NCBI GenBank assembly: GCA_041667145.1
Contig: JBAYFP010000001.1
Coordinates: 121,056-185,055, forward strand
Length of the DNA stretch: 64,000 nt
Direction of reading: 5' to 3'
Origin: Minisyncoccota bacterium
GTDB taxonomy: Bacteria; Patescibacteriota; Minisyncoccia; Phycocordibacterales; UBA9973
Part shown: one piece after another, positions 1-64,000 of the stretch
How positions within the stretch are numbered: position 1 is the first letter of the stretch
Layout of the letters: the number at the start of each line of letters is the position of its first letter
Notes under the pieces: model-generated
What the model was told of the DNA's origin: nothing
The model's input: only the letters and a program-made list of their open reading frames with translations
The model's database searches: none
Translations under genes and position numbers: made by a program

Positions 1-392
1 CTCTTTCTCAAAAATCAAATATCAGACAAGTGATTCCTATTTCTAAAAATAGTTTGAAGGAATTGATGGAAGAAATACACCTCTCCCCAACCCCTCTCCT
101 TAATAAGGAGAGGGGCGAAGGGGTGAGGTCTAAAATAGATTACCTGTTTGAAGGTGATCAAGAAGCATTGATAAAGTCACTTGCAGAAAAAATAACTAGA
201 ATGCAGATTTATCAAATGATTCTTGAGTCCAATGCTTCAGAACAATCTTCTCGAATGGTCGCAATGAAGAATGCTTCGGAGGCTGCAGGGGAAATGATAG
301 ATGATTTGACATTAGTATTCAATAAAGCTCGCCAAGGCAATATTACGAGAGAAATTTCGGAAATAAGTGCAGGCATGGCTTCGGTGAATTAA
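1..392 (+). CDS. atpG: F0F1 ATP synthase gamma subunit, C-terminal part (gene starts upstream of window)
   Basis: Frame is open to base 1. C-terminal motif ITREISEISAGMASV is typical of gamma, and the gene sits directly upstream of atpD and atpC. Contains an in-frame family-A palindromic insert (peptide HLSPTPLLNKERGEGVRS). Confidence 0.8.
   Translation, partial: LSQKSNIRQVIPISKNSLKELMEEIHLSPTPLLNKERGEGVRSKIDYLFEGDQEALIKSLAEKITRMQIYQMILESNASEQSSRMVAMKNASEAAGEMIDDLTLVFNKARQGNITREISEISAGMASVN
78..130. repeat. Family-A nested palindromic miniature repeat (core CCTCTCCTTAATAAGGAGAGG flanked by CACCCC/GGGGTG), in-frame inside atpG
   Basis: Read directly from sequence; near-identical copies at 2545-2598 (reverse orientation), 8901-8957 and 14366-14407. 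Confidence 0.8.
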
Positions 393-414
393 ATTTATTA
401 AAAATTATTATTAA

Positions 415-1782
<1,368 letters not shown>

Positions 1783-1785
1783 ACT

Positions 1786-2232
1786 ATGTCAAAAAAAATA
1801 TTATTAAAAATAATAACACCAGAGCGATTAATTTTAGAAGAAATGGTTGATCAAGTTAGTTTACCGACCACTCTTGGTGAAATTACTATTTTACCTGACC
1901 ATATTCCGTTAATAACAGAACTCACATCTGGAGATATCGTTGCTCTCGTAAATGGTGAGTATGTACCCATGGCTGTTGTAGGTGGGTTTATAGAAGTTAA
2001 AAAGGATGAGAATGACATAACGACAGTCGCTGTTTTAGCTGACTTTGCCGAACATATAAAAGAGCTTGGGGAGGATGTTATAGAAAAAGCAAAAACTCGT
2101 GCAGAAGAACTCAAGAAACAGATGGAGAATAAAGAGCATGTGGATTATGAACATTTTGCAACAGAACTCGAAAGATCTCTCACTCGCGTAAGAATTGCTG
2201 ATAAGTGGAGAACAAAAAAATATAGAAAATAA
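1786..2232 (+). CDS. atpC: F0F1 ATP synthase epsilon subunit
   Basis: 148 aa with an epsilon-like N-terminal beta sandwich (ITPERLILEE...LPTTLGEITILPDHIPLIT) and a C-terminal helical region; follows atpD by 4 nt. Confidence 0.85.
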   Translation: MSKKILLKIITPERLILEEMVDQVSLPTTLGEITILPDHIPLITELTSGDIVALVNGEYVPMAVVGGFIEVKKDENDITTVAVLADFAEHIKELGEDVIEKAKTRAEELKKQMENKEHVDYEHFATELERSLTRVRIADKWRTKKYRK

Positions 2233-2234
2233 AA

Positions 2235-2957
2235 ATGAGTAAATTTTATGTAGTGGCGACGCCAATAGGTAATATGGGAGATATTACTCTCCGAGCCATT
2301 GAGACTCTAAAAGAGGTGGATTTAATATTGTGTGAGGATACTAGGGAAACAAGAAAAATCTTACAGAAATATAATATTAATACACCGACCATGAGCTATC
2401 ATACTCAAAGCAAGCTTGCTAAAGTAGATAAGATTTTTGAATTATTAGAAGAGGGGAAAAATCTAGCCTTAGTTTCTGATGCTGGCACACCGACTATTTC
2501 AGATCCAGGAGCAATGCTTATTTCTAAAATAAAAGAAAAATTTGACCTCACCCCTTCGCCCCTCTCCTTATTAAGGAGAGGGGTTGGGGGAGAGGTGGAT
2601 GTTCAGGTGATTCCAATCCCAGGCGCATCTGCTGTGATTGCTGCGCTTTCAGCTTCGGGATTGCCAACTCATGAATTTACTTTTCTTGGTTTTATGCCAC
2701 ACAAGAAAGGTAGAGAAACTCTTTTTAAGGAAATTGCTGAATCAAAGCGCACAATGATATTTTATGAATCTCCACATCGAATTTTAAAAACATTAGAATC
2801 TCTTGTAAAATTTTGCCCAAATAAAAAGGTCTGTATTGCTCGCGAGCTTACTAAAATTTATGAAGAAATTAAAACTGGCTCGCCATCTGAAATTTTAGAA
2901 TATCTCACTTCGAATCCCGTAAAACAAAAAGGGGAGTTTACGGTATTAGTCAGTTGA
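2235..2957 (+). CDS. rsmI: 16S rRNA (cytidine1402-2'-O)-methyltransferase RsmI (tetrapyrrole-methylase fold)
   Basis: N-terminus FYVVATPIGNMGDITLRAIETLKEVDLILCEDTRETRKIL is characteristic of RsmI. Contains a 53-bp in-frame family-A repeat (peptide DLTPSPLSLLRRGVGGEVD). Ends with TGA. Confidence 0.85.
   Translation: MSKFYVVATPIGNMGDITLRAIETLKEVDLILCEDTRETRKILQKYNINTPTMSYHTQSKLAKVDKIFELLEEGKNLALVSDAGTPTISDPGAMLISKIKEKFDLTPSPLSLLRRGVGGEVDVQVIPIPGASAVIAALSASGLPTHEFTFLGFMPHKKGRETLFKEIAESKRTMIFYESPHRILKTLESLVKFCPNKKVCIARELTKIYEEIKTGSPSEILEYLTSNPVKQKGEFTVLVS
2545..2598. repeat. Family-A palindromic repeat, reverse-complement orientation relative to the copy at 78-130, in-frame in rsmI
   Basis: Sequence gacctcaccccttcgcccctctccttattaaggagaggggttgggggagaggtgg is approximately the reverse complement of the 78-130 copy. 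Confidence 0.8.
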
Positions 2958-3040
2958 CAAGAATATAATTTATTGTTAAGCTAATTTTAGGTTTTTTGTT
3001 CTAATAATAATTTTTCTTTTTCAAGAAAGGAGATTTACTA

Positions 3041-3277
3041 ATGAGTAAAAAAGATAAAGCTATTGATGTTCTTCGTGGCATAGTTGCTAGAGAGAGTGGT
3101 ATTCCTTTAGACGAAGTCACTAAAGAAACAATTATCGGGGACGGGAACAGAATTTCAAGCGTGATGCTTGAAAATATATTAAGATGTATTAAAACTTTTT
3201 TCAATTACCAAGTCTCGTATCCTACTGTGATGACTATAAATAAGTTAGCTAGTATTGTTCATGCTCGCGTCCACTAA
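3041..3277 (+). CDS. hypothetical small protein (78 aa)
   Basis: ORF-track ORF with a plausible RBS (aaaggagatttactaATG); no recognisable family. Confidence 0.3.
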   Translation: MSKKDKAIDVLRGIVARESGIPLDEVTKETIIGDGNRISSVMLENILRCIKTFFNYQVSYPTVMTINKLASIVHARVH

Positions 3278-3310
3278 GTCGTCGCTAGGGCTATCACTAC
3301 TCGTTTTCGA

Positions 3311-3342
3311 AAAAGCCGTATCCCTCTGGAAACGGCTTTTTA
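3311..3342. terminator. Bidirectional rho-independent terminator between convergent genes
   Basis: Hairpin aaaagccgt-atccctctggaa-acggctttt with T runs on both strands. Confidence 0.5.
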
Positions 3343-5310
3343 TAATAGATCTTCTGGATCTACAGATACCTCATAAGTTGGAGGTAAAGAAGAAAGAATA
3401 TTAAATAGGTTTTGATTTATAGACGAGCCGTGGAGAAGTTCAGGTAGTGACCATTTTAAGGGATCTAATTTTATTAGAGCATTGGTAACATATTGATTCT
3501 TATTTTTTGCCACAAATCCACCGAAAATATCTGGGTTATATTCTTTAAGGAGATTTTCTAATGCTTTCTTGGCTTTGGCCGATTCTTCTTTATCGCCTAA
3601 AAAAGTAATTTTAATAAAACGTTTGAATGGAGGATAATTCATATTTTTTCTATCTTCTAATTCTTCTCGTACAAATGGAAGTAAATTTTCTGATTTAACA
3701 GCAAGTAAAGCTTGGTCATTTATATTTTTCGTTTGGATGATTAGTTTATTTTCAGTTTTTCCAAGCATGGAAAGTAAAAGCTGAATTATTTTTTCGCTCA
3801 TTTTATAGTTTGGGATACTCCAAAGAGAGTCAAATGAAGCTATAATAGATAAGTTAATTTTTTCTTGAAGATAGAAAAAAACCATCTCTGTGCCTACTAA
3901 GATAGACCCATGGTTCTCTTCAAATTCTTCTATTATTTCATCTGCTCCTTTAGCTGTTTTCGCGGATTCTTTGTCTAGTTTAAAAATTTTAACTTTGGGG
4001 AATTTATTTTTTATTTCCTCAAAAACTGTATCTGTACCTATGCCTAGTGGTATAAGATTCCAGCTGTCACAATTTGGGCATTTAGTCTCAGGGTCCTTTT
4101 CGGTGCCACATCTATTACATATAAACATTCGTTTTTTGCCATCTCGGGATAAGTACAATACGAGAGGAGCAAGACATTTTTCACAGTTTATTGTTTCATT
4201 GCAGTCCTTGCATATGGTGTAGGTGGCCAATCCTTTTCTTAAAGAAAAGATAAAGACATTTTTTTTATTATTTAAACTATTTTCTATCTCTTCAATGCTT
4301 TTTTCTGAAAATAGTTGAAATTTAGGATTTTTTGTTTGATCTTGCGGAGGCAAAATTTCTTTTTCATTTGGATTTATTATATCCATTTTTACTTTGTCGA
4401 AATTAGTTCTAAAAGACATTGGATAGACTTCGTTTAATCCCTCAATTTCTTTTCTAGCTATAGTTTCAAAATGTAACAATGTATCACCCAATATAAATTT
4501 AGTATTGATTTTTGAGGCGTAAAGTTCAGCAAAAATCCTTAAATCAAAATGAGGTTTGGGAATCATTTTATAGACATTTGAATTTTCGTGCTCCACTACG
4601 ATGGCTCCTATATCTATCCTTGGAATAGATAAAAACTGAGCGGTACACAATATCAACACCCCATGAGGGGAGTTGATTATTTGTTCATATTTTTCAAGTA
4701 TTTTTTTAGGTCTTAATCCGTTGTGTATAGAGAAGGTAAAATTTTCAATGCCTTTCGAAAGCGATTGATAAAATATCTCTATATCATATTCTGTCGGTAA
4801 TACGATAAAAACCGATTTTTTTTGAGCGAAATATCCTCTTATCAATGTTTTATAATAAGAAATACGATCATCAAAGTTAGCTTGAAAAAGTAATTTTTCA
4901 GTTTTAATTTCAGGTGATGTGATATTAGTCGTTTCGGTTGTCACATCACTGTTAGAAAATTTTGCTATTTTGTCATATTTTTCTCTAAAGATAGATGGAA
5001 TGAGTGAAATAATTCCGCTATTTTTTTTAGAAACAAAGTATGAACTCATAAGAAGAGCAGATTCAATAAATTCATTTCTAAAAATAGAATGTTCTTTGAT
5101 TTCGATTATTTTTTTTAAATTGAAAGACATATCTTTTATGTCAGATTTTGCAGTCGAAACATCTTCACAGGAAATTACTAAACCTAATATTTTTTTGTTA
5201 CGTATAGGAGCACTCACGATGCTTCCATTTTTTATGTCTTTTGCTGTAAAATATGTCAAATCTGATTTGAAAATTCCTTTTTCTAGCGGTAATATTGTCA
5301 CAATTTTCAT
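3340..5310 (-). CDS. priA: primosomal protein N' (PriA-like replication restart helicase)
   Basis: Typical PriA Cys-rich zinc domain (CKDCNETINCEKC...CNRCG...CPNCDS) followed by GIGTDTVFEEIKNKFP, with the overall PriA domain order. The Walker A region appears degenerate (see findings). Confidence 0.75.
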   Translation of the reverse strand: MKIVTILPLEKGIFKSDLTYFTAKDIKNGSIVSAPIRNKKILGLVISCEDVSTAKSDIKDMSFNLKKIIEIKEHSIFRNEFIESALLMSSYFVSKKNSGIISLIPSIFREKYDKIAKFSNSDVTTETTNITSPEIKTEKLLFQANFDDRISYYKTLIRGYFAQKKSVFIVLPTEYDIEIFYQSLSKGIENFTFSIHNGLRPKKILEKYEQIINSPHGVLILCTAQFLSIPRIDIGAIVVEHENSNVYKMIPKPHFDLRIFAELYASKINTKFILGDTLLHFETIARKEIEGLNEVYPMSFRTNFDKVKMDIINPNEKEILPPQDQTKNPKFQLFSEKSIEEIENSLNNKKNVFIFSLRKGLATYTICKDCNETINCEKCLAPLVLYLSRDGKKRMFICNRCGTEKDPETKCPNCDSWNLIPLGIGTDTVFEEIKNKFPKVKIFKLDKESAKTAKGADEIIEEFEENHGSILVGTEMVFFYLQEKINLSIIASFDSLWSIPNYKMSEKIIQLLLSMLGKTENKLIIQTKNINDQALLAVKSENLLPFVREELEDRKNMNYPPFKRFIKITFLGDKEESAKAKKALENLLKEYNPDIFGGFVAKNKNQYVTNALIKLDPLKWSLPELLHGSSINQNLFNILSSLPPTYEVSVDPEDLL

Positions 5311-5347
5311 CTTTTCATTCTAGCATAATTTGTGATATATTTAGCCA

Positions 5348-6361
5348 ATGAGTATTTTTTCCAGAAAATTAGGGATAGATCTAGGTACAGCTAATACTTT
5401 GGTATTTTTGCCTGGCAAGGGTATCGTTTTGAATGAGCCTTCTGTGGTAGCAGTTTCAGAACAGGATAATAAGATTTTAGCTATTGGTTTTGAGGCTAAA
5501 GATATGATTGGTAAAACGCCTGATAATATTATTACTTATTGCCCAATGAAAGATGGAGTTATCGCAGATTATCGAGTGACAGAAGCGATGCTTCGTTATT
5601 TTATTAATAAGGCATTAGGGAAATTTAATCTTTTTAAACCAGATGTGATGGTTTCTGTACCGGCTGGTGTCACAAGTACAGAACGCAGGGCTGTGGTAGA
5701 AGCTGCGATACGTGCAGGCGCTAGGAATGCTTATGTAGTGAAAGAGCCGATCCTCGCAGCTATTGGTGCTGGTATACCTATTTATGAATCGAAGGGATAT
5801 ATGGTAGTTGATATTGGTGGAGGTACGACAGATGTGGCTGTGATATCTCTTGGAGGAATAGTTGCTTCAACTTCAGTAAAATGTGCCGGAAATAAAATTG
5901 ATCAAGCGATCGCTGATTATATTAAGAAAACTTTTAATTTAGCCATAGGAGATAGGACAGCAGAAGAAGTAAAAATTAAAATTGGTGCAGCTGTGGCGCT
6001 AGAAGAAGAAATTAGAGTTACAATCAAAGGACGTGATTTTATTCAAGGGTTACCTAGGTCTGCTCAAGTCGGAACCAACGAAATAGTCAAAGCCATAGAT
6101 GGGGAATTGAAGCAAATAATAAAAGCTATTAAAGACGTATTACAAGAAACTCCCCCCGAACTTGCTTCAGATATTATGGATTATGGCATTATAATGACAG
6201 GTGGCTCTTCACAATTACGTAATTTCCCAGATTTAGTTTATAGAAAGACAGGGGTCAAGGCGACACTTGCTGATGATGCTTTGTTTTGTGTAGTGAAAGG
6301 TACAGGTATAGCGCTCGAGCATTTAGATGTCTATAAAAAAACTGTCTTAAGTAAAAAATAA
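5348..6361 (+). CDS. mreB: rod shape-determining actin homolog MreB
   Basis: GIDLGTANTLV phosphate-1 motif, VDIGGGTTDVAV, 337 aa. Confidence 0.9.
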   Translation: MSIFSRKLGIDLGTANTLVFLPGKGIVLNEPSVVAVSEQDNKILAIGFEAKDMIGKTPDNIITYCPMKDGVIADYRVTEAMLRYFINKALGKFNLFKPDVMVSVPAGVTSTERRAVVEAAIRAGARNAYVVKEPILAAIGAGIPIYESKGYMVVDIGGGTTDVAVISLGGIVASTSVKCAGNKIDQAIADYIKKTFNLAIGDRTAEEVKIKIGAAVALEEEIRVTIKGRDFIQGLPRSAQVGTNEIVKAIDGELKQIIKAIKDVLQETPPELASDIMDYGIIMTGGSSQLRNFPDLVYRKTGVKATLADDALFCVVKGTGIALEHLDVYKKTVLSKK

Positions 6362-6362
6362 A

Positions 6363-7136
6363 ATGAGCATTCTAGAAAATCTAGATAAAAATAATTTGCA
6401 CCATGCATATCTGATAGAAGGGGTTCGGGAAGAGATTGTGCCAGAGATTTTAGTACTTATGAAAAATCTTGGTATAGAAACTTCTAGCAATCCAGATTTT
6501 TGTCATATATCTGTAGATTCTTTTAAGATTGAAGATGCTCGTAATTTAAAATCAGTAGAATATGAAAAAGGTTTTTCAAATGGTAAAAAAATATTTTTAA
6601 TTTCTGCTAATAATTTTTTATTAGAAGCGCAAAATACATTACTTAAAATATTTGAAGAGCCGATAGAGAATACGCATTTCTTCTTGATTGTGCCAGATAA
6701 AAATATTTTACTTAAGACTTTAGTTTCTAGATTTTATTTGATTCCTACTAAACAAAATTTAGATGAAGGACTAAAAAAAGAAGCAGAGAAATTTATCAAA
6801 ATGCCTTTAAGAGATAGAATTGATTTTATTAAAGAATTATTAACAGAAGCAGAAGAAAATACGGAGGCCTTGCCTTCGCAAGGCGAAAGCAAGGCCTCCG
6901 CCAGATCCAAAGCATTGAAATTTTTAAATGCATTGGAAGCTATGTTGAATAGCAAATTTGTAAAGAATTTTTCCGGCTTAACCCTTCCCGGAGTACCGGG
7001 CGGGACCCACACCGTTCAAAATTCTTTACAAATTTGCTATCAACATATTTTTAAAGTTCGGGAGTTTTTAAATCAACCTGGTTCTTCGGTAAAGACTTTA
7101 ATGGAATCTGTGGCTTTGACTATTCCTAGTTTTTAA
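6363..7136 (+). CDS. holB: DNA polymerase III delta'-like clamp loader subunit
   Basis: HAYLIEG, NTLLKIFEEP...FFLI, SRF motifs resemble delta' (AAA+ without full Walker A). Carries two GC-rich in-frame palindromes. Confidence 0.55.
   Translation: MSILENLDKNNLHHAYLIEGVREEIVPEILVLMKNLGIETSSNPDFCHISVDSFKIEDARNLKSVEYEKGFSNGKKIFLISANNFLLEAQNTLLKIFEEPIENTHFFLIVPDKNILLKTLVSRFYLIPTKQNLDEGLKKEAEKFIKMPLRDRIDFIKELLTEAEENTEALPSQGESKASARSKALKFLNALEAMLNSKFVKNFSGLTLPGVPGGTHTVQNSLQICYQHIFKVREFLNQPGSSVKTLMESVALTIPSF
6862..6900. repeat. GC-rich nested palindrome inserted in-frame in holB-like gene
   Basis: cggaggccttgc-cttcgcaaggcgaaag-gcaaggcctccg: a perfect 12-bp inverted repeat around an inner palindrome, in a ~30% GC background. 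Confidence 0.7.
6983..7006. repeat. Second short GC-rich palindrome in holB-like gene (cccggagtaccggg)
   Basis: Read from sequence. Confidence 0.5.
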
Positions 7137-7165
7137 CTTTTATCATTAAATGATATAATTATCAT

Positions 7166-7717
7166 ATGCAATACAACTTTTCAAATTTTAAATTAGAAAT
7201 TAACAAAATAGCCGAATATTTAGGTAAAGAATACAGCCAACTAAATATAGGCCGAGCATCACCTATGATTCTTGATGGAGTTTCTGTAGAGTCATATGGT
7301 TCATACGTTCCATTGAAAAATGTTGCTTCTGTATCTATCGAAGATCCAAAGACATTGCGTATTGTTGCTTGGGATAAAAATCAGTTAAAAGAAATTGAGA
7401 AGGCAATTATTTCTTCAAACTTAGGGCTAAGCGTCGCTGTTGATGGATCTGGAATAAGAGTTATTTTTCCTCAATTGACGACAGAAACGAGACAGACTCT
7501 TGTAAGGGTTCTAAAAGAAAAATTAGAGGAAAGTAGAATAACAGTGCGTAAGGAACGTGAAAGAATTTGGGATGAGGTTCAAAAATTAGAGAAAGAAGGC
7601 AAAATGCCTGAGGATGATAAATTTCGAGCTAAAGAAGAACTACAAAAAGTTATAGATGAGATAAATGGAAAACTGGAAAGTATTTTTGAAAAGAAGGAAA
7701 AAGAAGTTATGGGGTAA
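7166..7717 (+). CDS. frr: ribosome recycling factor
   Basis: 183 aa with a typical RRF C-terminal helical region (VRKERERIWDEVQKLEKEGKMPEDDKFRAKEELQK). Confidence 0.9.
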   Translation: MQYNFSNFKLEINKIAEYLGKEYSQLNIGRASPMILDGVSVESYGSYVPLKNVASVSIEDPKTLRIVAWDKNQLKEIEKAIISSNLGLSVAVDGSGIRVIFPQLTTETRQTLVRVLKEKLEESRITVRKERERIWDEVQKLEKEGKMPEDDKFRAKEELQKVIDEINGKLESIFEKKEKEVMG

Positions 7718-7724
7718 ATAGATT

Positions 7725-8900
7725 ATGAATATTATAATTTTTGTTGTAATTTTATTGATATTGGTTCTCGTTCATGAATGTGGGCATTTTTTTACTGCTA
7801 AGAAATTTGGTATTCGTGTAGATGAATTTGGCTTTGGTTTCCCTCCAAAATTATTTAGTTTTAAAAAAGGGGAGACAGAATATTCTATAAATGCTTTGCC
7901 TTTTGGAGGATTTGTTAAAATTTTTGGAGAAGATATGGATGAGGCAGATCTTTTAGAGGTTGGATTTTTAGATAAGAAACCTGCCCGCAATGCTGAAAGC
8001 ATAGCTTCTGCAGGCGGGGAAACTGTTGAAAAAGTTGATTTAGCTAGGAGTTTGGTAAGTAAACCTAAATATCAACAAGCAATGGTTATGTTTGCAGGTA
8101 TTTTTGCGAATTTTTTGCTAGCTTGGCTTTTATTTTCTGTGGGTTTTATCTCAGGGCTACCGACATCAGTAGGAAGTGAACCGAAAGGATATTCTGTGGC
8201 AGATGCGCATTTGGTTTTAGTTTCTGTTTTAGCTGGTTCGCCAGCAGAGATTTCAGGATTAAAGACTGGAGATAAAATAGTTTCCATAAAAAGTGGCAGT
8301 GATATTATTTCTGATATCAATCCTGATACATTAAAATCTTTTATACTCTCACATGGAGATAAGAAAATTGAATTTGGATATTTACGTGGAAAAAGTGAAA
8401 CGATAAACATCACAAATGTGACACCTATTAAAAAAACTGTTAATGAAAACCCCACTATTGGCATAGCTATGGACCAGATAGGAACCCTCAGATTGCCTAT
8501 TTTGAACGCTTTTTGGGAAGGGTTGAAGTTAGACTGGAATGTGACAAAAGGCACTGTAGTGGGCCTTTATACGCTTATATCAGGTGCTATACAAGGTAAA
8601 GGTAGCTTTTCTCAAGTTACAGGACCTGTAGGAATGGTAGGCATCGTAGGCGATGCATATCAATTTGGTTTTGTTTATCTTCTTTCTTTTATGGCATTGA
8701 TTTCAGTCAATTTAGCCATAATAAATCTTATTCCGTTTCCAGCACTCGATGGCGGAAGGATATTATTTTTACTTATTGAAAAAATAAAAGGTTCTCGCTT
8801 AAATCCTAAATTTGCAAATTATGCAAACATGATCGGTTTTGCTATTTTGATTTTATTGATGTTGGTTGTGACGTATCATGATGTAGTGAAATTGTTTTGA
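7725..8900 (+). CDS. rseP: RIP zinc metalloprotease RseP (site-2 protease family M50)
   Basis: HECGHF HExxH motif at the N-terminus, an internal PDZ domain, and C-terminal NLIPFPALDGGR; ends with TGA. Confidence 0.85.
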   Translation: MNIIIFVVILLILVLVHECGHFFTAKKFGIRVDEFGFGFPPKLFSFKKGETEYSINALPFGGFVKIFGEDMDEADLLEVGFLDKKPARNAESIASAGGETVEKVDLARSLVSKPKYQQAMVMFAGIFANFLLAWLLFSVGFISGLPTSVGSEPKGYSVADAHLVLVSVLAGSPAEISGLKTGDKIVSIKSGSDIISDINPDTLKSFILSHGDKKIEFGYLRGKSETINITNVTPIKKTVNENPTIGIAMDQIGTLRLPILNAFWEGLKLDWNVTKGTVVGLYTLISGAIQGKGSFSQVTGPVGMVGIVGDAYQFGFVYLLSFMALISVNLAIINLIPFPALDGGRILFLLIEKIKGSRLNPKFANYANMIGFAILILLMLVVTYHDVVKLF

Positions 8901-8957
8901 TCTCACCCCCAGCCCCTCTCCTTAATAAGGAGAGGGTGGCCGAAGGTCGGGTGAGGT
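8901..8957. repeat. Family-A palindromic repeat, intergenic (immediately after rseP stop)
   Basis: tctcacccccagcccctctccttaataaggagagggtggccgaaggtcgggtgagg. Confidence 0.8.
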
Positions 8958-9155
8958 GAATTTATGAAATCAGAAATCAAAACCTGTCAGAATTGCAAGA
9001 AAGACTTTACAATAGAGCCAGAAGATTTTAATTTTTATGAAAAAATAAATGTTCCTCCACCAACATTTTGCCCAGAATGCAGGATGGTGCGACGCCTTAC
9101 TTGAAGAAATGAGCGTTCTTTATTTCATGCGATATGTGATAGTTGTGGTAAAAAA

Positions 9156-10679
9156 ATGTTTTCTTCTTATTCATCAAAAAAAGATTATAAAATTTTCTGT
9201 AGAGAATGTTGGCTTTCAGATAATTTAGATCCTCTTTTATATGGACAAGACTATGATTTTTCCAAACCATTTTTTGAACAATTTAAAGAACTTTCAGAAA
9301 AAATACCCCATCTAAATCTTTTTCAGATTAATACAAAAAATTCTGATTATGCCAATGCAGTTAGAGATAGTAAAAATATCTATCTTTCATATTCTGTAGT
9401 AGATGGAGAAGACGTTTTTTATTCTAAAGACATTGATCGTTCTAGGCAAATTTATGATAGTATCACGACGACTGATTCTGAGAAATCAGCTTTTCTTGTT
9501 TATTGTGTAAATGATTACAATGTTATCTATTCAGTAATGACTATGGATTGTTTTGATTCTTCTTTTCTTTTTGATTGCCGAAATTGTTCTAATTGTTTTA
9601 TGTCTACTAATTTAAGGAACCAGCAATACGTATATAAGAATCATAAGTATAGCAAAGAAGAATATTTTTCTATAATTAATCAGATTGATACAGGTAGTCA
9701 CGAGGAGTTTAAAAAATTGGTGACAGAGTTTGAAGAAATGAAATGTAAGGCTATTCATAAGTATTCTCATGTTGGTAAATCCGTTATCAATTCTACGGGG
9801 GATGCTATAAGTAATACTAGAAATTCAAAAGAATGCTTTAACGCATATAACACAGAAAATGTGAAATGGGTTTATAGAGGTTTTGATTTAAAAGATTCCT
9901 ATGATTGCAATCATGGTGGGCTTATGTCTGAGCTAGTATATGAATTTATATCTGGAGGGAAAGAAGAATATAAGACATATTTTACTGCTTCTGCTATGAA
10001 TCCATTACGGGACACTTATTATACTGCTTGGTCTACAGGTTCAAAATTATTTGGTTGTTTTGGTATTAAAGGTGATAGTTATTGTATCTTAAATAAAAAA
10101 TATACCAAAGAAGAATATGAAGAATTAATACCAAAAGTAATTAAACATATGAATGATATGCCTTATGTGAATGATAAGGGAAGAGTGTATAGATTTGGTG
10201 AGTTCTTTCCTTTTGAACTTTCTCCTTATGCATACAATGAATCTGTCGCTCAAGAATTTTTTCCGTTATCATCTGAAGAGATAGTAAATAAAGGTTATAC
10301 ATATTATGAAAATGAAAAGAATAAATATGAAATTACTAAAAAGCCTGAAGACTTGCCAGATAATATATCTGAAGTTAATGAAGATATATTAAAAGAAGTC
10401 ATTGAATGTGAACATAAAGGAGAATGTTTGCATCAATGTACTACTGCTTTTAAAATACACCCTGAAGAGTTTTCTTTTTATCGTAATCACAAACTCCCAA
10501 TTCCACATTTATGTCCCAATTGTCGTTTTTATGAAAGATTAAAATATCGTAACCCTTGGAAACTTTGGCATAGAAAATGCATGAAGGAAGGGTGTACTAA
10601 TGAATTTGAGACTCCTTATGCTCCAGATAGACCTGAAACAATCTATTGTGAACGTTGTTATCAGCGTGAAGTATACTAG
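9156..10679 (+). CDS. Cys-rich multi-zinc-ribbon protein of unknown function (paralog of 62517..64000). Likely true start at 8964, with an in-frame TGA at 9102-9104.
   Basis: ORF-track ORF of 507 aa. Many CxxC pairs. C-terminal block HKGECLHQCT...LPIPHLCPNCRFYERLKYRNPWKLWHRKC...PDRPETIYCERCYQREV is shared with the gene at the other end of the window. Confidence 0.7.
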   Translation: MFSSYSSKKDYKIFCRECWLSDNLDPLLYGQDYDFSKPFFEQFKELSEKIPHLNLFQINTKNSDYANAVRDSKNIYLSYSVVDGEDVFYSKDIDRSRQIYDSITTTDSEKSAFLVYCVNDYNVIYSVMTMDCFDSSFLFDCRNCSNCFMSTNLRNQQYVYKNHKYSKEEYFSIINQIDTGSHEEFKKLVTEFEEMKCKAIHKYSHVGKSVINSTGDAISNTRNSKECFNAYNTENVKWVYRGFDLKDSYDCNHGGLMSELVYEFISGGKEEYKTYFTASAMNPLRDTYYTAWSTGSKLFGCFGIKGDSYCILNKKYTKEEYEELIPKVIKHMNDMPYVNDKGRVYRFGEFFPFELSPYAYNESVAQEFFPLSSEEIVNKGYTYYENEKNKYEITKKPEDLPDNISEVNEDILKEVIECEHKGECLHQCTTAFKIHPEEFSFYRNHKLPIPHLCPNCRFYERLKYRNPWKLWHRKCMKEGCTNEFETPYAPDRPETIYCERCYQREVY

Positions 10680-10762
10680 AGACGTTGGACATCTGGGAGT
10701 ACCCAGGTGTACAACGTCTGAGTTTCTTGACGTTGTACGTCTTCCTGAGACGTCCAACGTCT
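10679..10762. repeat. Family-C nested palindromic repeat (AGACGTTGGAC...GTCCAACGTCT), abutting the stop codon of the Cys-rich gene
   Basis: 84 bp; outer 11-bp inverted repeat plus inner GTACAACGTCTGAG / GACGTTGTAC palindromes; nearly identical copy in reverse orientation at 49434-49516. Confidence 0.85.
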
Positions 10763-10804
10763 AAATTAATTTTGCAAAGATATTTTATTTTATGCACATA
10801 GTCC

Positions 10805-10832
10805 TTGACTATTGTTTTTTATTTTGTAATAT
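10805..10832 (+). promoter_or_regulatory. Candidate sigma70 promoter for the ddl-alr operon (TTGACT-16nt-TAATAT)
   Basis: Hexamers read from sequence ~25 nt upstream of the ddl start; the AATTTTGCAAAG motif occurs twice (10769 and 10843). Confidence 0.35.
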
Positions 10833-10855
10833 AAGGATATACTAGAAATAATTTT

Positions 10856-13222
10856 TTGCAAAGGTATATGAAAATAGCACTTTTAACTGGTGGACCATCT
10901 TTAGAACGTGGAATATCGCTTAATTCAGCTCGCTCAGTATTAGATCATTTGGAGGATGAAAATATTGAAATTATTCCTATTTATTTCGATTATAAAAAAA
11001 GGGCCTATAAAATATCAAAAGCTCAACTTTATTCTAATAACCCTTCTGATTTTGATTTTAAATTATCTAAAAATTCTTCTGCATTAAGTCAAAAATCTTT
11101 AATAAAATTTCTAAAATCTGTAGATATAGTTTTTCCAGCGATGCATGGTCCTTTTGGTGAGGATGGACAAATCCAGGCATTTTTAGAAAAGAATAATATT
11201 CCATTTATAGGATCAGGAAGTGACACTTGCAAGATGGCCTTCGATAAGTATGAAGCTAACAAAATTCTTAAAAAGGAAGGGTTTTTTACTTTACCTTCCG
11301 CATTATTAAAGATTTACTCTAAGGATAATGCAAAAATAGTAAAAAACTTTTTTAAAACTTACAAAATAAAAAGAGCCATAGTAAAACCTGCTACAGGCGG
11401 ATCTAGCATCGGAGTATTTTCAGTAAATACATGGAAGGAGGCCATGGAGAAGGCTGACATTCTTTTCTCAAAGAGAATGGATACAAGAGTAGTGCTCGAA
11501 CCTTTTGCAAAAGGTAAAGAATTCACGGTCATAATTTTACAAAATAAACTCGATATGCCGGTGGCCTTATTGCCATCTGAGATTGAGATGACATATCACG
11601 ATGGAAGGATTTTTGATTTTCGTAAGAAATATTTGCCTACAAACCAAGTCCAATACCATTGTCCTCCAAGGTTTTCTAAAGAAGTGATAAAGAAGATACA
11701 GATAGAGGCAAAGCAAATTTTTTCTATGTTTAAAATGAATGATTTTGCTCGTTTTGATGGCTGGATTTTAGAAGATGGGAATATTTGGTTTTCAGATTTT
11801 AATACAGTATCAGGAATGGAACAAAATAGCTTTTTATTTCAACAGTCTGCTCAATTTGGTATGAGCCATAGTGATTTTCTAAATTATGTAATAAGAAATT
11901 CATGCGCTAGGCAAGGTATAGCTTTTAATGAAAATTCTAAAAAAGTTCCAAAAAGGAAACCAGTTTCAGTAATTTTTGGTGGGCATACATCTGAAAGACA
12001 AGTTTCATTAATGAGTGGGACAAATGCTTGGCTAAAATTAAAAAAGTCAAAATTATATGAGCCCAAGCCATATTTATTAGATTTTGAAAATAATGTTTGG
12101 GAGTTGCCCTATGCGTTGACGCTAAATCACACGGTAGAAGAGATCTTTGATAATGTTAAAAATGCAAAAGCACGAAGAGAAAAAGTTCTAGATTTGATTC
12201 GATCAATCAAAGACGAACTTATGTTATCACAAAACGAAACTTCTGAAGAATTCTTTATTCCTAAGAAAATGTCATTTGATAAATTCATGGATCAGTCGAA
12301 ATTTGTTTTTTTAGGTCTTCATGGGGGTGATGGAGAGAATGGTAAGATTCAAAAGATGTTGACAGAAAAGGGTATAAAATTTAATGGTTCAGGCGAAGTG
12401 ACTTCGAGTCTTTGTATGGATAAATTTGAAGCTGGGAAATTTATAAGATGTATGAAAATGGATAACATAGGTATCGCTTCACAAAGGATGATTTATTTAA
12501 AAGATATCGATTTAGAAAAAATCGGGGAACTTTGGAAAAATCTTAGTTTAAAACTTGAAACAAAAACGTTGATTGTTAAACCAAAAGATGATGGATGCTC
12601 TACAGGTGTGGCTCATTTATATAGAGAAGAAGATTTAAAAAATTATCTTAAATATACATTGGAAGGTAAGAAATCTATTCCATCTGGAGTCTTAAAGAAT
12701 CAAAATACTATTATTGAAATGCCCCACAAAAGAATCAATGAACTTCTTTTTGAAAAATTTATTGAAACTGATTCAGTAAGTATAAGAGGTAATAAATTAA
12801 AACATTTGAGAAAGACTGGCTGGATTGAAGTCACTATTGGAATTTTGGAAAAAGAAAAAAAAATGTATGCTTTCAATCCTAGTATCACCATAGCTGAAGG
12901 AGAGGTGCTTTCGTTAGAAGAAAAATTTCAAGGAGGCACAGGCATAAATATTACTCCTCCACCTGCTGAAATTGTGAAATCAGTAATATTAAAAAAGGTA
13001 AGAGAAAGAGCAGAACAATTAGCTAAAGAAATCGGTATCAAGGGATACGCTAGAATAGATGCTTTTATGAATATAAATACAGGCGCATTGCTTGTCATTG
13101 AAGTGAATACCTTGCCTGGGCTCACTCCTTCGACAGTTATTTATCATCAAGCATTAGCTGAAAATATGGCTATTTTCCCAAGAGAATTTTTGGAAAAAAT
13201 AATAAAGAACTCTGGATATTAA
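10856..13222 (+). CDS. ddl: tandem-fused D-alanine--D-alanine ligase (two complete ATP-grasp Ddl modules in one 788-aa protein)
   Basis: Each half has Ddl N-terminal (KIALLTGGPSLERGISLNSA / VSVIFGGHTSERQVSLMSG), central (HGPFGEDGQIQAFLE / HGGDGENGKIQKML) and ATP-grasp C-terminal motifs; the next gene is alr. Confidence 0.8.
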   Translation: MQRYMKIALLTGGPSLERGISLNSARSVLDHLEDENIEIIPIYFDYKKRAYKISKAQLYSNNPSDFDFKLSKNSSALSQKSLIKFLKSVDIVFPAMHGPFGEDGQIQAFLEKNNIPFIGSGSDTCKMAFDKYEANKILKKEGFFTLPSALLKIYSKDNAKIVKNFFKTYKIKRAIVKPATGGSSIGVFSVNTWKEAMEKADILFSKRMDTRVVLEPFAKGKEFTVIILQNKLDMPVALLPSEIEMTYHDGRIFDFRKKYLPTNQVQYHCPPRFSKEVIKKIQIEAKQIFSMFKMNDFARFDGWILEDGNIWFSDFNTVSGMEQNSFLFQQSAQFGMSHSDFLNYVIRNSCARQGIAFNENSKKVPKRKPVSVIFGGHTSERQVSLMSGTNAWLKLKKSKLYEPKPYLLDFENNVWELPYALTLNHTVEEIFDNVKNAKARREKVLDLIRSIKDELMLSQNETSEEFFIPKKMSFDKFMDQSKFVFLGLHGGDGENGKIQKMLTEKGIKFNGSGEVTSSLCMDKFEAGKFIRCMKMDNIGIASQRMIYLKDIDLEKIGELWKNLSLKLETKTLIVKPKDDGCSTGVAHLYREEDLKNYLKYTLEGKKSIPSGVLKNQNTIIEMPHKRINELLFEKFIETDSVSIRGNKLKHLRKTGWIEVTIGILEKEKKMYAFNPSITIAEGEVLSLEEKFQGGTGINITPPPAEIVKSVILKKVRERAEQLAKEIGIKGYARIDAFMNINTGALLVIEVNTLPGLTPSTVIYHQALAENMAIFPREFLEKIIKNSGY

Positions 13223-13223
13223 T

Positions 13224-14363
13224 ATGTCTAAAAATCTTCCTCTTTCTTATATAGAAATATCTAAGGACAATTTAATACATAATGTAAAAGTACTTAAGAA
13301 ACTCTCGGGAAGGACCAAGATGATTGGGGTGATTAAGGGTAATGCTTATGGTCATGGGCAAAATGAAGTAGCCAAGATTTTGGAGCCGTATGTTGATTGT
13401 TTTCAAGTCAACAGCATTTCAGAGTTAGAATTATTACGCAAAGTAAGTAAGAAAAAAACATTTGTTTTGGGCTATATTCAGAAAGAAGATTTAGCAGAAG
13501 CCATAAAACTCGGCTGTGTGTTATCTATTTTTTCAATAGAGCAGATGCAGAATGTCTCTATTATGGCAAAGAGTTTAGGTAAAGTGCAAGAAATACATGT
13601 ACCTATAGATGCATATCTGGGTAGGGAAGGCTTTTTACTGAATGAATTACCTAAATTTTTTAGTGAACTTAAAAAATGCAAAAATGTAAGGCTTACAGGC
13701 ATGTATGCACATTTTGCAAATATAGAAGATACAAATAATTTTACACATGCGAAAAAGCAAATTAAAAAATATAATGAAGCAATAAAATTAGCTAAGAAAT
13801 TTGGATTTAATAAATTACAAACTCATATCTCTGCCACATCAGGACTTCTGGTATATGAATCAAAAAATATTAAAAATAAAAATACTTTTGTTCGTTTGGG
13901 TATAGGACTTTATGGATTGTGGCCATCAGAGCATATTAAATATTTATATAAAAGTAAATTTATTTTAAAGCCAGTACTTTCTTTGAAAACAAAAATTACG
14001 CAAGTAAAGATTTTACCCGCAGGTCATACTGTGGGGTATGGTTTGACGTATATGACTTACGAGCCGACGAAGATAGCTGTCATACCACTCGGCTATGCTG
14101 ATGGTTTTGATAGAGATTTTTCGAATAATGGAGAAGTACTAATTGGTGGCACGAGATGTAAAATCTTAGGAAGAATTGCGATGAATATGTTTGTTGTTGA
14201 TGTGAATCATTTAACAGATGTTAAGATCGAAGACGAGGTTGTGATTATCGGATCTCAAGAAGGGGAATGTATCACAGCAGAAGAAATTGCAAAAAAAATT
14301 GATACTATAAATTATGAAGTTGTCACTCGTTTGAGTTCTTTATTACCTAGAGTGATTGTTTAA
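13224..14363 (+). CDS. alr: alanine racemase
   Basis: PLP-lysine motif VIKGNAYGHG, 379 aa, typical C-terminal beta domain. Confidence 0.9.
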   Translation: MSKNLPLSYIEISKDNLIHNVKVLKKLSGRTKMIGVIKGNAYGHGQNEVAKILEPYVDCFQVNSISELELLRKVSKKKTFVLGYIQKEDLAEAIKLGCVLSIFSIEQMQNVSIMAKSLGKVQEIHVPIDAYLGREGFLLNELPKFFSELKKCKNVRLTGMYAHFANIEDTNNFTHAKKQIKKYNEAIKLAKKFGFNKLQTHISATSGLLVYESKNIKNKNTFVRLGIGLYGLWPSEHIKYLYKSKFILKPVLSLKTKITQVKILPAGHTVGYGLTYMTYEPTKIAVIPLGYADGFDRDFSNNGEVLIGGTRCKILGRIAMNMFVVDVNHLTDVKIEDEVVIIGSQEGECITAEEIAKKIDTINYEVVTRLSSLLPRVIV

Positions 14364-14365
14364 AT

Positions 14366-14407
14366 TCACCTCACCCCGACCCTCTCCTTAACAAGGAGAG
14401 GGGGAAT
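14366..14407. repeat. Family-A palindromic repeat (shorter copy), intergenic after alr
   Basis: tcacctcaccccgaccctctccttaacaaggagagggggaatt. Confidence 0.7.
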
Positions 14408-14446
14408 TAGTTTGCTTTCTTTTATCTTTTGTATTAATATATATTT

Positions 14447-14605
14447 ATGTCACAAGAAAGACTTATAAAACTCGCCTGCACTAGTTGTAAGCGTATAAAT
14501 TACTGGTCAAGTAAAAACAAGAAACTCGTCACTAAAAAGATAGAGCTTAAAAAGTACTGTAAATGGTGTAAGAAGCAAGTTAAACATAAAGAGGCCAAAA
14601 AGTAA
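14447..14605 (+). CDS. rpmG: 50S ribosomal protein L33 (52 aa, not in ORF track because <60 aa)
   Basis: Translation MSQERLIKLACTSCKRINYWSSKNKKLVTKKIELKKYCKWCKKQVKHKEAKK: CxxC...CxxC zinc ribbon with the L33 hallmark KLELKKYCxxCxKHxxHKE. Confidence 0.8.
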   Translation: MSQERLIKLACTSCKRINYWSSKNKKLVTKKIELKKYCKWCKKQVKHKEAKK

Positions 14606-14677
14606 TTTCTATTTTTATCCCATTTCTGCTATACTAAAGAACATATATAATATAGATTATTATGTTCTTTGTTTTTA

Positions 14678-14748
14678 GGGCGATTAGTTTAGTGGTAGAA
14701 CAACGGTCTCCAAAACCGTTGGCGGGAGTTCGATTCTCTCATCGCCCG
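14678..14748 (+). tRNA. tRNA-Trp (anticodon CCA)
   Basis: Cloverleaf read by hand: acceptor GGGCGAT/ATCGCCC, anticodon stem ACGGT/ACCGT with loop CTCCAAA, T-loop TTCGATT; CCA is not encoded. Confidence 0.85.
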
Positions 14749-14853
14749 CTACTTAAATTTCATACTATTTTTGTGAACATTAATAAAGTTTGCTATAATT
14801 TATCATGTATTATTTATATTGTTTATTAATGTTTAGTAAGGTATACTAATGTT

Positions 14854-15105
14854 ATGGAAAATAAATTTATTTCAATAAAAGAAGCTGCAGAAATGCTTCA
14901 TGTGTCAAAATTAACTCTACGTAATTGGGATAGAGATGGAAAATTGTTTGCTTTGAGGCATCCTATCAATAATTACAGGGTTTATCACATAGAAGACATA
15001 AATAGAATTATTAAGCAGATTGAGTCTGGAGAAAAACCAACTAGAATGCCTCGAAAGGATAAACGCAAGAAATATATTGTACCGATAATTCATCTCAAAG
15101 ATTAA
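14854..15105 (+). CDS. MerR/excisionase(Xis)-family helix-turn-helix DNA-binding protein
   Basis: ISIKEAAEMLHVSKLTLRNWDRDGKL...YRVYHIEDINRII matches the MerR-type HTH signature; located 100 nt downstream of the tRNA. Confidence 0.6.
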   Translation: MENKFISIKEAAEMLHVSKLTLRNWDRDGKLFALRHPINNYRVYHIEDINRIIKQIESGEKPTRMPRKDKRKKYIVPIIHLKD

Positions 15106-15162
15106 CTAAAAACTATTTTTATAAAACTAAAAAATTATCCACAGTTTTAAGGGTTTTTTCAT

Positions 15163-15190
15163 TGTTTAATAGTGCTCATTTGTTTATAAT
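15163..15190 (+). promoter_or_regulatory. Candidate sigma70 promoter (TTGTTT-16nt-TATAAT) ending 6 nt before the ATG at 15197 (possible leaderless transcript)
   Basis: Read from sequence. Confidence 0.35.
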
Positions 15191-15196
15191 AATAGT

Positions 15197-18100
15197 ATGA
15201 AATTTACTGTTTTTTCTCGTAAAAAAATTCCACACAAAGTTGGAGGCTTTTCTCGTGTTATAAGACTGAAAATTAAATTAAGATTTGAAAAATTAAGAAA
15301 GAAAAAATTTGAAGAATCTATAGTGAGAATAATAAAAGAAAAAATGTTAATGAGAAAAGAAGAAATTAAGAAAATGATTAAAATAATAAAAGAAAACATA
15401 ATGCCGAAAAAAATGATAAACACAAAAAACATTTTAGTTTCTTTTTTTATTTTTTCTTTTTCTTTTTCTTTTTTATATAATCCAAATCAGGTTTTAGCTG
15501 TAGCGCCTACAGTAAATATTACATATAGTTCGAACCCAGTTAAAGCAGGGACACAGAGAATCTCAGTTACATATTCTTCTCAGCCTGCAAGTACTCCTAC
15601 CATTGGTATTAATCAACTAGGAACTACAGATATTCCAAATGGTACAGCTATGGTTCCTCCTTATAGTGATATCAATGCTCCTGGAGTCACTTGGTCAAAT
15701 CCTTTATCATCTAACATAGGATCTGCAGGTGGTTATTGGAATTCTATTGCCTATGGTAATGATATATTTGTAGCTGTTTCGAATTATGGATCAGGTAATA
15801 AAGTAGCAACATCTTCTGATTATGGTGTTACTTGGATTCCTAGGACACCTGCAGAGAGTAACAATTGGGAATCTGTTACTTTTGGCAATGGTATTTTTGT
15901 CGCAGTTTCAAGTAATGGTAATCATAGAGTTATGACCTCAGATAACGGAATTAATTGGTTTCCTCAAAATGTTACGGAAGATTATGACTGGCAATCTGTT
16001 ACTTATGATAATGATCATGGAGTTTTTGTAGCTGTTGCTGATTCTGGTACACATAGAGCAATGACTTCGTCAGATGGTATTATTTGGGAATATAAAACAA
16101 CAGGTTCATATTCTTGGAATTCTGTTGCTTATGGTAACGGAGTTTTTGTAGCTGTTGGTAATCTTGGTAAAATACAAAAATCAACAAACAGCGGTGATAC
16201 ATGGAATGATCCTCAAATAAATAGTAATTCGGCATATTTATATTCTGTTGCTTATGGTAACGGAGTATTTGTTGCAGTCGGGGCTAGTGGTACTATAAGA
16301 ACTTCTTCAGATTTTGGTGATACTTGGCAAGAGCAAACTTCAGGAACTGGTTTAACTATTTCAGATGTGACTTTTGGTAATAATACTTTTGTTGCAGTTA
16401 CTAATTCTAGTGCTAATTTGTTTTTAACTTCACCTGATGGTTTACATTGGACAAGTAGAACAGCTACAGCCGGTGCTACATCTATTGCTTATGGTACTCC
16501 TACTATCAGTGGTGTTGAGACCTCTATGTTTGTAGCAGTTGAGCGTACGAGCTCTCTTGGTACTAATTTAATTACTTCTACAAGTAGAAAATTAAGTTTT
16601 GATGCTGCTCATACATATTATTATGATTATACAGTTTGCGCTGCTGGTAATAGTGGCACTGGTGCTTGCGAGGGTAATTATGTAGATGGTACAGCGACAG
16701 TCACCTTATCAGATGTAAAAGATCTATATGGTGTTTCATATACCCCAAGTGGTACTACATTTACGATTGATACTACCGAAAGTGCTCCCGGTACTCCTGA
16801 TATGACAGCAGGGACAGATACTGGTTCCTCTAGCACAGATAATACTACTTCTGACACGACTCCTGATTTTACTATTTCTTGTGATACTGGAGCTACTGTC
16901 ACTTTATATAAGGATACAACTTCTTCAGTTGGTACGGGAACATGTTCTTCTTCAACGGTTACAATAACTTCATCAACTCTTTCAGCTGGTACTTATGCAA
17001 TGAACGCTAAACAAACTGATGCAGCGGGTAATACTTCGAGTGCATCAGGAAATCTTTCAGTTACGATTGACACAACTGCGCCTAGCGTCAGTACTGTTAC
17101 TTACTCTAGATCTAGTATAAAACAAAATGATACATTAACTATTACAGTTAATTTTAATGAAGCTTTAGCAATTACTAATCCTCCACAAATTGCGATTTCA
17201 GGAGTTAATAATCTTACAGCTACAAATATGACAGAAGGATATGAGACTTGTGATCGTCATCCATGTGCACAAGTGCTGAGTCCTTCAAGGTGGACTTATG
17301 ATTTTTCTATACAGTCAGGAAATGGTTCACCGACTGTTACTATAAGTGCAGGTCAAGATGCAGCAGGAAATATTATGACAAATGCCTCTTCTCCTACTAG
17401 TTTTTCTAGTTTTACAGTAGACAATATTGCTCCAACAAATCAAAATACTGTTTTTCCAACCTCAATTTCAAAAAAGAGTAGCGTGACAGTGACATCACCA
17501 AATATTGTTTCTGCAGGAGAAACAGGTGGTTCAATTTGGTTTGCTCCATCGGGAACAACTACATTTACAGCTGGTGCAACTATGACTACAGCAGGAGGGA
17601 CAGCCACAACTATTTTAGCTCCACTTACTGCAGGATCATATAAATTATTTGTCCGTGATGCAGCCGGAAATACATCTTTAGCCTCGACTGCGATTTTGAC
17701 TGTCGATAATACTGCACCGACTGTTGCCTTATCATATACCTCCGATCCAATTAAGGCGGGGACACAAACTATTACAGCTACATATTCTAAAGCGATTACA
17801 AGTATTCCAAACATTAGAGTTGATCAATATGGGACTGTGCCAGATGATCTTCTTTTTCATCCAATGACCAATAATGATAGTGGAGTTAATAAAGTTTGGA
17901 AATATGATTATACAGTTCATGCAGCTACTGATTCATGTCCACAAGGGGGAACTCCTCCTTGTTATGCAGATGGTACAGCTCAAGTATCTTTATCATCTAC
18001 CACAGATGTAGCGGGAAATACTTCTGGTACTCCTAGTAGTTCTACATTCATAATTGACACCGCAGCACCTACAAATTCTATCAGTGCTCCATCAGTTTCT

Positions 18101-21100
18101 TCTACTTCAATTGGTCCTGTAACATATACTGTTTCTTACTCAGGAGCAAATACTGTTTCACTTGCTAATGAGAATATAACTTTAATCAAAACAGGAACAG
18201 CTGATGGAACAGTCGCTGTTTCAGGTACTGGTATATCTTCTCGAACAGTGACTATTTCTTCTATCACTGGTACTGGCACTTTAGGAATTTCTATTGCTGC
18301 TGGTACTGCTTCTGATACTGCGGGAAATACTTCTCTAGCTATGGGAGCGTCTACTACTTTTGATGTAAGTAATGTTCCTTTAACAGTTGCAAGTATTTCT
18401 GTAGATTTAGCCTCAGGTTCATATAAATCTGGTCAAGCAATAATAACAACAGTAACTTTCTCTAAAGATGTTACATCGACTGGGAATGCAACTGTGACAT
18501 TTGATACGGGAGGGACATGTACTTTTACTATTAGTAATGCTTCATCAGGAAGTTGTACTTATACTGTCGGGGCTGGACAAAATTCTAGTGTTTTAGCTGT
18601 CTCGTCTGTTACGGGGACTATAAAAGATGCTGCCTTAAATTTATTGACTGCAACTACTCCTGTGATGAATATTTCTCCAACAAAAACAATTGTGATTGAT
18701 ACCACAGCACCAATTCTTTCCTTCACTGATGATGTAGCTGTTGGTCCTACATCTTCTGATACAATCACTGCTTCTTGGGTTGGTACTACTACTGGACAAA
18801 AAAAATGGATGTATGATACGGATAGAATTTGTTCACCTACTTCAACTGATTACACAATGACAGATAGTGATTCAATGGATCAAATTACAACCACAAACAA
18901 TACAAAATTTATTTGTTTGTATGGAGCAGATCTTGCTGGAAATTATTCAACACTAGCTTCAACAAATGATATAAATATTGATGCTAGTGGACCGACTGTC
19001 AGTATTTCTTCTCCCACTTCAAGCCCTACAAACGAAACAATAACTGTTAATGTTTTGTTTGATAAATCTGTTTCTGATTTTATTTATTCTGATATTTCAG
19101 TTACAAATGGTACAGTTTCATCTGCATCTTTTTCTGGCTCAGGAATGACTTATTCTTTTATAGTTACACCAACAGCTAATGGAGTAGTTGGTATAAGTAT
19201 TGGTTCAGGGGTGGCACATGATACAGCAGGAAATACAAACTCTGCTTCTAACTCTATATCCATAACATATAGTAATATAGGGCCGACAGTTATTTTAAGT
19301 TCCCCGTCACCTTATTATATTAATGGCTCATTCGATGTCGTTGCCACCTTTAGTGAACCTGTGACTGGGTTTACTTCAGCGGATATTACTATAAATGGTG
19401 GTATAGGTAATAGTTACGTAGACGGTTGGGCTGATGATGGTACAACGTATGAATTTTCTATTGTTCCAGATGGAGGAGGAATTGTTACTGTTGATATTAA
19501 TGGTGGAGTTGCTGTAAATGCAGCCCAAAATGGGAATATCGCTGCTACACAACTTTCTAGATTAAATGATACTGCTCCGCCTACTGCATATGATATCCCA
19601 ACAATTTGTTCTGTTGAAGGAAATTTATGTACTACCGCAGGTCAAAATGCCGATCCACAGGAAGTATATGATGTCGGTATGAGTACTATTTCTAGTACTG
19701 CCGAAGATGGTGATTCAGGAATAAGTAATGTTCAAATTTCAATTAATGATACTACTGCCAATAAATGGTATAACGGTACAATATTTACAACATCTGGTAG
19801 TGAAATATTATTAAATACAGTATTTGCATATTCAGAGAACGACGGGCAAACTCACTGGAGTTATGATTTTTCTAGCGTACCTTTAATTACTGGGGATACG
19901 TATACGATTAAAGTTACTGTTACAGATGGAGTATCTAATACAAATACTGCATCAGAATCTTTTAAATTTATAAATTCTGCACCAGAAGTTTCGAATGTAG
20001 TTCCATTGGAAGATGCGACTGGTTTAGTGACAGTGCATTATGATGTTACAGATAATGAATCTTCTCAAACTACGAATTATTTATTTTACAGTGTAGGAGG
20101 AAATGGTGTAGACGCAGGTTTAGCTAGTGACGCAACAAGTCTTAATTTATCTGACGCTACTTATTTCCCAAATTCAGGAATTATTCTTATAGATAATGAG
20201 ATGATTTCTTATACAAGTAAATCAGGAGCTACTCTTTTAGGTCTCACCAGAGGGATATTAAATACGATACCAGTTGCTCATGAAGATAGTGCTACTGTAT
20301 ATATAAAAGCAAGTTCAGCTACAGGTGGCGGAATTGGATTATCTGATGTTGGTACAAATAAGACTATAACTTGGCAAGCATCTTCTGATGCAAATGGATA
20401 TGAATATGATGTATCTTTTATTAAAGTTGTTGCAAATGATGGAGGAGTTGCCAATATGGTAGGTTCAGCAACTAACGAGGAAGGATTTATTCTTGATGCA
20501 AAAGCACCTACTGCAACAGTCACATTTGACGCTGGTGTCGGGGGAGAAACAAATAGTGGAGTAATTACTATTCCGATGCCTGAAGATATATCAGCTGTTG
20601 AGTATAAGATTACAGATGTAAATAATTTGTCAACAAATGCAGATTCTGGTGTTTGGAAATCTATAACGACTAGTACAACTTTACCTTGGACTTTTGATTC
20701 TAATATCATAGCAAGAAGTTTGAAATATCAGTTTAGAGATGCATACGGAAATATTGGATCTGAAATTACTACCTCTACCCAAGATCCGATTCCTACTAAG
20801 TTATTTACTGTCACTGATACATCGAATGTTTCATCAACACCTGCTTATCATCAAATGCATATGGATTGGCAGGCAGTGAGTTCTAGTGGGTTTTCTTCTT
20901 ATAAATTAGAATATAAAACATCTAGAAATAATATTAATTACATTGGTAATGGTTACACATCTATCTCTAGTACAGCTCTCAACAATGTTAGTACTGATAG
21001 TTATGATGATAAAAGTTTAACGCCAGATAATTTTTATAAATATCGTATAGGGATAATCGGTACTAATGGTAATGTTTCTATGAGATCAGATACTATTCTC

Positions 21101-24067
21101 GTTCGAGCAAATGGATTTCAGGATTATGATGAAGGTGGTGGAGGGACTGTTTTAAAAGCTCCAAAAGTAGAAAATGTTGTTCCGATTCAGGGATCAGATA
21201 AAAATGTGACAGTTAATTATCTTTTAACTGATACTTCATTATCAAAAAAGATTGATCTATTTTATGAAGGATATTTATTCTACAATATAGGAATTACATT
21301 ACCTGAAGATTCTTTTTCTGAATCTGAAGATACCTTAACACTTTCTGATACATCAAAATTAAAATCCTCTGGTTATATTTTAGTTAATAATGAAGTTATA
21401 AAATATACCTCTATAAGTGGAAATGTTTTAGAAGGTTTGACACGAGGTACTTGGCCTAATTTATCTACTTCTGGTAGAACGACTAGAACAAATTCTACTT
21501 TCTCTACAGGAGCTCCTGTTTGGATATTTGCAAATAATACTATCCCTATAGCTATAAATAGTAATTCCTCAATAATTTCTGGAGAAGCAGAATCAATAGT
21601 ATGGAATACAGAGGATGAAACAGGGTTAAAAGGTAATGTCTTTTCTAAAGTAGAATTCAAGGTATTAATTCATGACAATCAAACTTCTTCTCTAGGACCT
21701 ATATCCAGTCAGAATGATTCTTCCCAAGATGGAATTTTAAGTATTCTAGATCTTAGTGATACTGTTATTGAACCTACTGTCAAATCTACCAGTGCTGTTA
21801 TCACTTGGAATACTGATGATTATTCTGATTCTCTTATAGAATATGGAACGACTGAAGGTGTATATAATTTATCAAAAAGTAATTCAGATAGAGTTACGAG
21901 TCATCGTATTTATCTAAGTAATTTATTACCAAGTACGACTTATTTCTATAAAACAACTTCTACGAATGAATTGAGTGAAGCTATTACTTCTACGGGTCAA
22001 TTTACGACAAGTCCTAGTCCTGTGGTGACTAGTGTAAGTGTTCAAAGTGTGACTGATACAACTGCTGTAATAACATGGACCACAGCTGATGTTGTTTCAA
22101 GTTCTTATGTCGTATATTCGACTAATTCAGATTTAAGTGGCTCTATTACTGTCAATGATGATGAACTTGTGACAGATCACACAGTAACTTTAAGTGGACT
22201 TACACCAGAAAGGAATTATTATTTTAAAGTTTATTCTGTTGATGCTAATGAATATATTGGAGAAAAAACAGACAATCCTGATCCAGATACAAGTACTGAA
22301 GAAATATATTTTATGTTTACTACTGGATTAGATGAAACTGCTCCAATTATTTCTAATATTCAAATACCAATCATTACATATTCTGGAGTGGCAATAATAT
22401 GGACGACAAATGAGCAAGCCGATGGGCGGATAGGTTATAGTACAGAGAGCGTAGAAGATGGTGGGTCATACACTTATACTGATGTTGTCCCATTGTCTGG
22501 AGCATTAGTCACTAATCATGTCGCTACTATTGAAGATTTGAGGAAAACTACTAAATATTATTATGTAGTCGAATCTACAGATACACAGGGGAATACTGCT
22601 ACCTCTGATGAAGGGAATTTTACGACTGATAGACAACTAACAACTGGAGGGGGTAATGTTATAGGAGTTCTACAAGAGATCTATGATGCATTAATGAAAG
22701 AAAATGAAGAAAATAAGGCTAGATTAAAGAATCAGAGTTCTGATATTCCTGTTATATCAAATGTTGATATTGTAGATGTGAATGCCTTTGGAGCAACGAT
22801 CAGTTTCAATACAGATAAAGAAACTGTGGGGGGTGTCGATTATGGGAAAGATACAAAATATGGTAAAAATGAAGGTGATTTTATTTGGAGCACTACTCAT
22901 AAAATAGTTCTCAATGGTCTTACTATGGGTACTGATTATAATTTTAAGATAAAAGTTATCGATAGATATAGTAATATTGGTACTGGAGACAATCAGACTT
23001 TTAAAACGAAATTCTTAACTGAAAAACTCGCTGAACTTCAGAAGATAGAAAATATTGAGCAATTTCAAAAAGAAATAGAAGCCACAATTGAATCGATTTT
23101 GCCTTCGCTTGTGCCTCCTTTTATTGACCTACCGGCTATAACTAATATTACTGAAAATACTGCCACTATTACCTTCAAGACAAATATAAAAACATATCCA
23201 GTAGTAAATTATAGTTCCGATGCTACTTATGACATTACAAAAGAAAATCCATATGAAGGGGAAATAACGGATACAACTGAAAAAAGCTTAGACCATACGT
23301 TATCTCTTATTGGATTGAAACCTAATACAAAATATCACGTGATGGCGAAGGCGTACTCTCTTCCTCAAGTCATAGGTAAATCAGTAGATGTAACTTTTAC
23401 AACTAAACCATCGAAAATAAAAGCAACGATTACGGAACGTAAAAATGATTCGTTTACAATAGTATGGGTTACTGATGGCCCTACTTCTTCAATAGTAGAA
23501 TACAAAGATTTGAAAACAAATAAAACAGGAAGAATATCTGATGACGCAAAAAATACTTCACATTCTGTAAAAATAGAAAATCTTACCCCTGGTACCTCAT
23601 ACACGGTAGATGTTTCAGGATACAATGATATAGGCAATCTAGTAGAGGGATCTGAGACTCTAACAGTAAATACACTTACAGATACTGTTCCTCCGGTCAT
23701 CTCTAATTTTAAACTTGATAGTGCATTAGTATTAGGACGTACTGATAAGACTCAGACGATAGTATCATGGACTACAGATGAGCCATCCACCTCTATTGTT
23801 TATTATGAAGAAGGTTCTGGGTCACCTGATAAAGCACTTGCCAATAAACAAGAAAATAGCGAGCTATCAATAAACCATGTCATTATCTTGACTACATTAA
23901 GACCGGGTACAGTTTATAGATTCCAGATAGCTTCGAGAGACAATGCTAATAATATCAATACGCTTCCTATTCGAACCATCATCACACCAAGACCAAATGA
24001 ATCCATTGTTGACATAATCTTCAAGAATTTTGACGAGACGTTTAATTTCTTGAAAAATGTGCAGTAA
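15197..24067 (+). CDS. giant secreted/cell-surface protein (2956 aa): K-rich N-terminal extension plus hydrophobic signal/anchor, BNR/Asp-box beta-propeller, multiple Ig-like domains, at least six FN3-like domains
   Basis: Asp-box repeats (SSDYGVTW, TSDNGINW, SSDGIIW, STNSGDTW, SSDFGDTW, SPDGLHW) with YGNGxFVAV blades. Repeated TIDTTAPS / TVDNTAPT / IIDTAAPT / VIDTTAPI domain boundaries. FN3-like repeats (AVITWNTDDYSDSLIEYGTT..., TAVITWTTADVVSSSYVVYST..., VAIIWTTNEQADGRIGYST...). An alternative start at ATG 15401 gives a classical signal peptide. Confidence 0.8.
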   Translation: MKFTVFSRKKIPHKVGGFSRVIRLKIKLRFEKLRKKKFEESIVRIIKEKMLMRKEEIKKMIKIIKENIMPKKMINTKNILVSFFIFSFSFSFLYNPNQVLAVAPTVNITYSSNPVKAGTQRISVTYSSQPASTPTIGINQLGTTDIPNGTAMVPPYSDINAPGVTWSNPLSSNIGSAGGYWNSIAYGNDIFVAVSNYGSGNKVATSSDYGVTWIPRTPAESNNWESVTFGNGIFVAVSSNGNHRVMTSDNGINWFPQNVTEDYDWQSVTYDNDHGVFVAVADSGTHRAMTSSDGIIWEYKTTGSYSWNSVAYGNGVFVAVGNLGKIQKSTNSGDTWNDPQINSNSAYLYSVAYGNGVFVAVGASGTIRTSSDFGDTWQEQTSGTGLTISDVTFGNNTFVAVTNSSANLFLTSPDGLHWTSRTATAGATSIAYGTPTISGVETSMFVAVERTSSLGTNLITSTSRKLSFDAAHTYYYDYTVCAAGNSGTGACEGNYVDGTATVTLSDVKDLYGVSYTPSGTTFTIDTTESAPGTPDMTAGTDTGSSSTDNTTSDTTPDFTISCDTGATVTLYKDTTSSVGTGTCSSSTVTITSSTLSAGTYAMNAKQTDAAGNTSSASGNLSVTIDTTAPSVSTVTYSRSSIKQNDTLTITVNFNEALAITNPPQIAISGVNNLTATNMTEGYETCDRHPCAQVLSPSRWTYDFSIQSGNGSPTVTISAGQDAAGNIMTNASSPTSFSSFTVDNIAPTNQNTVFPTSISKKSSVTVTSPNIVSAGETGGSIWFAPSGTTTFTAGATMTTAGGTATTILAPLTAGSYKLFVRDAAGNTSLASTAILTVDNTAPTVALSYTSDPIKAGTQTITATYSKAITSIPNIRVDQYGTVPDDLLFHPMTNNDSGVNKVWKYDYTVHAATDSCPQGGTPPCYADGTAQVSLSSTTDVAGNTSGTPSSSTFIIDTAAPTNSISAPSVSSTSIGPVTYTVSYSGANTVSLANENITLIKTGTADGTVAVSGTGISSRTVTISSITGTGTLGISIAAGTASDTAGNTSLAMGASTTFDVSNVPLTVASISVDLASGSYKSGQAIITTVTFSKDVTSTGNATVTFDTGGTCTFTISNASSGSCTYTVGAGQNSSVLAVSSVTGTIKDAALNLLTATTPVMNISPTKTIVIDTTAPILSFTDDVAVGPTSSDTITASWVGTTTGQKKWMYDTDRICSPTSTDYTMTDSDSMDQITTTNNTKFICLYGADLAGNYSTLASTNDINIDASGPTVSISSPTSSPTNETITVNVLFDKSVSDFIYSDISVTNGTVSSASFSGSGMTYSFIVTPTANGVVGISIGSGVAHDTAGNTNSASNSISITYSNIGPTVILSSPSPYYINGSFDVVATFSEPVTGFTSADITINGGIGNSYVDGWADDGTTYEFSIVPDGGGIVTVDINGGVAVNAAQNGNIAATQLSRLNDTAPPTAYDIPTICSVEGNLCTTAGQNADPQEVYDVGMSTISSTAEDGDSGISNVQISINDTTANKWYNGTIFTTSGSEILLNTVFAYSENDGQTHWSYDFSSVPLITGDTYTIKVTVTDGVSNTNTASESFKFINSAPEVSNVVPLEDATGLVTVHYDVTDNESSQTTNYLFYSVGGNGVDAGLASDATSLNLSDATYFPNSGIILIDNEMISYTSKSGATLLGLTRGILNTIPVAHEDSATVYIKASSATGGGIGLSDVGTNKTITWQASSDANGYEYDVSFIKVVANDGGVANMVGSATNEEGFILDAKAPTATVTFDAGVGGETNSGVITIPMPEDISAVEYKITDVNNLSTNADSGVWKSITTSTTLPWTFDSNIIARSLKYQFRDAYGNIGSEITTSTQDPIPTKLFTVTDTSNVSSTPAYHQMHMDWQAVSSSGFSSYKLEYKTSRNNINYIGNGYTSISSTALNNVSTDSYDDKSLTPDNFYKYRIGIIGTNGNVSMRSDTILVRANGFQDYDEGGGGTVLKAPKVENVVPIQGSDKNVTVNYLLTDTSLSKKIDLFYEGYLFYNIGITLPEDSFSESEDTLTLSDTSKLKSSGYILVNNEVIKYTSISGNVLEGLTRGTWPNLSTSGRTTRTNSTFSTGAPVWIFANNTIPIAINSNSSIISGEAESIVWNTEDETGLKGNVFSKVEFKVLIHDNQTSSLGPISSQNDSSQDGILSILDLSDTVIEPTVKSTSAVITWNTDDYSDSLIEYGTTEGVYNLSKSNSDRVTSHRIYLSNLLPSTTYFYKTTSTNELSEAITSTGQFTTSPSPVVTSVSVQSVTDTTAVITWTTADVVSSSYVVYSTNSDLSGSITVNDDELVTDHTVTLSGLTPERNYYFKVYSVDANEYIGEKTDNPDPDTSTEEIYFMFTTGLDETAPIISNIQIPIITYSGVAIIWTTNEQADGRIGYSTESVEDGGSYTYTDVVPLSGALVTNHVATIEDLRKTTKYYYVVESTDTQGNTATSDEGNFTTDRQLTTGGGNVIGVLQEIYDALMKENEENKARLKNQSSDIPVISNVDIVDVNAFGATISFNTDKETVGGVDYGKDTKYGKNEGDFIWSTTHKIVLNGLTMGTDYNFKIKVIDRYSNIGTGDNQTFKTKFLTEKLAELQKIENIEQFQKEIEATIESILPSLVPPFIDLPAITNITENTATITFKTNIKTYPVVNYSSDATYDITKENPYEGEITDTTEKSLDHTLSLIGLKPNTKYHVMAKAYSLPQVIGKSVDVTFTTKPSKIKATITERKNDSFTIVWVTDGPTSSIVEYKDLKTNKTGRISDDAKNTSHSVKIENLTPGTSYTVDVSGYNDIGNLVEGSETLTVNTLTDTVPPVISNFKLDSALVLGRTDKTQTIVSWTTDEPSTSIVYYEEGSGSPDKALANKQENSELSINHVIILTTLRPGTVYRFQIASRDNANNINTLPIRTIITPRPNESIVDIIFKNFDETFNFLKNVQ

Positions 24068-24126
24068 TATCTAAAAGTCGAGATAAAACAAGATTATTAA
24101 TTAAGTTAAATATTTAAAAGGTAAAA

Positions 24127-24576
24127 ATGGAAGAAGAAAAAAAGAAAAGAAAAATATTGTTGGTGGATGATGATGAAATGATGCGTATATTTTTCCGTGA
24201 TATTTTTTGGATGCATGGAAAATGTGATGCTTATGATGTAGAGATGGCTTCTTCCTTAGAGGAGGCTGAAAAAATAATAGAAGATGAGAAAACGAGACCA
24301 GACATAATGTTTTTAGATATTTTCTTATCTTCTACAAAAAAGAAAGGGAATGTTTCTACAGAACAAGTAAATCGTTCTTTGGAATTTATCGGTAAAATAA
24401 AAGAAAGTAAAGTTTTTTCCAATATAAATATTATTATTTATTCTGGACAAAAATATCAAGCATTAGAAGAAGCAGTAATGAAACTAGGTGTAGACGGATA
24501 TTTAATAAAGGGTGAACTTATGCCTAAAGAGATAATTTCTTTTACAGATCAAATACATGGAACAACCAATCATTAA
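24127..24576 (+). CDS. stand-alone response-regulator receiver (REC) domain protein
   Basis: LLVDDDE acidic pocket, FLDIFL phospho-acceptor Asp, conserved S/T and K positions; no output domain; overlaps the next gene by 20 nt. Confidence 0.65.
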   Translation: MEEEKKKRKILLVDDDEMMRIFFRDIFWMHGKCDAYDVEMASSLEEAEKIIEDEKTRPDIMFLDIFLSSTKKKGNVSTEQVNRSLEFIGKIKESKVFSNINIIIYSGQKYQALEEAVMKLGVDGYLIKGELMPKEIISFTDQIHGTTNH

Positions 24577-25954
24577 ATTAAACAATGTAAGTCTTTGGTA
24601 TGAAAAAGGAAAAACGACTGAACTAAAAGCTTTAAAAAACATTACCATTGAAATAAAGAAAGGAGATTATGTCGCCTTTTTCGGTCCGTCTGGTTGTGGT
24701 AAAACGACCATACTTTATGCTATTTCCGGTATTGATCGTTTCCAGGAAGGATCAATTTTAATTAATGGCAGAGATATATCTCCACTTACAAACCAAGAAC
24801 TCGCCATATTTAGACAAACCGGTATAGGAATAGTCTTTCAACAGTTCAATTTAGTTCCTTCTTTAACTGTATTAAAAAATGTTGCGTTACCGATGCTTTT
24901 TGTAGGTATATCATCTGAAAAAGCTGATAAAGAAGCATTAAAATTACTAAAACGTTTGGATCTTCTCGATTTACAGGATCGTTTTCCCTCAGAGCTTTCA
25001 GGAGGACAACAACAAAGAGTAGGTATCGCTCGTGCTCTTGCGAATGATCCGCCGATAATTATTGCCGATGAGCCATTGGGTAACCTAGACTCTATAAACG
25101 CTAAAAAAGTTTTGGAATTCTTAAAGGAATTAAACGAAAAAGATGGACGAACTATCATAATGGTGACGCATGAGGCTTGGAGTCTTCGTGACGTTAAAAC
25201 TATTTACCATATGAAAGATGGTACTATTACGGAGATAGAAAAAACTACTCCAGAGACGATAGCACAATCTATCGCTAGTCGTTTGAATAAACAATTATCT
25301 TCTTCGAATGGAGAAGATAAAGGAAAAGATTCTAAAGGAGGGGATGCAAATGCAGAAAGTATTTCTGCACACTTACTTGCAAACTTTTTATTACGCGGAT
25401 ATTCACTAGATGAAATAAGTCGTTTTGAATTATTTGTAAATGAACGATTTTCTAATAAAATTGATAAGAAAGAATTTCATGAATTGATAAATAAACCATT
25501 TAAGGATGGTGGAGTAGGTTTGTGGAAAAAGAAAGCAGAACGAGTGACAGAATATTTAGAAGAAGTTATAGATAAAAAACATAGTATTAGCAGTATTTGT
25601 GAACTTATAGAAAAAACTCCTGAAGCAGCTATTTTTGATGAAATTAAAAATGTTCGACAATGGCTTATTGAAGGATATACTGGCGAATTAAATGCTTCGC
25701 AAATTTTAGCACTTGATCAAGTTATTTCCGATAGGATTAGAAATTATATTTCGAGAGAAAAAGTTGTTCAACTATTAGATCTCTCTAGTAATAAATTTGG
25801 CGTAGGACTTTCTTTTAGGGCAGCACAAATTTTAGCAGAGAAATTAGAGTTGTTATTAGAAGGCGTTCCAAATGATAAAATTAATGTTAATATAAGTGGG
25901 GAGAAAGAAATCAGTAAAGATACAGACGCAACTAATTTTCTAAAAAAATTATAA
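24557..25954 (+). CDS. ABC transporter ATP-binding protein (MacB/FtsE-like) with ~235-aa C-terminal extension of unknown function
   Basis: Walker A GPSGCGKTT, signature LSGGQQQRV, Walker B IIIADEP, H-loop; residues ~230-465 have no recognisable match. Confidence 0.85.
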   Translation: MEQPIIKLNNVSLWYEKGKTTELKALKNITIEIKKGDYVAFFGPSGCGKTTILYAISGIDRFQEGSILINGRDISPLTNQELAIFRQTGIGIVFQQFNLVPSLTVLKNVALPMLFVGISSEKADKEALKLLKRLDLLDLQDRFPSELSGGQQQRVGIARALANDPPIIIADEPLGNLDSINAKKVLEFLKELNEKDGRTIIMVTHEAWSLRDVKTIYHMKDGTITEIEKTTPETIAQSIASRLNKQLSSSNGEDKGKDSKGGDANAESISAHLLANFLLRGYSLDEISRFELFVNERFSNKIDKKEFHELINKPFKDGGVGLWKKKAERVTEYLEEVIDKKHSISSICELIEKTPEAAIFDEIKNVRQWLIEGYTGELNASQILALDQVISDRIRNYISREKVVQLLDLSSNKFGVGLSFRAAQILAEKLELLLEGVPNDKINVNISGEKEISKDTDATNFLKKL

Positions 25955-25963
25955 TTTAATAAC

Positions 25964-27172
25964 ATGTTTAATAAACAATTAAAATTTCATGAGCTAGTGA
26001 CGCTTTCTCTTAGGTCTTTCCGTACTAAACCGCAGAGAGCTTTTTTAACTATTATTGGCATGTCTATTGGTATTGCTGCAGTGTTATTGTTGGTTTCTCT
26101 CGGGTATGGACTCCAATATATATTGATTGGTAAATTAATGACGACTGAAGATTCATTGATAACAATGGAAATATCATATCCGACTGAAAGTAATATGTTA
26201 ATCAAAAAATCTGTTTTAGATAATTTAAAAACTTATCCAGATATTGCTGAAGTGAGCCCAATCGCTGAATTTCCAGGTGAAATTAGTACCCCTGGTACCT
26301 CAAGCCTTTTAATTAATACACTTATCGTTGATCCTGCTTATTTTAGACTTACTGGATTAACACCCAATATTGGAAAAACTATAGGAGAAGGTACAGGTGT
26401 GGTGGTTTCAAATCAAACGTTAACAGCGTTGGGTCTAGTAGCAGATCAGGTATCTTTAAATAAAATATTTGATCTAAAAGTTTCTTATCCTAGTGAAGAT
26501 ATAAACTTTACTGAAAAAATAATCTCCTCTATACCAGTTCCGCTTAAAGGGATTATAGTAGACGATACTATGGCTCCGACTGCCATAGTATATGCAGATG
26601 CATTTTCTGAAACACCCCCGTCTTATCGTAGGGCACTCGTTAAGGCAAAAAATGTAGATATATTAGAAAGTCTTCGTGATAAATTGATTAGTGAAGGATT
26701 TTTAGTGTCAGCACGTATTGATCTAGTTACTCAAGCTCGTAAAATTACGAATATTATTACTATGATATTAGGAGTTTTTGGTGTGACAGCACTTGTCGTT
26801 TCAGCAATTGGAATGTTCAATACTATGCTTGTAGGTTTTCTGGAACGTATTTATGAAGTTGGAATTTTGAAATCCTTAGGTGCTACAGATTATGATGTAC
26901 GTAATCTTTTCTTAGTGGAAGCTTCGTTTATGGGTTTCCTTGGTGGATTGGGTGGTATCATCATAGGTATTGGTGGAGGTAAGATTCTCAATCTTTTGCT
27001 GAGTCTTTTATCGACAAGATTTGGTGGAAATGCCATAGAACTTTTTATAATTCCTTGGTGGTTTGTTTTTCTTATTTTAGTTGTTTCAGTGATAATAGGT
27101 TTCTTTTCTGGCTGGTGGCCAGCACATCGGGCAGCGGGTCTTTCTCCTAAGGAAGCTTTTACAAAGAGATAA
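25964..27172 (+). CDS. ABC transporter permease, FtsX/MacB family
   Basis: N-terminal TM helix, large extracytoplasmic domain, C-terminal FtsX-like 3-TM bundle (ILKSLGATDYDVRNLFLVEASFMGFLGG). Confidence 0.8.
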   Translation: MFNKQLKFHELVTLSLRSFRTKPQRAFLTIIGMSIGIAAVLLLVSLGYGLQYILIGKLMTTEDSLITMEISYPTESNMLIKKSVLDNLKTYPDIAEVSPIAEFPGEISTPGTSSLLINTLIVDPAYFRLTGLTPNIGKTIGEGTGVVVSNQTLTALGLVADQVSLNKIFDLKVSYPSEDINFTEKIISSIPVPLKGIIVDDTMAPTAIVYADAFSETPPSYRRALVKAKNVDILESLRDKLISEGFLVSARIDLVTQARKITNIITMILGVFGVTALVVSAIGMFNTMLVGFLERIYEVGILKSLGATDYDVRNLFLVEASFMGFLGGLGGIIIGIGGGKILNLLLSLLSTRFGGNAIELFIIPWWFVFLILVVSVIIGFFSGWWPAHRAAGLSPKEAFTKR

Positions 27173-28019
27173 TTTTATTTAGATTAATTTTTTTGGATGC
27201 GTCAAACCATTTTATTTCTTTGTCTCGTTTAAACCAAGTCATTTGTCTTTTTGTATATTTTATAGTTTCTTTTACTACTTTTTCATAAGTAGGGGAGTCG
27301 TATTCAAAACCTAATTCTTTTAATCTTTTTTGAGATATTCCAGATTTTTTTAGTTTTTTTATTTCATTTAATAGTCCCACTTTAAACATTTCTTTAACTC
27401 TTTTTTCTATTCTATTTTTTAATTTATCTTGTGGTAGATACAAGCCAATCTTAATAAACTTATACGGAGGCGTTGCCTCCGTGGTTCGGGGAGTTTTACC
27501 TATAGATTTTGCTATTTCGATTGCTCTGATTAGTCTTACTTTATTATTTAGTTCGTTTTTTACTTTGATATCCTTTGCTCTATTTTTATCAAGTTTTTTT
27601 AATATTTTAAAAAGTTCCAGTACTGATTTTTTTTCAAGAAATTTTCTTAGTTTTTGATTTGGTAAAACTTCAGGGAAAATTATTCCTTTTGTCACAGCAT
27701 CAATATAAAATCCAGTACCTCCACAAATTATTGGAATTTTACCTCTTTTTACTATCTCAGCTATAGCGTAGATAGCTTTTTTTTGATATTTAACAACTGT
27801 AAATTTATTTTTTGGATTTTCTACATCAAGTAGATGATGAGGAATACCTTGCATTTCTTTTATTGTAATTTTACCAGTTCCTATATTTAAGCTTTTATAA
27901 ACTTGCCTAGAATCAGCAGAAATGATTTCGCCGTCAATTTTTTGGGCAATTTTAACAGCTAAATCACTCTTTCCAGTGGCTGTGGGTCCTAATATGACAA
28001 TAATCTTAGATTTTTGCAT
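27159..28019 (-). CDS. miaA: tRNA dimethylallyltransferase
   Basis: GPTATGKS P-loop, ISADSRQVYK, LDIGTGK-like motif. Confidence 0.9.
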   Translation of the reverse strand: MQKSKIIVILGPTATGKSDLAVKIAQKIDGEIISADSRQVYKSLNIGTGKITIKEMQGIPHHLLDVENPKNKFTVVKYQKKAIYAIAEIVKRGKIPIICGGTGFYIDAVTKGIIFPEVLPNQKLRKFLEKKSVLELFKILKKLDKNRAKDIKVKNELNNKVRLIRAIEIAKSIGKTPRTTEATPPYKFIKIGLYLPQDKLKNRIEKRVKEMFKVGLLNEIKKLKKSGISQKRLKELGFEYDSPTYEKVVKETIKYTKRQMTWFKRDKEIKWFDASKKINLNKIISL

Positions 28020-28026
28020 CTACTTG

Positions 28027-29358
28027 TTATTTTAGTATTTCAATATCTGCTCCAATAGAATTCAAACGCTTAGCTATCTCTTCATAACCACGATTTATCA
28101 TGTATACATTGCGTAAAATTGATGTACCTGGGGCAGCAAGCATAGAAATGAGGATTACCATAGACGGCCTGAGAGCAGGTGGGCAAACTACCTGTGCAGG
28201 TCGTAATTTAGTTCCTCCAGTTATATAGACTCTATGTGGATCTGCCAATGAAATATTTGCTCCTAGTCTGTTTAATTCAGTAAAATATATGGCGCGGTTT
28301 TCATATACCCAATCATGGATCATTGTTTGACCTTTTGCTCGAATAGCTATAGGTACAAAAAATGGAAGATTGTCTATATTTATTCCGGGATATGGGTTGG
28401 AATGTATTTTATCAGCAAGTGCTTTTAATTTACTTGGAAAAATTTCTATATCTGCAAGCTTCGTGCGTCCATTGTAGGAATAATATTTTTTGAGAATTTT
28501 AAATTTTAAATTCATTCTTTTTAGCTTTTCGAGTTCAAGTGAAAGAAAATCAATCGGGCAACGAGTTATTGTAAGTTTAGAATCTGTGATGATACATGCT
28601 GAAATAAACATCATTGATTCTATAGGGTCTTCGCTATTCCAGTATTCAACATCTTTATTTATCTCTTTTATTCCATGAACTGTTAAGGTAGAGGTGCCTA
28701 TACCATCGATTTTTACTCCTAATTTTTCAAGGAAAAAACATACTTCTTGAACCATATAGTTTGCACTGGCAAAAGATATGATAGTTTTACCTTCTATCAA
28801 AGCAGATGCAGTCAAGACATTTTCACAAGCAGTATCTCCTGATTCATACATAACTATCTCAGATGGTTTTAACTTAGGCGATTTTATTTCATAACTTGCA
28901 GTGGTTGTTTTGATTTTTACTCCAAGTTTTTCTAAGGCATAAGTATGGGCAGCGATAGTACGTTTCCCTAGGTTACATCCTTCGGCGTGCGGTAATGAAA
29001 ACGATTTTAAGAAGTGAATCATTGGCCCCATCAACATTACGATAGAACGTGTTTTAATTGCTGATTCAACATTTATATTTTTTAAATTAAATATTCTAGG
29101 TGGAGTAATGAACACGGTATTTTGATCTTTCCACTCTATTTTAGTACCAATACTTTCCATGATTTCAATAACTCTATACACTTCTTCAATACGAGCGATA
29201 CCATGTAGTGTCGTTGTGCCTTTATTAAGAAGTGAAGCACAAAGAAGACCAACAGAACCATTTTTAGAAAAGTTTGTTTTAATAGTTCCACTTAACTTTT
29301 TTCCACCATTTACCTTGAAATCAAGTACAGTATTATCAATTTTTTTGTCTTTTTTCAT
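28027..29358 (-). CDS. murA: UDP-N-acetylglucosamine 1-carboxyvinyltransferase
   Basis: 443 aa; the active-site Cys (AEGCNLGKR) and the C-terminal RGYEEIAKRLNSIGADIE pattern typical of MurA. Confidence 0.9.
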   Translation of the reverse strand: MKKDKKIDNTVLDFKVNGGKKLSGTIKTNFSKNGSVGLLCASLLNKGTTTLHGIARIEEVYRVIEIMESIGTKIEWKDQNTVFITPPRIFNLKNINVESAIKTRSIVMLMGPMIHFLKSFSLPHAEGCNLGKRTIAAHTYALEKLGVKIKTTTASYEIKSPKLKPSEIVMYESGDTACENVLTASALIEGKTIISFASANYMVQEVCFFLEKLGVKIDGIGTSTLTVHGIKEINKDVEYWNSEDPIESMMFISACIITDSKLTITRCPIDFLSLELEKLKRMNLKFKILKKYYSYNGRTKLADIEIFPSKLKALADKIHSNPYPGINIDNLPFFVPIAIRAKGQTMIHDWVYENRAIYFTELNRLGANISLADPHRVYITGGTKLRPAQVVCPPALRPSMVILISMLAAPGTSILRNVYMINRGYEEIAKRLNSIGADIEILK

Positions 29359-29369
29359 AAAATATTCTG

Positions 29370-29453
29370 TGCCCAGGGAGAGAATCGAACTCTCATGATG
29401 TTGCCATCAATAGATTTTGAGTCTATCGCGTCTACCAATTCCGCCACCTGGGC
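29370..29453 (-). tRNA. tRNA-Leu (anticodon CAA), class II with long variable arm
   Basis: Hand fold of reverse complement: acceptor GCCCAGG/CCTGGGC, anticodon stem ATAGA/TCTAT with loop CTCAAAA, long variable arm, T-loop TTCGATT. Confidence 0.8.
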
Positions 29454-29544
29454 AGTCTCTTATAAATTAGTAATTAACACATTTTACACAAAAAATGCAA
29501 TAAAATCAATTACTTAAATATTGTGTTTGTGTTAAAATAGATCC

Positions 29545-30534
29545 ATGTCCAATTTATATTCCAATTCAATTTTTTGGATTGATACAGATAAAGTAAAACC
29601 AAATCCATTTCAACCAAGACGAGATTTTGATGAAGCTCGTTTGCGAGATTTAGCTGACTCTATAAAACAATATGGAGTACTTCAGCCTCTTACCGTTTCT
29701 AGAGTAGAGGTAGAAAAAGAAGGAGGAGGTCTTAGTACAGAATATGAATTGATTGCTGGTGAACGCAGACTTCGTGCTGCAAAGATAGCAGGAGTATCTC
29801 AGGTACCAGTCATAATCCGTGAGGGAGATACTTCGATGATGAAGCTCGAACTCGCTATTATTGAAAATTTACAGCGAGAAGATTTAAACGTTGTAGATCG
29901 TGCTCGTGCCTTTTTTCGTCTTTCAAGTGAATTTAAATTTACTCACAATGAAATTGCTAAAAAAATGGGTAGAAGTAGGGAATATGTTTCAAATTCTTTA
30001 CGTATTTTATCCTTACCAGAGGAAATATTGAATGCTTTGTCAGAAGGGAAAATTACTGAAGGTCACACGAGACCGATCTTAATGCTTGTAGACCACAAGG
30101 AAGAACAAATGGTTTTATTTAAGGAGATTCTTTATAAGAAAATAACTGTACGCGAAGCAGAAGGGCTCGCAAGGAAAATAGCTTTTGACCGTGTACGTAA
30201 AAAAGAATTAATGCCGGATCCTGAGATAATGGAGCTTGAAGGAGAATTCCAAGATAAGCTTGGTACTCGTGTACATATAGATAGACATGAATTGGGCGGA
30301 CAAATTAAAATTGATTTCTTTTCGAATGAAGATTTGAGAACTATTTTAGATCTGATAAATAAAGGAAATATTGAAAAGAAACCAGGAGAAATGTTAGAGA
30401 ACTACATTGCGAAAAATACTGAACTCCCAGACGTTCCACATTTGGAAGAAGAAACTCCCTTAGATGACAGAACAAAAGAAGAGGTAAAAGAGGATGATAG
30501 TAAGCTTTACGACATCTCTAATTTTAGTGTTTAA
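29545..30534 (+). CDS. parB: ParB/Spo0J-family partition protein (no parA adjacent)
   Basis: ParB box GERRLRAAKIAG and a KMGRSREYVSNSLRIL HTH motif. Confidence 0.8.
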   Translation: MSNLYSNSIFWIDTDKVKPNPFQPRRDFDEARLRDLADSIKQYGVLQPLTVSRVEVEKEGGGLSTEYELIAGERRLRAAKIAGVSQVPVIIREGDTSMMKLELAIIENLQREDLNVVDRARAFFRLSSEFKFTHNEIAKKMGRSREYVSNSLRILSLPEEILNALSEGKITEGHTRPILMLVDHKEEQMVLFKEILYKKITVREAEGLARKIAFDRVRKKELMPDPEIMELEGEFQDKLGTRVHIDRHELGGQIKIDFFSNEDLRTILDLINKGNIEKKPGEMLENYIAKNTELPDVPHLEEETPLDDRTKEEVKEDDSKLYDISNFSV

Positions 30535-32003
30535 TTACGACCAAAGGATTTAAGTTTAGAAAGTAAACTATTCTTTTCTAAATAGGATCTTATATTTTTT
30601 CTTGCAGAATTTGTTTTAGCAAATTCAAGCCATTTAGAAGATGGATGAGAATCTTTTTTAGTAATTATTTCTATGATATCTCCATTCTTTAACTTTGAAA
30701 GGATTGGAGCAATTTTACCATTAACTTTTGCGCCAAAAATATGATTGCCTATATCGGAATGTATCGAATAGGCAAAATCTATTGGACTAGAATCTTCAGG
30801 TAAGTCGACAACGTCGCCCATTGGTGTGAAAATAAAAATACGGTCATTAAAGAAATCAGTCTTTAGATGTTCCAAATAATTTTTTGGGTCGTCTAATTCG
30901 TAATTAAAATTTTTCAATTCTTCAATCCATTTAAACTGTTCATTTTCCTGACGTTTATCTTCTTTACCCATGCCTTCTTTGTAAGTGAAATGTGCAGCTA
31001 TACCATAAGCTGCTTCAGCATGCATTTGTTTTGTTCGTATTTGAATCTCTGCTACTCCTCCTGAACCAGTAAAGATCGATGTGTGGATTGAACGATATCC
31101 GTTAGGCTTAGGCACTGCTATATAGTCTTTGATTCGTCCTGGTAATGGTTTCCAAATGGAATGAATTATTCCAAGGACTCTATAACATTCTTCGACATTT
31201 TCTACGACGACACGAAGTGCTACTATGTCATGTATTTTATCTATTTCCATCCCATGTTTTACTAACTTTTTCCAAAGACTATATTTATGCTTAAGTCTAT
31301 AATTTATTTCAGAAACTTTTATTTTATTTTTAGACAATTCTTTTTGAAGTTCTTTTGATACTTCTTCTAAATATTCTTCATATCGTCCTTGTTTTTGTTT
31401 TAGAATTTCTTCTACTTGTGCATATTCTTTGGGATAAGCATAAGGAAAAGCAGCATCTTCTATTTCACCTTTAAGTTTTCCCATTCCAAGACGATTGGCA
31501 AGAGGAGCATAGACTTCAATGGATTCTACCGCTATTCTTTCTCTTTTATCTTCTCTTATATGTTCTAATGTATGAAGATTGTGCAATCTATCAGCAAATT
31601 TGATGATAACTACACGTAGGTCATTCGTCATTGCTACGAAAAATTTTCTTAAACTTTCTATATGTCTTTCGTGTCCACGATATTTTAGAGTTCCGAGCTT
31701 TGTGACCCCATTTACTAAAAAAACTATTTCTTCTCCAAATTCTTTTTTTAGTTCTTCTTCTGTTATTTTTGTATCTTCTAAAACATCGTGCAACAGCCCA
31801 GCAACTATAGTTTCTGTATCCATTCTGAGTTTGGCCAATGTCTTAGCAGTTTCAAAAACATGAATAAAATATGGGTCTCCACTCATTCTTTTCTGTCCTT
31901 CATGCGCACGCTTTGCAAACTTATAAGCCTTTCTTATTAGCTCTTCATCTTTTTTACTGAGTTTTTCTACTATTAGATTAAATATTTCTTGCAAGTCTGC
32001 CAT
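30531..32003 (-). CDS. rel: bifunctional (p)ppGpp synthetase/hydrolase (RelA/SpoT homolog), compact form
   Basis: HD hydrolase motif HDVLEDT, synthetase motif PKPNGYRSIHT, TGS-like C-terminus. Confidence 0.85.
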   Translation of the reverse strand: MADLQEIFNLIVEKLSKKDEELIRKAYKFAKRAHEGQKRMSGDPYFIHVFETAKTLAKLRMDTETIVAGLLHDVLEDTKITEEELKKEFGEEIVFLVNGVTKLGTLKYRGHERHIESLRKFFVAMTNDLRVVIIKFADRLHNLHTLEHIREDKRERIAVESIEVYAPLANRLGMGKLKGEIEDAAFPYAYPKEYAQVEEILKQKQGRYEEYLEEVSKELQKELSKNKIKVSEINYRLKHKYSLWKKLVKHGMEIDKIHDIVALRVVVENVEECYRVLGIIHSIWKPLPGRIKDYIAVPKPNGYRSIHTSIFTGSGGVAEIQIRTKQMHAEAAYGIAAHFTYKEGMGKEDKRQENEQFKWIEELKNFNYELDDPKNYLEHLKTDFFNDRIFIFTPMGDVVDLPEDSSPIDFAYSIHSDIGNHIFGAKVNGKIAPILSKLKNGDIIEIITKKDSHPSSKWLEFAKTNSARKNIRSYLEKNSLLSKLKSFGRN

Positions 32004-32023
32004 AATAATATTATAGCACCTTT

Positions 32024-34324
32024 TTATTTTATTTTATTTAGTTTGTCAGGACGATTATTGGGACATTTATTATTACTACATCTTTCAGGAATTGTTTTTG
32101 TACCTTCCATCATCAAGGAACCACATTTATCACAAATTTTACCTGTAGGTTTTGCTTTGATAGCAAATTTACAATCAGGATAATTTGAGCAGGAATAAAA
32201 TATGCCAAATCTTCCACGTCTTTCAGAGATATCTCCTTTTTTACATAGAGGACAAATCACACCAGTTCTTTTTCTCGCTTCTTCTGCCTCATCTTTCTTT
32301 ATGAATTTACACTTCGGATAACGTGAACAGGAGATAAAAGTACCTGTACCGTCACGTCTTTGTTTGATTATAAGTTTTCCACCACCAGATTTTCCCTTTT
32401 TTTCTCCACATTCTGGACACATTTCGCCAGTTTCCTTTGGGCCTTCAAGTTCTGTGCCGTCTAATCTTAATGCTCCATCGCAATCAGGATATTTAGAACA
32501 GGAATAAAATTTACCTCCACGGGAAAGCTTGATGATCATACTACTACCACATTTAGGACATTTAATATTTTCTGGTGCGTCACCTAAATTTGTTGCTTTT
32601 TCTAATTTTTCTTTTATTTTTACTTCTTTTGAAAAAGGACCATAAAAATCTTTAAGAGTTTTTTCATATTCACGTTCTCCTCTAGAAATTTGATCAAGTT
32701 CATCTTCCATCTCTGCGGTAAAAGTATCAGAAATATAATTTGCAAAGTTTTTTTCCAAGAAATCAGATACGACTTCACCGACGTCGGTGGGAAAGAGAGT
32801 CTTATTTTCCTTTCTTACATATTCTCTATCCTCCAAGGTTTTCATTATAGATGCGTAGGTGGAAGGTCGGCCTATGTCTCTTGATTCAAGTTCTTTAATC
32901 AATCCAGCTTCACTATATCTATTTGGTGGTTCAGTAAATTTTTCTTCTTTAATAAGATTTAATAATTTTAATTTTTCTCCTTCTTTTACTTCGGGTAATT
33001 CGATATCTTCTCCAACACTATCTTTATCTACTAGAAGCCAACCAGTAAATAAAATTCTTGAGCCAGTAGCAGAGAAATCAGGGAATTTGAACTCCTGAGA
33101 CGTTGGACGTCTGGATTCTGTATCGGCTTCCAGACGTCCAACGTCTGGGGTTATGTTTGCACTTATTTTCGTCTTTAATAATTTTGCATCAGACATTTGT
33201 GAAGATACTGTACGTTCCCAAATTAATCTATAAAGTCTTTGCTGCTCCTCTGTCCCAGCTTGAAGATTTTCTATATGGGTAGGACGAATAGCCTCATGTG
33301 CCTCCTGAGCATTTTTTGATTTAGTTTTATAAATTCTAGCTTGTGCATACTTACTACCATATTTTTTTTCTACAAGAGAAACTATTTGAGCTTGAGCGAC
33401 AGCAGATAAATTTGTACTATCTGTTCGCATATATGTGATGTGTCCTGCTTCGTATAGTTTCTGCGCTATTTGCATAGTTCTTGAAGGGGAGTAGCCAAGT
33501 CGTGAGCTTGCTGTTTGTTGTAATGTAGAAGTAGTGAAAGGTGCACGAGGAACTCTTTTTTGTTCTGATTCTTTTACTTCTTTCACTATCCAATCTTCTT
33601 TTTTACCCAATTCGAGAATTTTTTCAACTAATTTTTCATCTCTTGGTTCTTCTACACAAACAAGAGTAATTTTTTCCCCTCCTGCCTGAGGAGGGGTGCC
33701 TTTTAAGGCGGGGTGGTGGGAGGTTTCAAAAAGTCCTAAAAGTTTCCAATATTTTTCAGGAATAAATGCACGAATTTCTCGTTCACGTTCCATTATGATA
33801 CGAAGCGCAGGGGATTGAACTCTTCCAGCTGAAAGTCCATAACGTACTTTTTTCCAAATAAGACCTGAAAGATCATATCCTACGAGTCTATCGAGTACTC
33901 GTCTTGCTTCTTGGGCTTTTCTTAGGTTTGTATCTATATCACGAGGGTGCTTTAAAGCTTCTTCCACAGCGTCTTTAGTAATTTCATAAAAAACTACCCT
34001 TTTTATAGGGGCTTTTATTCTTTTGCTTTTCTTTAATAATTCTTCAATATGCCAAGCGATAGCTTCTCCTTCACGATCAGGGTCTGTTGCTAAAAGTATT
34101 TCATTTGCTTTTTCTCCGAGAGATTGAAGTTCATGGACAACTTTTTCTTTACCTTTAGAAATTTCGTAATGTGGTATAAATCCACCTTCTATATCGATAG
34201 CTATTTTATTTGATTTTGGTAAATCACGAATATGTCCAATAGAAGCACGTACTGTGTACGCACCTTCTAAATATTTTTCAATAGTCTTTGCTTTTGATGG
34301 TGATTCTACAATTAAAAGTTTCAT
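32024..34324 (-). CDS. topA: DNA topoisomerase I with C-terminal zinc ribbons
   Basis: TOPRIM N-terminus LLIVESPSKAKTI, active-site region, 3-4 C4 zinc ribbons. Contains two in-frame GC-rich palindromic insertions. Confidence 0.9.
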   Translation of the reverse strand: MKLLIVESPSKAKTIEKYLEGAYTVRASIGHIRDLPKSNKIAIDIEGGFIPHYEISKGKEKVVHELQSLGEKANEILLATDPDREGEAIAWHIEELLKKSKRIKAPIKRVVFYEITKDAVEEALKHPRDIDTNLRKAQEARRVLDRLVGYDLSGLIWKKVRYGLSAGRVQSPALRIIMEREREIRAFIPEKYWKLLGLFETSHHPALKGTPPQAGGEKITLVCVEEPRDEKLVEKILELGKKEDWIVKEVKESEQKRVPRAPFTTSTLQQTASSRLGYSPSRTMQIAQKLYEAGHITYMRTDSTNLSAVAQAQIVSLVEKKYGSKYAQARIYKTKSKNAQEAHEAIRPTHIENLQAGTEEQQRLYRLIWERTVSSQMSDAKLLKTKISANITPDVGRLEADTESRRPTSQEFKFPDFSATGSRILFTGWLLVDKDSVGEDIELPEVKEGEKLKLLNLIKEEKFTEPPNRYSEAGLIKELESRDIGRPSTYASIMKTLEDREYVRKENKTLFPTDVGEVVSDFLEKNFANYISDTFTAEMEDELDQISRGEREYEKTLKDFYGPFSKEVKIKEKLEKATNLGDAPENIKCPKCGSSMIIKLSRGGKFYSCSKYPDCDGALRLDGTELEGPKETGEMCPECGEKKGKSGGGKLIIKQRRDGTGTFISCSRYPKCKFIKKDEAEEARKRTGVICPLCKKGDISERRGRFGIFYSCSNYPDCKFAIKAKPTGKICDKCGSLMMEGTKTIPERCSNNKCPNNRPDKLNKIK
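33096..33148. repeat. Family-C palindromic repeat inserted in-frame in topA (encodes DVGRLEADTESRRPTSQ)
   Basis: cctgagacgttggacgtctgg-attctgtatcggctt-ccagacgtccaacgtctgg: 17-bp perfect inverted repeat. Confidence 0.85.
33681..33703. repeat. Short GC-rich palindrome cccctcctgcctgaggagggg in-frame in topA (encodes ...TPPQAGGE...)
   Basis: Read from sequence. Confidence 0.6.
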
Positions 34325-34363
34325 ATTTCCTAAGTATTACACGAAACATATTTTTTTTGCAAA

Positions 34364-35233
34364 CTAAGTTAATTTTATCTCACCCATTTCTTCTTTAATT
34401 AATTCTTTTATTTCCATCACTGAGAGTATAGCATTTGCATTGGCTGTAGGCATTTTCATTGCTCGAATCAGGTCATCACGCGGTACGGGTTCTCTAAGAA
34501 GACCCACTACTTTCTTTTCTTCCATTGATAGTTCATCAAACAGAGAAGCTTGTTTATTTTCATCTTTTTTCTTTTCAAACCCCAAGGCCTCTAATACATC
34601 CTCGGCACAGGTCACAGGTGTAGCCCCTTGATGAATTAATTTATTTGTGCCTTTTGAAGATGAAGAAAAAATTGATCCCGGTACGACGAGTACGTCTCTA
34701 TTATATTCGGTAGCAAGTCTGGCAGTGATAAGTGTCCCGGATCTCTCTTCAGCCTCTATAATGAGCACAGATTTAGAAATACCTGCCATAAGACGATTGC
34801 GCATAGGAAAGCTCCATTGAGTGGCTTTAAAATCAGGTTCAAATTCTGAAATTAAACATCCACCATTGTCTACAATTTCTTTCATTATTTTAACGTTAGT
34901 TTTTGGGTACATTGCTTCGGGAGAAAGCCCTGATCCGGGGAATACAAGAGTTCGAAGACCGATTTGCATCGCTTTTTTATGAGCTATTGTATCAATACCG
35001 ATAGCAAAACCAGAAACTATAGCTATCGGATAGCCTTTAAGTCCTGCAATTATTTTTTCGCAGGCATCCTTCCCATAAGAAGTAAATTTACGTGAGCCAA
35101 CTACACATAAATAAATAAGATCTTCTTCAGGAAGATCACCTATAATCCAGAGGTCTTCTGGTGGTTGTGGTATTTCTAAAAGTTGTTTAGGAAATTCATT
35201 TTTTGGTAATTTTTTTATTTCCACGCTTTTCAT
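34364..35233 (-). CDS. dprA: DNA processing protein DprA/Smf
   Basis: VVGSRKFTSYG, AIVSGFAIGIDTIAH, Rossmann-like DprA core. The start was reassigned to internal Met MKSVEIKK (35231-35233) because the track ORF N-terminus overlaps serS and is low-complexity. Confidence 0.75.
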   Translation of the reverse strand: MKSVEIKKLPKNEFPKQLLEIPQPPEDLWIIGDLPEEDLIYLCVVGSRKFTSYGKDACEKIIAGLKGYPIAIVSGFAIGIDTIAHKKAMQIGLRTLVFPGSGLSPEAMYPKTNVKIMKEIVDNGGCLISEFEPDFKATQWSFPMRNRLMAGISKSVLIIEAEERSGTLITARLATEYNRDVLVVPGSIFSSSSKGTNKLIHQGATPVTCAEDVLEALGFEKKKDENKQASLFDELSMEEKKVVGLLREPVPRDDLIRAMKMPTANANAILSVMEIKELIKEEMGEIKLT

Positions 35234-35243
35234 TATACCAGCT

Positions 35244-36527
35244 TTGGTATATAATAAAAATATGTTAGATATAAAATTCATTCGTGAAAATAAAGACATT
35301 GTGCAAAAAGGCGCGAAAAAGAAACGCATAGAGATTGATATTGATAAACTCATTACGCTTGATGATGAACGATTAAAACAACTCAAAGAAGTCGAAGACT
35401 TAAGAGGGGAAGTTAATAAAGTTTCAAATGACATAGCTACTGAAAAAGATTCAACCAAAAGAATGCAGCTCATTGAAGAAATGCGTTCCGTAAAAGAAGA
35501 TATTAAATCTAAAGAAGAAAAACTAAAAGCAACCATAGAAGAGTGGCAGAAAGTGATGCTCCAAGTTCCAAATGTTCCAGATATTTCTGTTCCAGATGGA
35601 AAAAGTGATGAAGAAAACCTCGAAGTAAAATCTTGGGGAGAAAAACCCGTGTTTAATTTTACCCCAAAAGATCATATTGCTATTGTTGAAAGTCTTGATC
35701 TAGCTGATTTTGAGAGAGGCGCTAAAGTTTCAGGCTTTCGTGGATATTTTATGAAAAATGATGGAGCATTATTATTCTTTGCACTTTGGCAGTATTTTTT
35801 AGATTATTTTGTGAATCAAGGATACACTCCAATGATAGTGCCATCACTTGTAAGAAAGGAAACATTAATGGGTACAGGATATATACCTGGTGGCGAAGAT
35901 GATTTATATAAAACCCAAGATGGTGAATACCTTGCTGGTACAGCTGAAGTCGCAATGATGTCTTATTATTCAGGTGAAGTCTTGCCAAAAGAATCATTGC
36001 CGAAAAAATTTATTGCCTTTTCTCCATGTTTTAGACGTGAAGCTGGAGCACATGGTAAAGATGTAAAAGGTTTAATAAGAGTGCATGAATTTTTTAAGCT
36101 TGAACAGGTTTTGTTATGTGAGGCTTCTCATGAAGAATCAGCAAAATTACACGAAGAGATAACCTCTCATGTTGAGCATTTAATGCAAGAATTAGGTATT
36201 CCTTATCGTATTGTTGTTAATTGTGGGGGTGATCTAGGCTTAGGTCAAGTAAAGAAATATGATATAGAAGCTTGGATGCCTTCTCAGAATAAATACCGGG
36301 AAACGCATTCTTCTTCATATTTTCATGATTTTCAAACACGCAGATTAAATATTAAATATAAAGATCAAGATGGAAAATCAAAATATATTCATTCACTAAA
36401 CAATACTGCCTGTGCTACATCTAGACTCCCAGCTGCTATTTTAGAGAACTATCAACAAGCTGATGGTTCAATCAAAATTCCTGAAGTACTAAGGAAATAT
36501 ATGGGTGGAAAAGAATTTATAAAATAG
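35244..36527 (+). CDS. serS: seryl-tRNA synthetase
   Basis: N-terminal coiled coil, class II motifs (FRREAGAHGKDVKGLIRVHEF, motif 3 near the C-terminus). Confidence 0.9.
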   Translation: MVYNKNMLDIKFIRENKDIVQKGAKKKRIEIDIDKLITLDDERLKQLKEVEDLRGEVNKVSNDIATEKDSTKRMQLIEEMRSVKEDIKSKEEKLKATIEEWQKVMLQVPNVPDISVPDGKSDEENLEVKSWGEKPVFNFTPKDHIAIVESLDLADFERGAKVSGFRGYFMKNDGALLFFALWQYFLDYFVNQGYTPMIVPSLVRKETLMGTGYIPGGEDDLYKTQDGEYLAGTAEVAMMSYYSGEVLPKESLPKKFIAFSPCFRREAGAHGKDVKGLIRVHEFFKLEQVLLCEASHEESAKLHEEITSHVEHLMQELGIPYRIVVNCGGDLGLGQVKKYDIEAWMPSQNKYRETHSSSYFHDFQTRRLNIKYKDQDGKSKYIHSLNNTACATSRLPAAILENYQQADGSIKIPEVLRKYMGGKEFIK

Positions 36528-36539
36528 CCAATAAATAGA

Positions 36540-37379
36540 ATGCAAAAAAGCGTTTTAGATTCTCCACGTCTTCATGAATTAAAAAAGAAAAGGCAACAAG
36601 TTTTATTAAAAAAAATATTGTCTTTAATATTAATATTCATTTTAATCTTGGTTGGTTTATCTTTTCTTTCCAAATGGCAAAAAATAAATATTAATAATAT
36701 CCAAATATCGGGAAATAAAGTTGTGGAAACTAAAGCGATAGAAGATTTAGTAAAGCAAAAGATCTCTGGAAATTATCTTTGGATTTTTCCAAAATCAAAT
36801 TTTTTACTTTATCCTGTAGGAGAGGTAAAGAGGGAACTAGCAAATAATTTTAAAAGATTGAAAAATATTTCTTTAAGTGTTCAAAACTTTCAAACATTAA
36901 ATATTTCCTTAGATGAAAGAACAGCATTATATACATATTGTGGTATTGCTCCTGCTGAATTAGATAGTAGTAATCAAAAGTGTTATTTTATGGACCAAGA
37001 TGGTTATATCTTTGATGAAGCTCCATATTTTTCAGGTGAAGTTTATCTAAAGTTTTATGGAAAAGCTGATTCTTATTTTTTTGAACCAAATTTTTCAAAA
37101 TTAATTTCTTTAAAAGAAACACTTCAAAAAATGGGCATAAAACCCGCCGTATTTTTTGTGGATGATACTGGTGATATAAAAATATTTCTTTCTTCCACAA
37201 CAACCCAGCTAGGTCCATTTATTGCTTTAAAAGCTGATGCTGATTTTACACAAATAGCAGAAAACCTACAATCAGTACTTACCACTGAACCACTGCAAAC
37301 TGATTTTAAAAATAAATATTCCTCACTTCTATACATTGACCTTCGGTTCGGGAATAAGGTATATTACAAATTCAGATAA
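36540..37379 (+). CDS. FtsQ/DivIB-like cell division protein (single TM helix plus POTRA-like domain)
   Basis: N-terminal TM helix and the INNIQISGNKVVETKAIEDLV POTRA-like start; weak similarity only. Confidence 0.45.
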   Translation: MQKSVLDSPRLHELKKKRQQVLLKKILSLILIFILILVGLSFLSKWQKININNIQISGNKVVETKAIEDLVKQKISGNYLWIFPKSNFLLYPVGEVKRELANNFKRLKNISLSVQNFQTLNISLDERTALYTYCGIAPAELDSSNQKCYFMDQDGYIFDEAPYFSGEVYLKFYGKADSYFFEPNFSKLISLKETLQKMGIKPAVFFVDDTGDIKIFLSSTTTQLGPFIALKADADFTQIAENLQSVLTTEPLQTDFKNKYSSLLYIDLRFGNKVYYKFR

Positions 37380-38371
37380 TGAACTTCTGGGAAAAACTCG
37401 AAAAACCATTTTTCTGCCTTGCGCCAATGTCAGATGTCACTGATATAGCTTTTCGTCGCATATTAGCTAAGTATAGCAAGAATAGAGAAAACAAAAACAA
37501 AGTCGTTTTTTGGACTGAATTTGTGGCAGCTGATGGATTATGTAATAAACTCGCTAAAAAAAAGCTATCTCACATATTAAAATTTTCAGAATCTGAAAGA
37601 CCAATCGTAGCTCAAGTTTTTGGTGCTAATCCTGAAAATATGGAAAAAGCTTGTAGTTATATTGCAAGTCTTGGTTTTGATGGAATAGATATAAATATGG
37701 GTTGCCCAGATAAGTCAGTCGTAGCTCAGGGGGCCGGAGGAGCTTTAATAAAGACTCCGAAACTTGCTAGAGAAATCATACAAGCAGCTCAAAGAGGCAT
37801 AAGGTCTTCTGGAGCACATATTCCTTTATCAGTTAAAACAAGAATCGGTTTTAATAAAGAAGAAATAGATAATTGGATAGGGGAATTATTAAAAGAAGAT
37901 ATTTCTGCCCTAACTATCCACTTACGTACTGTTAAAGAATTATCACTTGTCGAAGCTCATTGGGATTTAATGAAAAGAATAGTTCAATTACGAAATAAAA
38001 TAAACCCAGAGATTTTAATAATTGGTAATGGAGATATCACAGATTTAAACGATGCAGAAAGTAAAGCATCACAATATAGTTGCGATGGGGTAATGATCGG
38101 TCGTGGAGTTTTTGGTAATCCGTGGTTTTTCACTAAACGCAGTTCTCCTAGTTTAGTTAGAGAAAAGTTAGAAATTTTAATAGAGCACACCCAAATTTTT
38201 GAAAAAGAACTTTTAAAACCTAAACATAAAAATTTTGCAGTTATGAAAAAACATTTCAAAGCGTATGTGAATGGTTTCGAGGGAGCAAAAGAATTACGCA
38301 CAAAACTAATGGAAACTCAAAATGCTAAAGAAGTGGAAAAAATTATAAATGATTTTTTAAAAACTATATAG
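37379..38371 (+). CDS. dus: tRNA-dihydrouridine synthase
   Basis: LAPMSDVTDIAFR, DINMGCP, TIM-barrel Dus motifs. Confidence 0.85.
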   Translation: MNFWEKLEKPFFCLAPMSDVTDIAFRRILAKYSKNRENKNKVVFWTEFVAADGLCNKLAKKKLSHILKFSESERPIVAQVFGANPENMEKACSYIASLGFDGIDINMGCPDKSVVAQGAGGALIKTPKLAREIIQAAQRGIRSSGAHIPLSVKTRIGFNKEEIDNWIGELLKEDISALTIHLRTVKELSLVEAHWDLMKRIVQLRNKINPEILIIGNGDITDLNDAESKASQYSCDGVMIGRGVFGNPWFFTKRSSPSLVREKLEILIEHTQIFEKELLKPKHKNFAVMKKHFKAYVNGFEGAKELRTKLMETQNAKEVEKIINDFLKTI

Positions 38372-38383
38372 TATAATCATACT

Positions 38384-39436
38384 ATGCACGATTTGGCATT
38401 GTATCGTAAATATAGGCCTCAGAGCTTCAAGGAAGTCATTGGTCAGGATCATATAGTGAATGTATTAGAAAGCTCTGTAGAAACAAACAAAGTTTCGCAC
38501 GCTTATCTTTTTGTCGGTTCACGCGGTACTGGGAAAACTTCTGTCGCTAGAATTTTCGCTAAAGAAATAGGCGTATCCGTTAATGATCTTTATGAAATAG
38601 ATGCTGCTTCAAATAGAGGGATAGAAGATATCAGAGAGCTTCGTGATGGAGCTCGTGTCCTTCCTTTTGACTCAAAATACAAGGTTTACATCATAGATGA
38701 GGTTCATATGCTCTCAAAAGACGCCTGGGGGGCATTATTAAAAACTTTAGAGGAGCCACCAAAGCATGTCATCTTCATTTTGGCTACGACTGAAGTCCAT
38801 AAAGTACCAGAAACCATCATTTCTCGTTGTCAGGTATTTACATTTAGAAAAGCATCAGACATTGCTTCTAAAAAAATGGTTACAGATGTCGCAAAAAAGG
38901 AAGGTTATGAATTAGAAAGTGGAACAGCTGAGCTTATTGCGATTTTGGGAGACGGATCATTCCGTGATGCCTTAGGGACTTTGCAAAAAGTTTTAAATTT
39001 CTCTGTTGACTTAAAGGGCAAAAAAATAAATAAAATAAAAAGGGAAGATGTAGAGAAAATCACTGGCGCACCGAAGACAATATTAGTAAATGATTTTATC
39101 TCCGCTATAGCCGAGAAGAATTTAGAAAATGGAATCTTAACAGTAAGAAAAGCTGCAGCTGAAAATTTAGATATGAAGCTTTATGCAAAACTTATTATTG
39201 AAAAATTTCGCATGGCTGTGATTTTAAAATACGCACCTAAATTAGAAAAAGAAATGGCAGGGGATTTAGGGGAAGAGGATTTGGAATTCTTAAAAGGCCT
39301 AGTTAAAAGCGACAAAGAGGGCATTCTTCGCTCCACAGCTCTTTCTATCCTTCTAGAAGCTTATAACGACATAGATAGGGCATTCGTCTCAGAATTGCCC
39401 CTCGAACTTGCACTTGTGAGGATTCTCTCTAAATGA
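38384..39436 (+). CDS. dnaX: DNA polymerase III gamma subunit (short form, no tau C-terminal domains)
   Basis: YRPQSF...IGQDHI, Walker A GSRGTGKTS, SRC motif ISRCQVF; 350 aa. Confidence 0.9.
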   Translation: MHDLALYRKYRPQSFKEVIGQDHIVNVLESSVETNKVSHAYLFVGSRGTGKTSVARIFAKEIGVSVNDLYEIDAASNRGIEDIRELRDGARVLPFDSKYKVYIIDEVHMLSKDAWGALLKTLEEPPKHVIFILATTEVHKVPETIISRCQVFTFRKASDIASKKMVTDVAKKEGYELESGTAELIAILGDGSFRDALGTLQKVLNFSVDLKGKKINKIKREDVEKITGAPKTILVNDFISAIAEKNLENGILTVRKAAAENLDMKLYAKLIIEKFRMAVILKYAPKLEKEMAGDLGEEDLEFLKGLVKSDKEGILRSTALSILLEAYNDIDRAFVSELPLELALVRILSK

Positions 39437-39647
39437 GATTGGTCCAAATTGTTATTCCTTACGGAACTTTACACCCAAAAAGTAAGGCCAGATAAATAAT
39501 GCTAGAACGCCTTTCCAAAACGATAGTCTCAAAAAGCCTATCGAAAAAAGCCATCCTATGCACCACAATGTACTAAACAACTCTTGGTTATTAATAATTA
39601 CTTTTTCCATAAATATATTATAACAAATTTAATTAAAATCATCATCA

Positions 39648-40199
39648 TTAAAAACCCATCTTTATAAGTTCTTTTTCTATATCTATTTCAGATAAGCCCA
39701 ATCTTCTTAATGTGCTTCTTGTAAGGTCTTTTTGTTTCTTTACCTCGTTAGGATTTTCCCATCCTGGTACGGGTTTTTCTTCTCCTTCTTTATATGAAAA
39801 AACATTTTGTACAGCATGAGCAAGTTCGATTCCTTTTTTACCAGTCAAGAACTGTTTTTTAATTTCAGATATTATTTCCTCAAGATTATTTACATTAACT
39901 TTTTCAAGTGGGATAGCACCAGCCTTAGAAGATTCAACCTGAACATCGTAAGTGATTTTTATTATACCGTGATTGTCTCCTGGATTATTTGAAACAAGAA
40001 AAATTGGAGTTCCTTCTTGAGTTCTCTTTTTTATAATATTATTTAAACGTTCAGGAGAAGTACCTGTCGCAAAAACAAGAAAGACGATTGCATCCTGACC
40101 TTCCGTAAGAAGATCAAATTGTTCTGGTGTAATAATTGGAGTAGCAGTCACTAACAAAACTTTTGCTTCTGGTAATTTTTCAATTTTTATTTCTTCCAT
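39648..40199 (-). CDS. hypothetical protein (183 aa), unknown function
   Basis: ORF-track ORF with a predicted alpha/beta N-terminal half (VLLVTATPIITPEQFDLL...AIVFLVFATG); no motif recognised. Confidence 0.4.
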   Translation of the reverse strand: MEEIKIEKLPEAKVLLVTATPIITPEQFDLLTEGQDAIVFLVFATGTSPERLNNIIKKRTQEGTPIFLVSNNPGDNHGIIKITYDVQVESSKAGAIPLEKVNVNNLEEIISEIKKQFLTGKKGIELAHAVQNVFSYKEGEEKPVPGWENPNEVKKQKDLTRSTLRRLGLSEIDIEKELIKMGF

Positions 40200-40235
40200 A
40201 AATTTATTATATCAAAATATGGTTAAAAGCGTTAG

Positions 40236-40306
40236 CTGGGAGACTTGGAATCGAACCAAGATTCACGGCTTCAAAGGCCGCTGTCCTACCGTTAGACGAT
40301 CTCCCA
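40236..40306 (-). tRNA. tRNA-Gln (anticodon TTG)
   Basis: Hand fold of reverse complement: acceptor TGGGAGA/TCTCCCA, anticodon loop CTTTGAA, T-loop TTCGATT. Confidence 0.75.
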
Positions 40307-40384
40307 ATATGAACATACATATATAAAGTACACCAAAATAGGTAAAAAAACAACGTTAATTTTAACTTATGATATAATATTTAT

Positions 40385-40774
40385 ATGAAAAAGTTGGAGA
40401 AAGAATCAAAGAATTTTTTAACAGAAAGGGGATGGCATAAGTTAAAACCATCAGATTTAGCTAAATCTATAAGTATTGAATCAGCAGAACTCCTTGAGCT
40501 TTTCCAATGGACTAATCCTAGTTTAGAAGATGTCAAAAAAGATAAAGAAAAAATTTCTGAGATTAAAAAAGAACTTGCTGATGTATTTTTATATAGTATT
40601 TACATGAGTGTTCTCCTTGGATTTGATACTAAAAAAATAATACTCGATAAACTTGAATATGCTCGTAAAAAATTCCCTCCATCTATAGTAAAAAATAAAG
40701 GAGACAAAGAACCCGGAACAGAAGATTTTTATCATAAAATTAAAAAATCATATAGAAGAAAGGGGTTAAGTTAA
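40385..40774 (+). CDS. MazG-like nucleoside triphosphate pyrophosphohydrolase
   Basis: ESAELLELFQW ... ELADVFLY all-alpha NTP-PPase signature. Confidence 0.6.
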   Translation: MKKLEKESKNFLTERGWHKLKPSDLAKSISIESAELLELFQWTNPSLEDVKKDKEKISEIKKELADVFLYSIYMSVLLGFDTKKIILDKLEYARKKFPPSIVKNKGDKEPGTEDFYHKIKKSYRRKGLS

Positions 40775-40791
40775 AATAATTATAATTATTT

Positions 40792-41412
40792 ATGGAACAA
40801 AATAAGTTTAATAATATAAAAAAACCTGATAATAATTTAGAAAAACGAAGAAATGATGAGGTTATTGTCATTGGTGGAAAAACTGAAGAGGAATTAATTG
40901 ATCTAGCAAGAATAATTTTTGATAAATTAGATAATAATGGTCATCCTGTTTCCTATGAATACTGCAAAGATGGATTATCAAAAGGTGGTGAATTAAGGCC
41001 AAATGGGTTTGCAATTTATTTAATGAAAGGGCAATTGTATATTGATAGTAGGAGTCATAATACTGATAAGGAAATGAAAGCTTTCTTAGAACAAGTAGTG
41101 TTAGAATCACTTGAGGAAGATATAAAAAATGAAAAAATAAATGTAAATCGAAATTTAAAAGAAGAATATATTTCCAATGCAGATTCTGAAGGATATATAT
41201 ATGTAAGAGATTTCGCTATTCCTGAATTAGATAGACAGACAAAAAATATAGCAAGTTTACTTGATGGAGAAGAGGGAACAATGCCTGAATATAATTTAGG
41301 TATAGGATTAAGACATAAAGGATCTGCAGGAAATTATTCTGAAATGAAAATTCATATAGATGATCTTCAAGAATTTATTTGGCGAGTTAAAGCACATTAT
41401 GGGGAAAAATAA
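40792..41412 (+). CDS. hypothetical protein (206 aa)
   Basis: ORF-track ORF with good coding statistics; no motif recognised. Confidence 0.4.
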   Translation: MEQNKFNNIKKPDNNLEKRRNDEVIVIGGKTEEELIDLARIIFDKLDNNGHPVSYEYCKDGLSKGGELRPNGFAIYLMKGQLYIDSRSHNTDKEMKAFLEQVVLESLEEDIKNEKINVNRNLKEEYISNADSEGYIYVRDFAIPELDRQTKNIASLLDGEEGTMPEYNLGIGLRHKGSAGNYSEMKIHIDDLQEFIWRVKAHYGEK

Positions 41413-41445
41413 AAAATATTTATTATTAACTTAACAAAAAATTTT

Positions 41446-41748
41446 ATGAAGGAATTTATAAATTTTATCAGAGAACAAGGAGTTATCGGTTTAGCAATTG
41501 GTTTTATTTTAGGAGGAGCTGTGTCTAAAGTAGTGAGTGCTTTTGTGACTGACATTATCAATCCATTATTAAGTATGATTTTAGGAGCTACAGATGGTTT
41601 AAAAACTGCCTCATTTGGCATAGGTTCTTCCCAAATACTCTACGGTGACCTTATCAGTGTTATTATTGATTTTCTTATTATTGCCCTTGTGGTTTATTTT
41701 GGATTTAAAGCATTAGGGATAGAAAAACTCGATAAACCAAAAGTATAA
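41446..41748 (+). CDS. mscL: large-conductance mechanosensitive channel
   Basis: MKEFINFIREQGVIGLAIGFILGGAVSKVVSAFVTDIINP matches the MscL TM1 consensus. Confidence 0.85.
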   Translation: MKEFINFIREQGVIGLAIGFILGGAVSKVVSAFVTDIINPLLSMILGATDGLKTASFGIGSSQILYGDLISVIIDFLIIALVVYFGFKALGIEKLDKPKV

Positions 41749-41760
41749 ATTAAATATTTT

Positions 41761-42339
41761 ATGGAAATCCAAAGACCAAAATCAAAACAACCTATTCCAG
41801 ACAATGCTAAGAAGGTTTTCGAAGGTAAAGTTTTTGATGTATATCAATGGGAACAAGAATTATACGACGGAACAAAAACAATATTTGAAAAGTTAAAACG
41901 TCCTGACACTGTAAGCTGTTTTCCTATACTAGATGACGGTAAAATTTTGTTATTAGAACAAGAACAACCTCAAAAAAAATCTTTTATTAGTACTGCTGGT
42001 GGTAGAGTAGATGAAGAAGAAGATATACTTTCTGCAGCAAAAAGAGAACTTCTTGAAGAAACAGGTTATGAAGCCGAAGAATTTATCCTATGGGACGCCC
42101 AACAACCTGTAAGTAAAGTAGAGTGGGCAATATATACCTTTATTGCAAAAGGATTAAAAAAAGTTAAAGAACCGACTCCTGATGCAGGAGAGAAAATAAA
42201 ATTACTACCAGTAACTTTGGATGAACTAATTGATATAGCCATAGATAAGCGTTTTTCTGAAAGAGAAGTAACTTTTAAATTTTTTGAGGCAAAATATGAT
42301 CAAAAGAAAAAAGAAGAATTAAAAGAATTATTTAAATAA
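41761..42339 (+). CDS. NUDIX hydrolase
   Basis: Nudix box GGRVDEEEDILSAAKRELLEETG. Confidence 0.8.
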   Translation: MEIQRPKSKQPIPDNAKKVFEGKVFDVYQWEQELYDGTKTIFEKLKRPDTVSCFPILDDGKILLLEQEQPQKKSFISTAGGRVDEEEDILSAAKRELLEETGYEAEEFILWDAQQPVSKVEWAIYTFIAKGLKKVKEPTPDAGEKIKLLPVTLDELIDIAIDKRFSEREVTFKFFEAKYDQKKKEELKELFK

Positions 42340-42343
42340 ACAA

Positions 42344-42829
42344 ATGGAATCCACACAAGATAAACTCAACAAATTTAAACAACTTACAATAAAAAATTGT
42401 GAAAATGTTGATTTTCCATACAGAGAATGGTTTGTAAATGACCATTTAAATATTGTTGAGAAAATAGCGATAGAACTTTGTGATATATACAAAGAAGCTG
42501 ATAGAGATATAGTTTTTGCTTTAGTCTGGTTCCATGATTTTGGACAAGCTTTAGATTTAAAAAACATATATGAAGTGACAAAAGAAAAAGGAGTAGAGGC
42601 TATGAAAAGTGTAGGGCTACCTCAGGATTTTATAGATAAAGTTGTAAAACTTTGGGAAAGAATAGAAATGAAAAACGAAATAAATATATCAAAGGAACCA
42701 ATCGAAGTACAGATAGTGAGTACCGCCGACGGTGCTTCACATTTTACAGGGAAGTTTTATTCAACATATTTTGAGGATCTACAGAAAGAAGGAGTAAAAT
42801 CTATAGAAGAAGAGCTCAAAAAAAAATAA
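42344..42829 (+). CDS. putative HD-domain phosphohydrolase (weak)
   Basis: H...HD-like motif ALVWFHDFGQ; ends immediately after an A9 homopolymer. Confidence 0.4.
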   Translation: MESTQDKLNKFKQLTIKNCENVDFPYREWFVNDHLNIVEKIAIELCDIYKEADRDIVFALVWFHDFGQALDLKNIYEVTKEKGVEAMKSVGLPQDFIDKVVKLWERIEMKNEINISKEPIEVQIVSTADGASHFTGKFYSTYFEDLQKEGVKSIEEELKKK

Positions 42830-42944
42830 AAGTCGATTGGGAAAGAAAAATTGTATTGCCTGAAGTCAAAAAAGCATTTAAAGATAGATATCCAAAAGCA
42901 TTAGAAATAACAGGAGAATATCCAGAAAAATTTATATAAATTTT

Positions 42945-43514
42945 ATGAAATTAGAATCATTTACAAATCTATTTTTGACAGAACAAGAAAAAACTAGACA
43001 AGAAAAACAGAAAGAATGGAATAAATTGGAACATCAAATTGAAGAATATGGAGGGTTTGATGAAAAAATAAAATTACTTGTCATTGCTCTTTGGGCTAAT
43101 AAATTTCCTACTTATGAATCTTGTGAAGGTCATTTTGACCCTAATCAATGTCAATATAATTGTCCAACAATTCATATTGGCTATTACCCAGATCGTATTG
43201 ATGACCTACAACTTTATAGCGATTATGATCACGTTGTAAGTGAAAAAGAAAGAGAAGAAAGATTACCTCAAATTATAAAAGAAAATGAAATACTTAAAAT
43301 TCATATAGAGTTTCTTCTAGATGAATTCAATAAGAAAAGAAAAAGCGAACAAAAATATAAATTAAATATTAAAGAAACCCATTATAATACTTTTGCTTTG
43401 AGTACAGAATCAATAGTCAATAAGGCAGATCCATATATTGCACTTCAAGATCAACAAAAACTTATGAGTGAATTCGGCATTTTCTTAAAAGAAAAATATT
43501 TTGATTCAAAATGA
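42945..43514 (+). CDS. hypothetical protein (189 aa)
   Basis: ORF-track ORF; CEGHFDPNQCQYNCP cysteine cluster; no family recognised. Confidence 0.35.
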   Translation: MKLESFTNLFLTEQEKTRQEKQKEWNKLEHQIEEYGGFDEKIKLLVIALWANKFPTYESCEGHFDPNQCQYNCPTIHIGYYPDRIDDLQLYSDYDHVVSEKEREERLPQIIKENEILKIHIEFLLDEFNKKRKSEQKYKLNIKETHYNTFALSTESIVNKADPYIALQDQQKLMSEFGIFLKEKYFDSK

Positions 43515-44026
43515 ATAACATCCCCGAATTTGGAATAAAAAGAGAAAATGAAGAAAGGAGAGATGGCGGATGCGCTGTTGTTTTTGATCCTGAAAATCAG
43601 AAATATGCAGTTTATAGAAATTTAAAAAATCAAATGTTGGGACTTTATGGTGGAGGATTTGATGAGGGAGAAGATGAAGAAGAAGGTGCATTAAGAGAGT
43701 TAACAGAAGAAAGTGGATTATACGATTTTTTATACATTGAAAAAGTAGAAAAAGTATTAACGCACTATTTTAATTTTAATAAAAAGAAAAATAGAGTAGC
43801 ACTTGCCACATGTTTTCTAGTGATATTAAAAAGTACAAAATTAAAACAAACTAAACTCGAAGAACATGAAAAATTTGAATTAGAATGGGTGAACCCTGAA
43901 GAATTATTCTCTATTTGGAAGTCTCATAGTGAGAATAAAAATTATGATCATTGGATATACTTTTTAGAAAAAGCTGTCAATCGTGCTATAGAGCTCGGCT
44001 ACGACAAAACAAGCTCAAAAATATAA
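43511..44026 (+). CDS. NUDIX hydrolase (second copy)
   Basis: Nudix box GGGFDEGEDEEEGALRELTEESG. Confidence 0.65.
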   Translation: MNNIPEFGIKRENEERRDGGCAVVFDPENQKYAVYRNLKNQMLGLYGGGFDEGEDEEEGALRELTEESGLYDFLYIEKVEKVLTHYFNFNKKKNRVALATCFLVILKSTKLKQTKLEEHEKFELEWVNPEELFSIWKSHSENKNYDHWIYFLEKAVNRAIELGYDKTSSKI

Positions 44027-44065
44027 ATAAAGCTTAATTTTATCTTCAGCATTAATTATGTTATA

Positions 44066-45625
44066 ATGTCCCTTACTATGCAAAAAATCAAAGGAATATG
44101 GGGGAAAATAATGGTTTTATCGCTCACTAAAAAGATAATTTATGGGGTTATCCTGATTATCGTTATTTTAGTAGCTTATATGATCTTTAAACCTACTAAT
44201 AATAGCGCAAATATCACTACAGACACTGTAAAACTCATGGATTTAAAGCAGACTGTCTTGGCTACTGGTCAAGTGACATCAAATACTGATTTAAATTTAT
44301 CATTCTTTAGTAGTGGAATAGTTCGTTCTGTAAAAGTGAATGTAGGAGACACAGTAAAAGCTGGACAAATTCTAGCTACCCTTGATCAAGGCAATGAACT
44401 TGCCGCACTCACACAAGCACGTGGAGCTGTCGCAGGAGCTCAGGCTAAATACCAAAGTCTTTTAGATGGTGCGTCAAGTGATGAAATAAATTTATCTCAA
44501 ATTGCCCTCGATAATGCAAAACGAGATTTTGACAGATTAAAATTACAACAGGAATTACTCGTAAATAATGCCTACAGAAATTTATTAAATTCTACACTTG
44601 AAGTAGAGAAAGAGGCAGATTCAAGCGACTACACTGCACCTACAGTTAGTGGAAATTATAATTTAGATAAGGAAGGTTTTATAAGAATCAGTGTCAGTAT
44701 GAATGGTACTCATTATACAGCCATGGGGCTTACTGTTGGAGATGGGGTAGTAAATAGTATTGTGCCACAACCGATAGGAAATTCAGGACTTTATATAATT
44801 TTCCCAACAAACGAAACGTTAAATTATACAGATTGGATAATAACCATTCCAAACAAAAAAGCACCAAATTATATCTCAAACAATAATGCATACGAAGCAG
44901 CTCTAAAAACAGAAGATTCTGTCCTTGGTTCTGCACAAGCTTTAGTAGATCAACGCACGGCAGAACTTACATTAAAAAAAGCAGGGGCTCGTTCTGCTGA
45001 TATAGATCTCGCAAAAGCAAATATTCTTACAGCGCAAGGTCAATTGGAATCAGCTAGTGCAAATTATGAACATACTATTCTCCGCGCTCCCGCAGGTGGA
45101 ACTATCACAAGAGTGGATGTAAAAGTGGGTGAACTTACTCAAGCATTGAAAGATGTGATGACTGTCCAAGATGTAAACAATGTATACTTAGAAGCAAATA
45201 TAAATGAAGCTAATATTACAAGCATTAAAGTTGGAGCTCCCATAGATATTACTTTTGATGCTTTTAGCACAGATCAAATATTTAAAGGAAATATTGTAAA
45301 AATTGATCCCGCTTCCACTATTATTTCTGGAGTTGTAAATTATAAAATCACTGCAAACATTTTAAATGGCCCTGCACTTCGTCCAGGAATGACGGCCAAT
45401 ATGACTATCCTTGTCGGAGAAAAAAATAGCATTTTGACTATTCCTTCACGCGCAATAATTAAAGATAAAACTGGTAAAAAGACGGTCCGCGTTGTGACAG
45501 ATACAAAAACTAAAACATACACAGAAGTAGGAGTAACAACGGGCATGGAAGGAGATGGCGGACTCACAGAAATCACTAGTGGTCTTACAGAAGGAGAAGA
45601 AATTGTCGTATTAATTAAAAAATAA
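44066..45625 (+). CDS. HlyD/MacA-type membrane fusion (periplasmic adaptor) protein with an unusual large insert
   Basis: N-terminal TM helix, biotinyl/lipoyl-like VKAGQILATLD, coiled-coil hairpin, and a C-terminal beta-barrel (ILRAPAGGTITRVDVKVGE). Confidence 0.7.
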   Translation: MSLTMQKIKGIWGKIMVLSLTKKIIYGVILIIVILVAYMIFKPTNNSANITTDTVKLMDLKQTVLATGQVTSNTDLNLSFFSSGIVRSVKVNVGDTVKAGQILATLDQGNELAALTQARGAVAGAQAKYQSLLDGASSDEINLSQIALDNAKRDFDRLKLQQELLVNNAYRNLLNSTLEVEKEADSSDYTAPTVSGNYNLDKEGFIRISVSMNGTHYTAMGLTVGDGVVNSIVPQPIGNSGLYIIFPTNETLNYTDWIITIPNKKAPNYISNNNAYEAALKTEDSVLGSAQALVDQRTAELTLKKAGARSADIDLAKANILTAQGQLESASANYEHTILRAPAGGTITRVDVKVGELTQALKDVMTVQDVNNVYLEANINEANITSIKVGAPIDITFDAFSTDQIFKGNIVKIDPASTIISGVVNYKITANILNGPALRPGMTANMTILVGEKNSILTIPSRAIIKDKTGKKTVRVVTDTKTKTYTEVGVTTGMEGDGGLTEITSGLTEGEEIVVLIKK

Positions 45626-45628
45626 TTC

Positions 45629-46345
45629 ATGTTAATACAACTAAAAAATATCACAAAAGAATACGACAACAGTGGTGTCATTACTAAAGTTCTCCGAGGA
45701 GTAAGTCTAGATGTAGAGGAAGGAGAATTTTTAGCTATAATGGGCCCATCTGGTTCTGGTAAATCGACCCTAATGCATATAATAGGTTTTCTTGATCGTG
45801 CAACGAATGGTACATATCTCTTTGATAATGAAGACATAAAGAATTTTAATGATAATGAACTTGCTTATATTCGTAATGATAGAATCGGTTTCGTTTTTCA
45901 ATCATTCAATCTTCTTGCACGTACTTCTGTACTAGACAATGTGATCCTTCCACTTACTTATAGTAAAAAGAAAAATCATGTGGAATTAGCTACTGAAGCA
46001 TTAAGGGCAGTAGGACTGGAAAATAGATTAAATTTTCTTTCAAATCAGATATCTGGAGGTCAAAAGCAACGTGTAGCCATAGCTCGTGCCCTCGTCTGTG
46101 ATCCGAAAGTTATTTTTGCAGATGAACCGACAGGAAACCTCGATTCAAAAAGTGGTGCGACAGTCATGAGTATTTTGGGGCGTCTAAATAACGAAGGTCG
46201 CACTATTATCCTCGTCACTCATGATAGGACAGTCGCCGAACATGCTAATCGTATCATCACCATCAGAGATGGATCTATAGTTTCGGACGAAAAAAATGCT
46301 AATCCAAGAAGAAGCAAAATTGAAACTGTAGAAGAAGATATATAA
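45629..46345 (+). CDS. ABC transporter ATP-binding protein, MacB/LolD type
   Basis: [35 protein letters not shown]. Confidence 0.9.
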
Positions 46346-46346
46346 T

Positions 46347-47612
46347 ATGTCGCATTTTTTAAAAAGTATAAAAACTGTAATTAAAAACCTTCTATCACGT
46401 AAAGCTAGAAGTTTTTTGACTGTCTTAGGGATTGTCATCGGCGTAGCTGGAGTAATTATTATTATTTCCATTGGAGCAGGTGCTCAAGCATTAGTCTTAG
46501 GGCAAATCACAAAACTTGGTACAAATATTATAGGAGTTCTCCCAGGTAAAAGTAATGAAAACGGACCACCCGCTTCAGTCTTCGGAGTTCAAATAAAAAC
46601 ATTAATAGACAATGACGTTTCCGCTATAGAAGATAAAGGAAGAGTTCCACACGCAGAAGAGGTGGCAGCTTTTGTTCGAGGTAATGTGACAGTTATAGCT
46701 GGCAGTGAATCAGCAGATACGACTTTCACTGCGACAGACGGTAGTTATCCGCGTGTCCAAAATGTGACAATGGCTCAAGGTACATTTTTTTCTGACGAAG
46801 AAGGAAGAGCAGGAGCAAATGTGATAGTGTTAGGATCCGATGTTGCTGAACAATTATTTCCGAATGGAGGGGAACTCGGTTCAATCGTAAAAATACAAAA
46901 TAGTGGAAACACTTTTGGTAGCATTCCATTTAGAGTAATAGGAGTCCAGGAAAAACTCGGCACAGTAGCCTTTCAAAACCAAGATGATCAAGTATTTATT
47001 CCTTTTACAATAGGGCAAAGGCAAATTTTAGGTATTGATTATATTCAATTTATCAGAATTAAAGTAGATACCTCTCTAAATGTAAAAAATACTATAGCAG
47101 ACGTAGAACAAGTACTTCGAGAAGAACATCGTATAAAAAATCCCGCGGATGATGATTTTTCAGTAAGAGATTTAGCTGATGCTATAAAAATACTTACAAG
47201 TATTACGGATGGTCTACGAATGTTCCTAGGCCTTATGGCAGGAATATCACTCATCGTAGGAGGTATCGGCATTATGAATATTATGCTTGTCACAGTTTCT
47301 GAGCGTACTCGAGAAATAGGTTTACGAAAAGCTTTAGGCGCGACAACTCATCAGATCCGTAATCAATTTTTGATTGAAGCTGTCATGCTTACTGGAGTAG
47401 GAGGAATAATGGGTATCATCGTCGGTATTATTATATCCTACCTTATAGCCTTAGGAGCGCGTTATGCTGGATATGATTGGGCTTTCGTCATCTCACCGGC
47501 AGCTATTCTTTTGGCCGTCTTTGTATCAACCTTGACCGGTATAGTTTTCGGGCTTTTTCCAGCATTCAAAGCTGCTAAACTTGACCCAATAGACGCATTA
47601 AGATACGAGTAG
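46347..47612 (+). CDS. ABC transporter permease, MacB/FtsX family (copy 1)
   Basis: N-terminal TM helix, periplasmic domain, C-terminal 3-TM FtsX bundle. Confidence 0.85.
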   Translation: MSHFLKSIKTVIKNLLSRKARSFLTVLGIVIGVAGVIIIISIGAGAQALVLGQITKLGTNIIGVLPGKSNENGPPASVFGVQIKTLIDNDVSAIEDKGRVPHAEEVAAFVRGNVTVIAGSESADTTFTATDGSYPRVQNVTMAQGTFFSDEEGRAGANVIVLGSDVAEQLFPNGGELGSIVKIQNSGNTFGSIPFRVIGVQEKLGTVAFQNQDDQVFIPFTIGQRQILGIDYIQFIRIKVDTSLNVKNTIADVEQVLREEHRIKNPADDDFSVRDLADAIKILTSITDGLRMFLGLMAGISLIVGGIGIMNIMLVTVSERTREIGLRKALGATTHQIRNQFLIEAVMLTGVGGIMGIIVGIIISYLIALGARYAGYDWAFVISPAAILLAVFVSTLTGIVFGLFPAFKAAKLDPIDALRYE

Positions 47613-47650
47613 TTATAAAGTAGAAAGTTGTAAAGTTTATAAAGAAAAAA

Positions 47651-48910
47651 ATGAAATCATATTTTTTACAAGCAATAAGAGGAATCACACATAACAAAAG
47701 TCGCACTTTTTTGACGACTCTTGGCATTATGATAGGCATAGGTACAGTCGTACTCGTGCTTTCTGCTGGAGAAGGTTTTAAAAGTTATATCAATGCTCAG
47801 GTAGAAATGTTTGGTTCAAATACACTTTCTATAGAAACAGCAGTTCCGCCTTCAACAAAAACTCGTAATGCAAATGCAAAAAATAATGACTTACAAAATA
47901 GTTCTGCAAACAATGCTGTTCCTATTACCACTTTAAAAAATAAAGATATCCAGGATATAAAAAATATACCGAATGTAAAAAATGCCTATGGTGCTAGTGT
48001 CGCACAAGAAGTAGTGACATATGGTAGTGTTTCAAAAAATGTTTTTATCTTTGGTGCAGATGCTTCTCGTTTTGATATTGATAAAGGAGTAATAGCTTCT
48101 GGGCGTCCATACACAGAAGAAGAAAATAAAAGTCTAGCTCAAGTGGCCATATTGGGTAGCACTATTGCCACAGATTTATTTGGAGAAAATGATCCCTTAG
48201 GCAAGCTCATTCGAGTAGGGAATTACAATTTAGAAGTAATAGGTGTATATGAACCTCGCGGAAGTCTAGGATCTACTGATGATGAACAAGTTTTTATACC
48301 TATCACGACATTACAAAAAAAGTTCTTAGGGATAGATTATCTTTTTTATGGAATTGTAGAGCTTGCTGATGGAAATAAAGCTGACGCTACTGCTCTCGAT
48401 GTGAGTGACATGATTCGTCGAAATCATTCGATTACAGACCCAGCAAAAGATGACTTCGTTGTAAAAACACAAGCTCAAAACCTAGAAACATTTAATACTA
48501 TTTTAAATGCTGTGACATTTCTCCTTATTGCTATCGCGCTCATCTCGCTCGTCGTCGGAGGAGTGGGAGTCATGAATATTATGTACGTCGTCGTTACGGA
48601 AAGAATAGGGGAGATAGGATTGAAAAAAGCATTAGGTGCTCGTAATAAAGATATTTTATTTGAATTTCTTATTGAGGCTGTACTTTTGACTCTTCTAGGT
48701 GGAGTAATTGGAATTCTAGGAGGTGCAGCACTTTCTTATGCAGTAGCAAAAATCGCCCAAAGCTTTAATTTTGCTTGGAGTTTTATCGTTCCGCTTTATG
48801 GCATTATTTTATCTGTTTCAATGTCTATGATAATAGGAATCATTTTCGGTGTCTTCCCAGCACGTAGTGCCTCACTCCTAAACCCAATCGAGGCCTTGAA
48901 TAAAGAATAG
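47651..48910 (+). CDS. ABC transporter permease, MacB/FtsX family (copy 2)
   Basis: Same architecture as the preceding gene; paralogous. Confidence 0.85.
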   Translation: MKSYFLQAIRGITHNKSRTFLTTLGIMIGIGTVVLVLSAGEGFKSYINAQVEMFGSNTLSIETAVPPSTKTRNANAKNNDLQNSSANNAVPITTLKNKDIQDIKNIPNVKNAYGASVAQEVVTYGSVSKNVFIFGADASRFDIDKGVIASGRPYTEEENKSLAQVAILGSTIATDLFGENDPLGKLIRVGNYNLEVIGVYEPRGSLGSTDDEQVFIPITTLQKKFLGIDYLFYGIVELADGNKADATALDVSDMIRRNHSITDPAKDDFVVKTQAQNLETFNTILNAVTFLLIAIALISLVVGGVGVMNIMYVVVTERIGEIGLKKALGARNKDILFEFLIEAVLLTLLGGVIGILGGAALSYAVAKIAQSFNFAWSFIVPLYGIILSVSMSMIIGIIFGVFPARSASLLNPIEALNKE

Positions 48911-48976
48911 AATTATAGTATAATTTATTCATATAATTATTGTAAATTGAAAAATTCATATTACTAGTATAGGAGA

Positions 48977-49366
48977 ATGGTTATGAAACTCTCGGAACTG
49001 TTATCAATGTTTGGCATAATTTGTGGTGTAAATATAATAATTAGTTTAGAAAAAATATTTTCCTCAAACTCAATTCAACAAGCGTATAATGAGTTGGCAT
49101 TGGCTATTGTCTTCTCATTAATATTCATTGCATTTCTTTCTGTAAGTGGCATTGTTGTACACCTGGGAAAGGATCTAAAAATATTAAAAATAAAAAGGAG
49201 TACAAGGTTGTTAACTTGTGGGATTTTTTCTCTCATAGGAATAGTAATTGTTCCTTATTTCTATATATACTCCTCACCGTTTCTCATTATAAATATAACA
49301 ATACTCACAATAATAAGTGCAGACAACTTTTCTAAGGCAAAAAAAGAATTAGATGTCTCATCGTAA
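48977..49366 (+). CDS. hypothetical membrane protein
   Basis: Four predicted hydrophobic helices. Confidence 0.35.
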   Translation: MVMKLSELLSMFGIICGVNIIISLEKIFSSNSIQQAYNELALAIVFSLIFIAFLSVSGIVVHLGKDLKILKIKRSTRLLTCGIFSLIGIVIVPYFYIYSSPFLIINITILTIISADNFSKAKKELDVSS

Positions 49367-49374
49367 ATCGACGT

Positions 49375-49427
49375 AAATCCGCTTCGGTAAGAGTAGAAAG
49401 ATCTACTCATATACTGAGCGGATTTTT
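49375..49427 (+). terminator. Rho-independent terminator-like hairpin (stem AAATCCGCT/AGCGGATTT plus T5) with an internal second stem
   Basis: Read from sequence; the same stem sequence is reused at 50025-50078. Confidence 0.4.
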
Positions 49428-49433
49428 CTATTT

Positions 49434-49516
49434 AGACGTTGGACGTCTCAGGAAGACGTACAACGTCAAGAAACTCAGACGTTGTACACCTGGGTACTCC
49501 CTGATGTCCAACGTCT
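49434..49516. repeat. Family-C nested palindromic repeat, intergenic; near-identical reverse complement of 10679-10762
   Basis: agacgttggacgtctcaggaagacgtacaacgtcaagaaactcagacgttgtacacctgggtactccctgatgtccaacgtct. Confidence 0.85.
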
Positions 49517-49639
49517 GTAAATCCTTATTTTATAAGCTTTATTCAATTTTTACTTGACATACAACTTCATATATGCTATACTCTATGTAGTTTTGTACCA
49601 TAAAAATAATATATTTATTCATTCACAATAGGAGTTTTT

Positions 49640-50011
49640 ATGAAGAAATTAGCAATATTTTCATCCCCCATTTTTACCTATATCTCAGTGGGGCTCAACA
49701 TAATCTTCTTACTTGTCTTAATTGCGGGGATAAGTAGTGGTTACTTTCCACTTCCCCCTAAGTTACAACAGGTGGGAGAATTAGCGGTTAAAAATGAAGA
49801 GGGGATTTTCGTTGCAAAAATAACGAAGGAATGTGGTCCCCCCCCTCACATCGGAGATAGAGTTACTATTGGGAGAGATGGGAGAGAGAAAAAGAACCCT
49901 CTATATTACTTTATAAGTGACTCCGTTTTTTCTACGCACAAAGTGACTCCGGATAGTCTTATAAAGTTCGGTCTTGAATTCAAGAAAGGAACTGTCATTG
50001 CGATGCAATGA
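49640..50011 (+). CDS. hypothetical protein with N-terminal TM anchor
   Basis: ORF-track ORF with good RBS (ataggagtttttATG). Confidence 0.4.
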   Translation: MKKLAIFSSPIFTYISVGLNIIFLLVLIAGISSGYFPLPPKLQQVGELAVKNEEGIFVAKITKECGPPPHIGDRVTIGRDGREKKNPLYYFISDSVFSTHKVTPDSLIKFGLEFKKGTVIAMQ

Positions 50012-50024
50012 CCAGGTACCTAAT

Positions 50025-50078
50025 CAATCCGCCCACAGCGGGAAACGAAAAATCCGTTCCTAGTGAGCGGATTTTTTC
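50025..50078 (+). terminator. Rho-independent terminator (stem AATCCGC/GCGGATT plus T6)
   Basis: Read from sequence. Confidence 0.45.
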
Positions 50079-50100
50079 TTTTATGTGGTAAAATAATAGT

Positions 50101-50910
50101 ATGTATCTTAAAAAGTTTGGCTTAGTTTTATTTTTAATATTTTCACTATTTCCTATACAAAAGATACACGCACAGACTACTAATACTGGTTTTGTGTCAG
50201 GTAATATCTGGTATTCAAAAGATCCATTTGAAGAAGGAGATAAAATAAAAATATATACTTTTATATTTAATCCTGATAGCAGGGAATTGTCTGGTACTGT
50301 CATTTTCTTTGATAAAACCACGTTATTAGGTAAAAAAAGCTTCGTTATTCCCGGCAAAGGTGCTGATGATATATCTATAGATTGGACAGTGACGACTGGA
50401 GATCATACGATTTTTGGTAAAATAGAAAATGCTAAATTTTTAATTTCTAAAGATAAATATGAAGAAGTATATTTGGCAGAAAACGAGACAGAAAAAAGTT
50501 CTCGAACAGTTTCTAAAAAAATAATTCCTAAAACAAATGATAATAGTATAAATTCCATCACTTCGTCAGTTTCTGACATAGCCAAAACTATTGGAGAAAA
50601 AACTCCAGCTTTCATAACTGAGCCAGTAATTTCTAGTACTAATAAATTAGATGAAATTAGGTTGGATTTAAAAAATTCGTCAGAAGCTAAAAAGGTGGAA
50701 ATACAAAACGACATAAAAAAACTTGAAAATACTAAAGTTGCATTAGAACCTAAATCAGCTACGAGCACACTTGTAAAACCATTCAAATACGCAGAAGTAT
50801 TTTTTCTTACTATCTTTTCTTATTTACTAAGCAATAAAATATTATTTTATGGAATATTGATTCTAATCATATTTTTCATTCTGCGCTATATTTGGAAAAA
50901 AATCTTTTAG
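50101..50910 (+). CDS. hypothetical secreted / C-terminally anchored protein
   Basis: N-terminal signal peptide (LFLIFSLFPIQKIHAQ) and a C-terminal TM helix. Confidence 0.45.
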   Translation: MYLKKFGLVLFLIFSLFPIQKIHAQTTNTGFVSGNIWYSKDPFEEGDKIKIYTFIFNPDSRELSGTVIFFDKTTLLGKKSFVIPGKGADDISIDWTVTTGDHTIFGKIENAKFLISKDKYEEVYLAENETEKSSRTVSKKIIPKTNDNSINSITSSVSDIAKTIGEKTPAFITEPVISSTNKLDEIRLDLKNSSEAKKVEIQNDIKKLENTKVALEPKSATSTLVKPFKYAEVFFLTIFSYLLSNKILFYGILILIIFFILRYIWKKIF

Positions 50911-50926
50911 CATGTAGAATGTAGTT

Positions 50927-51196
50927 ATGACACTTAGAATTTTAGCTGTTTTTGTGTTATTAATATCTATACTTTATATGCCTTTTTGGGTGTCTGCCAT
51001 ATTAGCCTTAGCGGGAATGATTTATTTCTCATTATTCTGGGAGAGTGCTATTTTGTTCTTACTTTCAGATCTACTCTTTGGAGTAAAAGAAGCTAGATTT
51101 TTAGATATAACATTCATTTCTTTTATTGTGTCTATTTTGATATTATTGATAATAGAATTCCTAAAAAAGAAAATTAGAATTTCGAAGGAAATATAA
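50927..51196 (+). CDS. hypothetical small membrane protein
   Basis: Three hydrophobic helices. Confidence 0.35.
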   Translation: MTLRILAVFVLLISILYMPFWVSAILALAGMIYFSLFWESAILFLLSDLLFGVKEARFLDITFISFIVSILILLIIEFLKKKIRISKEI

Positions 51197-51268
51197 AATT
51201 TATCCCGTACTAAATTTTTGATTACGGGATATAAAGATAAAAATTATTATTAAAATTTTAGTACTGGG

Positions 51269-52963
51269 ATGATAAGAAAAATATTAAGCAAAAAGAAAAT
51301 AAAAAACGCCAACTTCTTTGTAGAACCAGATGAGATATTTCTTGATTCAAAGAATTTACAAAATTTTGACCGTCAACAGTTTGAAGGCCGAATAGAAAAA
51401 CCAATTTCAAAAAAAACCATCTTATTCATCGGCATTTTTTTCCTATTCTTTTTAGGCACTTTTTCAACTAGACTTGGATATCTTCAAATACAAAAAGGAG
51501 AAGCATATTTGGATAGAAGCAATAATAATGTTTTAGAAAAACAAATCATTTTTAGTGACAGGGGAATCATTTATGATAGAAATAAAGTAGAACTCGCATG
51601 GAATAAAAAAGTAGCTGATCTTCCTACTACTATCCGTACATATTTATCACCAGGATTTTCTCATACACTAGGCTATGTCAGTTATCCGACCCAAGATAAA
51701 TCAGGCAATTATTGGCAAAGTGAGTTTATAGGTAAGGATGGGCTAGAAAAACAATACAATGATGCGCTTAAGGGAACAAATGGCTCAAAAATAGTTGAAA
51801 TAGATGCAAAAAAAATTGTGCACTCAGAAAATATTGTAAACCCTCCCTTGCGTGGAGCTGACCTAGTGACCACACTCGATTCACGTATTCAAAAAGAACT
51901 CTATACTCTAATAAAGAATTTATCACAAAGTAATTCTTTCTCAGGTGGTGCAGGAGTCTTAATGAATATCAATAATGGAGAGATATTAACCTCCGCAAGT
52001 TTCCCAGAATATAATTCAGAAATTCTTTCACTCGGCAAAGATACAAAAACAATAAATAGCTATTTTACTGACAAAAGAAAAGTATTCTTAGATAGAACAA
52101 TCTCCGGTCTTTATACTCCCGGTTCTATTGTAAAACCATTTTTTGCTATTGGAGCATTGACGGAAGGAGTGATAGATCCATATAAAAAAATATTATCTAC
52201 TGGCTCGATCTCGATTCCGAATCCTTATTTCCCAGATCAAAAAACTGTATTTAAAGATTGGAAAGCGCACGGCTGGGTAGACATGAGGCAAGCTTTAGCT
52301 GTTTCAAGTGACGTTTATTTTTATGAAATAGGTGGCGGATTTGAAGGACAAAAAGGCTTGGGTATAGCAAATATTGAGAAATATGCTCGACTTTTTGGTA
52401 TTGGACAAGCGACAGGTATAGACCTACCTGATGAAAAAGGTGGTGTGATCCCTAGTCCATTGTGGAAAGCAAAAAATTTCAAAAATGAAGCATGGCGTGT
52501 AGGAGATACGTATCATACGGTCATCGGACAATATGGTTTCCAAGTGACACCAATGGAAATGACTCGTGCAGTATCAGTCCTTGCAAATTATGGAACACTT
52601 GTTACCCCTCATTATATTTTAAATGATACTAAAAAAGAAAACCAAACATCGAAAATTGAATTACCTAAAGAGTATTATGATGTCATACATGAAGGAATGA
52701 GACAAAGTGTCTTAACAGGAACTTCCACACCAATCAACGTACCGTATGTAAAAATCGCCTCTAAAACAGGTACAGCACAGCTCGGTGTAGCAAAAAATAA
52801 AGTCAACTCATGGATTATGGGATTTTTCCCCTATGACAATCCAAAATATGCATTTACTATTATGATGGAAGCTGGCCCTTCTTCAAATAGTGTAGGGGCT
52901 TCTTCCATAATGCGCCAACTTTTAGACTGGATGTCTATCAACACCCCAGAATACTTCAAATAG
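51269..52963 (+). CDS. penicillin-binding protein 2 family transpeptidase (class B PBP)
   Basis: SxxK (GSIVKPF), SSD (SSDVYF) and KTG (KTGTAQ) active-site motifs; N-terminal TM anchor. Confidence 0.85.
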   Translation: MIRKILSKKKIKNANFFVEPDEIFLDSKNLQNFDRQQFEGRIEKPISKKTILFIGIFFLFFLGTFSTRLGYLQIQKGEAYLDRSNNNVLEKQIIFSDRGIIYDRNKVELAWNKKVADLPTTIRTYLSPGFSHTLGYVSYPTQDKSGNYWQSEFIGKDGLEKQYNDALKGTNGSKIVEIDAKKIVHSENIVNPPLRGADLVTTLDSRIQKELYTLIKNLSQSNSFSGGAGVLMNINNGEILTSASFPEYNSEILSLGKDTKTINSYFTDKRKVFLDRTISGLYTPGSIVKPFFAIGALTEGVIDPYKKILSTGSISIPNPYFPDQKTVFKDWKAHGWVDMRQALAVSSDVYFYEIGGGFEGQKGLGIANIEKYARLFGIGQATGIDLPDEKGGVIPSPLWKAKNFKNEAWRVGDTYHTVIGQYGFQVTPMEMTRAVSVLANYGTLVTPHYILNDTKKENQTSKIELPKEYYDVIHEGMRQSVLTGTSTPINVPYVKIASKTGTAQLGVAKNKVNSWIMGFFPYDNPKYAFTIMMEAGPSSNSVGASSIMRQLLDWMSINTPEYFK

Positions 52964-52977
52964 ACAAAAATACCCAC

Positions 52978-53229
52978 TTGCACTATAATAGACAGATGAG
53001 TAAAGAAAAAATAATAATTATTTTGGGTGTTTGGACAGCAATATTGCCATATTTAGGGTTTCCTCTTTCATTAAAAAATATTTTACTTTCTATCACAGGA
53101 TTGGGGCTTGTTTATCTAGGATATATATCATTAAGAAGTTCAAAAGCAGGGGAGACAGAAGAAAAAACATTTGAGAATTTCTCAGAAAATCATAACTTCA
53201 CTGAAACACACGAGGGAAAAGGGATTTAA
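52978..53229 (+). CDS. hypothetical small membrane protein
   Basis: Two hydrophobic helices; weak. Confidence 0.3.
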   Translation: MHYNRQMSKEKIIIILGVWTAILPYLGFPLSLKNILLSITGLGLVYLGYISLRSSKAGETEEKTFENFSENHNFTETHEGKGI

Positions 53230-53253
53230 TAATTTAAAAAGACTTAAAACATT

Positions 53254-54504
53254 ATGTTAGAATATTTCAAAACAAGGCGTGCTTCTGCCACTATTCTACT
53301 TGTAGTCATTTTTTTTGGGCTAGGCATTTATATAGGATTTAATAATAGACCAGAGATTGATAAAGTTGTCAATATTACTGGTAAAGAAACTGCCGTAAAA
53401 ACAGACGCTGATTTTTCTCCTTTTTGGAAAGTTTGGAATGATATTAATGAAAAATATCCTAGTGCAAGTAAAATAACTGATCAAGAAAAAATCTACGGCG
53501 CTATTTCAGGGCTTGTAAGCTCATTAAATGACCCATATAGCGTATTTTTCAATCCAGATGACACAAAGACGTTTGAGAGTGATATACAAGGAAGTTTTGG
53601 TGGAATAGGCATGGAAGTCGGAATGAAAGATAAAGTACTTACTGTCATAGCTCCACTAAAAGATACTCCAGCCTATAAAGCTAATATAAAATCAGGTGAT
53701 AAAATTCTTAAGATCAATGACACATTGACCTCAAATCTAACAGTCGAGAAAGCAATAAAATTAATTAGAGGAGATGTAGGTACTACGGTTAGACTCACAA
53801 TTTTTCGTGATGGAGACAAAGAACCAAAAGAAATTAAAATCATAAGAGATACCATCAATGTTCCGACCCTCGACACTGAAATGAGAAAAGATGGGATTTT
53901 TGTAATCAAACTATATAGTTTCTCTGCGAACTCTGCTTCACTTTTCCGCAACGCTCTAAAAGAATTTTCCGATTCAAATACTGATAAATTGTTGCTAGAT
54001 TTAAGAGGAAATCCAGGGGGATACTTAGACTCAGCTGTCAGCATGGCAAGCTGGTTTTTAGATGGGGGTAAGACTGTTGTCACAGAAGATTATGGTAATA
54101 ATATTAAACCAAAGGCATACAGAAGTCTTGGTTATAATATTTTTACAGATAAATTAAAATTCGTTATCTTGATAGATAGTGGTTCTGCTTCAGCCTCTGA
54201 GATATTAGCAGGTGCGATGCAAGATTATAAAAAAGCCAAACTCGTCGGAGAAAAAAGTTTCGGCAAAGGTTCTGTTCAAGAAGTGGTAAAAGTGACGGGA
54301 GACACCATTTTAAAGATTACAGTGGCTAAATGGCTTACTCCAAATGGTAATTCTATCTCCGAAAAAGGTTTAACGCCTGACTATGAGGTACCTATAAAAG
54401 CAAAGGACATTGAAAACAAAAATCCTGCCCACAATGCTTCTAGCATAGCTGGGACAGGCGGGGATCCTCAATTAAACAAAGCTATAGAGTTATTATTAAA
54501 ATAA
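53254..54504 (+). CDS. ctpA: carboxyl-terminal processing protease (S41 family, PDZ-containing)
   Basis: PDZ segment GDKILKIND, catalytic region LDLRGNPGG...S41 motifs. Confidence 0.85.
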   Translation: MLEYFKTRRASATILLVVIFFGLGIYIGFNNRPEIDKVVNITGKETAVKTDADFSPFWKVWNDINEKYPSASKITDQEKIYGAISGLVSSLNDPYSVFFNPDDTKTFESDIQGSFGGIGMEVGMKDKVLTVIAPLKDTPAYKANIKSGDKILKINDTLTSNLTVEKAIKLIRGDVGTTVRLTIFRDGDKEPKEIKIIRDTINVPTLDTEMRKDGIFVIKLYSFSANSASLFRNALKEFSDSNTDKLLLDLRGNPGGYLDSAVSMASWFLDGGKTVVTEDYGNNIKPKAYRSLGYNIFTDKLKFVILIDSGSASASEILAGAMQDYKKAKLVGEKSFGKGSVQEVVKVTGDTILKITVAKWLTPNGNSISEKGLTPDYEVPIKAKDIENKNPAHNASSIAGTGGDPQLNKAIELLLK

Positions 54505-54519
54505 TAATTTTAAAACAAA

Positions 54520-54963
54520 ATGAAAGTAATTTTTCTACAAGATGTACCTCGAGTAGGTAAAAAATATGACATTAAAGAAATCAGCGACGGCTACGCTATC
54601 AATTTTTTACTCCCTAGAAGACTAGCAGTAATGGCGACTCCAAAAGCTGTAGTAGAAATAGAAAAACAAAAAAAAGAAATCACAATTAAGAGGGAAGTGC
54701 AGGAAGATCTTTTAGTAAAGAATTTAGAAGAGATAAAAGGTAAAACTATCACTATCTCTGCCAAAGCAGATGAAAAAGGTCATCTTTTTTCTGCAATACA
54801 TGAAAAAACTATTTCAGAATTAATGAATAAAGAATATCATGCACATATAGATGAAAAATTTATTGTCTTAGAAAAACAAATAAAAGAAATAGGGGAGTTT
54901 GAAATCCCCATTCTCATAAAAAATAAGAAATCTTCTTTTAAGCTTATAGTTAAGAGAGTATAA
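54520..54963 (+). CDS. rplI: 50S ribosomal protein L9
   Basis: MKVIFLQDVPRVGKKYDIKEISDGYAINFLLPRRLA is the canonical L9 N-terminal domain. Confidence 0.9.
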   Translation: MKVIFLQDVPRVGKKYDIKEISDGYAINFLLPRRLAVMATPKAVVEIEKQKKEITIKREVQEDLLVKNLEEIKGKTITISAKADEKGHLFSAIHEKTISELMNKEYHAHIDEKFIVLEKQIKEIGEFEIPILIKNKKSSFKLIVKRV

Positions 54964-55060
54964 AAAGCAAAAACATACTTTTTCACAGCTCGCACTCGAA
55001 CCTGAATATGGTTAACGAATTTAATATTGCGTATGCTGAAAAAAGTATGTATTTAGCTTT

Positions 55061-55333
55061 TTATATAATATTTACTGTCTTTTTTACGACAGTTTTTCCA
55101 TTAAAGGAAACCTTACGTTTTGAGCCAAATTTGACAGTTCCAGGTTTAAGAGCAAAAAGGGTGTGATCTTTACCTATAGATACGTTATTACCAGCCATAA
55201 TGACTGTACCACGCTGTCTGATGATTATAGAGCCAGATTGAGCCTTTTGACCGTCGGCAAGCTTTGTACCTAGGTACTTTGGGTTTGAATCTCTTAAGTT
55301 TTTCGCGGTTCCGCCAGCCTTTCTATGTGCCAT
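55061..55333 (-). CDS. rpmA: 50S ribosomal protein L27
   Basis: [22 protein letters not shown]...[10 protein letters not shown] canonical L27. Confidence 0.9.
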
Positions 55334-55346
55334 ATGATTATATTTT

Positions 55347-55430
55347 CTTGAGCAAAGCGATTAGAAAATTTTCACCCTGTTAAATAAAGAAGAATTTAAC
55401 AGGGTATTAAAAATATACTTGCTTTGCTCG
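55347..55430 (-). promoter_or_regulatory. Nested stem-loop structure in the 5' leader of rpmA (possible ribosomal-protein autoregulatory leader or attenuator)
   Basis: Outer stem GAGCAAAGC/GCTTTGCTC enclosing inner stem CCCTGTTAAA/TTTAACAGGG, ending 14 nt before the rpmA start. Confidence 0.3.
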
Positions 55431-55464
55431 TTATTTTTATATAAAATCAAGTATAAACAATTAA

Positions 55465-55848
55465 ATGGAAAAAATCAAGCTCACAATAATGAATTTTATA
55501 GAAAGCGATAAGGGTAAGGACATAATGGTAGTAATTATCATAATTTTGGTAGGTTTAGGCTCATTTGGACTAGGTAGACTATCAAAAGATAGCTCAAATG
55601 AAGGCATAAAAATCGATTATGGAAATCAAGAGGCTAATGCTATAAGTTCACTAAATCAAAATACAAATACTTCACAAAATACTCAGAAATCAATTTCAGG
55701 AAATTTCTTTGCCTCAAGCAAGGGAAGTAAATATTATTCTACTAGCTGTAACGCAGGAAAAACTATTAAACAAGAAAACAGAGTCTACTTTGATACATCA
55801 GAAGAGGCAGAAAGTGCAGGATTTGAGCTTTCTAGTTCATGCCGATAA
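55465..55848 (+). CDS. membrane-anchored protein with a C-terminal Ada-like zinc-binding domain
   Basis: C-terminus KYYSTSCNAGKTIKQENRVYFDTSEEAESAGFELSSSC resembles the Ada N-terminal metal-binding motif (YH.C......N...F.S..EA..AGF.PC..C); N-terminal TM helix. Confidence 0.45.
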   Translation: MEKIKLTIMNFIESDKGKDIMVVIIIILVGLGSFGLGRLSKDSSNEGIKIDYGNQEANAISSLNQNTNTSQNTQKSISGNFFASSKGSKYYSTSCNAGKTIKQENRVYFDTSEEAESAGFELSSSCR

Positions 55849-55927
55849 TTCAATACGTGGTATTGCCTAAAAGGTATATTGTGCGACGTGGCATTAGTTT
55901 TAGAATATAGCTTAAAAGGCTATTCCC

Positions 55928-56287
55928 CTATCTATTGAAGGTGGGAGCGGCAGATTCATAGTCTGTGGGTTTGCCATCTCTGATACGCTCCATATTATTT
56001 ATAAAAGATTTCCAAAAAATATTTACAAAAACATCGTTCCATAAATAAGATGCGGGTTTTTGTAGATAATCATTCCAAAGATTTCTAGTCCCTCCCCCGA
56101 CATAGGTTATATTGTCTTGTGCTTCAGGGCTTTCTACGACAGACCTTACACTTATTTTAAAATAACTGAGAACAAAAATAAGAACTACACCTAAAAGTAA
56201 AATACCTATAATGCTTATGCCTTTCTTCTTATCGCATGATATAAATTTTTTCATATTACTTTTTAGATTTAATCTAAGCTGTAACAT
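55928..56287 (-). CDS. hypothetical membrane-anchored protein
   Basis: N-terminal TM helix; ORF-track ORF. Confidence 0.35.
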   Translation of the reverse strand: MLQLRLNLKSNMKKFISCDKKKGISIIGILLLGVVLIFVLSYFKISVRSVVESPEAQDNITYVGGGTRNLWNDYLQKPASYLWNDVFVNIFWKSFINNMERIRDGKPTDYESAAPTFNR

Positions 56288-56462
56288 TATTAAATAATGC
56301 CTTAATCCAATCTATCACATCAGAAAATGAAACATTAAAATAATTTAACAAAAACAAAGCAACTATTATAAAAATAATTAATTTTAAAAAACCGCCTTGT
56401 TGTTTTTCTATATTATTAATCATACTTTATTTTACCATTTCTAGTATTATTGTGGCAAGACA

Positions 56463-57734
56463 TTATATTTTAGATAGATAATACATTGGATTAAGATAAG
56501 AATTTACTGGTGCGATAGGTTGAGTAAGTACTTTACCTAGGCATGATTTACTAGGTATAGTCTTTACGTCTACAGCATCTTTCGCATAAACCGAGATATG
56601 TAAATGTGGGCCAGTAGAATAACCTGTATTGCCACTATATCCGACTATTTGCCCTCGGACTACTTTATCCCCTGTAGTTACCTTTATGAGAGACAAATGA
56701 CCAAAAGTACTAGCTAAGCCATTATTGTATTTAATTAAAATAAAACGTCCAAAAGATACCCCTGCACACTGAGTATCAGTATTACCAACGCCTGCTATCA
56801 CACCATCAGCCATCGCTTTGACTGGTGTACCTAGGGATGCACGAAGGTCTATCCCTCGATGAAATCCATCTGACCGCATGCCATATTGAGAAGTTATATA
56901 TATACGATCAAGTGGCCAGCTCAACACTCCACTATTCGGGAGTTTAGATGGATCGAGAATGTATTTGAGCTGAGATTCATAATCATCAAGTTCTTTTTCA
57001 AATGCTACCTTTTTTGCTAATCTATCTTTTAATAATTTTTGGTAACTACTTTCACTGTTTTTTGTCTGTGCTAAAAGTTTCTTTTTCTCTGCTGTATTTT
57101 GATCAACTATTTTCTTTTGGTCAGCAAGTTTGTTTTTAAGCACAACAAGTTCATTTTTTGCATCTGTTGTTTCTTTCCTTGTATCTTCTAGATCACCTTT
57201 AATTATCCTCAATCCAATTGTCGTCTCCCTTATCGTGTCACCTATCGATATCATATTATCCACATCATTCCACATAGTAGTAAAATCACTATCAGATAAC
57301 ATAGTAGCTAAAACATCATTCTGCTCAAATTCATTAATTTTTCTAATATTTAAAGCTAAAACATCTGTATTATTTGCTATCACTCCCTGTTTATCATTTA
57401 TTTCTAGACTTAATTCTTTTATCCTAAGATTTGTTTTATCAATTTTACTTTGAGTAACAGCGATATCAGCAACTAATTTTTTTCTAGATAAATCAAGTTG
57501 TTTAATAGATCCATTTAATGAATCTTTTTGCTTCCCAAGATCATCAAGCTCAGACTGGTATTGTGCTATTTCCTGCTCCAATTTAGCAATATCATTATTT
57601 TTTTGATTTATTTTATCATTCAACTCCCCCACCGTCTGTGCATAAGAAAAAACTATAGGACATAACACCAAGATTCCTAGAATAATTAAGCTAAATATTT
57701 TCGATAGCTTTTTGTAGTCGTGATAAAGTTTCAT
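56463..57734 (-). CDS. M23-family peptidoglycan endopeptidase with N-terminal coiled coil (EnvC-like)
   Basis: HRGIDLRASLGTPVKAMADGVI and GNTGYSTGPHLHISVY zinc-binding motifs. Confidence 0.85.
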   Translation of the reverse strand: MKLYHDYKKLSKIFSLIILGILVLCPIVFSYAQTVGELNDKINQKNNDIAKLEQEIAQYQSELDDLGKQKDSLNGSIKQLDLSRKKLVADIAVTQSKIDKTNLRIKELSLEINDKQGVIANNTDVLALNIRKINEFEQNDVLATMLSDSDFTTMWNDVDNMISIGDTIRETTIGLRIIKGDLEDTRKETTDAKNELVVLKNKLADQKKIVDQNTAEKKKLLAQTKNSESSYQKLLKDRLAKKVAFEKELDDYESQLKYILDPSKLPNSGVLSWPLDRIYITSQYGMRSDGFHRGIDLRASLGTPVKAMADGVIAGVGNTDTQCAGVSFGRFILIKYNNGLASTFGHLSLIKVTTGDKVVRGQIVGYSGNTGYSTGPHLHISVYAKDAVDVKTIPSKSCLGKVLTQPIAPVNSYLNPMYYLSKI

Positions 57735-59118
57735 TTTTACCTAAAATCTCTGCAATAACAAAGGGATCTGGTGATTTATCAAGTCCTGAAAGAGCAAAGC
57801 GTACTGGGTGAAGTATTTCTCCCCTATTTTCGAGAGCATTAGCTATTTGCATTAAAGCATTTTTTACATTTTCCATGGAAAAATTCTTTTCATCAATTTT
57901 TTTTAATTCACTCATGGCTTTAAACAAATTTTCAGAAATTTTTTCTAACCCAGTATTTTTATATATCAATTTTTCTTTTTCATACTTTGGCTGTTTATAA
58001 AAAAAGTCTAATTCCCTTCTTTCAAGCATTTCTTTTATATCACCCCACTTAGAAATCCTTTCTGAAATTATTGGAATAATTTTATCTATTTTTAATTCTT
58101 TTGGTAAATATTCAAAAATTTTATTTTTTAATTCATTTTCAGAAAGTTTTTTAATATGTTCTTTATTTATCCAATCCAATTTCTCGTCATTCATCTGCGC
58201 ACCAGAATGCCCTATTCGAGAAATATCAAAAGCATCTATCAATTCCCCCATAGTAAAAATCTCTCTATCATCACCAGGATTCCACCCTAAAAGAGCCAAG
58301 AAATTCACCATAGCTTCTGCTAAATATCCTTCATTTCTATATTCCAAAACATCTTTTGCTCCATCCCTTTTACCTAGTTTTTTCTTTCCATCAGGCCCCA
58401 TGATTGGTGGCAAAGTAGCATAAAGAGGAGGTTTAATGCCTAAAGCATCATATAACGACAGGAATTTGGGAACGGAAGAAATGAATTCTTGCCCACGCAT
58501 CACATGAGTGACACTCATTTCAATATCATCTACGATATGCGCGAAATTATAAGTCGGATATCCATCACTCTTTATTAAAATAAAATCATCGAGTGCCTCA
58601 GGGCCTGCTGATAGATCACCATAGACGAGATCATTCCATTTATAACTTTTTATTTCTGGCGTTTTAAAACGAAGAGGTTTTGTGAAGTCCCATATTCCAA
58701 AAGTTTCCGGCCTATGTTCTCGATATAAGAATGGTTTTTTTTCTAATTCAGCTCTATCACGAAAAACTCCAACTTCTTCTTCAGTGTATGGATCAGGATA
58801 TGCAAATCCTTTATCAATAAGAATTTGTGCATATTTTTTATATAAATCCAATCTTTCAGACTGTAAATACGGAGTATGTGACCCTCCAATGTTTGGCCCT
58901 TCATCCCAATTTATTCCGAGCCATTTTAACGACTCAATTATATGATTTATTGAACCTTCGACTTCCCTTTCCTTATCTGTGTCTTCAATTCTTAATATAA
59001 AAGTACCTTTATTTTTCTTAGCCCAAAGATATGCGTACAAAGCAGTACGAACACCCCCGACGTGCATAAAACCCGTCGGACTAGGCGCAAATCTTGTGAC
59101 AACCTTTTTCTCTTCCAT
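57691..59118 (-). CDS. gltX: glutamyl-tRNA synthetase
   Basis: RFAPSPTGFMHVGGVRTAL (HIGH region) and a KMSKS-like KLGKRDG. Confidence 0.9.
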   Translation of the reverse strand: MEEKKVVTRFAPSPTGFMHVGGVRTALYAYLWAKKNKGTFILRIEDTDKEREVEGSINHIIESLKWLGINWDEGPNIGGSHTPYLQSERLDLYKKYAQILIDKGFAYPDPYTEEEVGVFRDRAELEKKPFLYREHRPETFGIWDFTKPLRFKTPEIKSYKWNDLVYGDLSAGPEALDDFILIKSDGYPTYNFAHIVDDIEMSVTHVMRGQEFISSVPKFLSLYDALGIKPPLYATLPPIMGPDGKKKLGKRDGAKDVLEYRNEGYLAEAMVNFLALLGWNPGDDREIFTMGELIDAFDISRIGHSGAQMNDEKLDWINKEHIKKLSENELKNKIFEYLPKELKIDKIIPIISERISKWGDIKEMLERRELDFFYKQPKYEKEKLIYKNTGLEKISENLFKAMSELKKIDEKNFSMENVKNALMQIANALENRGEILHPVRFALSGLDKSPDPFVIAEILGKNETLSRLQKAIENI

Positions 59119-59134
59119 TCTCCTATTTTAGCAT

Positions 59135-60265
59135 CTATTTCTCATGACTCAAAGCTATGTCTACTAACTCGCGAGCTACTTTGTAGGCAGCATCGGGTTT
59201 ATTAAAGGCTTTTGCATTTTTTGCCATTTCATCCCAGACTTCTTTATTGTCGACTATTCTTTCTATTTCTGAACATAAAATATTAGCAGTCATATTTGCC
59301 TCTTCTATGACATTACAAGCCCCAAAATGTGCATAACCAAAAGCATTCTTCCTTTGATGATCACCATTGCTCGTCGTTATAGGAATAATAATAGAAGGAA
59401 TCCCCCATGATGCTATTTCAAATATACTTGATCCAGCTCGAGAAACGATGATAGTCGCTGCTCCAGCAGACATCTTTTGTTGAAGAGGATTTAAATAATC
59501 AAAAGGCATGTATCTATTTTTTTCAGGAATAGAAGCGAGTACGACTTCCGCCCTATTAAAAACATTTTTAAAATTATTTACACCAGTCTGATGTATAACT
59601 TGAAAATTCTTCACAAGTCTTGGCAAGGCATCGAGTATCGTATTATTAATAATCTCTGCACCCTGTGAACCTCCTAAAATCAAAACAACTGGTAAATTAC
59701 TTTCTAATTTAAAATATTGAAGTGCTTCGTTGCGTGGAGCAGAGTGTTCTATCTCAGCGCGCAGTGGTAAGCCAGTCCATGCAGTATTATTTTTAGGAAA
59801 ATAATCTACAGATTCTTTAAAGGCGACAGCTATCCTTTTAGCAAAATGTCCTGCCCATTTGTTTACTCTACCGGGAACAGAATCAGATTCGTGGATTACT
59901 ATGGGAATCCGTAAAATCCTCGCAGCTAAAATTGTCGGAAATGATGCATATCCACCTTTACCAAAAACAACATCAGGATAAATAGAAAATACTTTATATA
60001 TCGCATTGATAACACCAAAAAACATTTTGAAAAGATCAGTGAAATTTTTAAAAGAAAAATATGTACGCATTTTCCCAGTTTTTACCTCTTCATACAAAAG
60101 TCCATTTTCAAAAAGCATTTCTTTATCGTAAGGAGAATCAGAAATATAATAGAGTTTAGCTCCTAATATTTTTTCTTCATCTATTATCTTGTTGACCTTT
60201 TGAGCAACAGCGATGATTGGACAAAAATGTCCTCCCGTCCCTCCTCCTGTAAATATAATTTTCAT
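59135..60265 (-). CDS. murG: UDP-N-acetylglucosamine--N-acetylmuramyl-(pentapeptide) pyrophosphoryl-undecaprenol GlcNAc transferase
   Basis: KIIFTGGGTGGHFCP G-loop, GT-B fold motifs; directly downstream of ftsW. Confidence 0.9.
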   Translation of the reverse strand: MKIIFTGGGTGGHFCPIIAVAQKVNKIIDEEKILGAKLYYISDSPYDKEMLFENGLLYEEVKTGKMRTYFSFKNFTDLFKMFFGVINAIYKVFSIYPDVVFGKGGYASFPTILAARILRIPIVIHESDSVPGRVNKWAGHFAKRIAVAFKESVDYFPKNNTAWTGLPLRAEIEHSAPRNEALQYFKLESNLPVVLILGGSQGAEIINNTILDALPRLVKNFQVIHQTGVNNFKNVFNRAEVVLASIPEKNRYMPFDYLNPLQQKMSAGAATIIVSRAGSSIFEIASWGIPSIIIPITTSNGDHQRKNAFGYAHFGACNVIEEANMTANILCSEIERIVDNKEVWDEMAKNAKAFNKPDAAYKVARELVDIALSHEK

Positions 60266-60268
60266 AAA

Positions 60269-61372
60269 TTAATTATTTTTATGCTGATATTTTGATATTT
60301 GAAAAACTATTCCTACTGCAATAAGCTCTATCATGAGTGAAGTCCCTCCATGGCTTATAAAAGGAAGTGGCACACCAGTCAAAGGAAAAACTCCAGTAGT
60401 AGACGCAATATTCATAAATGATTGCGCTGCTATCAGTATAACAATTCCGGAAACTAAAAGTCTACTAAACAAATCTGGAGAATTATTGGCAATACGAAGC
60501 CCTCGCAGAACAAATAACAAAAATAAAATTATTATAGCTACACTACCCACAAAACCAAGCTCTTCCCCTATCACAGCAAAGATAGAGTCTCCTTGTGGCT
60601 CTGGTAAATAACTAAATTTCTGAATACTTTGACCATATCCTCTACCGAAAACCCCACCCGAGCCTATAGCTATGAGTGATTGTTGAATTTGATAAGAAGA
60701 TCCCTGTGGGTCTTGAGATGGATCAATAAAAGTCTTTATTCGACTCTGAAGGTACGGAGTAAAAAAGACAAGAGACCCAAGAACAACTATCGAGCCTACG
60801 CCTATCAAAGAAATCCATTTCATGGATACACCAGAAATAAAAAGCATACAAATTCCTGTCACCGCTATCAAAATGAAACTTTTTGTATCTGGCTGATTAA
60901 ATAATATAAAAGCAATAATAGCGAGTAATATTCCAAGAGGAAGAATACCAAATTTAAAATCTTGAACTCTATTTTTTGCCCAAGAAAGCCATGCAGCAAA
61001 ATAAATTATGAATCCAAATTTTAGAAATTCCACTGGTTGAAATCGTAGTGGTCCGATCTGGAGCCATCTCTCTGCCCCTAAGTGAGTCCACCCGAGACTA
61101 GGAATAAACACCGCAGCGGTTAAAAGTATTGAACCTAAAAAAATATAAAATGAATAATTGCGCCAAAACTTGTAATCAATTTTTAATGCTAAATATAACC
61201 CTATAAAACCACACCCAAAACCAAGAACAAGCTGGCTAAATAAAACTGAATAAAATGTCCCAGCACTTTTAGCTAAGATACCTAAAGATGCCGAAATAAA
61301 CATAGCTACTCCAATAAAAATTAAAAGAAAAACTATTATTAGAAAAAATCTATCAATTTTTTTATCTCGCAT
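60269..61372 (-). CDS. ftsW: SEDS-family peptidoglycan glycosyltransferase (FtsW/RodA)
   Basis: 10-TM SEDS topology, conserved PEPQGDSIFA region; sits between mraY and murG. Confidence 0.8.
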   Translation of the reverse strand: MRDKKIDRFFLIIVFLLIFIGVAMFISASLGILAKSAGTFYSVLFSQLVLGFGCGFIGLYLALKIDYKFWRNYSFYIFLGSILLTAAVFIPSLGWTHLGAERWLQIGPLRFQPVEFLKFGFIIYFAAWLSWAKNRVQDFKFGILPLGILLAIIAFILFNQPDTKSFILIAVTGICMLFISGVSMKWISLIGVGSIVVLGSLVFFTPYLQSRIKTFIDPSQDPQGSSYQIQQSLIAIGSGGVFGRGYGQSIQKFSYLPEPQGDSIFAVIGEELGFVGSVAIIILFLLFVLRGLRIANNSPDLFSRLLVSGIVILIAAQSFMNIASTTGVFPLTGVPLPFISHGGTSLMIELIAVGIVFQISKYQHKNN

Positions 61373-61378
61373 AATATT

Positions 61379-62431
61379 CTAACGACTAATGATAGCTAAA
61401 ATTATTCCTATAATAGAAAAAGCTACAGAAAAAATCCAAAAACGCATCGTCACTTTATAAGACGGCCAACCAAGTGCTTCGAAATGATGATGAATAGGAG
61501 AAAGCTTAAATATTTTCTTTCCACCTCTAAACTTTTTTGAAAACATTTGCAAAATAACAGAACCAGAGGAAACAACGAGAGGCATAGCAACAATGGGTAA
61601 AATCAAAACAGTGTCAGTCAAGAATGCGAGAGTTGCTAGTGTAATAGTGAGCCCTATTATCCCCGTCTCCCCCATATAAAATCTTGCCGGCGGAATATTA
61701 AACCATAAGAACGCTAAAATAGCTCCTGTGGTAACTGCTGAAAATGTAGCTATGTCTATTTGATTATTAGTAAACGCAATCACAGAATATGCAGCAAAAA
61801 TAGAAGCCAATACTCCTCCAGAAAGCCCATCGATTCCATCTATTACTCCTCCTGAAAAAGTTGCAAGTGCTACTATAATAAAAAATGGAATAATTAAGAT
61901 ACCTAAATATAATTCTCCATTAAATGGTATATGAATAGCCACCATCCCAAGTTTATAATAAAACCAAAGTCCGATTAAAAATGAAATAATAATTACCAGT
62001 AATGCTTTCCACATACGCCAAGATTTATCATCATAAGCTATTTTCCCTTTTCCATATATTTGTACTAAATCATCCCAAAGCCCAAGGAATGATCCAAAAA
62101 GTAAAACTAGAAGCGGAATCAAGGTCTGATTTTTACTTAAGAAATTTATCTTCTCAGTCACTTCTCCAGGGAAAAATATTGATATTAAATAAAAAATTAA
62201 GGTAGAAAGAATTATAGATACCCATATAATAATCCCTCCAACACGAGGAGTTCTCAATTCTTCTTCCCCATTGTGAATTTTTTGAAAATCTTTACAAGTA
62301 ACTTCACTACGCGAAGATTTCCTCCACATCTTATATTTATAGAAAAAATGTGTTGCAAGTGGTGTAATAAAAAGCCCTATAAGCAGAGCCGTCATCATCG
62401 GTAGAAAAATCTTAACCATATTCAAAAGCAT
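61379..62431 (-). CDS. mraY: phospho-N-acetylmuramoyl-pentapeptide transferase
   Basis: GLWDDL and IDGIDGLSGG MraY motifs; 10 TM helices. Confidence 0.85.
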   Translation of the reverse strand: MLLNMVKIFLPMMTALLIGLFITPLATHFFYKYKMWRKSSRSEVTCKDFQKIHNGEEELRTPRVGGIIIWVSIILSTLIFYLISIFFPGEVTEKINFLSKNQTLIPLLVLLFGSFLGLWDDLVQIYGKGKIAYDDKSWRMWKALLVIIISFLIGLWFYYKLGMVAIHIPFNGELYLGILIIPFFIIVALATFSGGVIDGIDGLSGGVLASIFAAYSVIAFTNNQIDIATFSAVTTGAILAFLWFNIPPARFYMGETGIIGLTITLATLAFLTDTVLILPIVAMPLVVSSGSVILQMFSKKFRGGKKIFKLSPIHHHFEALGWPSYKVTMRFWIFSVAFSIIGIILAIISR

Positions 62432-62472
62432 ATGTAGATTATATCAAATATAATGGATTTTTCCCAGACCTA

Positions 62473-62513
62473 CCTAGACGTTGTACGTCTTCCTGAGACG
62501 TCCAACGTCTAGG
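62473..62513. repeat. Family-C palindromic repeat (short copy), abutting the 3' end of the second Cys-rich paralog
   Basis: cctagacgttgtacgtcttcctgagacgtccaacgtctagg matches the 3' half of the 10679-10762 copy. Confidence 0.8.
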
Positions 62514-62516
62514 TAT

Positions 62517-64000
62517 CTATGATACTTCTGCTTGATAACACTCTTTACAATAAATAATTTCTGGTCTATCTGGGGAATACGAGGTCTTAAATTCAACAGC
62601 ACATTCACCATTACCATGGGAATGAACTGCTGTATTTTCATACAACCCATTTCTTGATTTGTTACCAATACAATCACATTTACGACTCCATAACTGCACC
62701 GGATTACGTTCTTCTAATCTTATATGATAACGACAATTAGGACAAAATCTTGGAAGTGGTAAATTCATTTGTTTATAAAATTGAATTTCTTTAGGAATTA
62801 TTCTGAATACTTCAGTACATTGATGATTACATTCTCCTTTATGCCCACATTCAATAACATCCTCAGTTATAGTTTCTTCTACCTCATTAATATGATCAGG
62901 CAAATCCGCTGTATATTTTGTGATTTTATAATTTCTTGTTTCAGAGTCTTTCCAAGAATAACCTTTTTTTACAGCATCTTCTTTGTGAAGTGGAAAATGA
63001 TCCTGAGCTATACTTTCATTATAAGCAAAAGGAGAAATTTCGGGTGGAAAAAATTCACCATATTTATAAATACGTCCCTTTTTATCTTTAAACGGTAATG
63101 CATCCATCTGTTCAATAATCTTAGATTTCAAAATCTCATATTCTTCTTTTGAGTAACTCTTGTTTAAAATGCAATATTTTTTATCCTTTAAACAAACTGA
63201 CCCAAAAATATCTGAAGAAGATACACATAAATCCGAATAAGTGACATTATTTGTATACCAACAGGTAGTAGAAAAAAGTTTAAGAAAATTTTGTTCAATA
63301 TTTGCACTTTCATATATCAGTTCAGCATTATCAGCAAAATTAAAATCGTGACTATCCTTTACGTTCGAACAAAAATATGCATATTTTAGATTCTCCGAAT
63401 TTCTTACATAAAAACTATTATGGCAATTCCTTGTTTCAAACAACTCGTTACCGTCTGAATTTATACAAAGGACATTGTTGGCAAAACGATGTGGTACTCT
63501 AGTGTATAGATCTAAGAAATTTTCCTTGAGTTTTTTTAATTCAGGATAAGAACCAATTTTTTCTTTAAGAGAAACAAATTCTTCTTTAGATATTTTTTTA
63601 TTAAGCAAAAAATTACTTTTATTAAAAAGATTAATACATCCTAAACATTCTAATACATTTTTACAATTTTTTATGTATACACTATCTATCGAATTCATAG
63701 AGTTATCAGCAAAACCAACCCTATAATTTTTTGTACCTTGATTGGTTTCATAACAAAATTCTGAATCAACTACTCCAAAACAATCAAAAGACTCTTTAGT
63801 ACGAAAAGTGCGATCACAATATGCACAATTTTCACAGGTATCTGAACAATTGACTAAATAACAATTCTTATGATTAGCAGAATAATTCACATAAGGTGAA
63901 TTTACATTATTATTACCTATTAATGCTGGCCTAGGGACTGTTTCTAAAAGTTTTTTAAATTGTGAAAAAAATGGTACAGAAAAATCAAAATCTAAACCAT
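62517..64000 (-). CDS. Cys-rich multi-zinc-ribbon protein, paralog of 9156..10679; 5' end runs off the window
   Basis: Upstream of the track start (GTG at 63888-63890) the frame stays open to base 64000, and its translation (...LDFDFSVPFFSQFKKLLETVP...) aligns with QDYDFSKPFFEQFKELSEKIP of the first paralog. C-terminal PDRPEIIYCKECYQAEV matches PDRPETIYCERCYQREV. Confidence 0.7.
   Translation of the reverse strand, partial: GLDFDFSVPFFSQFKKLLETVPRPALIGNNNVNSPYVNYSANHKNCYLVNCSDTCENCAYCDRTFRTKESFDCFGVVDSEFCYETNQGTKNYRVGFADNSMNSIDSVYIKNCKNVLECLGCINLFNKSNFLLNKKISKEEFVSLKEKIGSYPELKKLKENFLDLYTRVPHRFANNVLCINSDGNELFETRNCHNSFYVRNSENLKYAYFCSNVKDSHDFNFADNAELIYESANIEQNFLKLFSTTCWYTNNVTYSDLCVSSSDIFGSVCLKDKKYCILNKSYSKEEYEILKSKIIEQMDALPFKDKKGRIYKYGEFFPPEISPFAYNESIAQDHFPLHKEDAVKKGYSWKDSETRNYKITKYTADLPDHINEVEETITEDVIECGHKGECNHQCTEVFRIIPKEIQFYKQMNLPLPRFCPNCRYHIRLEERNPVQLWSRKCDCIGNKSRNGLYENTAVHSHGNGECAVEFKTSYSPDRPEIIYCKECYQAEVS

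Follow-up and report, generated by a model that had tools for sequence, protein, structure and literature searches.

A BoxC-like palindromic repeat apparently inserted in frame in the rsmI and atpG genes of a CPR bacterium

A short GC-rich hairpin repeat, here called Family A, occurs four times in a 64-kb stretch of genomic DNA from an AT-rich CPR bacterium of the Paceibacterota (the window), and two of the copies lie in frame inside the housekeeping genes atpG and rsmI. By its block structure, Family A is a variant of the BoxC/PIT/triplex-motif kind of repeat, outside the strict E. coli family. Judged by comparison with orthologous sequences, both intragenic copies are genuine lineage-specific in-frame insertions. 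Family A as a whole is probably a non-coding, non-autonomous dispersed repeat that is selfish or neutral and whose fold has been kept.

In the open-access literature searched, no description was found of the repeat, or of palindromic in-frame insertions generally, in CPR/Patescibacteria. Relative to that literature, two observations are new: in CPR genomes the repeat often lies in frame inside housekeeping genes, and in sister lineages at least 12 unrelated palindromes occupy these same two loops, in RsmI and ATP synthase gamma.

Sequence and structure of the repeat

Family A comprises GC-rich hairpins of 51-58 nt. A search with the 21-nt core CCTCTCCTTAATAAGGAGAGG, allowing up to three mismatches and compared with 100 shuffles, returned exactly four sites in the window with 0 expected (Table 1). 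These are the four sites at which the first-pass annotation had placed a dispersed nested palindrome. That annotation had described four copies of an element of about 53 bp; copies 1-3 are full elements, and copy 4 is a half element that lacks the right arm. It had also put their GC content at about 70%; the measured value is 57-61%, in a window of 33.5% GC.

Table 1. Positions in the 64-kb window of the Family A copies, their parts and the two host genes
Feature	Position	Strand	Description
atpG, 3' part	1..392	+	ATP synthase gamma; Pfam PF00231, E 1.7e-32; ORF leaves the window at its left end
rsmI	2235..2957	+	16S rRNA C1402 2'-O-methyltransferase; Pfam PF00590; PDB 5hw4, E 2.5e-51
Copy 1	79..129	+	Full symmetric element, 51 nt, inside atpG
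Copy 1, left arm	79-88		
Copy 1, linker	89-90		
Copy 1, inner stem	91-101		
Copy 1, loop	102-104		
Copy 1, inner stem	105-115		
Copy 1, linker	116-119		
Copy 1, right arm	120-129		
Copy 2	2545..2596	-	Full symmetric element inside rsmI, orientation opposite to copy 1
Copy 2, arms	2545-2554 and 2586-2596		
Copy 2, inner hairpin	2559-2583		
Copy 3	8900..8958	+	Intergenic; full element plus additional small hairpin
Copy 3, additional hairpin	8937-8949		GGCCGAAGGTC, ahead of the right arm
ATG downstream of copy 3	8964		Copy 3 ends 5 nt upstream
Copy 4	14368..14404	-	Intergenic half element: arm ACCTCACCCC and inner hairpin, without right arm
Copy 4, three-block unit	14369-14402	-	Match to the relaxed triplex pattern

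The full layout begins with an outer arm (ACCTC(A/T)CCCC), a linker of 2-4 nt and an 11-bp inner stem (CCCCTCTCCTT), and continues through a 3-nt loop to AAGGAGAGGGG, a second linker of 2-4 nt and the outer arm GGGG(T/A)GAGGT. The two outer arms form terminal inverted repeats of 10-11 nt in copies 1-3. Copy 1, for example, reads ACCTCTCCCC / AA / CCCCTCTCCTT-AAT-AAGGAGAGGGG / CGAA / GGGGTGAGGT, and copy 2 shows 98% complementarity to it over 49 nt. Copy 3 overlaps the rseP stop codon by one base, the last of the codon, and copy 4 starts 5 nt past the alr stop codon and scores as a weak terminator-like site. No common sequence was found in the flanks of the four window copies.

All four copies are predicted to fold strongly. 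For copies 1-4 respectively, folding energies are -19.7, -20.5, -16.8 and -10.5 kcal/mol as DNA and -36.2, -40.9, -33.9 and -18.0 kcal/mol as RNA, with z-scores between -3.0 and -5.9, which agrees with the long hairpin proposed at first. At gathering thresholds, Rfam found three tRNAs in the window and no family over Family A; under permissive settings, sub-threshold chance matches appeared over copy 2 only (flavi_FSE, 23.6 bits against 43). With no matching Rfam family, Family A was rejected as a known RNA family.

The basic unit consists of CCCTCTCC, a loop, GGAGAGGG, a linker and GGGGTGAGGT. Read as blocks, it starts with pyrimidines (CCCCTCTCC), continues with their complement (GGAGAGGGG) and closes with a third, mirror-related block (GGGGTGAGGT). 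Copies 1-3 carry this unit on both strands, which doubles it into a nested palindrome. These block words are nearly the same as those of the E. coli BoxC/PIT/TMECO repeats (CCCTCTCCC / GGGAGAGGG / GGGTGAGGG in E. coli against CCCCTCTCC / GGAGAGGGG / GGGGTGAGG here), an E. coli example being CCCTCTCCC-TGT-GGGAGAGGG-CCG-GGGTGAGGGC. In both, a C-rich stem is followed by a G-rich one and then by a third, G-rich mirror block.

The E. coli repeats fold in vitro into an intrastrand purine-motif triplex (Holder 2015, PMC4666352). Under the purine-motif rules (triads G.G-C, A.A-T and T.A-T; stem 6-15 nt), nine of nine triads are allowed in Family A for GGAGAGGGG with GGGGTGAGG and with GGGGAGAGG. By these rules Family A is predicted to be triplex-compatible, and the E. 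coli TMECO blocks give the same result; in copy 1 the rules are satisfied on both strands. The published pattern, 5'-CCCTCNCCC N3-6 GGGNGAGGG N3 GGGNGAGGG-3', has no match in the window, whereas a relaxed form, CCCTCNCC N3-9 GGNGAGGG N1-8 GGGNGAGG, has five where 0 are expected; four of them come from the two strands of copies 1 and 2, and the fifth from the minus strand of copy 4. Family A is classed as a variant because the triads are all allowed, the published pattern fails and the relaxed pattern matches.

In-frame insertions in rsmI and atpG

Both intragenic copies keep the host frame open and add about 18 residues, as had been noted at the outset. Copy 1 is read in the AtpG frame as HLSPTPLLNKERGEGVRS, or (H)LSPTPLLNKERGEGVR(S) with its neighbouring residues. 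Copy 2 is read as LTPSPLSLLRRGVGGEV, covering RsmI residues of about 104-121 in a protein identical to NCBI MFA6585666.1.

Alignment with E. coli RsmI (5hw4) places an 18-residue gap precisely at the Family A element, with residues 1-101 and 120-239 of the RsmI encoded in the window pairing with E. coli residues 1-101 and 101-222. The 17-18 insert residues are absent from E. coli RsmI and from about 40% of close orthologs, and are therefore an insertion; the alternative of an ancient conserved peptide was rejected on the same evidence. This confirms the lineage-specific character suspected in the first-pass annotation. The best 120 database matches to RsmI (77-100% identical, source names Paceibacterota or Nomurabacteria) range in length from 218 to 263 aa, and the whole of this difference is confined to the insert loop. 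The site is empty in many orthologs at 80-90% identity. In about 35 orthologs with a Family A insert, variation falls mainly at the loop codon (LSL-L/S/T/A/I-RR).

An assembly artefact, which had been raised as a concern, was rejected as well, since the same rsmI insert recurs in dozens of independent JGI, ENA and NCBI assemblies.

Both inserts lie at positions that are likely to be tolerant of additional sequence. An AlphaFold2 model of RsmI, built from the sequences of 59 relatives and of moderate quality (mean pLDDT 76.5), gives residues 107-119 a pLDDT below 50, between a helix (90-102) and a strand (123-129). This fits a floppy surface loop. The AtpG insert is found in a variable linker directly before the conserved DYLFEGD at the start of the C-terminal helix. 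PDB gamma chains pair with the window AtpG only from about residue 39-43, just past the insert.

Variation and conservation at orthologous loci

A set of 80 orthologous rsmI loci was taken from metagenomes; the genes are intact in all of them. The rsmI loop occurs in three states, namely empty (for example ...AAAGAAAAATTTAATGACGTGCAA...), filled with Family A, or filled with an unrelated palindrome. Family A is present in the window and in lineages L121, L123/124 and L128. L122 shares its junctions and loop with L121, but its two linkers have changed places, as a flip of the element would produce. Comparison of filled and empty rsmI sites sets the limits of Family A at ACCTCACCCC...GGGGAGAGGT, 51 nt or 17 codons, and shows no target-site duplication among the 80 loci.

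In sister lineages, at least 12 unrelated palindromes are found within the same stretch of a few nucleotides in the rsmI loop. Examples include ACGTCAACA...TGTTGACGT, CTTGGACAT...ATGTCCAAG, CCGCTAGGCAAGACCTAGCGG and CCCCTGAGGCAAGACCTCAGGGG, as well as a perfect palindrome of 46 nt in L137. The atpG linker likewise holds some palindrome in about 12 of 40 lineages, and in L137 and L187 this belongs to the same family as the palindrome in L137 rsmI.

L121, the closest lineage by rsmI, has no Family A in atpG and carries a 21-residue Asn/Lys-rich low-complexity linker at the same place, so the atpG event may have been a replacement rather than a simple insertion. The atpG gene of another lineage (P0121/L230) holds half of the element (CCCCCTCTCCTTCACAAGGAGAGGGCTGGGGTGAGGTC), and its right junction matches that of the window copy.

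The rsmI element is 85-96% identical across lineages, while the flanking coding sequence is merely 72-78% identical. The 22 bases of its 11-bp inner stems are invariant across those lineages; changes fall in the loop (ATT, ATC, GTT or AAC) and the outer arms. Either selection on the fold or homogenisation against further copies in the genome may have kept the stems. The first-pass annotation had taken the close similarity of the copies as a sign of recent or active movement. However, the rsmI copy is orthologous and outconserves its flanking coding sequence, so the likeness of copies 1 and 2 is no sign of recent transposition, and the atpG copy also has its orthologous half-copy in another lineage.

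Across about 450 kb from 80 related Paceibacteria, only the rsmI orthologs and one other Family A copy were found, against four copies in the 64-kb window. By these counts, the expansion of Family A is lineage-specific.

Distribution across genomes

The core reaches well beyond the window. A cross-genome scan (query CCTCTCCTTNNNAAGGAGAGG, one genome per species, flanks outside the query) gave matches of which those listed cover 120 genome stretches. Among the matches listed, carriers include Nostoc, Rivularia, Scytonema, Calothrix and other cyanobacteria, Bacteroidota and Ignavibacteria, many CPR classes (Nomura-, Morani-, Kerfeld-, Falkow-, Uhr-, Gracili- and Saccharibacteria), Armatimonadota (>60% GC), Chloroflexi, Verrucomicrobia, Nitrospirales and Elusimicrobia, and one archaeal Bathyarchaeia MAG. 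Nostoc, Rivularia and Scytonema are the richest in the core among these matches.

The third block accompanies the hairpin in most cases. Among the matches listed, GG[AT]G[AT]GG lies within 22 nt of 104 of the 136 hairpins (background 1%), on one side in 91 cases and on both sides in 13. GGTGAGG is the form taken by 109 of 117 blocks among these matches, usually as (A)ACCTCACCCC or GGGGTGAGGT(T). Viral hits have a GG[AT]G[AT]GG block in 31 of 35 cases, and 29 viral contigs carry the three-block unit. Isolated phages and plasmids gave one match each at E <0.01 (Virus Rctr41k and Stanieria plasmid NC_019765), too few to argue for either as a vector.

In-frame, predicted translated copies appear to be common in CPR genomes and not peculiar to the window, since 7 of the 17 CPR matches listed fall 40 codons or more inside long ORFs. 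Putative hosts in other CPR classes, identified by eye from motifs, include a UvrD/PcrA-like helicase, a RarA-like AAA ATPase and a FemAB-like protein, and two further in-frame CPR copies lie in a giant intein-containing protein. Outside CPR, in-frame copies are sporadic; they were recognised by eye in a GcvP-like (glycine dehydrogenase) ORF in Runella and a kinase-like ORF in Rivularia. Another is found on the conjugative plasmid of Stanieria (NC_019765), inside a gene that the record annotates as cas10d. Cyanobacterial copies among the matches listed are mostly intergenic.

Origin and mode of spread

Under the account favoured here, Family A would spread at the DNA level through a mover encoded elsewhere than nearby, which leaves no target duplication. 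Copies surviving inside genes would be those with a length of 3n (51 nt), a stop-free frame (one of three) and a tolerant surface linker, such as the RsmI loop between helix and strand or the gamma linker before the C-terminal helix. The resulting peptide, rich in Pro, Ser, Gly, Arg and Glu, would be a passenger loop and not an adaptation, and after insertion the stems would be retained far better than the host gene. As three of the six reading frames of Family A are stop-free and its length is 3n, a selection filter on random insertions suffices to produce the in-frame copies. A Pfam scan of window ORFs of at least 100 aa, minus a 2,956-aa ORF and the right-edge ORF, found no transposase or recombinase; all matches were to housekeeping families, and the remaining ORFs had no Pfam match. 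No mobilising enzyme (in the scanned window ORFs), target-site duplication or same-species polymorphic empty site was found, so we infer mobility from distribution only. The selfish or neutral character of the repeat, the filtering of surviving copies by selection and the mode of movement are inferences as well.

The conservation of the stems also bears on a different reading, in which selection keeps the hairpin as a cis-regulatory or structural element of the host, with the peptide as the price paid. Candidate roles would include stabilising or processing of the mRNA, a pause in translation that helps domains to fold, termination or attenuation at the ends of genes, and, as a DNA triplex or cruciform, the binding of a nucleoid or replication protein. 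The stems outconserve the flanking coding DNA and changes are concentrated in the loop, a pattern that, with stems outconserving synonymous sites, could equally reflect host benefit. Other observations in its favour are the stability of the RNA hairpins (-34 to -41 kcal/mol), the position of both intergenic copies beside stop codons, with copy 4 weakly terminator-like, and the near-invariance of GGTGAGG in many phyla, which suggests a specific binding partner. The preference for GGTGAGG over GGAGAGG goes beyond triplex rules or hairpin formation and points to a partner that is sequence-specific. However, many close orthologs are empty or have a wholly unrelated palindrome at the site, so no particular sequence is needed there. 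E. coli studies cited in the introduction of Holder 2015 detected neither promoter nor terminator function in vivo, nor any blocking of polymerase. Among neighbouring genes, no functional class emerged from the analysis by Holder and colleagues themselves (PMC4666352). On balance, a cis-acting host role seems unlikely. As for a portable ribosome-binding site, suggested by arms with AAGGAG and GAGGT and by the closeness of copy 3 to an ATG, 9 of 148 G-arm ends (6.1%) are followed at SD spacing by an ORF of 60 aa or more, and the rate at random positions is also 6.1%; it was rejected as a general role.

Mobile-element readings differ in what would move the repeat. Family A could be a classical MITE or REPIN, moved by ordinary transposition as the deletion derivative or the hairpin substrate of a transposase encoded elsewhere in the genome (for example an HUH enzyme of IS200/IS605 or RAYT type acting on single-stranded hairpins). 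In keeping with this would be the terminal inverted arms of 10-11 nt, the small size, the many copies, the lineage-specific expansion and the presence on viral contigs and a conjugative plasmid. HUH-type elements leave no target duplication, which fits the rsmI junctions. Yet no transposase lies among the scanned ORFs of the 64 kb, no conserved target motif or GTAG-type REP head was seen beside the four copies or in the listed flanks, and the excess of one-sided over two-sided third blocks among the matches listed is unlike a TIR-dependent element. The E. coli motif, in addition, has no link to transposons, phages or plasmids (Holder et al., PMC4666352), and a MITE or REPIN is a rather improbable origin. 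Palindromes could also arise locally and repeatedly, where AT-rich linkers are fragile and undergo template switching or hairpin-primed repair, as at least 12 of them in the same few nucleotides of rsmI and many in the atpG linker might suggest. Against this stand the same 51 nt at four unrelated places in the window, the same core with the same flanks in distant phyla, and the occurrence of one other family in both atpG and rsmI of L137. Copying from neighbouring DNA would be expected, yet the inserts have about 60% GC in surroundings of about 33%. Local origin is therefore extremely improbable.

The dispersed selfish or neutral repeat remains our preferred explanation. It leaves unexplained the near-invariance of GGTGAGG across domains and the unrelated palindromes at the same two loops, and these two features therefore give room for a host function or for structure-directed cassette exchange. 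According to the latter, the three-block unit would be cross-domain mobile DNA that has no transposase of its own and follows a structure-directed route, in which a hairpin or triplex cassette would invade or replace sequence at hairpin-extruding or single-stranded sites. Such a route would explain the dozen unrelated palindromes in the same RsmI and ATP synthase gamma loops, the identical L121/L122 junctions with swapped linkers, the half and full forms at one orthologous atpG site, and the atpG copy in place of an equal-length linker. It is put forward as an unlikely proposal.

Implications

The BoxC/PIT motif has been without a function or mechanism since the 1990s and has been studied mainly as an intergenic enterobacterial curiosity. 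In the present case a BoxC-like unit extends to the ultra-small genomes of CPR bacteria, to the MAG of an archaeon and to contigs of viruses, and it can sit, predicted to be translated, inside essential genes. A few protein loops appear to have received palindromes of many families repeatedly, and the natural series of filled and empty sites makes junction rules and rates readable. In annotation, the numerous 'PLL-KERG' and 'SPSPYxGEG' peptides of predicted proteins derive from repeats. These findings also bear on how proteins of reduced genomes gain lineage-specific loops. If the structure-directed route were true, a CPR 'palindrome cassette' process would be continually rewriting the surface loops of essential proteins.

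Comparison with known systems

Beyond their shared blocks, Family A and the BoxC/PIT/TMECO repeats both occur as highly similar repeated copies with loops less conserved than stems, form pairs in inverted configuration, have no associated transposase (for Family A, among the window ORFs scanned), and differ greatly in copy number among related genomes. Unlike in the E. coli repeats, the inner stem of Family A is 11 bp long and ends in TT/AA, the AT loop has 3 nt, the linker has 2-5 nt, and the unit is usually doubled into a single compact nested palindrome. The E. coli K-12 repeats are always intergenic and linked to local genome rearrangement (PMC4666352), whereas two of the four Family A copies are inside genes, atpG and rsmI. 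The host also differs, being a CPR bacterium of 33% GC and not a proteobacterium or cyanobacterium, although many G/C-rich triplex motifs have been counted in cyanobacteria (PMC4666352).

Rickettsia palindromic elements (RPEs), to which the repeat was initially likened, are about 150 bp long and lie in frame in protein-coding genes of Rickettsia (PMC10969869). The comparison holds for behaviour, as both are palindromic, occur in frame in unrelated housekeeping genes of a reduced genome and contribute a tolerated peptide. It does not extend to the family: Family A is 51-58 nt, GC-rich and three-block, with a BoxC/PIT block structure and a core found in many phyla, and its host here is a Paceibacterota MAG. 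The likeness is thus best treated as an analogy of behaviour only.

The small dispersed repeats (SDRs) of Nostoc are described as nested and as inserting with no duplication. Both these and the REP/REPIN-RAYT system (Bertels & Rainey 2011, PMC3116915) resemble Family A as short GC-rich non-coding hairpins that sometimes form inverted doublets. REPs, however, are extragenic and tied to a RAYT gene (PMC3116915), whereas Family A is half intragenic; no Y1 transposase domain or RAYT was found in the window ORFs scanned.

Other parallels are found in the GC clusters of yeast and other AT-rich mitochondrial genomes (for example GC42, 42 nt), which, like Family A, are short GC-rich palindromes in a very AT-rich genome (PMC4478555) with a sporadic distribution and variable copy number (Wu & Hao 2015, PMC4478555). 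These clusters belong to an organelle genetic system, a sequence relation to Family A is not evident, and they have a putative AG target-site duplication (PMC4478555) that Family A does not. As in Family A, their substitutions fall mostly in loops and their stems evolve more slowly than synonymous sites (PMC4478555). GC clusters also undergo horizontal transfer between species, and their units merge into compound elements (PMC4478555). By analogy, the palindromic GC clusters are the nearest mechanistic counterpart found for Family A.

Palindromes at the rsmI and atpG sites of related lineages

The rsmI loop and the atpG linker, which in the window hold in-frame copies of Family A (a GC-rich nested-palindrome repeat), are also occupied by palindromes in related lineages, and not always by the same one. 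For instance, in the metagenome locus L137 (Ga0209211_10001567), one 46-nt perfect palindrome, CAACTTGGTAGTCGGAGTACCAAGTGGTACTCCGACTACCAAGTTG, which is unrelated to Family A, was found at both the atpG linker and the rsmI loop, the same two sites that Family A fills in the window. As translated, it encodes the peptide VVGVPSGTPTTK. Likewise, the atpG linker of three related loci (L126, L167 and L186) contains close look-alikes of a palindrome that lies in the window's holB.

Family A itself has identical junctions in two related rsmI loci, L121 (4268-4381) and L122 (1118-1231). Their linkers are swapped (TTCG...TTGG vs CAAC...CGAA), resembling an inverted element, and both share the central loop TTATCAA despite this swap. 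A pair of nested inversions could account for this pattern, and so could independent replacement. In the RsmI ortholog P0058 (263 aa), the RsmI loop carries a double insert: first a peptide resembling that of Family A, then another of GC-rich-repeat type (…LSLTRRGGGGEVSMQGRSLLEKNSSPLLGGGLGG…). This suggests that elements pile up or nest at this loop.

Other palindromes and ORFs in the window

Palindromic elements are also present in other window genes (see table). The holB gene, in addition to its palindrome, has a second GC-rich island at 6969-7022. The topA element, in which CCCCTCCT-GCC-TGAGGAGGGG is followed by a small hairpin and then GGGGTGGTGGGAGGTT, appears to represent a sub-family akin to Family A. 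The 47-nt repeat itself folds as a hairpin and is translated in RseP as KKPARNAESIASAGGE; its two host genes are intact and mutually unrelated.

Besides Family A, the window has a second palindromic family, with the pattern AGACGTTG(G/T)ACGTCT...AGACGTCCAACGTCT. Two of its members show 98% complementarity over 90 nt (10677-10766 vs 49430-49519). Three of the four sites are intergenic, the first beginning directly 3' of the stop codon of the 507-aa ORF. The remaining one lies within topA (32024-34324, minus strand), whose ORF is intact.

Palindromic elements and other ORFs of the window
Feature	Position	Description
Palindrome, CGGAGGCCTTGCCTTCGC-AAG-GCGAAAGCAAGGCCTCCG	6862-6900	18-bp stem; in holB/DNA pol III delta' (6363-7136), ORF intact
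47-nt repeat, CCTGCCCGCAATGCTGAAAGCATAGCTTCTGCAGGCGGGGA	7974-8020; 54418-54464	In rseP; in S41 peptidase gene (ctpA-like); 79% identity between copies
46-aa ORF	8964-9104	Zinc-ribbon-like (CQNC...CPEC); start 5 nt past the third Family A copy
507-aa ORF	9156-10679	Cys-rich; next after 46-aa ORF
Second palindromic family	10680-10766; 33098-33146; 49433-49517; 62471-62515	
788-aa ORF	10856-13222	Two D-Ala-D-Ala ligase units; Pfam Dala_Dala_lig_N x2, Dala_Dala_lig_C x2
2,956-aa ORF	15197-24067	~123-nt (41-aa) internal repeats toward 5' end; repeat families D1, D2, D5
Triplex-motif-like GC-rich element	33674-33725	In frame in topA (topoisomerase I), minus strand

Among the other ORFs, the 788-aa ORF is apparently a tandem Ddl-Ddl fusion, and an alanine racemase gene comes next. 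The 507-aa ORF had no Pfam match; together with the 46-aa ORF, it may represent a single gene broken by a frameshift, or the two may be separate genes.

Family A-type matches in other genomes

In Candidatus Kerfeldbacteria (JACQKH010000054.1), the Family A core occurs twice (at 2826 and 7201 of the scanned stretch, L083), both times in frame within a single ORF of >2,600 aa. Both copies lie directly downstream of a Cys-Val/Thr-Thr-Gly-Asp...Arg-rich segment, and these segments look like intein starts. A 90.5% match to the Family A element was also identified in plasmid NC_019765.1 of Stanieria cyanosphaera PCC 7437 (41678-41717). This plasmid is conjugative, and the match sits under a CDS annotated as cas10d, which belongs to a type I-D CRISPR locus.

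Follow-up and report, generated by a model that had tools for sequence, protein, structure and literature searches.

In the rsmI gene of a very small Patescibacteria genome, a 54-nt GC-rich palindrome lies in frame, and we propose that it is one copy of a short palindromic repeat which, judged by its architecture, would belong to the BoxC/PIT/'TM' triplex-motif class. The reading that we favor, and hold to be rather likely, is that the insert is tolerated and translated, and that it belongs to a non-autonomous repeat whose uniformity is maintained at the nucleic-acid level.

The rsmI insert and related elements in the window

The window, by which we mean the whole 64,000-nt stretch of DNA that was analyzed, is AT-rich (33.5% GC). 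Its RsmI was 100% identical to a protein named 'Candidatus Paceibacterota' by NCBI, and on this protein identity the source genome is taken to be Patescibacteria of the Paceibacterota/Nomurabacteria type. The features considered here are as follows.

2235..2957, plus strand: host gene rsmI (16S rRNA C1402 2'-O-methyltransferase), intact, 240 aa
2544..2597, plus strand: 54-nt four-block palindromic repeat (Y'-Y-loop-R-R') in rsmI, in frame
78..131, plus strand: inverted element copy in the atpG C-terminal fragment, in frame, peptide HLSPTPLLNKERGEGVRS
8901..8959, plus strand: intergenic copy that takes up the gap from the rseP stop (8900) to the next ATG (8964)
14367..14404, minus strand: three-block copy (Y-R-R' on the minus strand), intergenic, 3 nt past an ORF stop
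33673..33726, minus strand: diverged triplex-type element in topA, in frame, a putative fifth copy
6862..6900, plus strand: unrelated GC-rich hairpin family in holB (ALPSQGESKASA), in frame
7974..8020, plus strand: another hairpin family in rseP (KKPARNAESIASAGGE), in frame

The rsmI copy (GACCTCACCCCTTCGCCCCTCTCCTTATTAAGGAGAGGGGTTGGGGGAGAGGTG) comprises 18 codons (D104–V121) and is read as the peptide DLTPSPLSLLRRGVGGEVD; the insert-junction peptides predicted from the ORF include FDLTPSPLSLLR and GVGGEVDVQVIPIPGASAVIAALSASGLPTHEFTFLGFMPHK. As RNA, the copy was calculated to fold at −42.2 kcal/mol (z = −6.0). The original prediction had placed the element at 2545–2598, about one base away from its actual position, and had described it as lying in the orientation opposite to that of the atpG copy. 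The sequence at 2544–2597 was indeed the reverse complement of 78–130 (49 nt, 98% complementary), both of the peptides then quoted were correct, and the rsmI and atpG ORFs both ran through their copies.

A 25-nt core of the element was present at four places in the window, compared with no match in 100 dinucleotide shuffles. The atpG copy lay in a hypervariable linker ahead of the DYLFEGD motif and mapped shortly before residue ~200 in the bacterial gamma subunits of known structure. The copy at 8901–8959 contained an extra mini-hairpin, GGCCGAAGGTC, within its R-R' linker, and the copy at 14367–14404 was preceded by the stop (14361–14363) of the ORF at 13224..14363. The element at 33673–33726 has the layout CCCCTCCT..AGGAGGGG..hairpin..GGGGTGGTGGG and encodes ETSHHPALKGTPPQAGGEK; the ORF that contains it was identified as topoisomerase I (topA), and this in-frame copy probably belongs to the element family. 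The holB hairpin at 6862–6900 is the same phenomenon in a different repeat family: it was missing in most relatives, and its peptide family takes the atpG site in two other related loci, L167 and L186. A second in-frame hairpin family site in holB was found at 6968–7023. The rseP hairpin family had a second copy at 54418–54464, and the insert at 7974–8020 was missing from all aligned relatives; overall, the holB and rseP inserts were missing from most.

The plan of the window element is CCCCTCTCC-ttaataa-GGAGAGGGG-cgaa-GGGGTGAGG, and a fourth block, CACCTCTCCCC, completes the full palindrome. A G/C-rich motif termed 'TM', previously known as BoxC (first, in E. coli) and then as the PIT elements of Maher's group, has a comparable plan, as in the E. 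coli example CCCTCTCCC-tgtg-GGGAGAGGG-ccg-GGGTGAGGG (PMC4666352, Holder et al. 2015). The motif is defined by stems of 6–15 nt with at most one mismatch, loops of 1–6 nt and a G/C content above 50%. Three consecutive blocks of the window element fit a class II purine-motif triplex, the loops were 3 nt and 2–4 nt in the atpG, rsmI and 14367–14404 copies, and the GC content of the element core was 52–57%; the 8901–8959 copy has a 12-nt linker that holds its mini-hairpin. We scored triads with a script that requires a pyrimidine block, a complementary purine block and an antiparallel third block. The atpG and rsmI copies gave 10 of 11 triads on both strands, the 8901–8959 copy 9 of 10 and 8 of 9, and the 14367–14404 copy 9 of 10 on the minus strand. 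The same script recovered two E. coli TMECO sequences (Table 1 of PMC4666352), and it returned 53 nested hits in the window versus 0–2 in shuffles. The elements thus form a dispersed multi-copy family that is over-represented relative to scrambled sequence, and their architecture would assign them to the BoxC/PIT/TM triplex motif, with a predicted triplex.

In both the window element and BoxC/PIT/TMECO, a C/T block is followed by a short loop, a complementary G/A block, a short linker and a second G-rich block, which can lie antiparallel on the purine block (G.G-C, A.A-T and T.A-T triads). Both are also dispersed, highly conserved, abundant in cyanobacteria and without a linked transposase. 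The window element differs in its fourth block, which gives a triplex-type arrangement on both strands, in its loop (TTAAYAA) and in its host, an AT-rich member of the Patescibacteria. Location differs as well: three of the five window copies (atpG, rsmI and topA) are in frame within essential genes, whereas the motif in E. coli K-12 is reported to be always intergenic (PMC4666352). The genomes of more than 260 prokaryotes contain the TM motif, with very high abundance in Enterobacteria and Cyanobacteria; an association with local sequence instability has been noted, and the motif is not linked to transposons, phages or plasmids (PMC4666352). The triplex itself has been studied by CD or NMR on oligonucleotides, and none has been detected in double-stranded DNA or in vivo (PMC4666352).

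Alignment with homologs indicates that the rsmI element is a true insertion. E. coli RsmI (PDB 5HW4) aligned to query residues 1–101 and 120–239, with nothing opposite residues 102–119. A short loop with no insert was found in 29 of 120 close RsmI homologs (77–100% identity), for example IKESLSD-VEVIPIPG in proteins of 222–224 aa, and in 51 of the 77 related metagenomic loci with a scorable rsmI site, where the loop had 13–16 residues. In an AlphaFold model of RsmI (mean pLDDT 75.7), the insert lay between the helix at 90–102 and the strand at 123–128, and pLDDT was below 50 at residues 107–119; the insert is modeled as a low-confidence, Pro/Gly/Arg-rich surface loop of 18 residues. Structures of the N-domain only (3hh1) and of the C-domain only (3ffy) covered query residues 4–97 and 131–237, respectively. 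The insert had been said to lie between the two halves of the fold; the loop position holds, but in strict terms the final strand of the N-terminal half comes after the insert. Mapping onto structures, which had been proposed for both proteins, placed the insertion points in this RsmI loop (5HW4 and AlphaFold) and, in AtpG, just before gamma residue ~200. RsmI also has a second, rarer insertion site at residues 55–62. Since this region is length-variable in the RsmI family, an ordinary lineage-specific protein loop with incidental palindromy might be considered, as might an assembly artifact. Both are scarcely credible and are refuted by the repeat copies elsewhere: this DNA is also found in genes unrelated to rsmI, between genes and in further phyla, and it recurs at the rsmI site in many independent assemblies from different samples.

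Reading frames of the element

According to the original prediction, an element that remains open in either orientation points to selection for coding-compatible insertion. Translation in six frames confirmed that the element is readable in each orientation, but only three of the six frames are open. The loop TTAATAA supplies a TAA in one frame per orientation and GGTGAGG a TGA in another, the stop codons being confined to the loop and this one TGA. The small number of stop codons in its pyrimidine and purine blocks probably explains why the element can be read either way. Among 20,000 composition-matched shuffles, 91% had one or more open frames in each of the two orientations, as did 88% of shuffled palindromes, and three open frames of six was the median among the shuffles. 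Two-way readability is therefore expected, because base composition predicts open frames, and it does not support selection for coding compatibility.

Long ORFs leave just 5.4% of the window uncovered, yet two of the four clear copies were intergenic (two of five when topA is counted), an outcome with P ~0.03 under random placement of the five copies by our own arithmetic, which suggests that coding insertions are depleted in the window. At least three reading frames are used at different sites, and the core peptide in Patescibacteria is PLSLxRRG, PLLNKERG or PLLIKERG depending on the site. An element shaped by selection for coding in either orientation, so as to colonize genes, would account for the in-frame use of both orientations, for the frames used across genes and for the confinement of the stops. 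We nevertheless consider it quite improbable, given that about 90% of composition-matched shuffles do equally well, that half of the frames are closed, that two of five copies fall in the small non-ORF part of the window, and that elsewhere the family is found mainly outside long ORFs (87 of 91 cyanobacterial copies among the matches listed; E. coli, PMC4666352). The pattern is consistent with insertion without selectivity and later loss of the disruptive copies; it gives no indication of an element shaped for coding. The parallel once drawn with Rickettsia palindromic elements (RPEs) holds insofar as a dispersed palindrome is found in frame in both orientations, but its coding-shaped reading does not.

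All 26 insert-bearing rsmI alleles among the 77 related loci kept the frame and contained no stops, an intactness that is partly an ascertainment effect, since the search for proteins and loci started from an intact query and selected for similarity to it. One of these alleles, L122, uses the normally closed frame, its loop being changed to TAT CAA, which argues that ribosomes really read through the element. Another possibility is loss of the insert ahead of protein function, through splicing or processing of the mRNA or through excision at the protein level; RNA genes of Patescibacteria reportedly contain introns in unusual numbers, and the hairpin could be an RNase III-type substrate. Removal is nonetheless very improbable: 54 nt is far too small for a group I/II intron or an intein, the element has no Rfam match, and the unbroken frames of the 26 alleles and the reopened frame of L122 both speak against it.

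Conservation and turnover of the inserts

The closest relatives of the window, L202 and L203, encode RsmI proteins that are 88% and 87% identical to that of the window, respectively. Both carry the atpG and rsmI copies, with orientations and junctions as in the window. Identities between the window and L202 were as follows.

rsmI (19-codon block 102–120): flank nt 79%, flank third positions 55%; insert nt 95% (54/57), insert third positions 95% (18/19)
atpG: flank nt 71%, flank third positions 43%; insert nt 98% (53/54), insert third positions 100% (18/18)

When seven TM-bearing rsmI alleles were compared pairwise in all combinations, flank third positions were 45–59% identical, compared with 71–100% for insert third positions and 77–95% for insert DNA (per-pair binomial P ~1e-5 to 1e-1, the allele pairs not being independent). 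When the rsmI and atpG ortholog comparisons were taken together, the ranges were 43–59% for flank third positions and 77–98% for insert DNA. In addition, compensatory double substitutions in the arms changed the peptide in one other family (ACGTCAAC/GTTGACGT versus ATGTTAAC/GTTAACAT) and in another (CCGCTAGG/CCTAGCGG versus GCGTTAGG/CCTAACGC). Because the insert is conserved far above synonymous sites and its arms show compensatory changes, the constraint appears to act on the nucleic acid and not on the peptide. Candidate constraints would be element-level selection for propagation, correction against other copies, hairpin self-templating or host function. Such conservation is unlike that of a merely tolerated, decaying insert, and it counts against the explanation that we favor.

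The hairpin could be kept for a host-level RNA or DNA role, with the peptide as a by-product; it might slow ribosomes at a domain boundary, stabilize or process the mRNA, or provide a DNA structure for replication or recombination. The 71–100% identity of insert third positions, against 43–59% in the flanks, speaks for such a role, as do the compensatory arm changes kept despite amino-acid changes. Further support comes from the retention of a GC-rich sequence in a genome of 33.5% GC, from the very high stability of the hairpins (−36 to −42 kcal/mol), from the position between domains of every mapped in-frame copy, and from the occupation of the very same RsmI loop by unrelated hairpins in many lineages. 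However, the insert is dispensable, since the site is uninserted in 51 of 77 loci and 29 of 120 homologs; tolerance predicts the inter-domain position equally well, and element-level constraint or correction against other copies can also conserve an insert. Earlier work on the E. coli motif, as summarized in PMC4666352, reported neither promoter nor terminator activity, and the triplex lacks in vivo detection there. We regard a host role as unlikely, though not negligible.

The inserts found in the rsmI loop at 26 of the 77 related loci were nearly all near-perfect hairpins, which fell into about nine unrelated sequence families, compared with a folding energy of ~0 kcal/mol at uninserted sites. 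The hairpin families of this loop turn up again in other genomes at the loops of atpG and holB, and these two loops behave like that of rsmI in receiving varied hairpin inserts. One genome (L137) carried a 43-nt hairpin in three identical copies within 8.7 kb; atpG and rsmI were the sites of two of these. The possibility that the arms are inverted duplications of the target flank was rejected, because this 43-nt hairpin occurs with its arms at three places, and descent of the families at the rsmI site from one ancient diverged insert was rejected because the same families occupy atpG and holB. When L122 was compared with L121 for an in-situ flip, the asymmetric bulges were swapped and the loop was not. 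Parsimony on a neighbor-joining tree gave 51 state changes over 25 classes, the tree being of low resolution (~220 residues at 80–90% identity); this hints at frequent turnover, by gains, losses or replacements, at the rsmI site.

Distribution, related repeat systems and spread

The exact 23-nt core was found in more than 120 loci among the matches listed; the outer arms ACCTCACCCC...GGGGTGAGGT usually flanked it, and the R-R' linker frequently held a second, small nested hairpin. The hosts among these matches were mostly Nostocales cyanobacteria, and the cyanobacterial copies lay outside long ORFs in 87 of 91 cases. Also listed were Nomura-, Sacchari-, Moran- and Zambryskibacteria, Ignavibacteria, Dehalococcoidia, Armatimonadales, Burkholderiales and Agitococcus. 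In-frame copies are common in Patescibacteria, and those mapped outside the window separated Pfam domains in a class I aminoacyl-tRNA synthetase (L098), in PurL (at the same site in L092 and L081), in UvrC and UvrA (L029), and in AtpG (L073/L203, at the same site as the window atpG copy). Another in-frame copy was found in a RefSeq-annotated cas10d on a Stanieria plasmid. Searches of Rfam at gathering and permissive thresholds returned only tRNAs and chance sub-threshold matches, and no family for the element. A search for vectors yielded one match in 2.9 million viral contigs, one phage record and one plasmid record. Given this near absence from viral contigs, phages and plasmids, the element is spread across phyla without a visible vector.

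RPEs are palindromic repeats of ~150 bp that form ten Rickettsia families, each encoding a conserved peptide, and are found in frame at function-compatible positions in unrelated housekeeping genes of a small, gene-dense genome (PMC10969869). The window element resembles them in being palindromic and in frame at structurally permissive sites of unrelated housekeeping genes. It is set apart from them by description: at 54 nt it falls below the ~100–150 bp of a Rickettsia family, it is common to several phyla, it is read in at least three frames and its host belongs to the Patescibacteria. RPE copies, moreover, are said to deteriorate over time, whereas the window element stays near its consensus. 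By analogy, the element would work like a Rickettsia palindromic element, yet it is not one.

REP/REPIN sequences are likewise short, GC-rich, imperfect palindromes with many copies, often just after genes, whose sequence conservation serves the propagation of the element itself (PMC3116915, PMC2817692). REP palindromes carry a GTAG or CGTC end tag (PMC3733652). The window element is similar to the REP/REPIN-RAYT system in being a short, GC-rich, multi-copy palindrome that often lies just after genes, but it also occurs inside genes, the four window copies end in CACCTC.../...GAGGTC with no GTAG or CGTC, and a RAYT-type (IS200/IS605-type tyrosine transposase) domain was detected neither in the 40 window ORFs nor in the genes called in L202–L204. 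The small dispersed repeats (SDR) of Nostoc, reportedly described by Elhai et al. in 2008 (Genome Res 18:1484), are said to be very small hairpins of 21–27 nt with compensatory changes and nested insertions. The window element resembles them in the hairpins nested in its R-R' linker and in the cyanobacterial group in which its core is most abundant.

What is new relative to BoxC/PIT/TM is the in-frame location, in Patescibacteria, between domains of RsmI, AtpG, an aminoacyl-tRNA synthetase, PurL, UvrC, UvrA and probably TopA, together with the fourth block. No description of in-frame hairpin repeats in Patescibacteria/CPR genes was found in the literature searched, whose coverage was incomplete, so that this is absence of evidence only. 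The argument from translatability is ordinary, and the wider pattern of in-frame repeats is moderately surprising.

The element has landed in RsmI at a surface loop ahead of the final strand of the N-terminal half, and the frame is intact in every allele examined. On the reading of the insert as a tolerated repeat, it would be transcribed and translated through into a disordered Pro/Gly/Arg-rich loop. Its orientation may be arbitrary, the unit being almost self-complementary. Frame-breaking copies and those landing in structured regions would be lost, with survival at permissive sites only; as ~95% of the genome is ORF, survivors would then pile up after stops and in a few inter-domain loops, where other hairpin families may accumulate as well. 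The copy would be held near the family consensus by the needs of propagation, by correction against other copies or by hairpin self-templating. As a working guess, mobility could depend on a hairpin or single-strand-DNA-dependent process that acts in trans. No transposase-type domain was detected when the 40 window ORFs were scanned against Pfam, and no target-site duplication was seen on comparing filled with empty rsmI sites, at which the junctions are blurred by codon changes. In a comparison with MITEs, the whole unit was a single palindrome and no parent IS was seen. A broader proposal, that the hairpin repeats of gene-dense Patescibacteria, the cross-phylum triplex-type motif among them, are more than tolerated passengers, that nucleic-acid-level selection keeps them as structural parts of mRNA or DNA where protein domains meet, and that they spread by a transposase-free, hairpin-templated process and repeatedly load a few loops of essential genes, seems to us speculative and, taken whole, unlikely.

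The element links two separate literatures, that of the BoxC/PIT/TM triplex motif and that of in-frame palindromic insertions of the Rickettsia type. With its many filled and empty alleles, several families and clean junctions, it offers a natural system for asking how repeats of less than 100 nt move and why they stay uniform. It also carries a warning: Pro/Gly/Arg-rich loops in such proteins may be repeat-derived and may inflate apparent protein novelty. For the Patescibacteria, it would mean that such repeats are read through in essential proteins, the same loops being hit repeatedly.

Hairpins in the RsmI loop of related genomes

Comparison of the RsmI loop in the window (2535–2600) with the corresponding loci of close relatives (L121–L200) showed that, among these relatives, hairpins of about nine mutually unrelated families occupy the stretch separating ..IKEKF(N) from (D)VQVIPIPG, and that the alleles lacking an insert form no fold. 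On this sequence comparison, the RsmI loop looks like a landing site in repeated use. Residues 55–62 of RsmI constitute a second, rarer insertion site (PSDDVVGKNSRQS), which was observed in the relatives' proteins P0009, P0013, P0035–P0039 and P0097, the last with 20 extra residues, and at locus L171.

In L137, a relative's locus, a perfect 43-nt hairpin (ACTTGGTAGTCGGAGTACCAAGTGGTACTCCGACTACCAAGT) occurs three times within 8.7 kb, at 1303, 3270 and 4325. Two of these three copies occupy the atpG and rsmI loop sites, and the peptide VVGVPSGTPTT is found at both. At the rsmI site of L121 and L122, which come from related samples, the outer arms and the loop of the element are identical and the asymmetric bulges are exchanged between the arms, an exchange that shifts the reading frame within the element (PSPLSLSRRGVGGEV versus NPSPYQGEGRRGEV). 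The arrangement of the two alleles could be explained by arm-to-arm templating or by a partial flip.

The intergenic copy and the downstream gene

In the intergenic copy at 8901–8959, the final block ends in GGTGAGGTGA, 4 nt upstream of ATG 8964 (region 8950–8966 of the window), and because of this position it could, judging from the sequence, serve as the ribosome-binding site of that start codon. A perfect Shine-Dalgarno sequence is also buried within the hairpin: the purine block TAAGGAG. ATG 8964 is the start of a conserved zinc-ribbon gene (8964–10679), which continues as the ORF 9156–10679. Codon 47 of this gene is an in-frame TGA (9102–9104), at the position of a Phe in the close relative L202 (RLT*RNER versus RLCFKNER); it could stem from an error in sequencing, mark the gene as a pseudogene or be read through.

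Additional repeats in the window

A third repeat family (GACGTTGTACGTC...GACGTCCAACGTC) was observed at 10593–10766, 49430–49519 and 62474–62603, in intergenic spacers or close to gene ends; it includes a 90-nt inverted pair, 98% complementary, with 38.7 kb between its members. The ORF at 15197–24067 (2956 aa) contains internal repeats with a period of about 120 nt (direct-repeat families D1, D2 and D5) and probably encodes a giant surface protein.

In-frame hairpins in other genes

GC-rich hairpins of other families, and a diverged triplex-type element, lie in frame in further genes of the window:

6862–6900 and 6968–7023, GC-rich hairpins in the housekeeping gene holB
7974–8020, GC-rich hairpin in the housekeeping gene rseP
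54418–54464, GC-rich hairpin at the end of an S41 peptidase ORF
33673–33726, minus strand, triplex-type element, diverged and carrying a hairpin in its linker, in topA (topoisomerase I; ETSHHPALKGTPPQAGGEK)

Most relatives lack the holB insert at 6862–6900 and the rseP insert; in L187, the holB site holds a hairpin of a different family. Outside the window, a triplex-type element is in frame in an annotated cas10d gene (LPLPQPLSYKERGERQGEGS) of the Stanieria cyanosphaera plasmid NC_019765.1 (L205, 1501–1540). Since this cyanobacterial gene carries one, in-frame copies extend beyond Patescibacteria.

Follow-up and report, generated by a model that had tools for sequence, protein, structure and literature searches.

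In-frame GC-rich palindromes in holB and topA of a Nomurabacteria-like CPR genome are probably copies of several dispersed hairpin-forming repeat families

Short GC-rich palindromes lie in frame within the holB-like gene and topA of a metagenome-assembled genome (MAG; ~33% GC, Paceibacterota/Nomurabacteria-like), of which we analysed a 64,000-nucleotide stretch, here called the window. In our view these segments are probably copies of several selfish, hairpin-forming repeat families that have spread in AT-rich CPR genomes of the Nomurabacteria/Paceibacterota type and are kept palindromic at the DNA level. The families would be distinct and short (about 20-100 nt) and would have spread both within and between genomes. 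The original prediction had reported the palindromes and ascribed them to a general mechanism, palindrome invasion or hairpin-mediated insertion; its observation is confirmed and its interpretation partly supported. A search of the literature on CPR, Patescibacteria, Nomurabacteria and Parcubacteria found no prior description of in-frame palindromic repeats.

A Candidatus Paceibacterota MAG has a protein that matches the holB-like protein at 100% identity, and the holB-like gene is host to two elements, both in frame:

6363..7136, + strand: holB-like gene (DNA polymerase III delta' / clamp-loader subunit), ORF of 257 aa (Pfam DNA_pol3_delta2, PF13177, E 2.4e-18)
6862..6900, + strand: element 1, GC-rich palindrome with 18-nt arms, 1 mismatch and a 3-nt loop, encoding EALPSQGESKASA
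6941..7047, + strand: element 2, whole nested hairpin of ~107 nt, with a 30-bp outer stem (one bulge) plus a GC-rich core in the RNA fold
6949..6971, + strand: left AT-rich arm of element 2, perfect over 23 nt, encoding SKFVKNF
6972..7017, + strand: type A GC-rich core of element 2, 46 nt, encoding SGLTLPGVPGGTHTVQ
7018..7040, + strand: right AT-rich arm of element 2, perfect over 23 nt, encoding QNSLQIC

Both holB palindromes that had been predicted are present, and translation of the ORF returns the peptides quoted for them. The first, a 12-nt perfect inverted repeat made of CGGAGGCCTTGC (6862-6873) and GCAAGGCCTCCG (6889-6900), extends to 18-nt arms with 94% complementarity around a 3-nt loop, so that element 1 is a palindrome from end to end. 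Its RNA fold (6850-6912) has an energy of -32.3 kcal/mol and z = -7.0, and none of 200 shuffles was equally stable. At this site the EEEDEEGNEIxxLDST usual in orthologs is replaced by the element, which swaps out ancestral codons with nearly unchanged length (29 vs 28 aa). The same holB site carries element 1 in L083, where the copy ends TACGGAGGC...CCTCCGTA, and a variant of it in L084. The family (consensus ACGGARGC-CTTGCYTYCGC-AAG-RCGRAAGCAAG-GCYTCCGT) occupies five host genes: holB (window, L083, L084), atpG (L024, L027, L043, L085, L087, L088), atpD (L059), gapA (L089) and one more gene (L086). Its reading frame is constant, (E)ALLPQGGSKASA, which becomes EALLPQ(G/D)GSKASA in the copies outside holB; the copies give either the peptide EALLP... 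or its mirror EALLPPCGSKASA, and EALLPQGGSKASA is found in all of them. Both this family and the PTEVG family have the layout X-loop-X' X-loop-X', which allows folding into either a pair of hairpins or a single long one. Copy numbers look low: the window holds one related hairpin, at 27464, and scanning 241 million metagenome records for the exact pattern returned only five matches. Carriage by phages found no support, as the same pattern had no match in IMG/VR. Concatenated EALLPQGGSKASA variants had no match at E <= 10 in a set of 5.8 billion proteins.

A second host gene, topA, carries two inserts:

32024..34324, - strand: topA (DNA topoisomerase I; Pfam Toprim, Topoisom_bac, Zn_ribbon_Top1)
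33676..33721, - strand: first insert, 12 aa, peptide SHHPALKGTPPQAGG, missing in most orthologs
33098..33146, - strand: second insert, a AGACGTTGGACGTCT-type palindrome with 18-nt perfect arms, peptide VGRLEADTESRRPTSQEF

The hairpin of the first insert, CCCCTCCT-gcctg-AGGAGGGG, has an 8-bp stem and encodes TPPQAGGE in frame on the minus strand, as predicted; it lies at 33676-33696, 5-7 nt away from the 33681-33703 originally given. It is structurally weak (z = -0.8 with its 81-nt surroundings). Only 2 of 120 orthologs (P0136 and P0220) share the insert, and an ortholog of 86% identity is without it, which agrees, as does the replaced stretch at holB site 1, with the prediction that such sequence is extra relative to most orthologs. 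In sequence, the first insert corresponds to the left ~48 nt of a family ~95 nt long (LPPPRLSGTPPQAGGE-DNPPRLxKEGxGGG) that also occurs in atpD (L061, L070, L017) and atpG (L073), thus in three host genes across genomes, and GTPPQAGGE is read in the topA, atpD and atpG copies alike. The second insert is missing from the 86%-identical ortholog L106. A loop-less 14-nt palindrome lies elsewhere in topA, at 32776-32789. The holB and topA palindromes had been regarded as unrelated extras, the holB pair belonging to neither of two repeat families. This is right in so far as there are several unrelated families, but the palindromes are not orphans: element 1 is a member of one dispersed family and the topA segment of another.

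Further copies lie in other genes of the window:

27464..27482, - strand: miaA hairpin ACGGAGGC-gtt-GCCTCCGT, peptide TEATPP; its stem is the same as the outer stem of element 1
91..115, + strand: palindrome CCCCTCTCCTTA-a-TAAGGAGAGGGG at the atpG hotspot, peptide SPTPLLNKERGEGV
2559..2583, + strand: second member of the CCCCTCTCCTTA family, again in frame, within the ORF 2235..2957

The miaA hairpin occupies the same site in four other genomes with compensatory changes, which are also seen in the atpG copies. At atpD, atpG and topA, different families share one site, making these genes hotspots, and decayed, AT-enriched relics are present in L023, L034 and L055. Perfect GC-rich hairpins with a stem of at least 7 number 11 across the whole window, compared with 0-6 (mean 2.4) in 10 shuffles. 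Seven of the 11 lie inside long ORFs, namely atpG, the ORF 2235..2957, holB, miaA, topA (twice) and a 2956-aa ORF; with the topA palindrome at 32776-32789 as an eighth, the prediction of six or more in four genes holds. Hairpins are ~5x enriched in intergenic DNA; still, 75% of 280 hairpins are in ORFs. In every copy examined the ORF is open and the length a multiple of 3 nt. The preference for one reading frame comes from about five independent sites, and selection alone can explain it.

Several unrelated families across housekeeping genes and genomes bear out the idea of a general mechanism as opposed to a single family. With regard to the form of that mechanism, 'palindrome invasion' fits the dispersal, while 'hairpin-mediated insertion' we can only infer. 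Comparisons of filled and empty holB and topA sites, which fit insertion as well as deletion between short repeats, gave no clear target-site duplication; the sites permit a short AATT/AATTCT repeat, but this is not diagnostic because the site itself is palindromic. Pfam detected no transposase or recombinase domain in 10 unannotated ORFs of the window, and no RAYT was found there. Two Cys-rich paralogous ORFs that abut palindromes (9156..10679 and 62517..63890) gave nothing in NCBIfam or PDB, and the other ORFs of the window resemble housekeeping genes. Rfam, run over the whole window at the gathering threshold, returned three tRNAs only.

Element 2 has the more elaborate anatomy. The original prediction took 'cccggagtaccggg' for the whole element; it is really only the innermost part of a nested hairpin that spans ~107 nt and has perfect arms of 23 nt. 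The second holB palindrome, CCCGGAGTACCGGG (6987-7000), sits inside the type A core, whose inner hairpin is CCC-tt-CCCGG-agta-CCGGG-c-GGG (6983-7004), and the RNA fold of the whole (6941-7047) reaches -50.9 kcal/mol with z = -10.3. The identity of the core at codon positions 1/2/3 is 0.82/0.89/0.81, compared to 0.71/0.83/0.49 for the N-terminal 160 codons; at third positions, the remainder of holB has 0.45-0.49. The reverse complement of the core, which encodes an unrelated peptide, occurs in at least four lineages; L070 and L069 have it as sequence, and P0099 and P0101 show the corresponding inverted peptide. Type A and type B cores alike sit in frame between the same arms in either orientation, and for type A the two orientations belong to different species. 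The spacer that separates the arms is 40-46 nt. The nearest neighbours with opposite core orientation are only 70-82% identical in holB; a look for rapid phase variation found no close pair of this kind among the orthologs compared, the differences being between species only. The element 2 segment is kept in many orthologs and missing in about one third of the close orthologs aligned, and its states are intermixed on the holB tree, close relatives differing strongly in sequence. Conservation at the nucleotide level, absence from about a third of close orthologs and the two orientations together mean that element 2 behaves as an element and not as an ancestral protein motif. The converse outcome, segments conserved in orthologs and palindromic by chance, was thus seen in part only: the second holB segment is indeed conserved in many orthologs, but at the nucleotide level and in both orientations, and the two holB folds have z = -7.0 and -10.3.

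In the AF2 model of the holB protein, two loops between helices, residues 164-177 and 201-216, are the sole stretches with pLDDT below 50, and both inserts map there. Element 1 lies in the loop of residues 164-177; of the two arms of element 2, the left forms the last part of helix 180-203 and the right the first part of helix 214-236. Within the 1.38 Mb sampled, holB alone had the type A core, which may therefore be an old, locus-bound cassette that is not mobile; its strong nucleotide conservation could likewise reflect function instead of recent spread. Matches to the core pattern in IMG/VR numbered 16, of which 15 were one phage gene with unrelated flanks and one was unrelated, and were dismissed as chance. 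The type B core, on the other hand, is also intergenic, upstream of miaA in two genomes, with different, locus-specific arms. As the long arms of the type A and type B cassettes vary by locus and species, they would not be element-borne TIRs of the kind that MITEs have.

Such conservation raises the question whether the holB site 2 hairpin, and perhaps others, is a selected nucleic-acid structure and not a product of selfish spread, for example an RNase III or other processing or regulatory site in the mreB-holB-frr-rseP transcript, a DNA cruciform or a protein-binding site. We consider this unlikely, even though the very stable fold, the conservation of the core at all codon positions and the similar core-plus-arms element upstream of miaA in two genomes all speak for it. 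The arms vary among species yet remain Watson-Crick complementary, and across 28 species they covary strongly: both sides have changed in 22 of 30 arm pairs, and the covariation score of 0.309 was reached by none of 500 shuffles (slid controls, 0.065-0.113). In addition, a perfect inverted repeat of at least 10 nt is present at the site in 42% of 79 species vs 1.3% of control windows, and a palindrome of some kind in 42-52% vs 1-9%. However, the covariation is strictly Watson-Crick. Of the cells in the central stem, 532 are Watson-Crick, 8 are G·T, 24 are A·C and 24 are of other kinds; with G·T rarer than A·C on the mRNA strand, wobble pairs are not enriched there, contrary to what a sense-RNA helix would show, and a selected mRNA helix is accordingly not favoured. 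A sequence-specific RNA motif would be lost in one of the two core orientations, about half of the species are without a significant palindrome at the site and close relatives are quite different. There is also no match to an Rfam family, a permissive scan of 6800-7100 yielding only generic miRNA-hairpin models far below threshold.

If the segments are selfish repeats, as we favour, they would be DNA copied to new sites, either by a trans-acting, hairpin-recognising enzyme or by template switching during replication or repair. The two-sided changes in the holB arms and the frequency of inverted repeats at holB site 2 count in favour of this reading as well. Within genes, a copy would survive only if in frame and in a tolerant loop. 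Once resident, it would be kept palindromic via intra-hairpin template switching or gene conversion, and the same processes would now and then flip the loop or extend the palindrome into flanking host sequence. Hairpin tips would thereby become preferred for further insertions, giving nested palindromes, and older copies would decay under AT-biased mutation. Nested insertion and outward growth are steps that we infer from the anatomy of the elements only. The type A cassette of holB would be the extreme case, in which species-specific AT-rich arms supply two helices, and a nucleotide-conserved GC-rich core the loop, of a helix-loop-helix.

A bolder version of this proposal, which we put forward tentatively and think doubtful, is that CPR bacteria harbour hairpin-targeting mobile DNA that inserts at the tips of existing hairpins and, being translated in every case, alters the sequence of essential proteins. 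In holB, the core would then be an intragenic flip-flop specifying two clamp-loader isoforms, and the driver would be either a new enzyme, for which the Cys-rich paralogues are candidates, or a replication-coupled mechanism peculiar to repair-poor genomes.

Even less probable is that the palindromes are local and independent, made by template switching at quasi-palindromes, with no movement and with convergent similarity between genes. Such an origin would suit the locus-specific, perfectly symmetric arms, the almost length-neutral replacement of codons by element 1, the nested palindromes and the lack of a transposase in the 10 unannotated ORFs. Sequences of 40-48 nt with 85-95% identity nevertheless recur in unrelated genes of different genomes, and convergence on such a scale is not credible; template switching may explain how palindromes are maintained and grow, but not how they originate. 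It is barely conceivable that the segments owe their palindromy to chance and are either lineage-specific loops of the usual sort, selected as protein, or errors of assembly. They do look translated, being in frame, stop-free and in loops, and errors do occur in MAGs (e.g. L106, L108). This reading is nevertheless already contradicted by the fold z-scores of about -7 and -10, the third-position conservation and the unrelated peptide of the reverse-complement core in several lineages; as regards artefacts, assemblies made independently in different projects show identical elements at identical sites.

As dispersed repeats, the elements resemble the RPEs, families of palindromic repeats located in frame in Rickettsia housekeeping genes (Ogata et al. 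2000, as summarised in PMC10969869). Both comprise several palindromic families in the reduced, AT-rich genome of a host-dependent bacterium, lie in frame in unrelated housekeeping genes with one conserved peptide per family, occupy fold-tolerant positions and have no known transposase. A family dispersed over unrelated loci, a stable hairpin (weak in the topA copy), an in-frame conserved peptide and, in the AF2 model of holB, fold-compatible insertion positions were all found here. The CPR units do not have the length of RPEs (~100-150 bp), being mostly 20-50 nt and ~95-107 nt at the largest, and they are GC-rich and often perfect palindromes. RPEs come from a different phylum, and the CPR elements are taken as an analogue and not a member, the likeness being one of features. 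To our knowledge, hotspot reuse, nested palindromes, inverted loops and locus-specific arms have not been described for RPEs.

Mitochondria offer further parallels. The double-hairpin elements of Allomyces mtDNA are mainly non-coding, as are the repetitive hairpin-forming elements of sponge mtDNA (PMC2800124). The two share with element 1 and the PTEVG family the layout of two hairpins or one long hairpin, as well as multiple invasions by unrelated families, whereas the CPR copies are bacterial and in frame in ORFs. Yeast mitochondrial GC clusters, including those of var1, are optional in-frame insertions regarded as mobile (PMC8811140). Like the CPR elements they are short GC-rich palindromes in a very AT-rich genome, with merging, shuffling and recombination hotspots; they differ in being organellar, in having terminal AG/TAG repeats taken as target duplications, of which the CPR elements gave no clear case, and in being mostly intergenic, in contrast to the CPR hairpins. 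The 'byps' of Magnusiomyces capitatus mitochondria, as portrayed in PMC8811140, are GC-cluster-like inserts skipped by translational bypassing, and are likewise GC-rich hairpins in essential protein genes of an AT-rich genome. Byps break the frame, whereas the CPR copies keep it in multiples of 3 nt, so that ordinary translation suffices; bypassing was rejected because all copies are in frame.

Among bacterial repeats, the RAYT-mobilised REP/BIME elements (PMC3733652) are 20-40 bp, palindromic, present in many copies, extragenic and tagged with GTAG or CGTC. They are similar in size, palindromy and copies, and the AGACGTTGGACGTCT family of the window contains a CGTC motif; element 1, the type A core and the topA element differ in being within genes and in having no terminal GTAG/CGTC tag. 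The two orientations of the holB core, finally, invite comparison with inversions. Small hairpin-loop inversions in chloroplasts leave a non-coding segment between inverted repeats in both orientations, and intragenic invertons are switched within populations by site-specific recombinases, with spacers that are usually > 100 bp. As in both, related taxa have the holB core in one orientation or the other, a pattern that recurs without regard to phylogeny, and as in intragenic invertons both orientations are in frame and recode the protein. The holB core differs in its short spacer, in having no recombinase recognised in the window and in varying between species only.

In-frame palindromic repeats have so far been a curiosity of Rickettsia and fungal mitochondria. 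CPR bacteria have tiny genomes with few repair genes and few classical transposons, and the same behaviour in them would mean that reductive, AT-biased evolution of genomes leads to such repeats time and again. CPR would also serve as a test system, with hundreds of sequenced species available for dating gains, losses, decay and inversions. In practice, the repeats make proteins look more divergent than they are, and they give 'lineage-specific insertions' to the marker genes on which CPR phylogeny relies. In the holB cassette, palindrome maintenance at the DNA level would dictate the amino acids of two helices in an essential protein, a natural and clean example of a protein constrained by the symmetry of its nucleic acid.

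The holB-like gene (6363..7136, forward strand; a clamp-loader subunit) carries GC-rich palindromic inserts at two sites. The original prediction described in-frame palindromes here and in topA that were unrelated to the repeat families of the window, and took them to reflect a general mechanism and not one family. All the palindromes it described are present in the window sequence, the topA one lying 5-7 nt away at 33676-33696, and its interpretation holds for the most part, though it falls short for the second holB insert (element 2). The following features are central:

6862-6900, holB site 1: element 1, with a perfect 12-nt inverted repeat that is part of 18-nt arms (one mismatch) separated by a 3-nt loop
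6949-6971 and 7018-7040, holB site 2: AT-rich arms, perfect 23-nt inverted repeats around a 46-nt GC-rich core (type A)
27464-27482, miaA ORF 27159..28019 (reverse strand): hairpin ACGGAGGC-gtt-GCCTCCGT, encoding TEATPP, its stem being the outer stem of element 1
33098-33146, topA 32024..34324 (reverse strand; DNA topoisomerase I): second topA palindrome

At site 2, the palindrome CCCGGAGTACCGGG (14 nt; 6987-7000) caps a nested hairpin that had gone unnoticed. The stretch 6941-7047 is predicted to fold at -50.9 kcal/mol (z = -10.3) into a 30-bp stem with an inner hairpin. Both arms code for protein (SKFVKNF on the left, QNSLQIC on the right) and supply helix ends (180-203 and 214-236) in the AF2 model of the protein, where pLDDT falls below 50 solely in element 1 (residues 164-177) and in the type A core (201-216).

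We retrieved 80 species-level holB loci and read the DNA at both sites (L numbers denote DNA loci from related genomes, P numbers orthologous proteins). Of these loci, 17 carry the type A core (SGLTLPGVPGGTHTVQ), as do most of the 120 closest proteins, and a type B core (SGLLQPSAGTFPVQ) has the same termini and a different central UUCG-type hairpin. Each type also has exactly reverse-complemented copies that lie in frame within the same pair of arms: inverted type A, yielding SEWCGSHPVLREGLSQK, is seen in the DNA of L070 and L069 and as the matching peptide in P0099 and P0101, and inverted type B, yielding FERGRFHPKDGVIRK, in the DNA of L053, L026 and L023 (P0105 is the L023 protein) and as peptide in P0073. 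The inverted lineages are not mutual nearest relatives, except for P0073, whose top hits are tied at 0.74 with inverted P0099 among them. Since their nearest neighbours (70-86% identity) have a forward core or other site-2 sequence, the core has inverted at this site several times. Site-2 states are intermixed on the holB tree and also include partial deletions (L007, L015, P0053), arms that abut without a core (L018, P0062) and, in other species, an alternative palindrome, TGTCAAAGACNGTCTTTGACA (MSKTVFD), in places tandem. Perfect inverted repeats of at least 10 nt occur at site 2 in 42% of 79 species, vs. 1.3% of same-gene control windows. Two genomes have a type-B-like core between genes, immediately upstream of miaA (L029:9808-9880, L019:~15070-15140), with its own, differing, perfect AT-rich arms (AAAATGGTTTATAATTT / AAATTATAAACCATTTT); cores are family-specific and arms locus-specific.

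Among the 17 type A genomes, core identity at codon positions 1/2/3 is 0.82/0.89/0.81, vs. 0.71/0.83/0.49, the usual coding pattern, in the remainder of holB. Equal conservation at the three positions, together with an inverted-core peptide unrelated to the forward one, excludes protein-level selection on the peptide. The arms vary by species yet stay complementary, both sides having changed in 22 of 30 pairs, with a covariation score of 0.309 compared to 0.134 in shuffles (0/500 as high) and 0.065-0.113 in slid controls. The central stem is Watson-Crick in 532 of 588 cells, and G·T pairs (8) are outnumbered by A·C (24), the pattern expected from DNA-level copying and not from selection on a sense-RNA helix. 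A selected structural role for the type A cassette in holB is in our view unlikely. Compensatory stem changes are likewise seen in the miaA hairpin (TACGGCGGAGGC vs. TAGGGCGGAGGC, each perfect), which occupies the identical site in L009, L023, L034 and L035.

Element 1 folds far more stably than shuffles (z = -7.0) and stands in for the usual EEEDEEGNEIxxLDST linker, leaving its length nearly unchanged. L083 has it at the identical holB site, with TACGGAGGC...CCTCCGTA ends that equal the miaA hairpin stem at 27464, and L084 has a variant there. In-frame copies (85-88% identity over 40 nt) are found in atpG (L024, L027, L043; L085, L087, L088), atpD (L059) and gapA (L089), and another gene in L086 contains a further one with its centre inverted. 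Every copy reads (E)ALLPQ(G/D)GSKASA or its mirror, and the atpG copies of L027 and L043 show compensatory stem changes. Element 1 is a member of a dispersed family, and the AT-enriched relics that L023, L034 and L055 carry at the atpG site resemble old copies in decay. In L014, L017, L027 and L028 the site 1 linker is taken by a further double-hairpin family (TCCCGAC-cgaa-GTCGGGA TCCCGAC-aggg-GTCGGGA; peptide VPTEVGIPTGVGK), the L028 copy with an additional palindrome nested inside, and recurs at L017:3056-3094 and L043:6620-6655.

The topA palindrome at 33676-33696 has an 8-bp stem only, in surroundings that fold no better than shuffles (z = -0.8). Among 120 topA orthologs, two have the insert, four have a different palindrome at that place, a few have other inserts and most have none; an 86%-identical ortholog is without it, and the second topA palindrome is missing from that ortholog as well. 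Over its 46 nt (33676-33721), the first insert corresponds to the left half of a ~95-nt element, which is in frame in atpD (L061, L070, L017) and atpG (L073) and has the GTPPQAGGE reading in common with topA. Two topA orthologs, each called as two genes, have a TAA where a Tyr codon is conserved (L108:501-1340) or a 1-nt frameshift (L106:501-1820), for both of which an assembly error is the probable cause; in the databases, many topA entries are labelled 'partial'.

The window (GC ~33%) encodes a holB-like protein identical to that of a Candidatus Paceibacterota MAG (203-kb contig), and its nearest relatives are Nomurabacteria-type CPR genomes, in which the priA-like / mreB / holB / frr / rseP order is kept. 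It contains 11 perfect GC-rich hairpins vs. ~2.4 expected, seven of them in long ORFs, and topA additionally has a loop-less 14-nt palindrome. In 1.38 Mb of related genomes there are 280 such hairpins in 165 clusters, many common to several genomes; ORFs contain 75% of them vs. 94.6% of bases, so that hairpins, though mostly genic, are relatively depleted in genes. Different families repeatedly take the same few protein sites, namely the loop after EAIDD in atpD, the linker before YLFEGD in atpG, the loop after FET in topA and both holB loops. Further window features are:

9156-10679 (forward) and 62517-63890 (reverse): paralogous Cys-rich proteins of 507 and 457 aa (40% identity, E 3e-107)
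91-115, 2559-2583, 8914-8936 and 14380-14402: a CCCCTCTCCTTA-n-TAAGGAGAGGGG palindrome, present four times

The Cys-rich paralogues have no relative in Pfam, NCBIfam or PDB, and each gene has a AGACGTTGGACGTCT-type palindrome 1-2 nt past its stop codon (10680-10719; 62471-62515), which could be a terminator or part of a gene-plus-hairpin unit. Of the four CCCCTCTCCTTA-n-TAAGGAGAGGGG copies, two are in frame (atpG hotspot, 91-115; ORF 2235..2957, 2559-2583) and two are intergenic, just past stop codons. A GC-rich stretch, CCTGCCCGCAATGCTGAAAGCATAGCTTCTGCAGGCGGG (peptide PARNAESIASAGG; 7985-8020), in the rseP-like ORF 7725..8900 resembles a palindromic insert that has decayed within this M50 protease. 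The window also has a 2956-aa ORF (15197-24067, forward) and, before ORF 55465..55848, an intergenic AT-rich inverted repeat (55350-55429; 36-nt arms, 75% complementary, 8-nt spacer).

Taken together, the observations accord with several families of selfish repeats that form hairpins and whose palindromic symmetry would be maintained at the DNA level, with occasional loop inversion. Loop inversion occurs in chloroplast hairpins, resembling the occasional inversion of the elements here. The repeats behave like the palindromic elements of Rickettsia (PMC10969869) and the GC clusters of yeast mitochondria (PMC8811140) in that they disperse, survive in frame where loops tolerate them, and decay. 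Copy numbers seem low; Pfam searches of 10 unannotated window ORFs revealed no transposase, and the compared filled and empty holB and topA sites no diagnostic target duplication. Our literature searches turned up no account of elements of this kind from CPR bacteria, and their most unusual part is an invertible core, conserved at the nucleotide level, between covarying coding arms.

Follow-up and report, generated by a model that had tools for sequence, protein, structure and literature searches.

Paired palindromic repeats in a Patescibacteria genome are probably REPIN-type mobile hairpins linked to a distant clade of RAYT transposases

To our knowledge, nearly all work on REP/REPIN-RAYT systems concerns Proteobacteria, and there is debate over whether they are 'replicators' nested in genomes that persist for long and are inherited vertically. 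Our literature search returned no paper connecting RAYT, REPIN or REP to Patescibacteria, Parcubacteria or CPR. Most REPs are intergenic (PMC3733652). The ends of GTAG REPs abut or supply TAG stop codons, and in recB of Xanthomonas different REPs are found at about one site in related species (Di Nocera et al. 2013, PMC3733652). In CGTC-tagged REPs, CGTC is present as an unpaired tag at one end, the stem measures 8-9 bp and starts with AT, the loop has 4-5 nt and there is a CCA tail; they include the Rickettsia palindromic elements RPE-4 and RPE-6, which have no known dedicated transposase (PMC3733652). Here, we have analysed a palindromic repeat, family C, in a 64-kb stretch of Patescibacteria DNA (the window). 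We conclude that family C probably consists of mobile, non-autonomous DNA hairpins of the REP/REPIN type that go with a RAYT (HUH/Y1) clade of Paceibacteria (CPR/Patescibacteria). The system is thus of a known kind, REP/REPIN with RAYT, and is unusual mainly for its many in-frame copies in proteins, including the essential topA.

The earlier note on this DNA had described a dispersed, four-copy family of nested palindromes, and all four loci were recovered essentially where it had placed them and far above chance. The 15-mer AGACGTTGGACGTCT occurred 12 times in the window (∼0.5 expected by chance), forming 6 hairpins at 4 loci. Allowing up to 2 mismatches gave 10 matches compared to 0.03 expected, and allowing up to 3 gave 18 strand-matches, corresponding to 12 units, compared to 0.55 expected; none of the shuffled sequences equalled the match count at either threshold. 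This 15-mer is palindromic in its own right (AGACGT-TGG-ACGTCT) and makes up a REP-like unit with a near-perfect 6-bp stem and a 3-nt loop (TGG or CCA). The 12 units of the window were all paired, with no single unit left over. Each hairpin comprises two inverted units separated by 4-19 nt, with arms of the X-TGG-X' and X-CCA-X' types, and it is this hairpin that is the entity repeated. When folded as single-stranded DNA, every element gave its predicted hairpin or hairpins, with z values between -6.4 and -8.7 relative to shuffles. An Rfam scan of the whole window at the gathering threshold returned three tRNAs only; nothing at the elements corresponded to a known RNA family.

Two of the loci are composite. 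On the plus strand, a variant REP doublet, H1 (10680-10719; AGACGTTGGACATCTGGG-AGTA-CCCAGGTGTACAACGTCT; -16.9 kcal/mol, z -7.5), in which 15-mer matches start at 10680 and 10705, is followed after an 8-nt spacer by a canonical family-C doublet, H2 (10728-10762; tGACGTTGTACGTCT-TCCTG-AGACGTCCAACGTCT; -12.4 kcal/mol, z -6.4). The full unit spans 90 nt (10677-10766; -29.7 kcal/mol, z -7.8) and is 98% complementary to positions 49430-49519, where a second, inverted composite lies on the minus strand (H2' 49434-49468, H1' 49477-49516; z -6.7). Each 90-nt element, at 10677 and at 49430, consists of two hairpins moved or copied as one. A near-identical pair in opposite orientations had been noticed before, and this holds, but with a repeated unit of 90 nt rather than 84 bp. 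The first unit opens with the TAG that ends ORF 9156-10679, and since 10677-10679 is that stop codon, the element itself was taken to start at 10680. The inverted copy is intergenic, just past a hairpin plus T-run (∼49367-49425) that follows ORF 48977-49366.

The other two loci hold one doublet each. What had been reported as a 41-bp partial copy at 62473-62513 does exist, but it is a single H2-type hairpin (62476-62510; 97% identity to 10726-10763) lengthened by TACCT/AGGTA to a palindrome of 62471-62515 (no strand assigned; -18.8 kcal/mol, z -8.5). It is flanked by a glycosyltransferase-4 gene (61379-62431, minus strand) and by the stop of ORF 62517-63890 (minus strand). The fourth doublet, CCAGACGTTGGACGTCTGG-13 nt-CCAGACGTCCAACGTCT, lies at 33096-33148 on the minus strand (-21.8 kcal/mol, z -8.7), with a core (33098-33146) of perfect 15-nt arms, or 18 bp counting flanks.

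The copies at 10680 and 62476 are each located directly 3' of a Cys-rich ORF (9156-10679 and 62517-63890), and the two ORFs are paralogous. We considered these proteins as the mobilising activity and rejected them: neither had a Pfam match, and a homolog was present at only one of 35 hairpin loci detected across genomes, where it was not adjacent.

The doublet at 33096-33148 lies within topA (32024-34324, minus strand), which encodes a 766-aa type IA DNA topoisomerase (Pfam Topoisom_bac, 396 bits, together with Toprim and Zn_ribbon_Top1) with 100% identity to an NCBI 'Candidatus Paceibacterota' MAG protein. The topA ORF is intact in spite of the insertion, which, as had been proposed, is read in-frame as PDVGRLEADTESRRPTSQ. 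This loop has no counterpart in E. coli TopA and appears as a gap in the alignment with 4RUL. In close orthologs (85-87% identity) the family-C insertion is absent or other inserts occur instead, so the comparison proposed earlier supports a lineage-specific in-frame insertion. Inserts were found at the same loop in 56 of 120 orthologs, and five different hairpin "dialects" were verified there at the DNA level. The topA loop is an insertion hotspot, and the window copy would be a survivor in a domain-II turn where, in this lineage, insertions have repeatedly landed or been tolerated.

The family extends well beyond the window. Scanning one genome per species (185,579 species) for the exact hairpin yielded 35 loci. 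Patescibacteria MAGs accounted for 34 of these, a single MAG having as many as 14, and at least 10 Patescibacteria MAGs other than that of the window were represented. The remaining locus, in a Frankiaceae MAG (69% G+C, TGT/ACA variant, within an ORF), was excluded as a probable chance or unrelated match. No viral contig matched the hairpin, and carriage by phages was rejected on these grounds. Out of 40 family-C copies, 28 were extragenic and 12 (∼30%) were located in long ORFs, all in one frame, such that the encoded peptide was always DVGRL…RRPTS. Eleven of the 12 in-frame hosts were Pfam-verified genes: besides topA, guaA (twice), purD, purH, OMP decarboxylase, gatB, Mur ligase (twice), an ABC transporter and an LTD protein, these ten from other genomes. 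An in-frame share of ∼30% looks high for REPs, where the comparison is only with the statement that most of them are intergenic (PMC3733652).

We also inspected the borders of the 40 copies. No flanking repeat was present at 25 of them, and the rest had repeats of 1 nt (12 copies), 2 nt (2 copies) or 4 nt (1 copy), which is chance level; the target-site duplications that the earlier note had thought worth looking for are therefore lacking, as expected of Y1 transposition. The nucleotides ahead of the units were CCAG, ACAG, CTAG or TTAG, that is, not the conserved GTAG tag; GTAG does occur in some sister dialects, but within the stem. About a third of the copies in other MAGs carried a one-sided TTATCCAC tail, which was on no window copy and whose motif was not enriched in the 64 kb. 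We take this tail to resemble a DnaA box.

A candidate mobilising protein emerged from the neighbourhood of the hairpins in related genomes. In the three MAGs richest in copies (loci L007, L016 and L033), an ORF of ∼225 aa directly adjoins family-C hairpins. At L007 and L016, family-C hairpins with a GGAGGKTTATCCACA-type tail behind each of them lie on both sides of the ORF; at L033 the family-C hairpin is upstream only, and the downstream hairpin differs in sequence and has the same tail. These ORFs matched Pfam Y1_Tnp with 23-26 bits, within an overall range of 23-40 bits for the RAYT-like proteins (cutoff 23), and had NCBIfam REP_Tyr_transpos (NF047646) as their sole NCBIfam match, with 24-30 bits, well below the equivalog cutoff of 80; by these sequence scores, the proteins are a distant clade relative to that family. 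Across 62 sequences the HUH motif N84-H85-F86-H87 was invariant save for F86, which was nearly so, and Tyr109 and Tyr112 were invariant. Homologs are named 'REP element-mobilizing transposase RayT' or 'REP-associated tyrosine transposase' in the JGI and NCBI databases. A fold search of PDB with the AF2 model (pLDDT 85.5) retrieved the complex of E. coli RAYT with its REP hairpin as top match (4ER8, E 4.6e-6), followed by the TnpA proteins of IS608 and ISDra2. Since phmmer against PDB found no match, assignment to the RAYTs rests on fold, motifs and context. The proteins, of ∼225 aa, have an extra C-terminal helical region, and the clade comprises more than 3,400 homologs.

The association between transposase and palindrome recurs in this clade. 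Among 83 homologous RAYT loci, 49 had the same small G+C-rich palindrome upstream and downstream of the gene, with a sequence that varied by RAYT lineage, and most RAYT genes of the clade carried their own REP in-frame inside the ORF, in a disordered loop. Within the 8-kb MAG slices examined, the CAWHSF01 MAG contained a second, divergent Y1 gene (L010) with a different flanking hairpin. The repeat had been suspected to be an uncharacterised system; its anatomy of REP units paired as REPINs, and the identical hairpins flanking a RAYT-type HUH/Y1 transposase in relatives, place it instead in a described kind. Likewise, the resemblance of the stems to restriction sites (GACGTC, AACGTT) looks incidental, because sister dialects beside homologous RAYTs, such as CGGGTGTTGGACACCCG and CAGATAGCGCCTAAGGCGCTATCTG, lack these sites.

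On the model of E. coli TnpA-REP and IS608 TnpA, the RAYT would recognise the folded hairpin on single-stranded DNA, cut beside it via a phosphotyrosine intermediate and re-join the excised piece elsewhere, without target duplication. The window itself contains no RAYT homolog detectable by tblastn, and we therefore infer from the related genomes that a RAYT acts, or formerly acted, in trans on the copies of the source genome. Copies probably survive where purifying selection has kept only harmless insertions, either at intergenic sites next to stop codons or in protein surface loops, and a copy within a protein would have to lie in the one frame whose product is hydrophilic and free of stops, (VDNP)(P/T)DVGRL-loop-RRPTS(G). 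The modest copy number in the window, four loci, counts against this explanation, as do the lack of a RAYT homolog in the window, the low Pfam and NCBIfam scores of the RAYT-like proteins, the missing GTAG tag and the intragenic share of copies.

We consider it improbable that the hairpins are instead host-functional motifs, that is, selected binding or processing sites (competence DNA-uptake sequences, terminators, mRNA stabilisers, nucleoid-protein or DnaA-related sites) whose association with RAYT is secondary or domesticated. CPR bacteria depend on competence machinery. At three of the four loci in the window the element comes straight after the 3' end of a gene, positions 10748-10762 score weakly as a terminator and the sequence is identical across different MAGs, all in keeping with a host role; published work also has REPIN-RAYT systems persisting through vertical inheritance, with a possible benefit to the host. 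The DnaA-box-like tail points in the same direction, but it marks only about a third of the copies elsewhere and none in the window, where its motif is not enriched. Pairing of all 12 window units, with no uptake-sequence-like singles, and a dialect that follows the lineage of the adjacent transposase also argue against host motifs, and DUS/USS-type uptake sequences are set aside on both counts. As for terminators, most hairpins have no T-run after them and ∼30% of the copies lie within ORFs, where terminators would be harmful; we rejected this role because the consensus matches are weak and the copy at 49434 comes after another hairpin that has its own T-run.

A classical MITE is very improbable; such an element would descend from a DDE-type insertion sequence, depend on it for movement and show terminal inverted repeats as well as target-site duplications. 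Family-C elements are indeed short, palindromic, dispersed and non-coding, and the two 90-nt copies are 98% identical. However, the 40 copies show no target-site duplication, the whole element is one hairpin rather than terminal inverted repeats around unrelated DNA, and the recurrent neighbour gene encodes a Y1/HUH transposase, with no DDE transposase recurring beside the copies. Finally, an origin without a master element, through local template-switch (fold-back) replication errors or a restriction-modification relation of GACGTC/AACGTT, is scarcely credible and already disfavoured: successive fold-back copying could give the nested symmetry X-TGG-X' ... X-CCA-X', and the stems include AatII- and AclI-type sites, but these sites are missing from the sister dialects, the hairpin is absent from viral contigs, and the same 15-mers and loops recur at dozens of unrelated loci in different MAGs, so that a common source is needed.

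Returning to REPIN-type hairpins mobilised by a RAYT, a bolder proposal, which we advance tentatively and regard as doubtful, is that Paceibacteria REP-RAYT represents a distinct, coding-compatible REPIN biology, with a harmless-peptide hairpin, a functional REP in the RAYT gene and a real preference for the TopA target. If so, the hairpin would be built for a harmless hydrophilic frame and could thereby colonise proteins where intergenic space is almost nil. The REP inside the RAYT gene, always in the dialect of that gene, could serve either as a binding site for autoregulation or as a master copy, inherited along with the gene, that keeps transposase specificity matched to the repeat. Many dialects in one TopA loop would then reflect target preference, for example for hairpin-prone single-stranded DNA, beyond tolerance.

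A large CPR RAYT clade, each member with its own hairpin dialect, would extend the reach of REP/REPIN-RAYT to the most reduced free-standing bacterial genomes. It would also illustrate how selfish DNA can survive in small genomes where intergenic DNA is scarce, by in-frame insertion into surface loops of essential enzymes. In CPR proteins, hairpins of the family-C type account for many short inserts and peptide motifs that are specific to a lineage (DVGRL…RRPTS and its relatives), and they can mislead alignment-based phylogeny and annotation. To judge from contigs of 1-3 kb, they probably contribute to the shortness of many RAYT-bearing metagenomic contigs. Target choice and transposase-repeat co-evolution can both be approached through the hotspot in TopA and the REP within RAYT genes.

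The closest described systems are the REP/REPIN-RAYTs of Proteobacteria (E. coli TnpA-REP; Pseudomonas fluorescens REPINs). Both they and family C have short palindromic units in inverted pairs that form larger hairpins, dozens of scattered copies, an HUH/Y1 transposase gene flanked by the same units, a repeat that co-varies with the transposase lineage and no target-site duplication. Family-C ends abut or supply TAG stop codons, like GTAG REPs (PMC3733652). In contrast to classical REPs, family C lacks the unpaired GTAG tag, and with ∼30% of its copies in-frame in genes it would not strictly count as 'extragenic'. Its RAYT also differs in its length of ∼225 aa with the extra C-terminal helical region, in scoring below the NCBIfam cutoff and, in most genes of the clade, in holding its own REP, and the host is a CPR bacterium with an apparently very small genome.

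Rickettsia palindromic elements and intragenic REPs share with family C the in-frame insertion of palindromes into housekeeping genes that stay functional within a reduced genome, with replication and repair genes among the hosts, and the topA loop resembles the recB site of Xanthomonas, where one gene position holds different REPs in related species. Family C departs from CGTC-tagged REPs in having CGTC inside a 6-bp stem with a 3-nt loop (TGG or CCA), and from RPEs in that its element flanks a RAYT; its elements measure 35-90 nt, and the comparison with RPEs is by description. With IS200/IS605, family C shares insertion without target duplication and a Y1 HUH transposase that, by analogy, would recognise subterminal hairpins on single-stranded DNA; IS608 and ISDra2 TnpA were the next-best structural matches of the RAYT model. 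Unlike in IS200/IS605, the transposase gene of family C is not carried within a multi-copy unit whose left and right ends differ: the hairpin alone is multiplied, and the same palindrome stands on both sides of the gene.

The four family-C loci that the earlier note placed in the window were all recovered. Searching with the 15-mer AGACGTTGGACGTCT gave 10 matches at up to two mismatches (0.03 expected) and 12 units at up to three (0.55 expected), and none of the shuffled sequences came near either count. No singleton was found among the 12 units in the window, each being an arm of one of six hairpins distributed over the four loci. The elements at 10677-10766 and 49430-49519 lie in opposite orientations and are 98% complementary; the near-identity and inversion described previously therefore stood, but not the length of 84 bp, since each element spans 90 nt and comprises two hairpins. 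A single hairpin at 62471-62515 matches the second one of the 10677-10766 element at 97% identity, and the fourth copy, at 33096-33148, lies inside the 766-aa topA ORF, where it is indeed read in-frame as PDVGRLEADTESRRPTSQ. Folding, which had been proposed as a check, was carried out on single-stranded DNA: every window copy adopted the hairpin structure predicted for it, at z-scores from -6.4 to -8.7 (G+C content of the window, 30-38%). The arms have the form AGACGT-TGG-ACGTCT, with AGACGT-CCA-ACGTCT as partner. Because the arms are themselves palindromic, the "nested palindrome" amounts to two short palindromic units paired head to head, which is the architecture of a REPIN, the inverted pair of REP units, as described in the REP literature.

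Two paralogous Cys/His-rich ORFs (9156-10679, plus strand, 507 aa; 62517-63890, minus strand, 457 aa), neither with a Pfam match, share 74% identity over their last 91 nt, and a family-C hairpin lies 0-6 nt past the stop codon of each. Since only one of 35 hairpin loci from a scan of species genomes (L023) carries a homolog, the proximity is probably coincidental, arising from insertion beside stop codons. The window also holds family A, a separate palindromic repeat with the core CCCCTCTCCTTAATAAGGAGAGGGG, in four copies within the first 15 kb (85-133, 2541-2594, 8902-8936 and 14370-14403; pairs 85-98% complementary), and a giant ORF (15197-24067, plus strand, 2,956 aa) whose imperfect internal repeats near the 5' end (15733-16332), spaced by ~123-129 nt or multiples, are the direct-repeat families D1, D2, D5 and D10.

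That further copies exist, a question the earlier note had left to a pattern search, was borne out by an exact scan for GACGTTGKACGTCT-N3-30-AGACGTMCAACGTC in one genome per species (185,579 species). It returned 35 loci, 34 of them in Patescibacteria MAGs labelled Paceibacterota, Nomurabacteria or 'Saccharibacteria' (at most 14 loci per MAG). The only match outside Patescibacteria (L030, 6483-6525), a TGT/ACA variant with a 15-nt loop inside a long ORF of a 69% G+C Frankiaceae MAG, was not counted with the family; this palindrome is probably unrelated or due to chance. No copy of the hairpin was found in viral contigs. The commonest form in other genomes is CTCC-AGACGTTGGACGTCT-GTAAGCTTAC-AGACGTCCAACGTCT-GGAG, and about one third of the copies in other MAGs bear, on just one side, a GKTTATCCAC tail that is absent from all window copies. 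This tail, also rendered as GG(A)GGTTTATCCAC(A) (for example L016 967-1030 and L033 3883-3950, as well as L010, L018 and L020), resembles the DnaA-box consensus, TTATCCACA.

Clustering of the ORFs at the 35 loci singled out one family that directly adjoins the hairpin in three MAGs, those richest in copies (L007, L016 and L033). In L007 and L016 the gene stands between two family-C hairpins, both with a GGAGGKTTATCCACA-type tail after them; L033 has a family-C hairpin upstream and, downstream, one of another sequence with an identical tail. Both hairpins flanking each gene carry the GG(A)GGTTTATCCAC(A) tail, which upstream is followed by CTTCATGAAG. The protein, of ~225 aa, matches Pfam Y1_Tnp at or just over threshold, and its sole NCBIfam match is REP_Tyr_transpos, far under the equivalog cutoff. 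In this protein, here called a RAYT (REP-associated tyrosine transposase), the N-H-F-H (HUH) motif is invariant, as are two tyrosines, and an LFQGxFKS block is present. More than 3,400 homologs were found; those with an organism name come nearly all from Paceibacterota, Nomurabacteria or Parcubacteria MAGs. A sequence search against the PDB gave no match. The AlphaFold2 model (pLDDT 85.5, pTM 0.82) is closest in fold to the E. coli REP-associated tyrosine transposase with bound REP hairpin (4ER8; E 4.6e-6, TM 0.63 on target), with the TnpA structures of IS608 and ISDra2 as the next-best matches. MAG CAWHSF01 carries a second, divergent Y1_Tnp gene (L010, 3-503; Pfam 40.5 bits) followed by a different palindrome, GTTAAACACCGAGTGTTTAAC (505-560), and then by a putative tRNA-gene-like sequence. 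The second gene and its different palindrome suggest that this small genome houses two systems of the RAYT or IS200-like kind.

The relation between repeat and enzyme was followed in 83 RAYT loci, 80 from a metagenome scan with a RAYT alignment (L042-L121) plus the three genome loci. An identical small G+C-rich palindrome lies both upstream and downstream of the gene at 49 of them, and its sequence varies by RAYT lineage (for example CGGACGTCCAACGTCCG, CGGGTGTTGGACACCCG, CTCAGACGTTTAACGTCTGAG, TGTAGACGTCGGACGTCTACA, TAGGTGTCCGACACCTA, CAGATAGCGCCTAAGGCGCTATCTG and GGCGGTTCAACCGCC). For RAYTs with 62-66% identity to the family-C enzyme the units are related ones, of GACGT- or GGTGT-type; at ~50% identity they are unrelated. 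Such co-variation is what one would expect of enzymes that each recognise their own hairpin. In addition, the RAYT ORF itself holds its flanking palindrome at 53 of the 83 loci (permuted mean 2.9, maximum 9; L007 within 776-1453, L046 and L058 are examples from the set of L007 and L042-L121). The palindrome is in-frame and keeps to one variable, disordered segment bounded by the conserved PIGSI and LVSI blocks, about residues 50-72 of the RAYT P0121, which in the model contains the sole long loop predicted with low confidence (residues 60-69). The L007 enzyme has GACGTTGGACGTC in that segment ('TDVGRL'); the family-C RAYTs of L016 and L033 do not. We know of no intra-ORF REP in proteobacterial RAYTs. 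The internal copy could be due to cis-preferential insertion into a permissive loop, or it could be a functional, autoregulatory or master copy.

The topA copy was examined by comparison with orthologs. The host protein has Topoisom_bac, Toprim and Zn-ribbon Pfam domains, and an NCBI 'Candidatus Paceibacterota' MAG has a protein with 100% identity to it. Of 120 orthologs with 78-87% identity, 64 show a short loop where the insert lies and 56 an insert of at least 14 residues. In the closest relatives (85-87% identical), compared as had been proposed earlier, the family-C peptide is absent or replaced: nothing stands at the site in P0004, P0007, P0008 and P0013, and others have different palindrome-encoded peptides. 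At DNA level, five sites with an insert and two without were compared, and each insert is a hairpin with palindromic arms, of family C in the window and L037 and of other dialects in L040 (CGGGTGTTGGACACCCGG…), L039 (GCGGAAGCCTTGCTTCCGCG…) and L038 (CCCGAAGACGGTCTTT…); the L040 dialect also flanks several RAYTs. Empty or differing orthologs together with palindromic inserts indicate that the insertion is recent and lineage-specific, and that the loop is a hotspot, which may reflect a target preference or only tolerance. The alignment with E. coli TopA (4RUL) shows a gap at the insert, flanked near residue 410 by two short matching stretches; judging from the TopA fold, this is presumably a turn in domain II. 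A second lineage-specific in-frame insert in topA (33653-33730, minus strand), SHHPALKGTPPQAGGEK, encodes the family-A-like hairpin CCCCTCCT-caggc-AGGAGGGG; in most orthologs just xKKGK stands there, P0020 and P0035 share the identical insert, and related GTPPQxGGE peptides occur at the other topA hotspot in P0006, P0057 and P0103. The order dprA-topA-relA/spoT-like-parB (32024-35536 in the window) is kept across the retrieved Paceibacteria contigs (L036-L041).

Twelve of 40 family-C copies lie in long ORFs. Among the ten Pfam-confirmed host genes elsewhere, those for GMP synthase and Mur ligase are each occupied at one site in two genomes, and the PurH gene holds two copies; the others encode PurD, OMP decarboxylase, GatB, an ABC transporter and a lamin-tail-domain protein. 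All 12 copies share a single frame of the three possible, (VDNP)(P/T)DVGRL-loop-RRPTS(G); in many copies the remaining frames (QTLDVC…, RRWTS…) are open as well. Coding copies avoid the loop common in intergenic ones, GTAAGCTTAC, which gives a TAA in the used frame, and several have GGAAGCTTCC, in which two changes together preserve the palindrome of the loop. We infer that selection favoured a hydrophilic peptide that is tolerated; a coding-compatible sub-family may also have spread.

Family C is most likely a non-autonomous element of the REP/REPIN type that belongs to a clade of Paceibacteria RAYTs. The RAYT would recognise the folded hairpin on single-stranded DNA and then cut and join by phosphotyrosine chemistry, with selection filtering the insertions. 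As no RAYT gene was found in the 64-kb window, its copies would have been mobilised by one encoded elsewhere in this genome. A motif serving the host, such as an uptake sequence, terminator or binding site, is disfavoured, because all units are paired, copies lie within genes and the palindromes co-vary with RAYT lineage; exaptation of some copies is possible. A DDE-type MITE is disfavoured on the same grounds and by the flanks. Target-site duplications, which the earlier note had thought worth seeking, did not materialise: beside the maximal palindromes of 40 copies, direct repeats were absent in 25, one base long in 12, two in two and four in one, not beyond chance. Their absence, which also counts against a motif serving the host, fits single-strand Y1/HUH transposition. 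Local fold-back generation or a restriction-site relationship is disfavoured by this whole set of observations.

The repeat system had been thought uncharacterised, but the kind of element is already known, as are intragenic REPs. Di Nocera et al. (2013, PMC3733652) document intragenic REPs, many in replication and repair genes, and differing REPs at about one place in recB of related Xanthomonas species. Annotation pipelines (JGI/NCBI) already name several homologs of the family-C RAYT either RayT or 'REP-associated tyrosine transposase'; in the literature searched, no paper joined RAYTs or REPINs with Patescibacteria or Parcubacteria. Compared with the classical REP system, family C lacks the GTAG tag and its unit is a near-perfect mini-palindrome. 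It further departs from the classical picture in that ~30% of its copies are in-frame within housekeeping genes, in the multi-dialect hotspot of TopA and in the presence of a REP inside the RAYT ORF.
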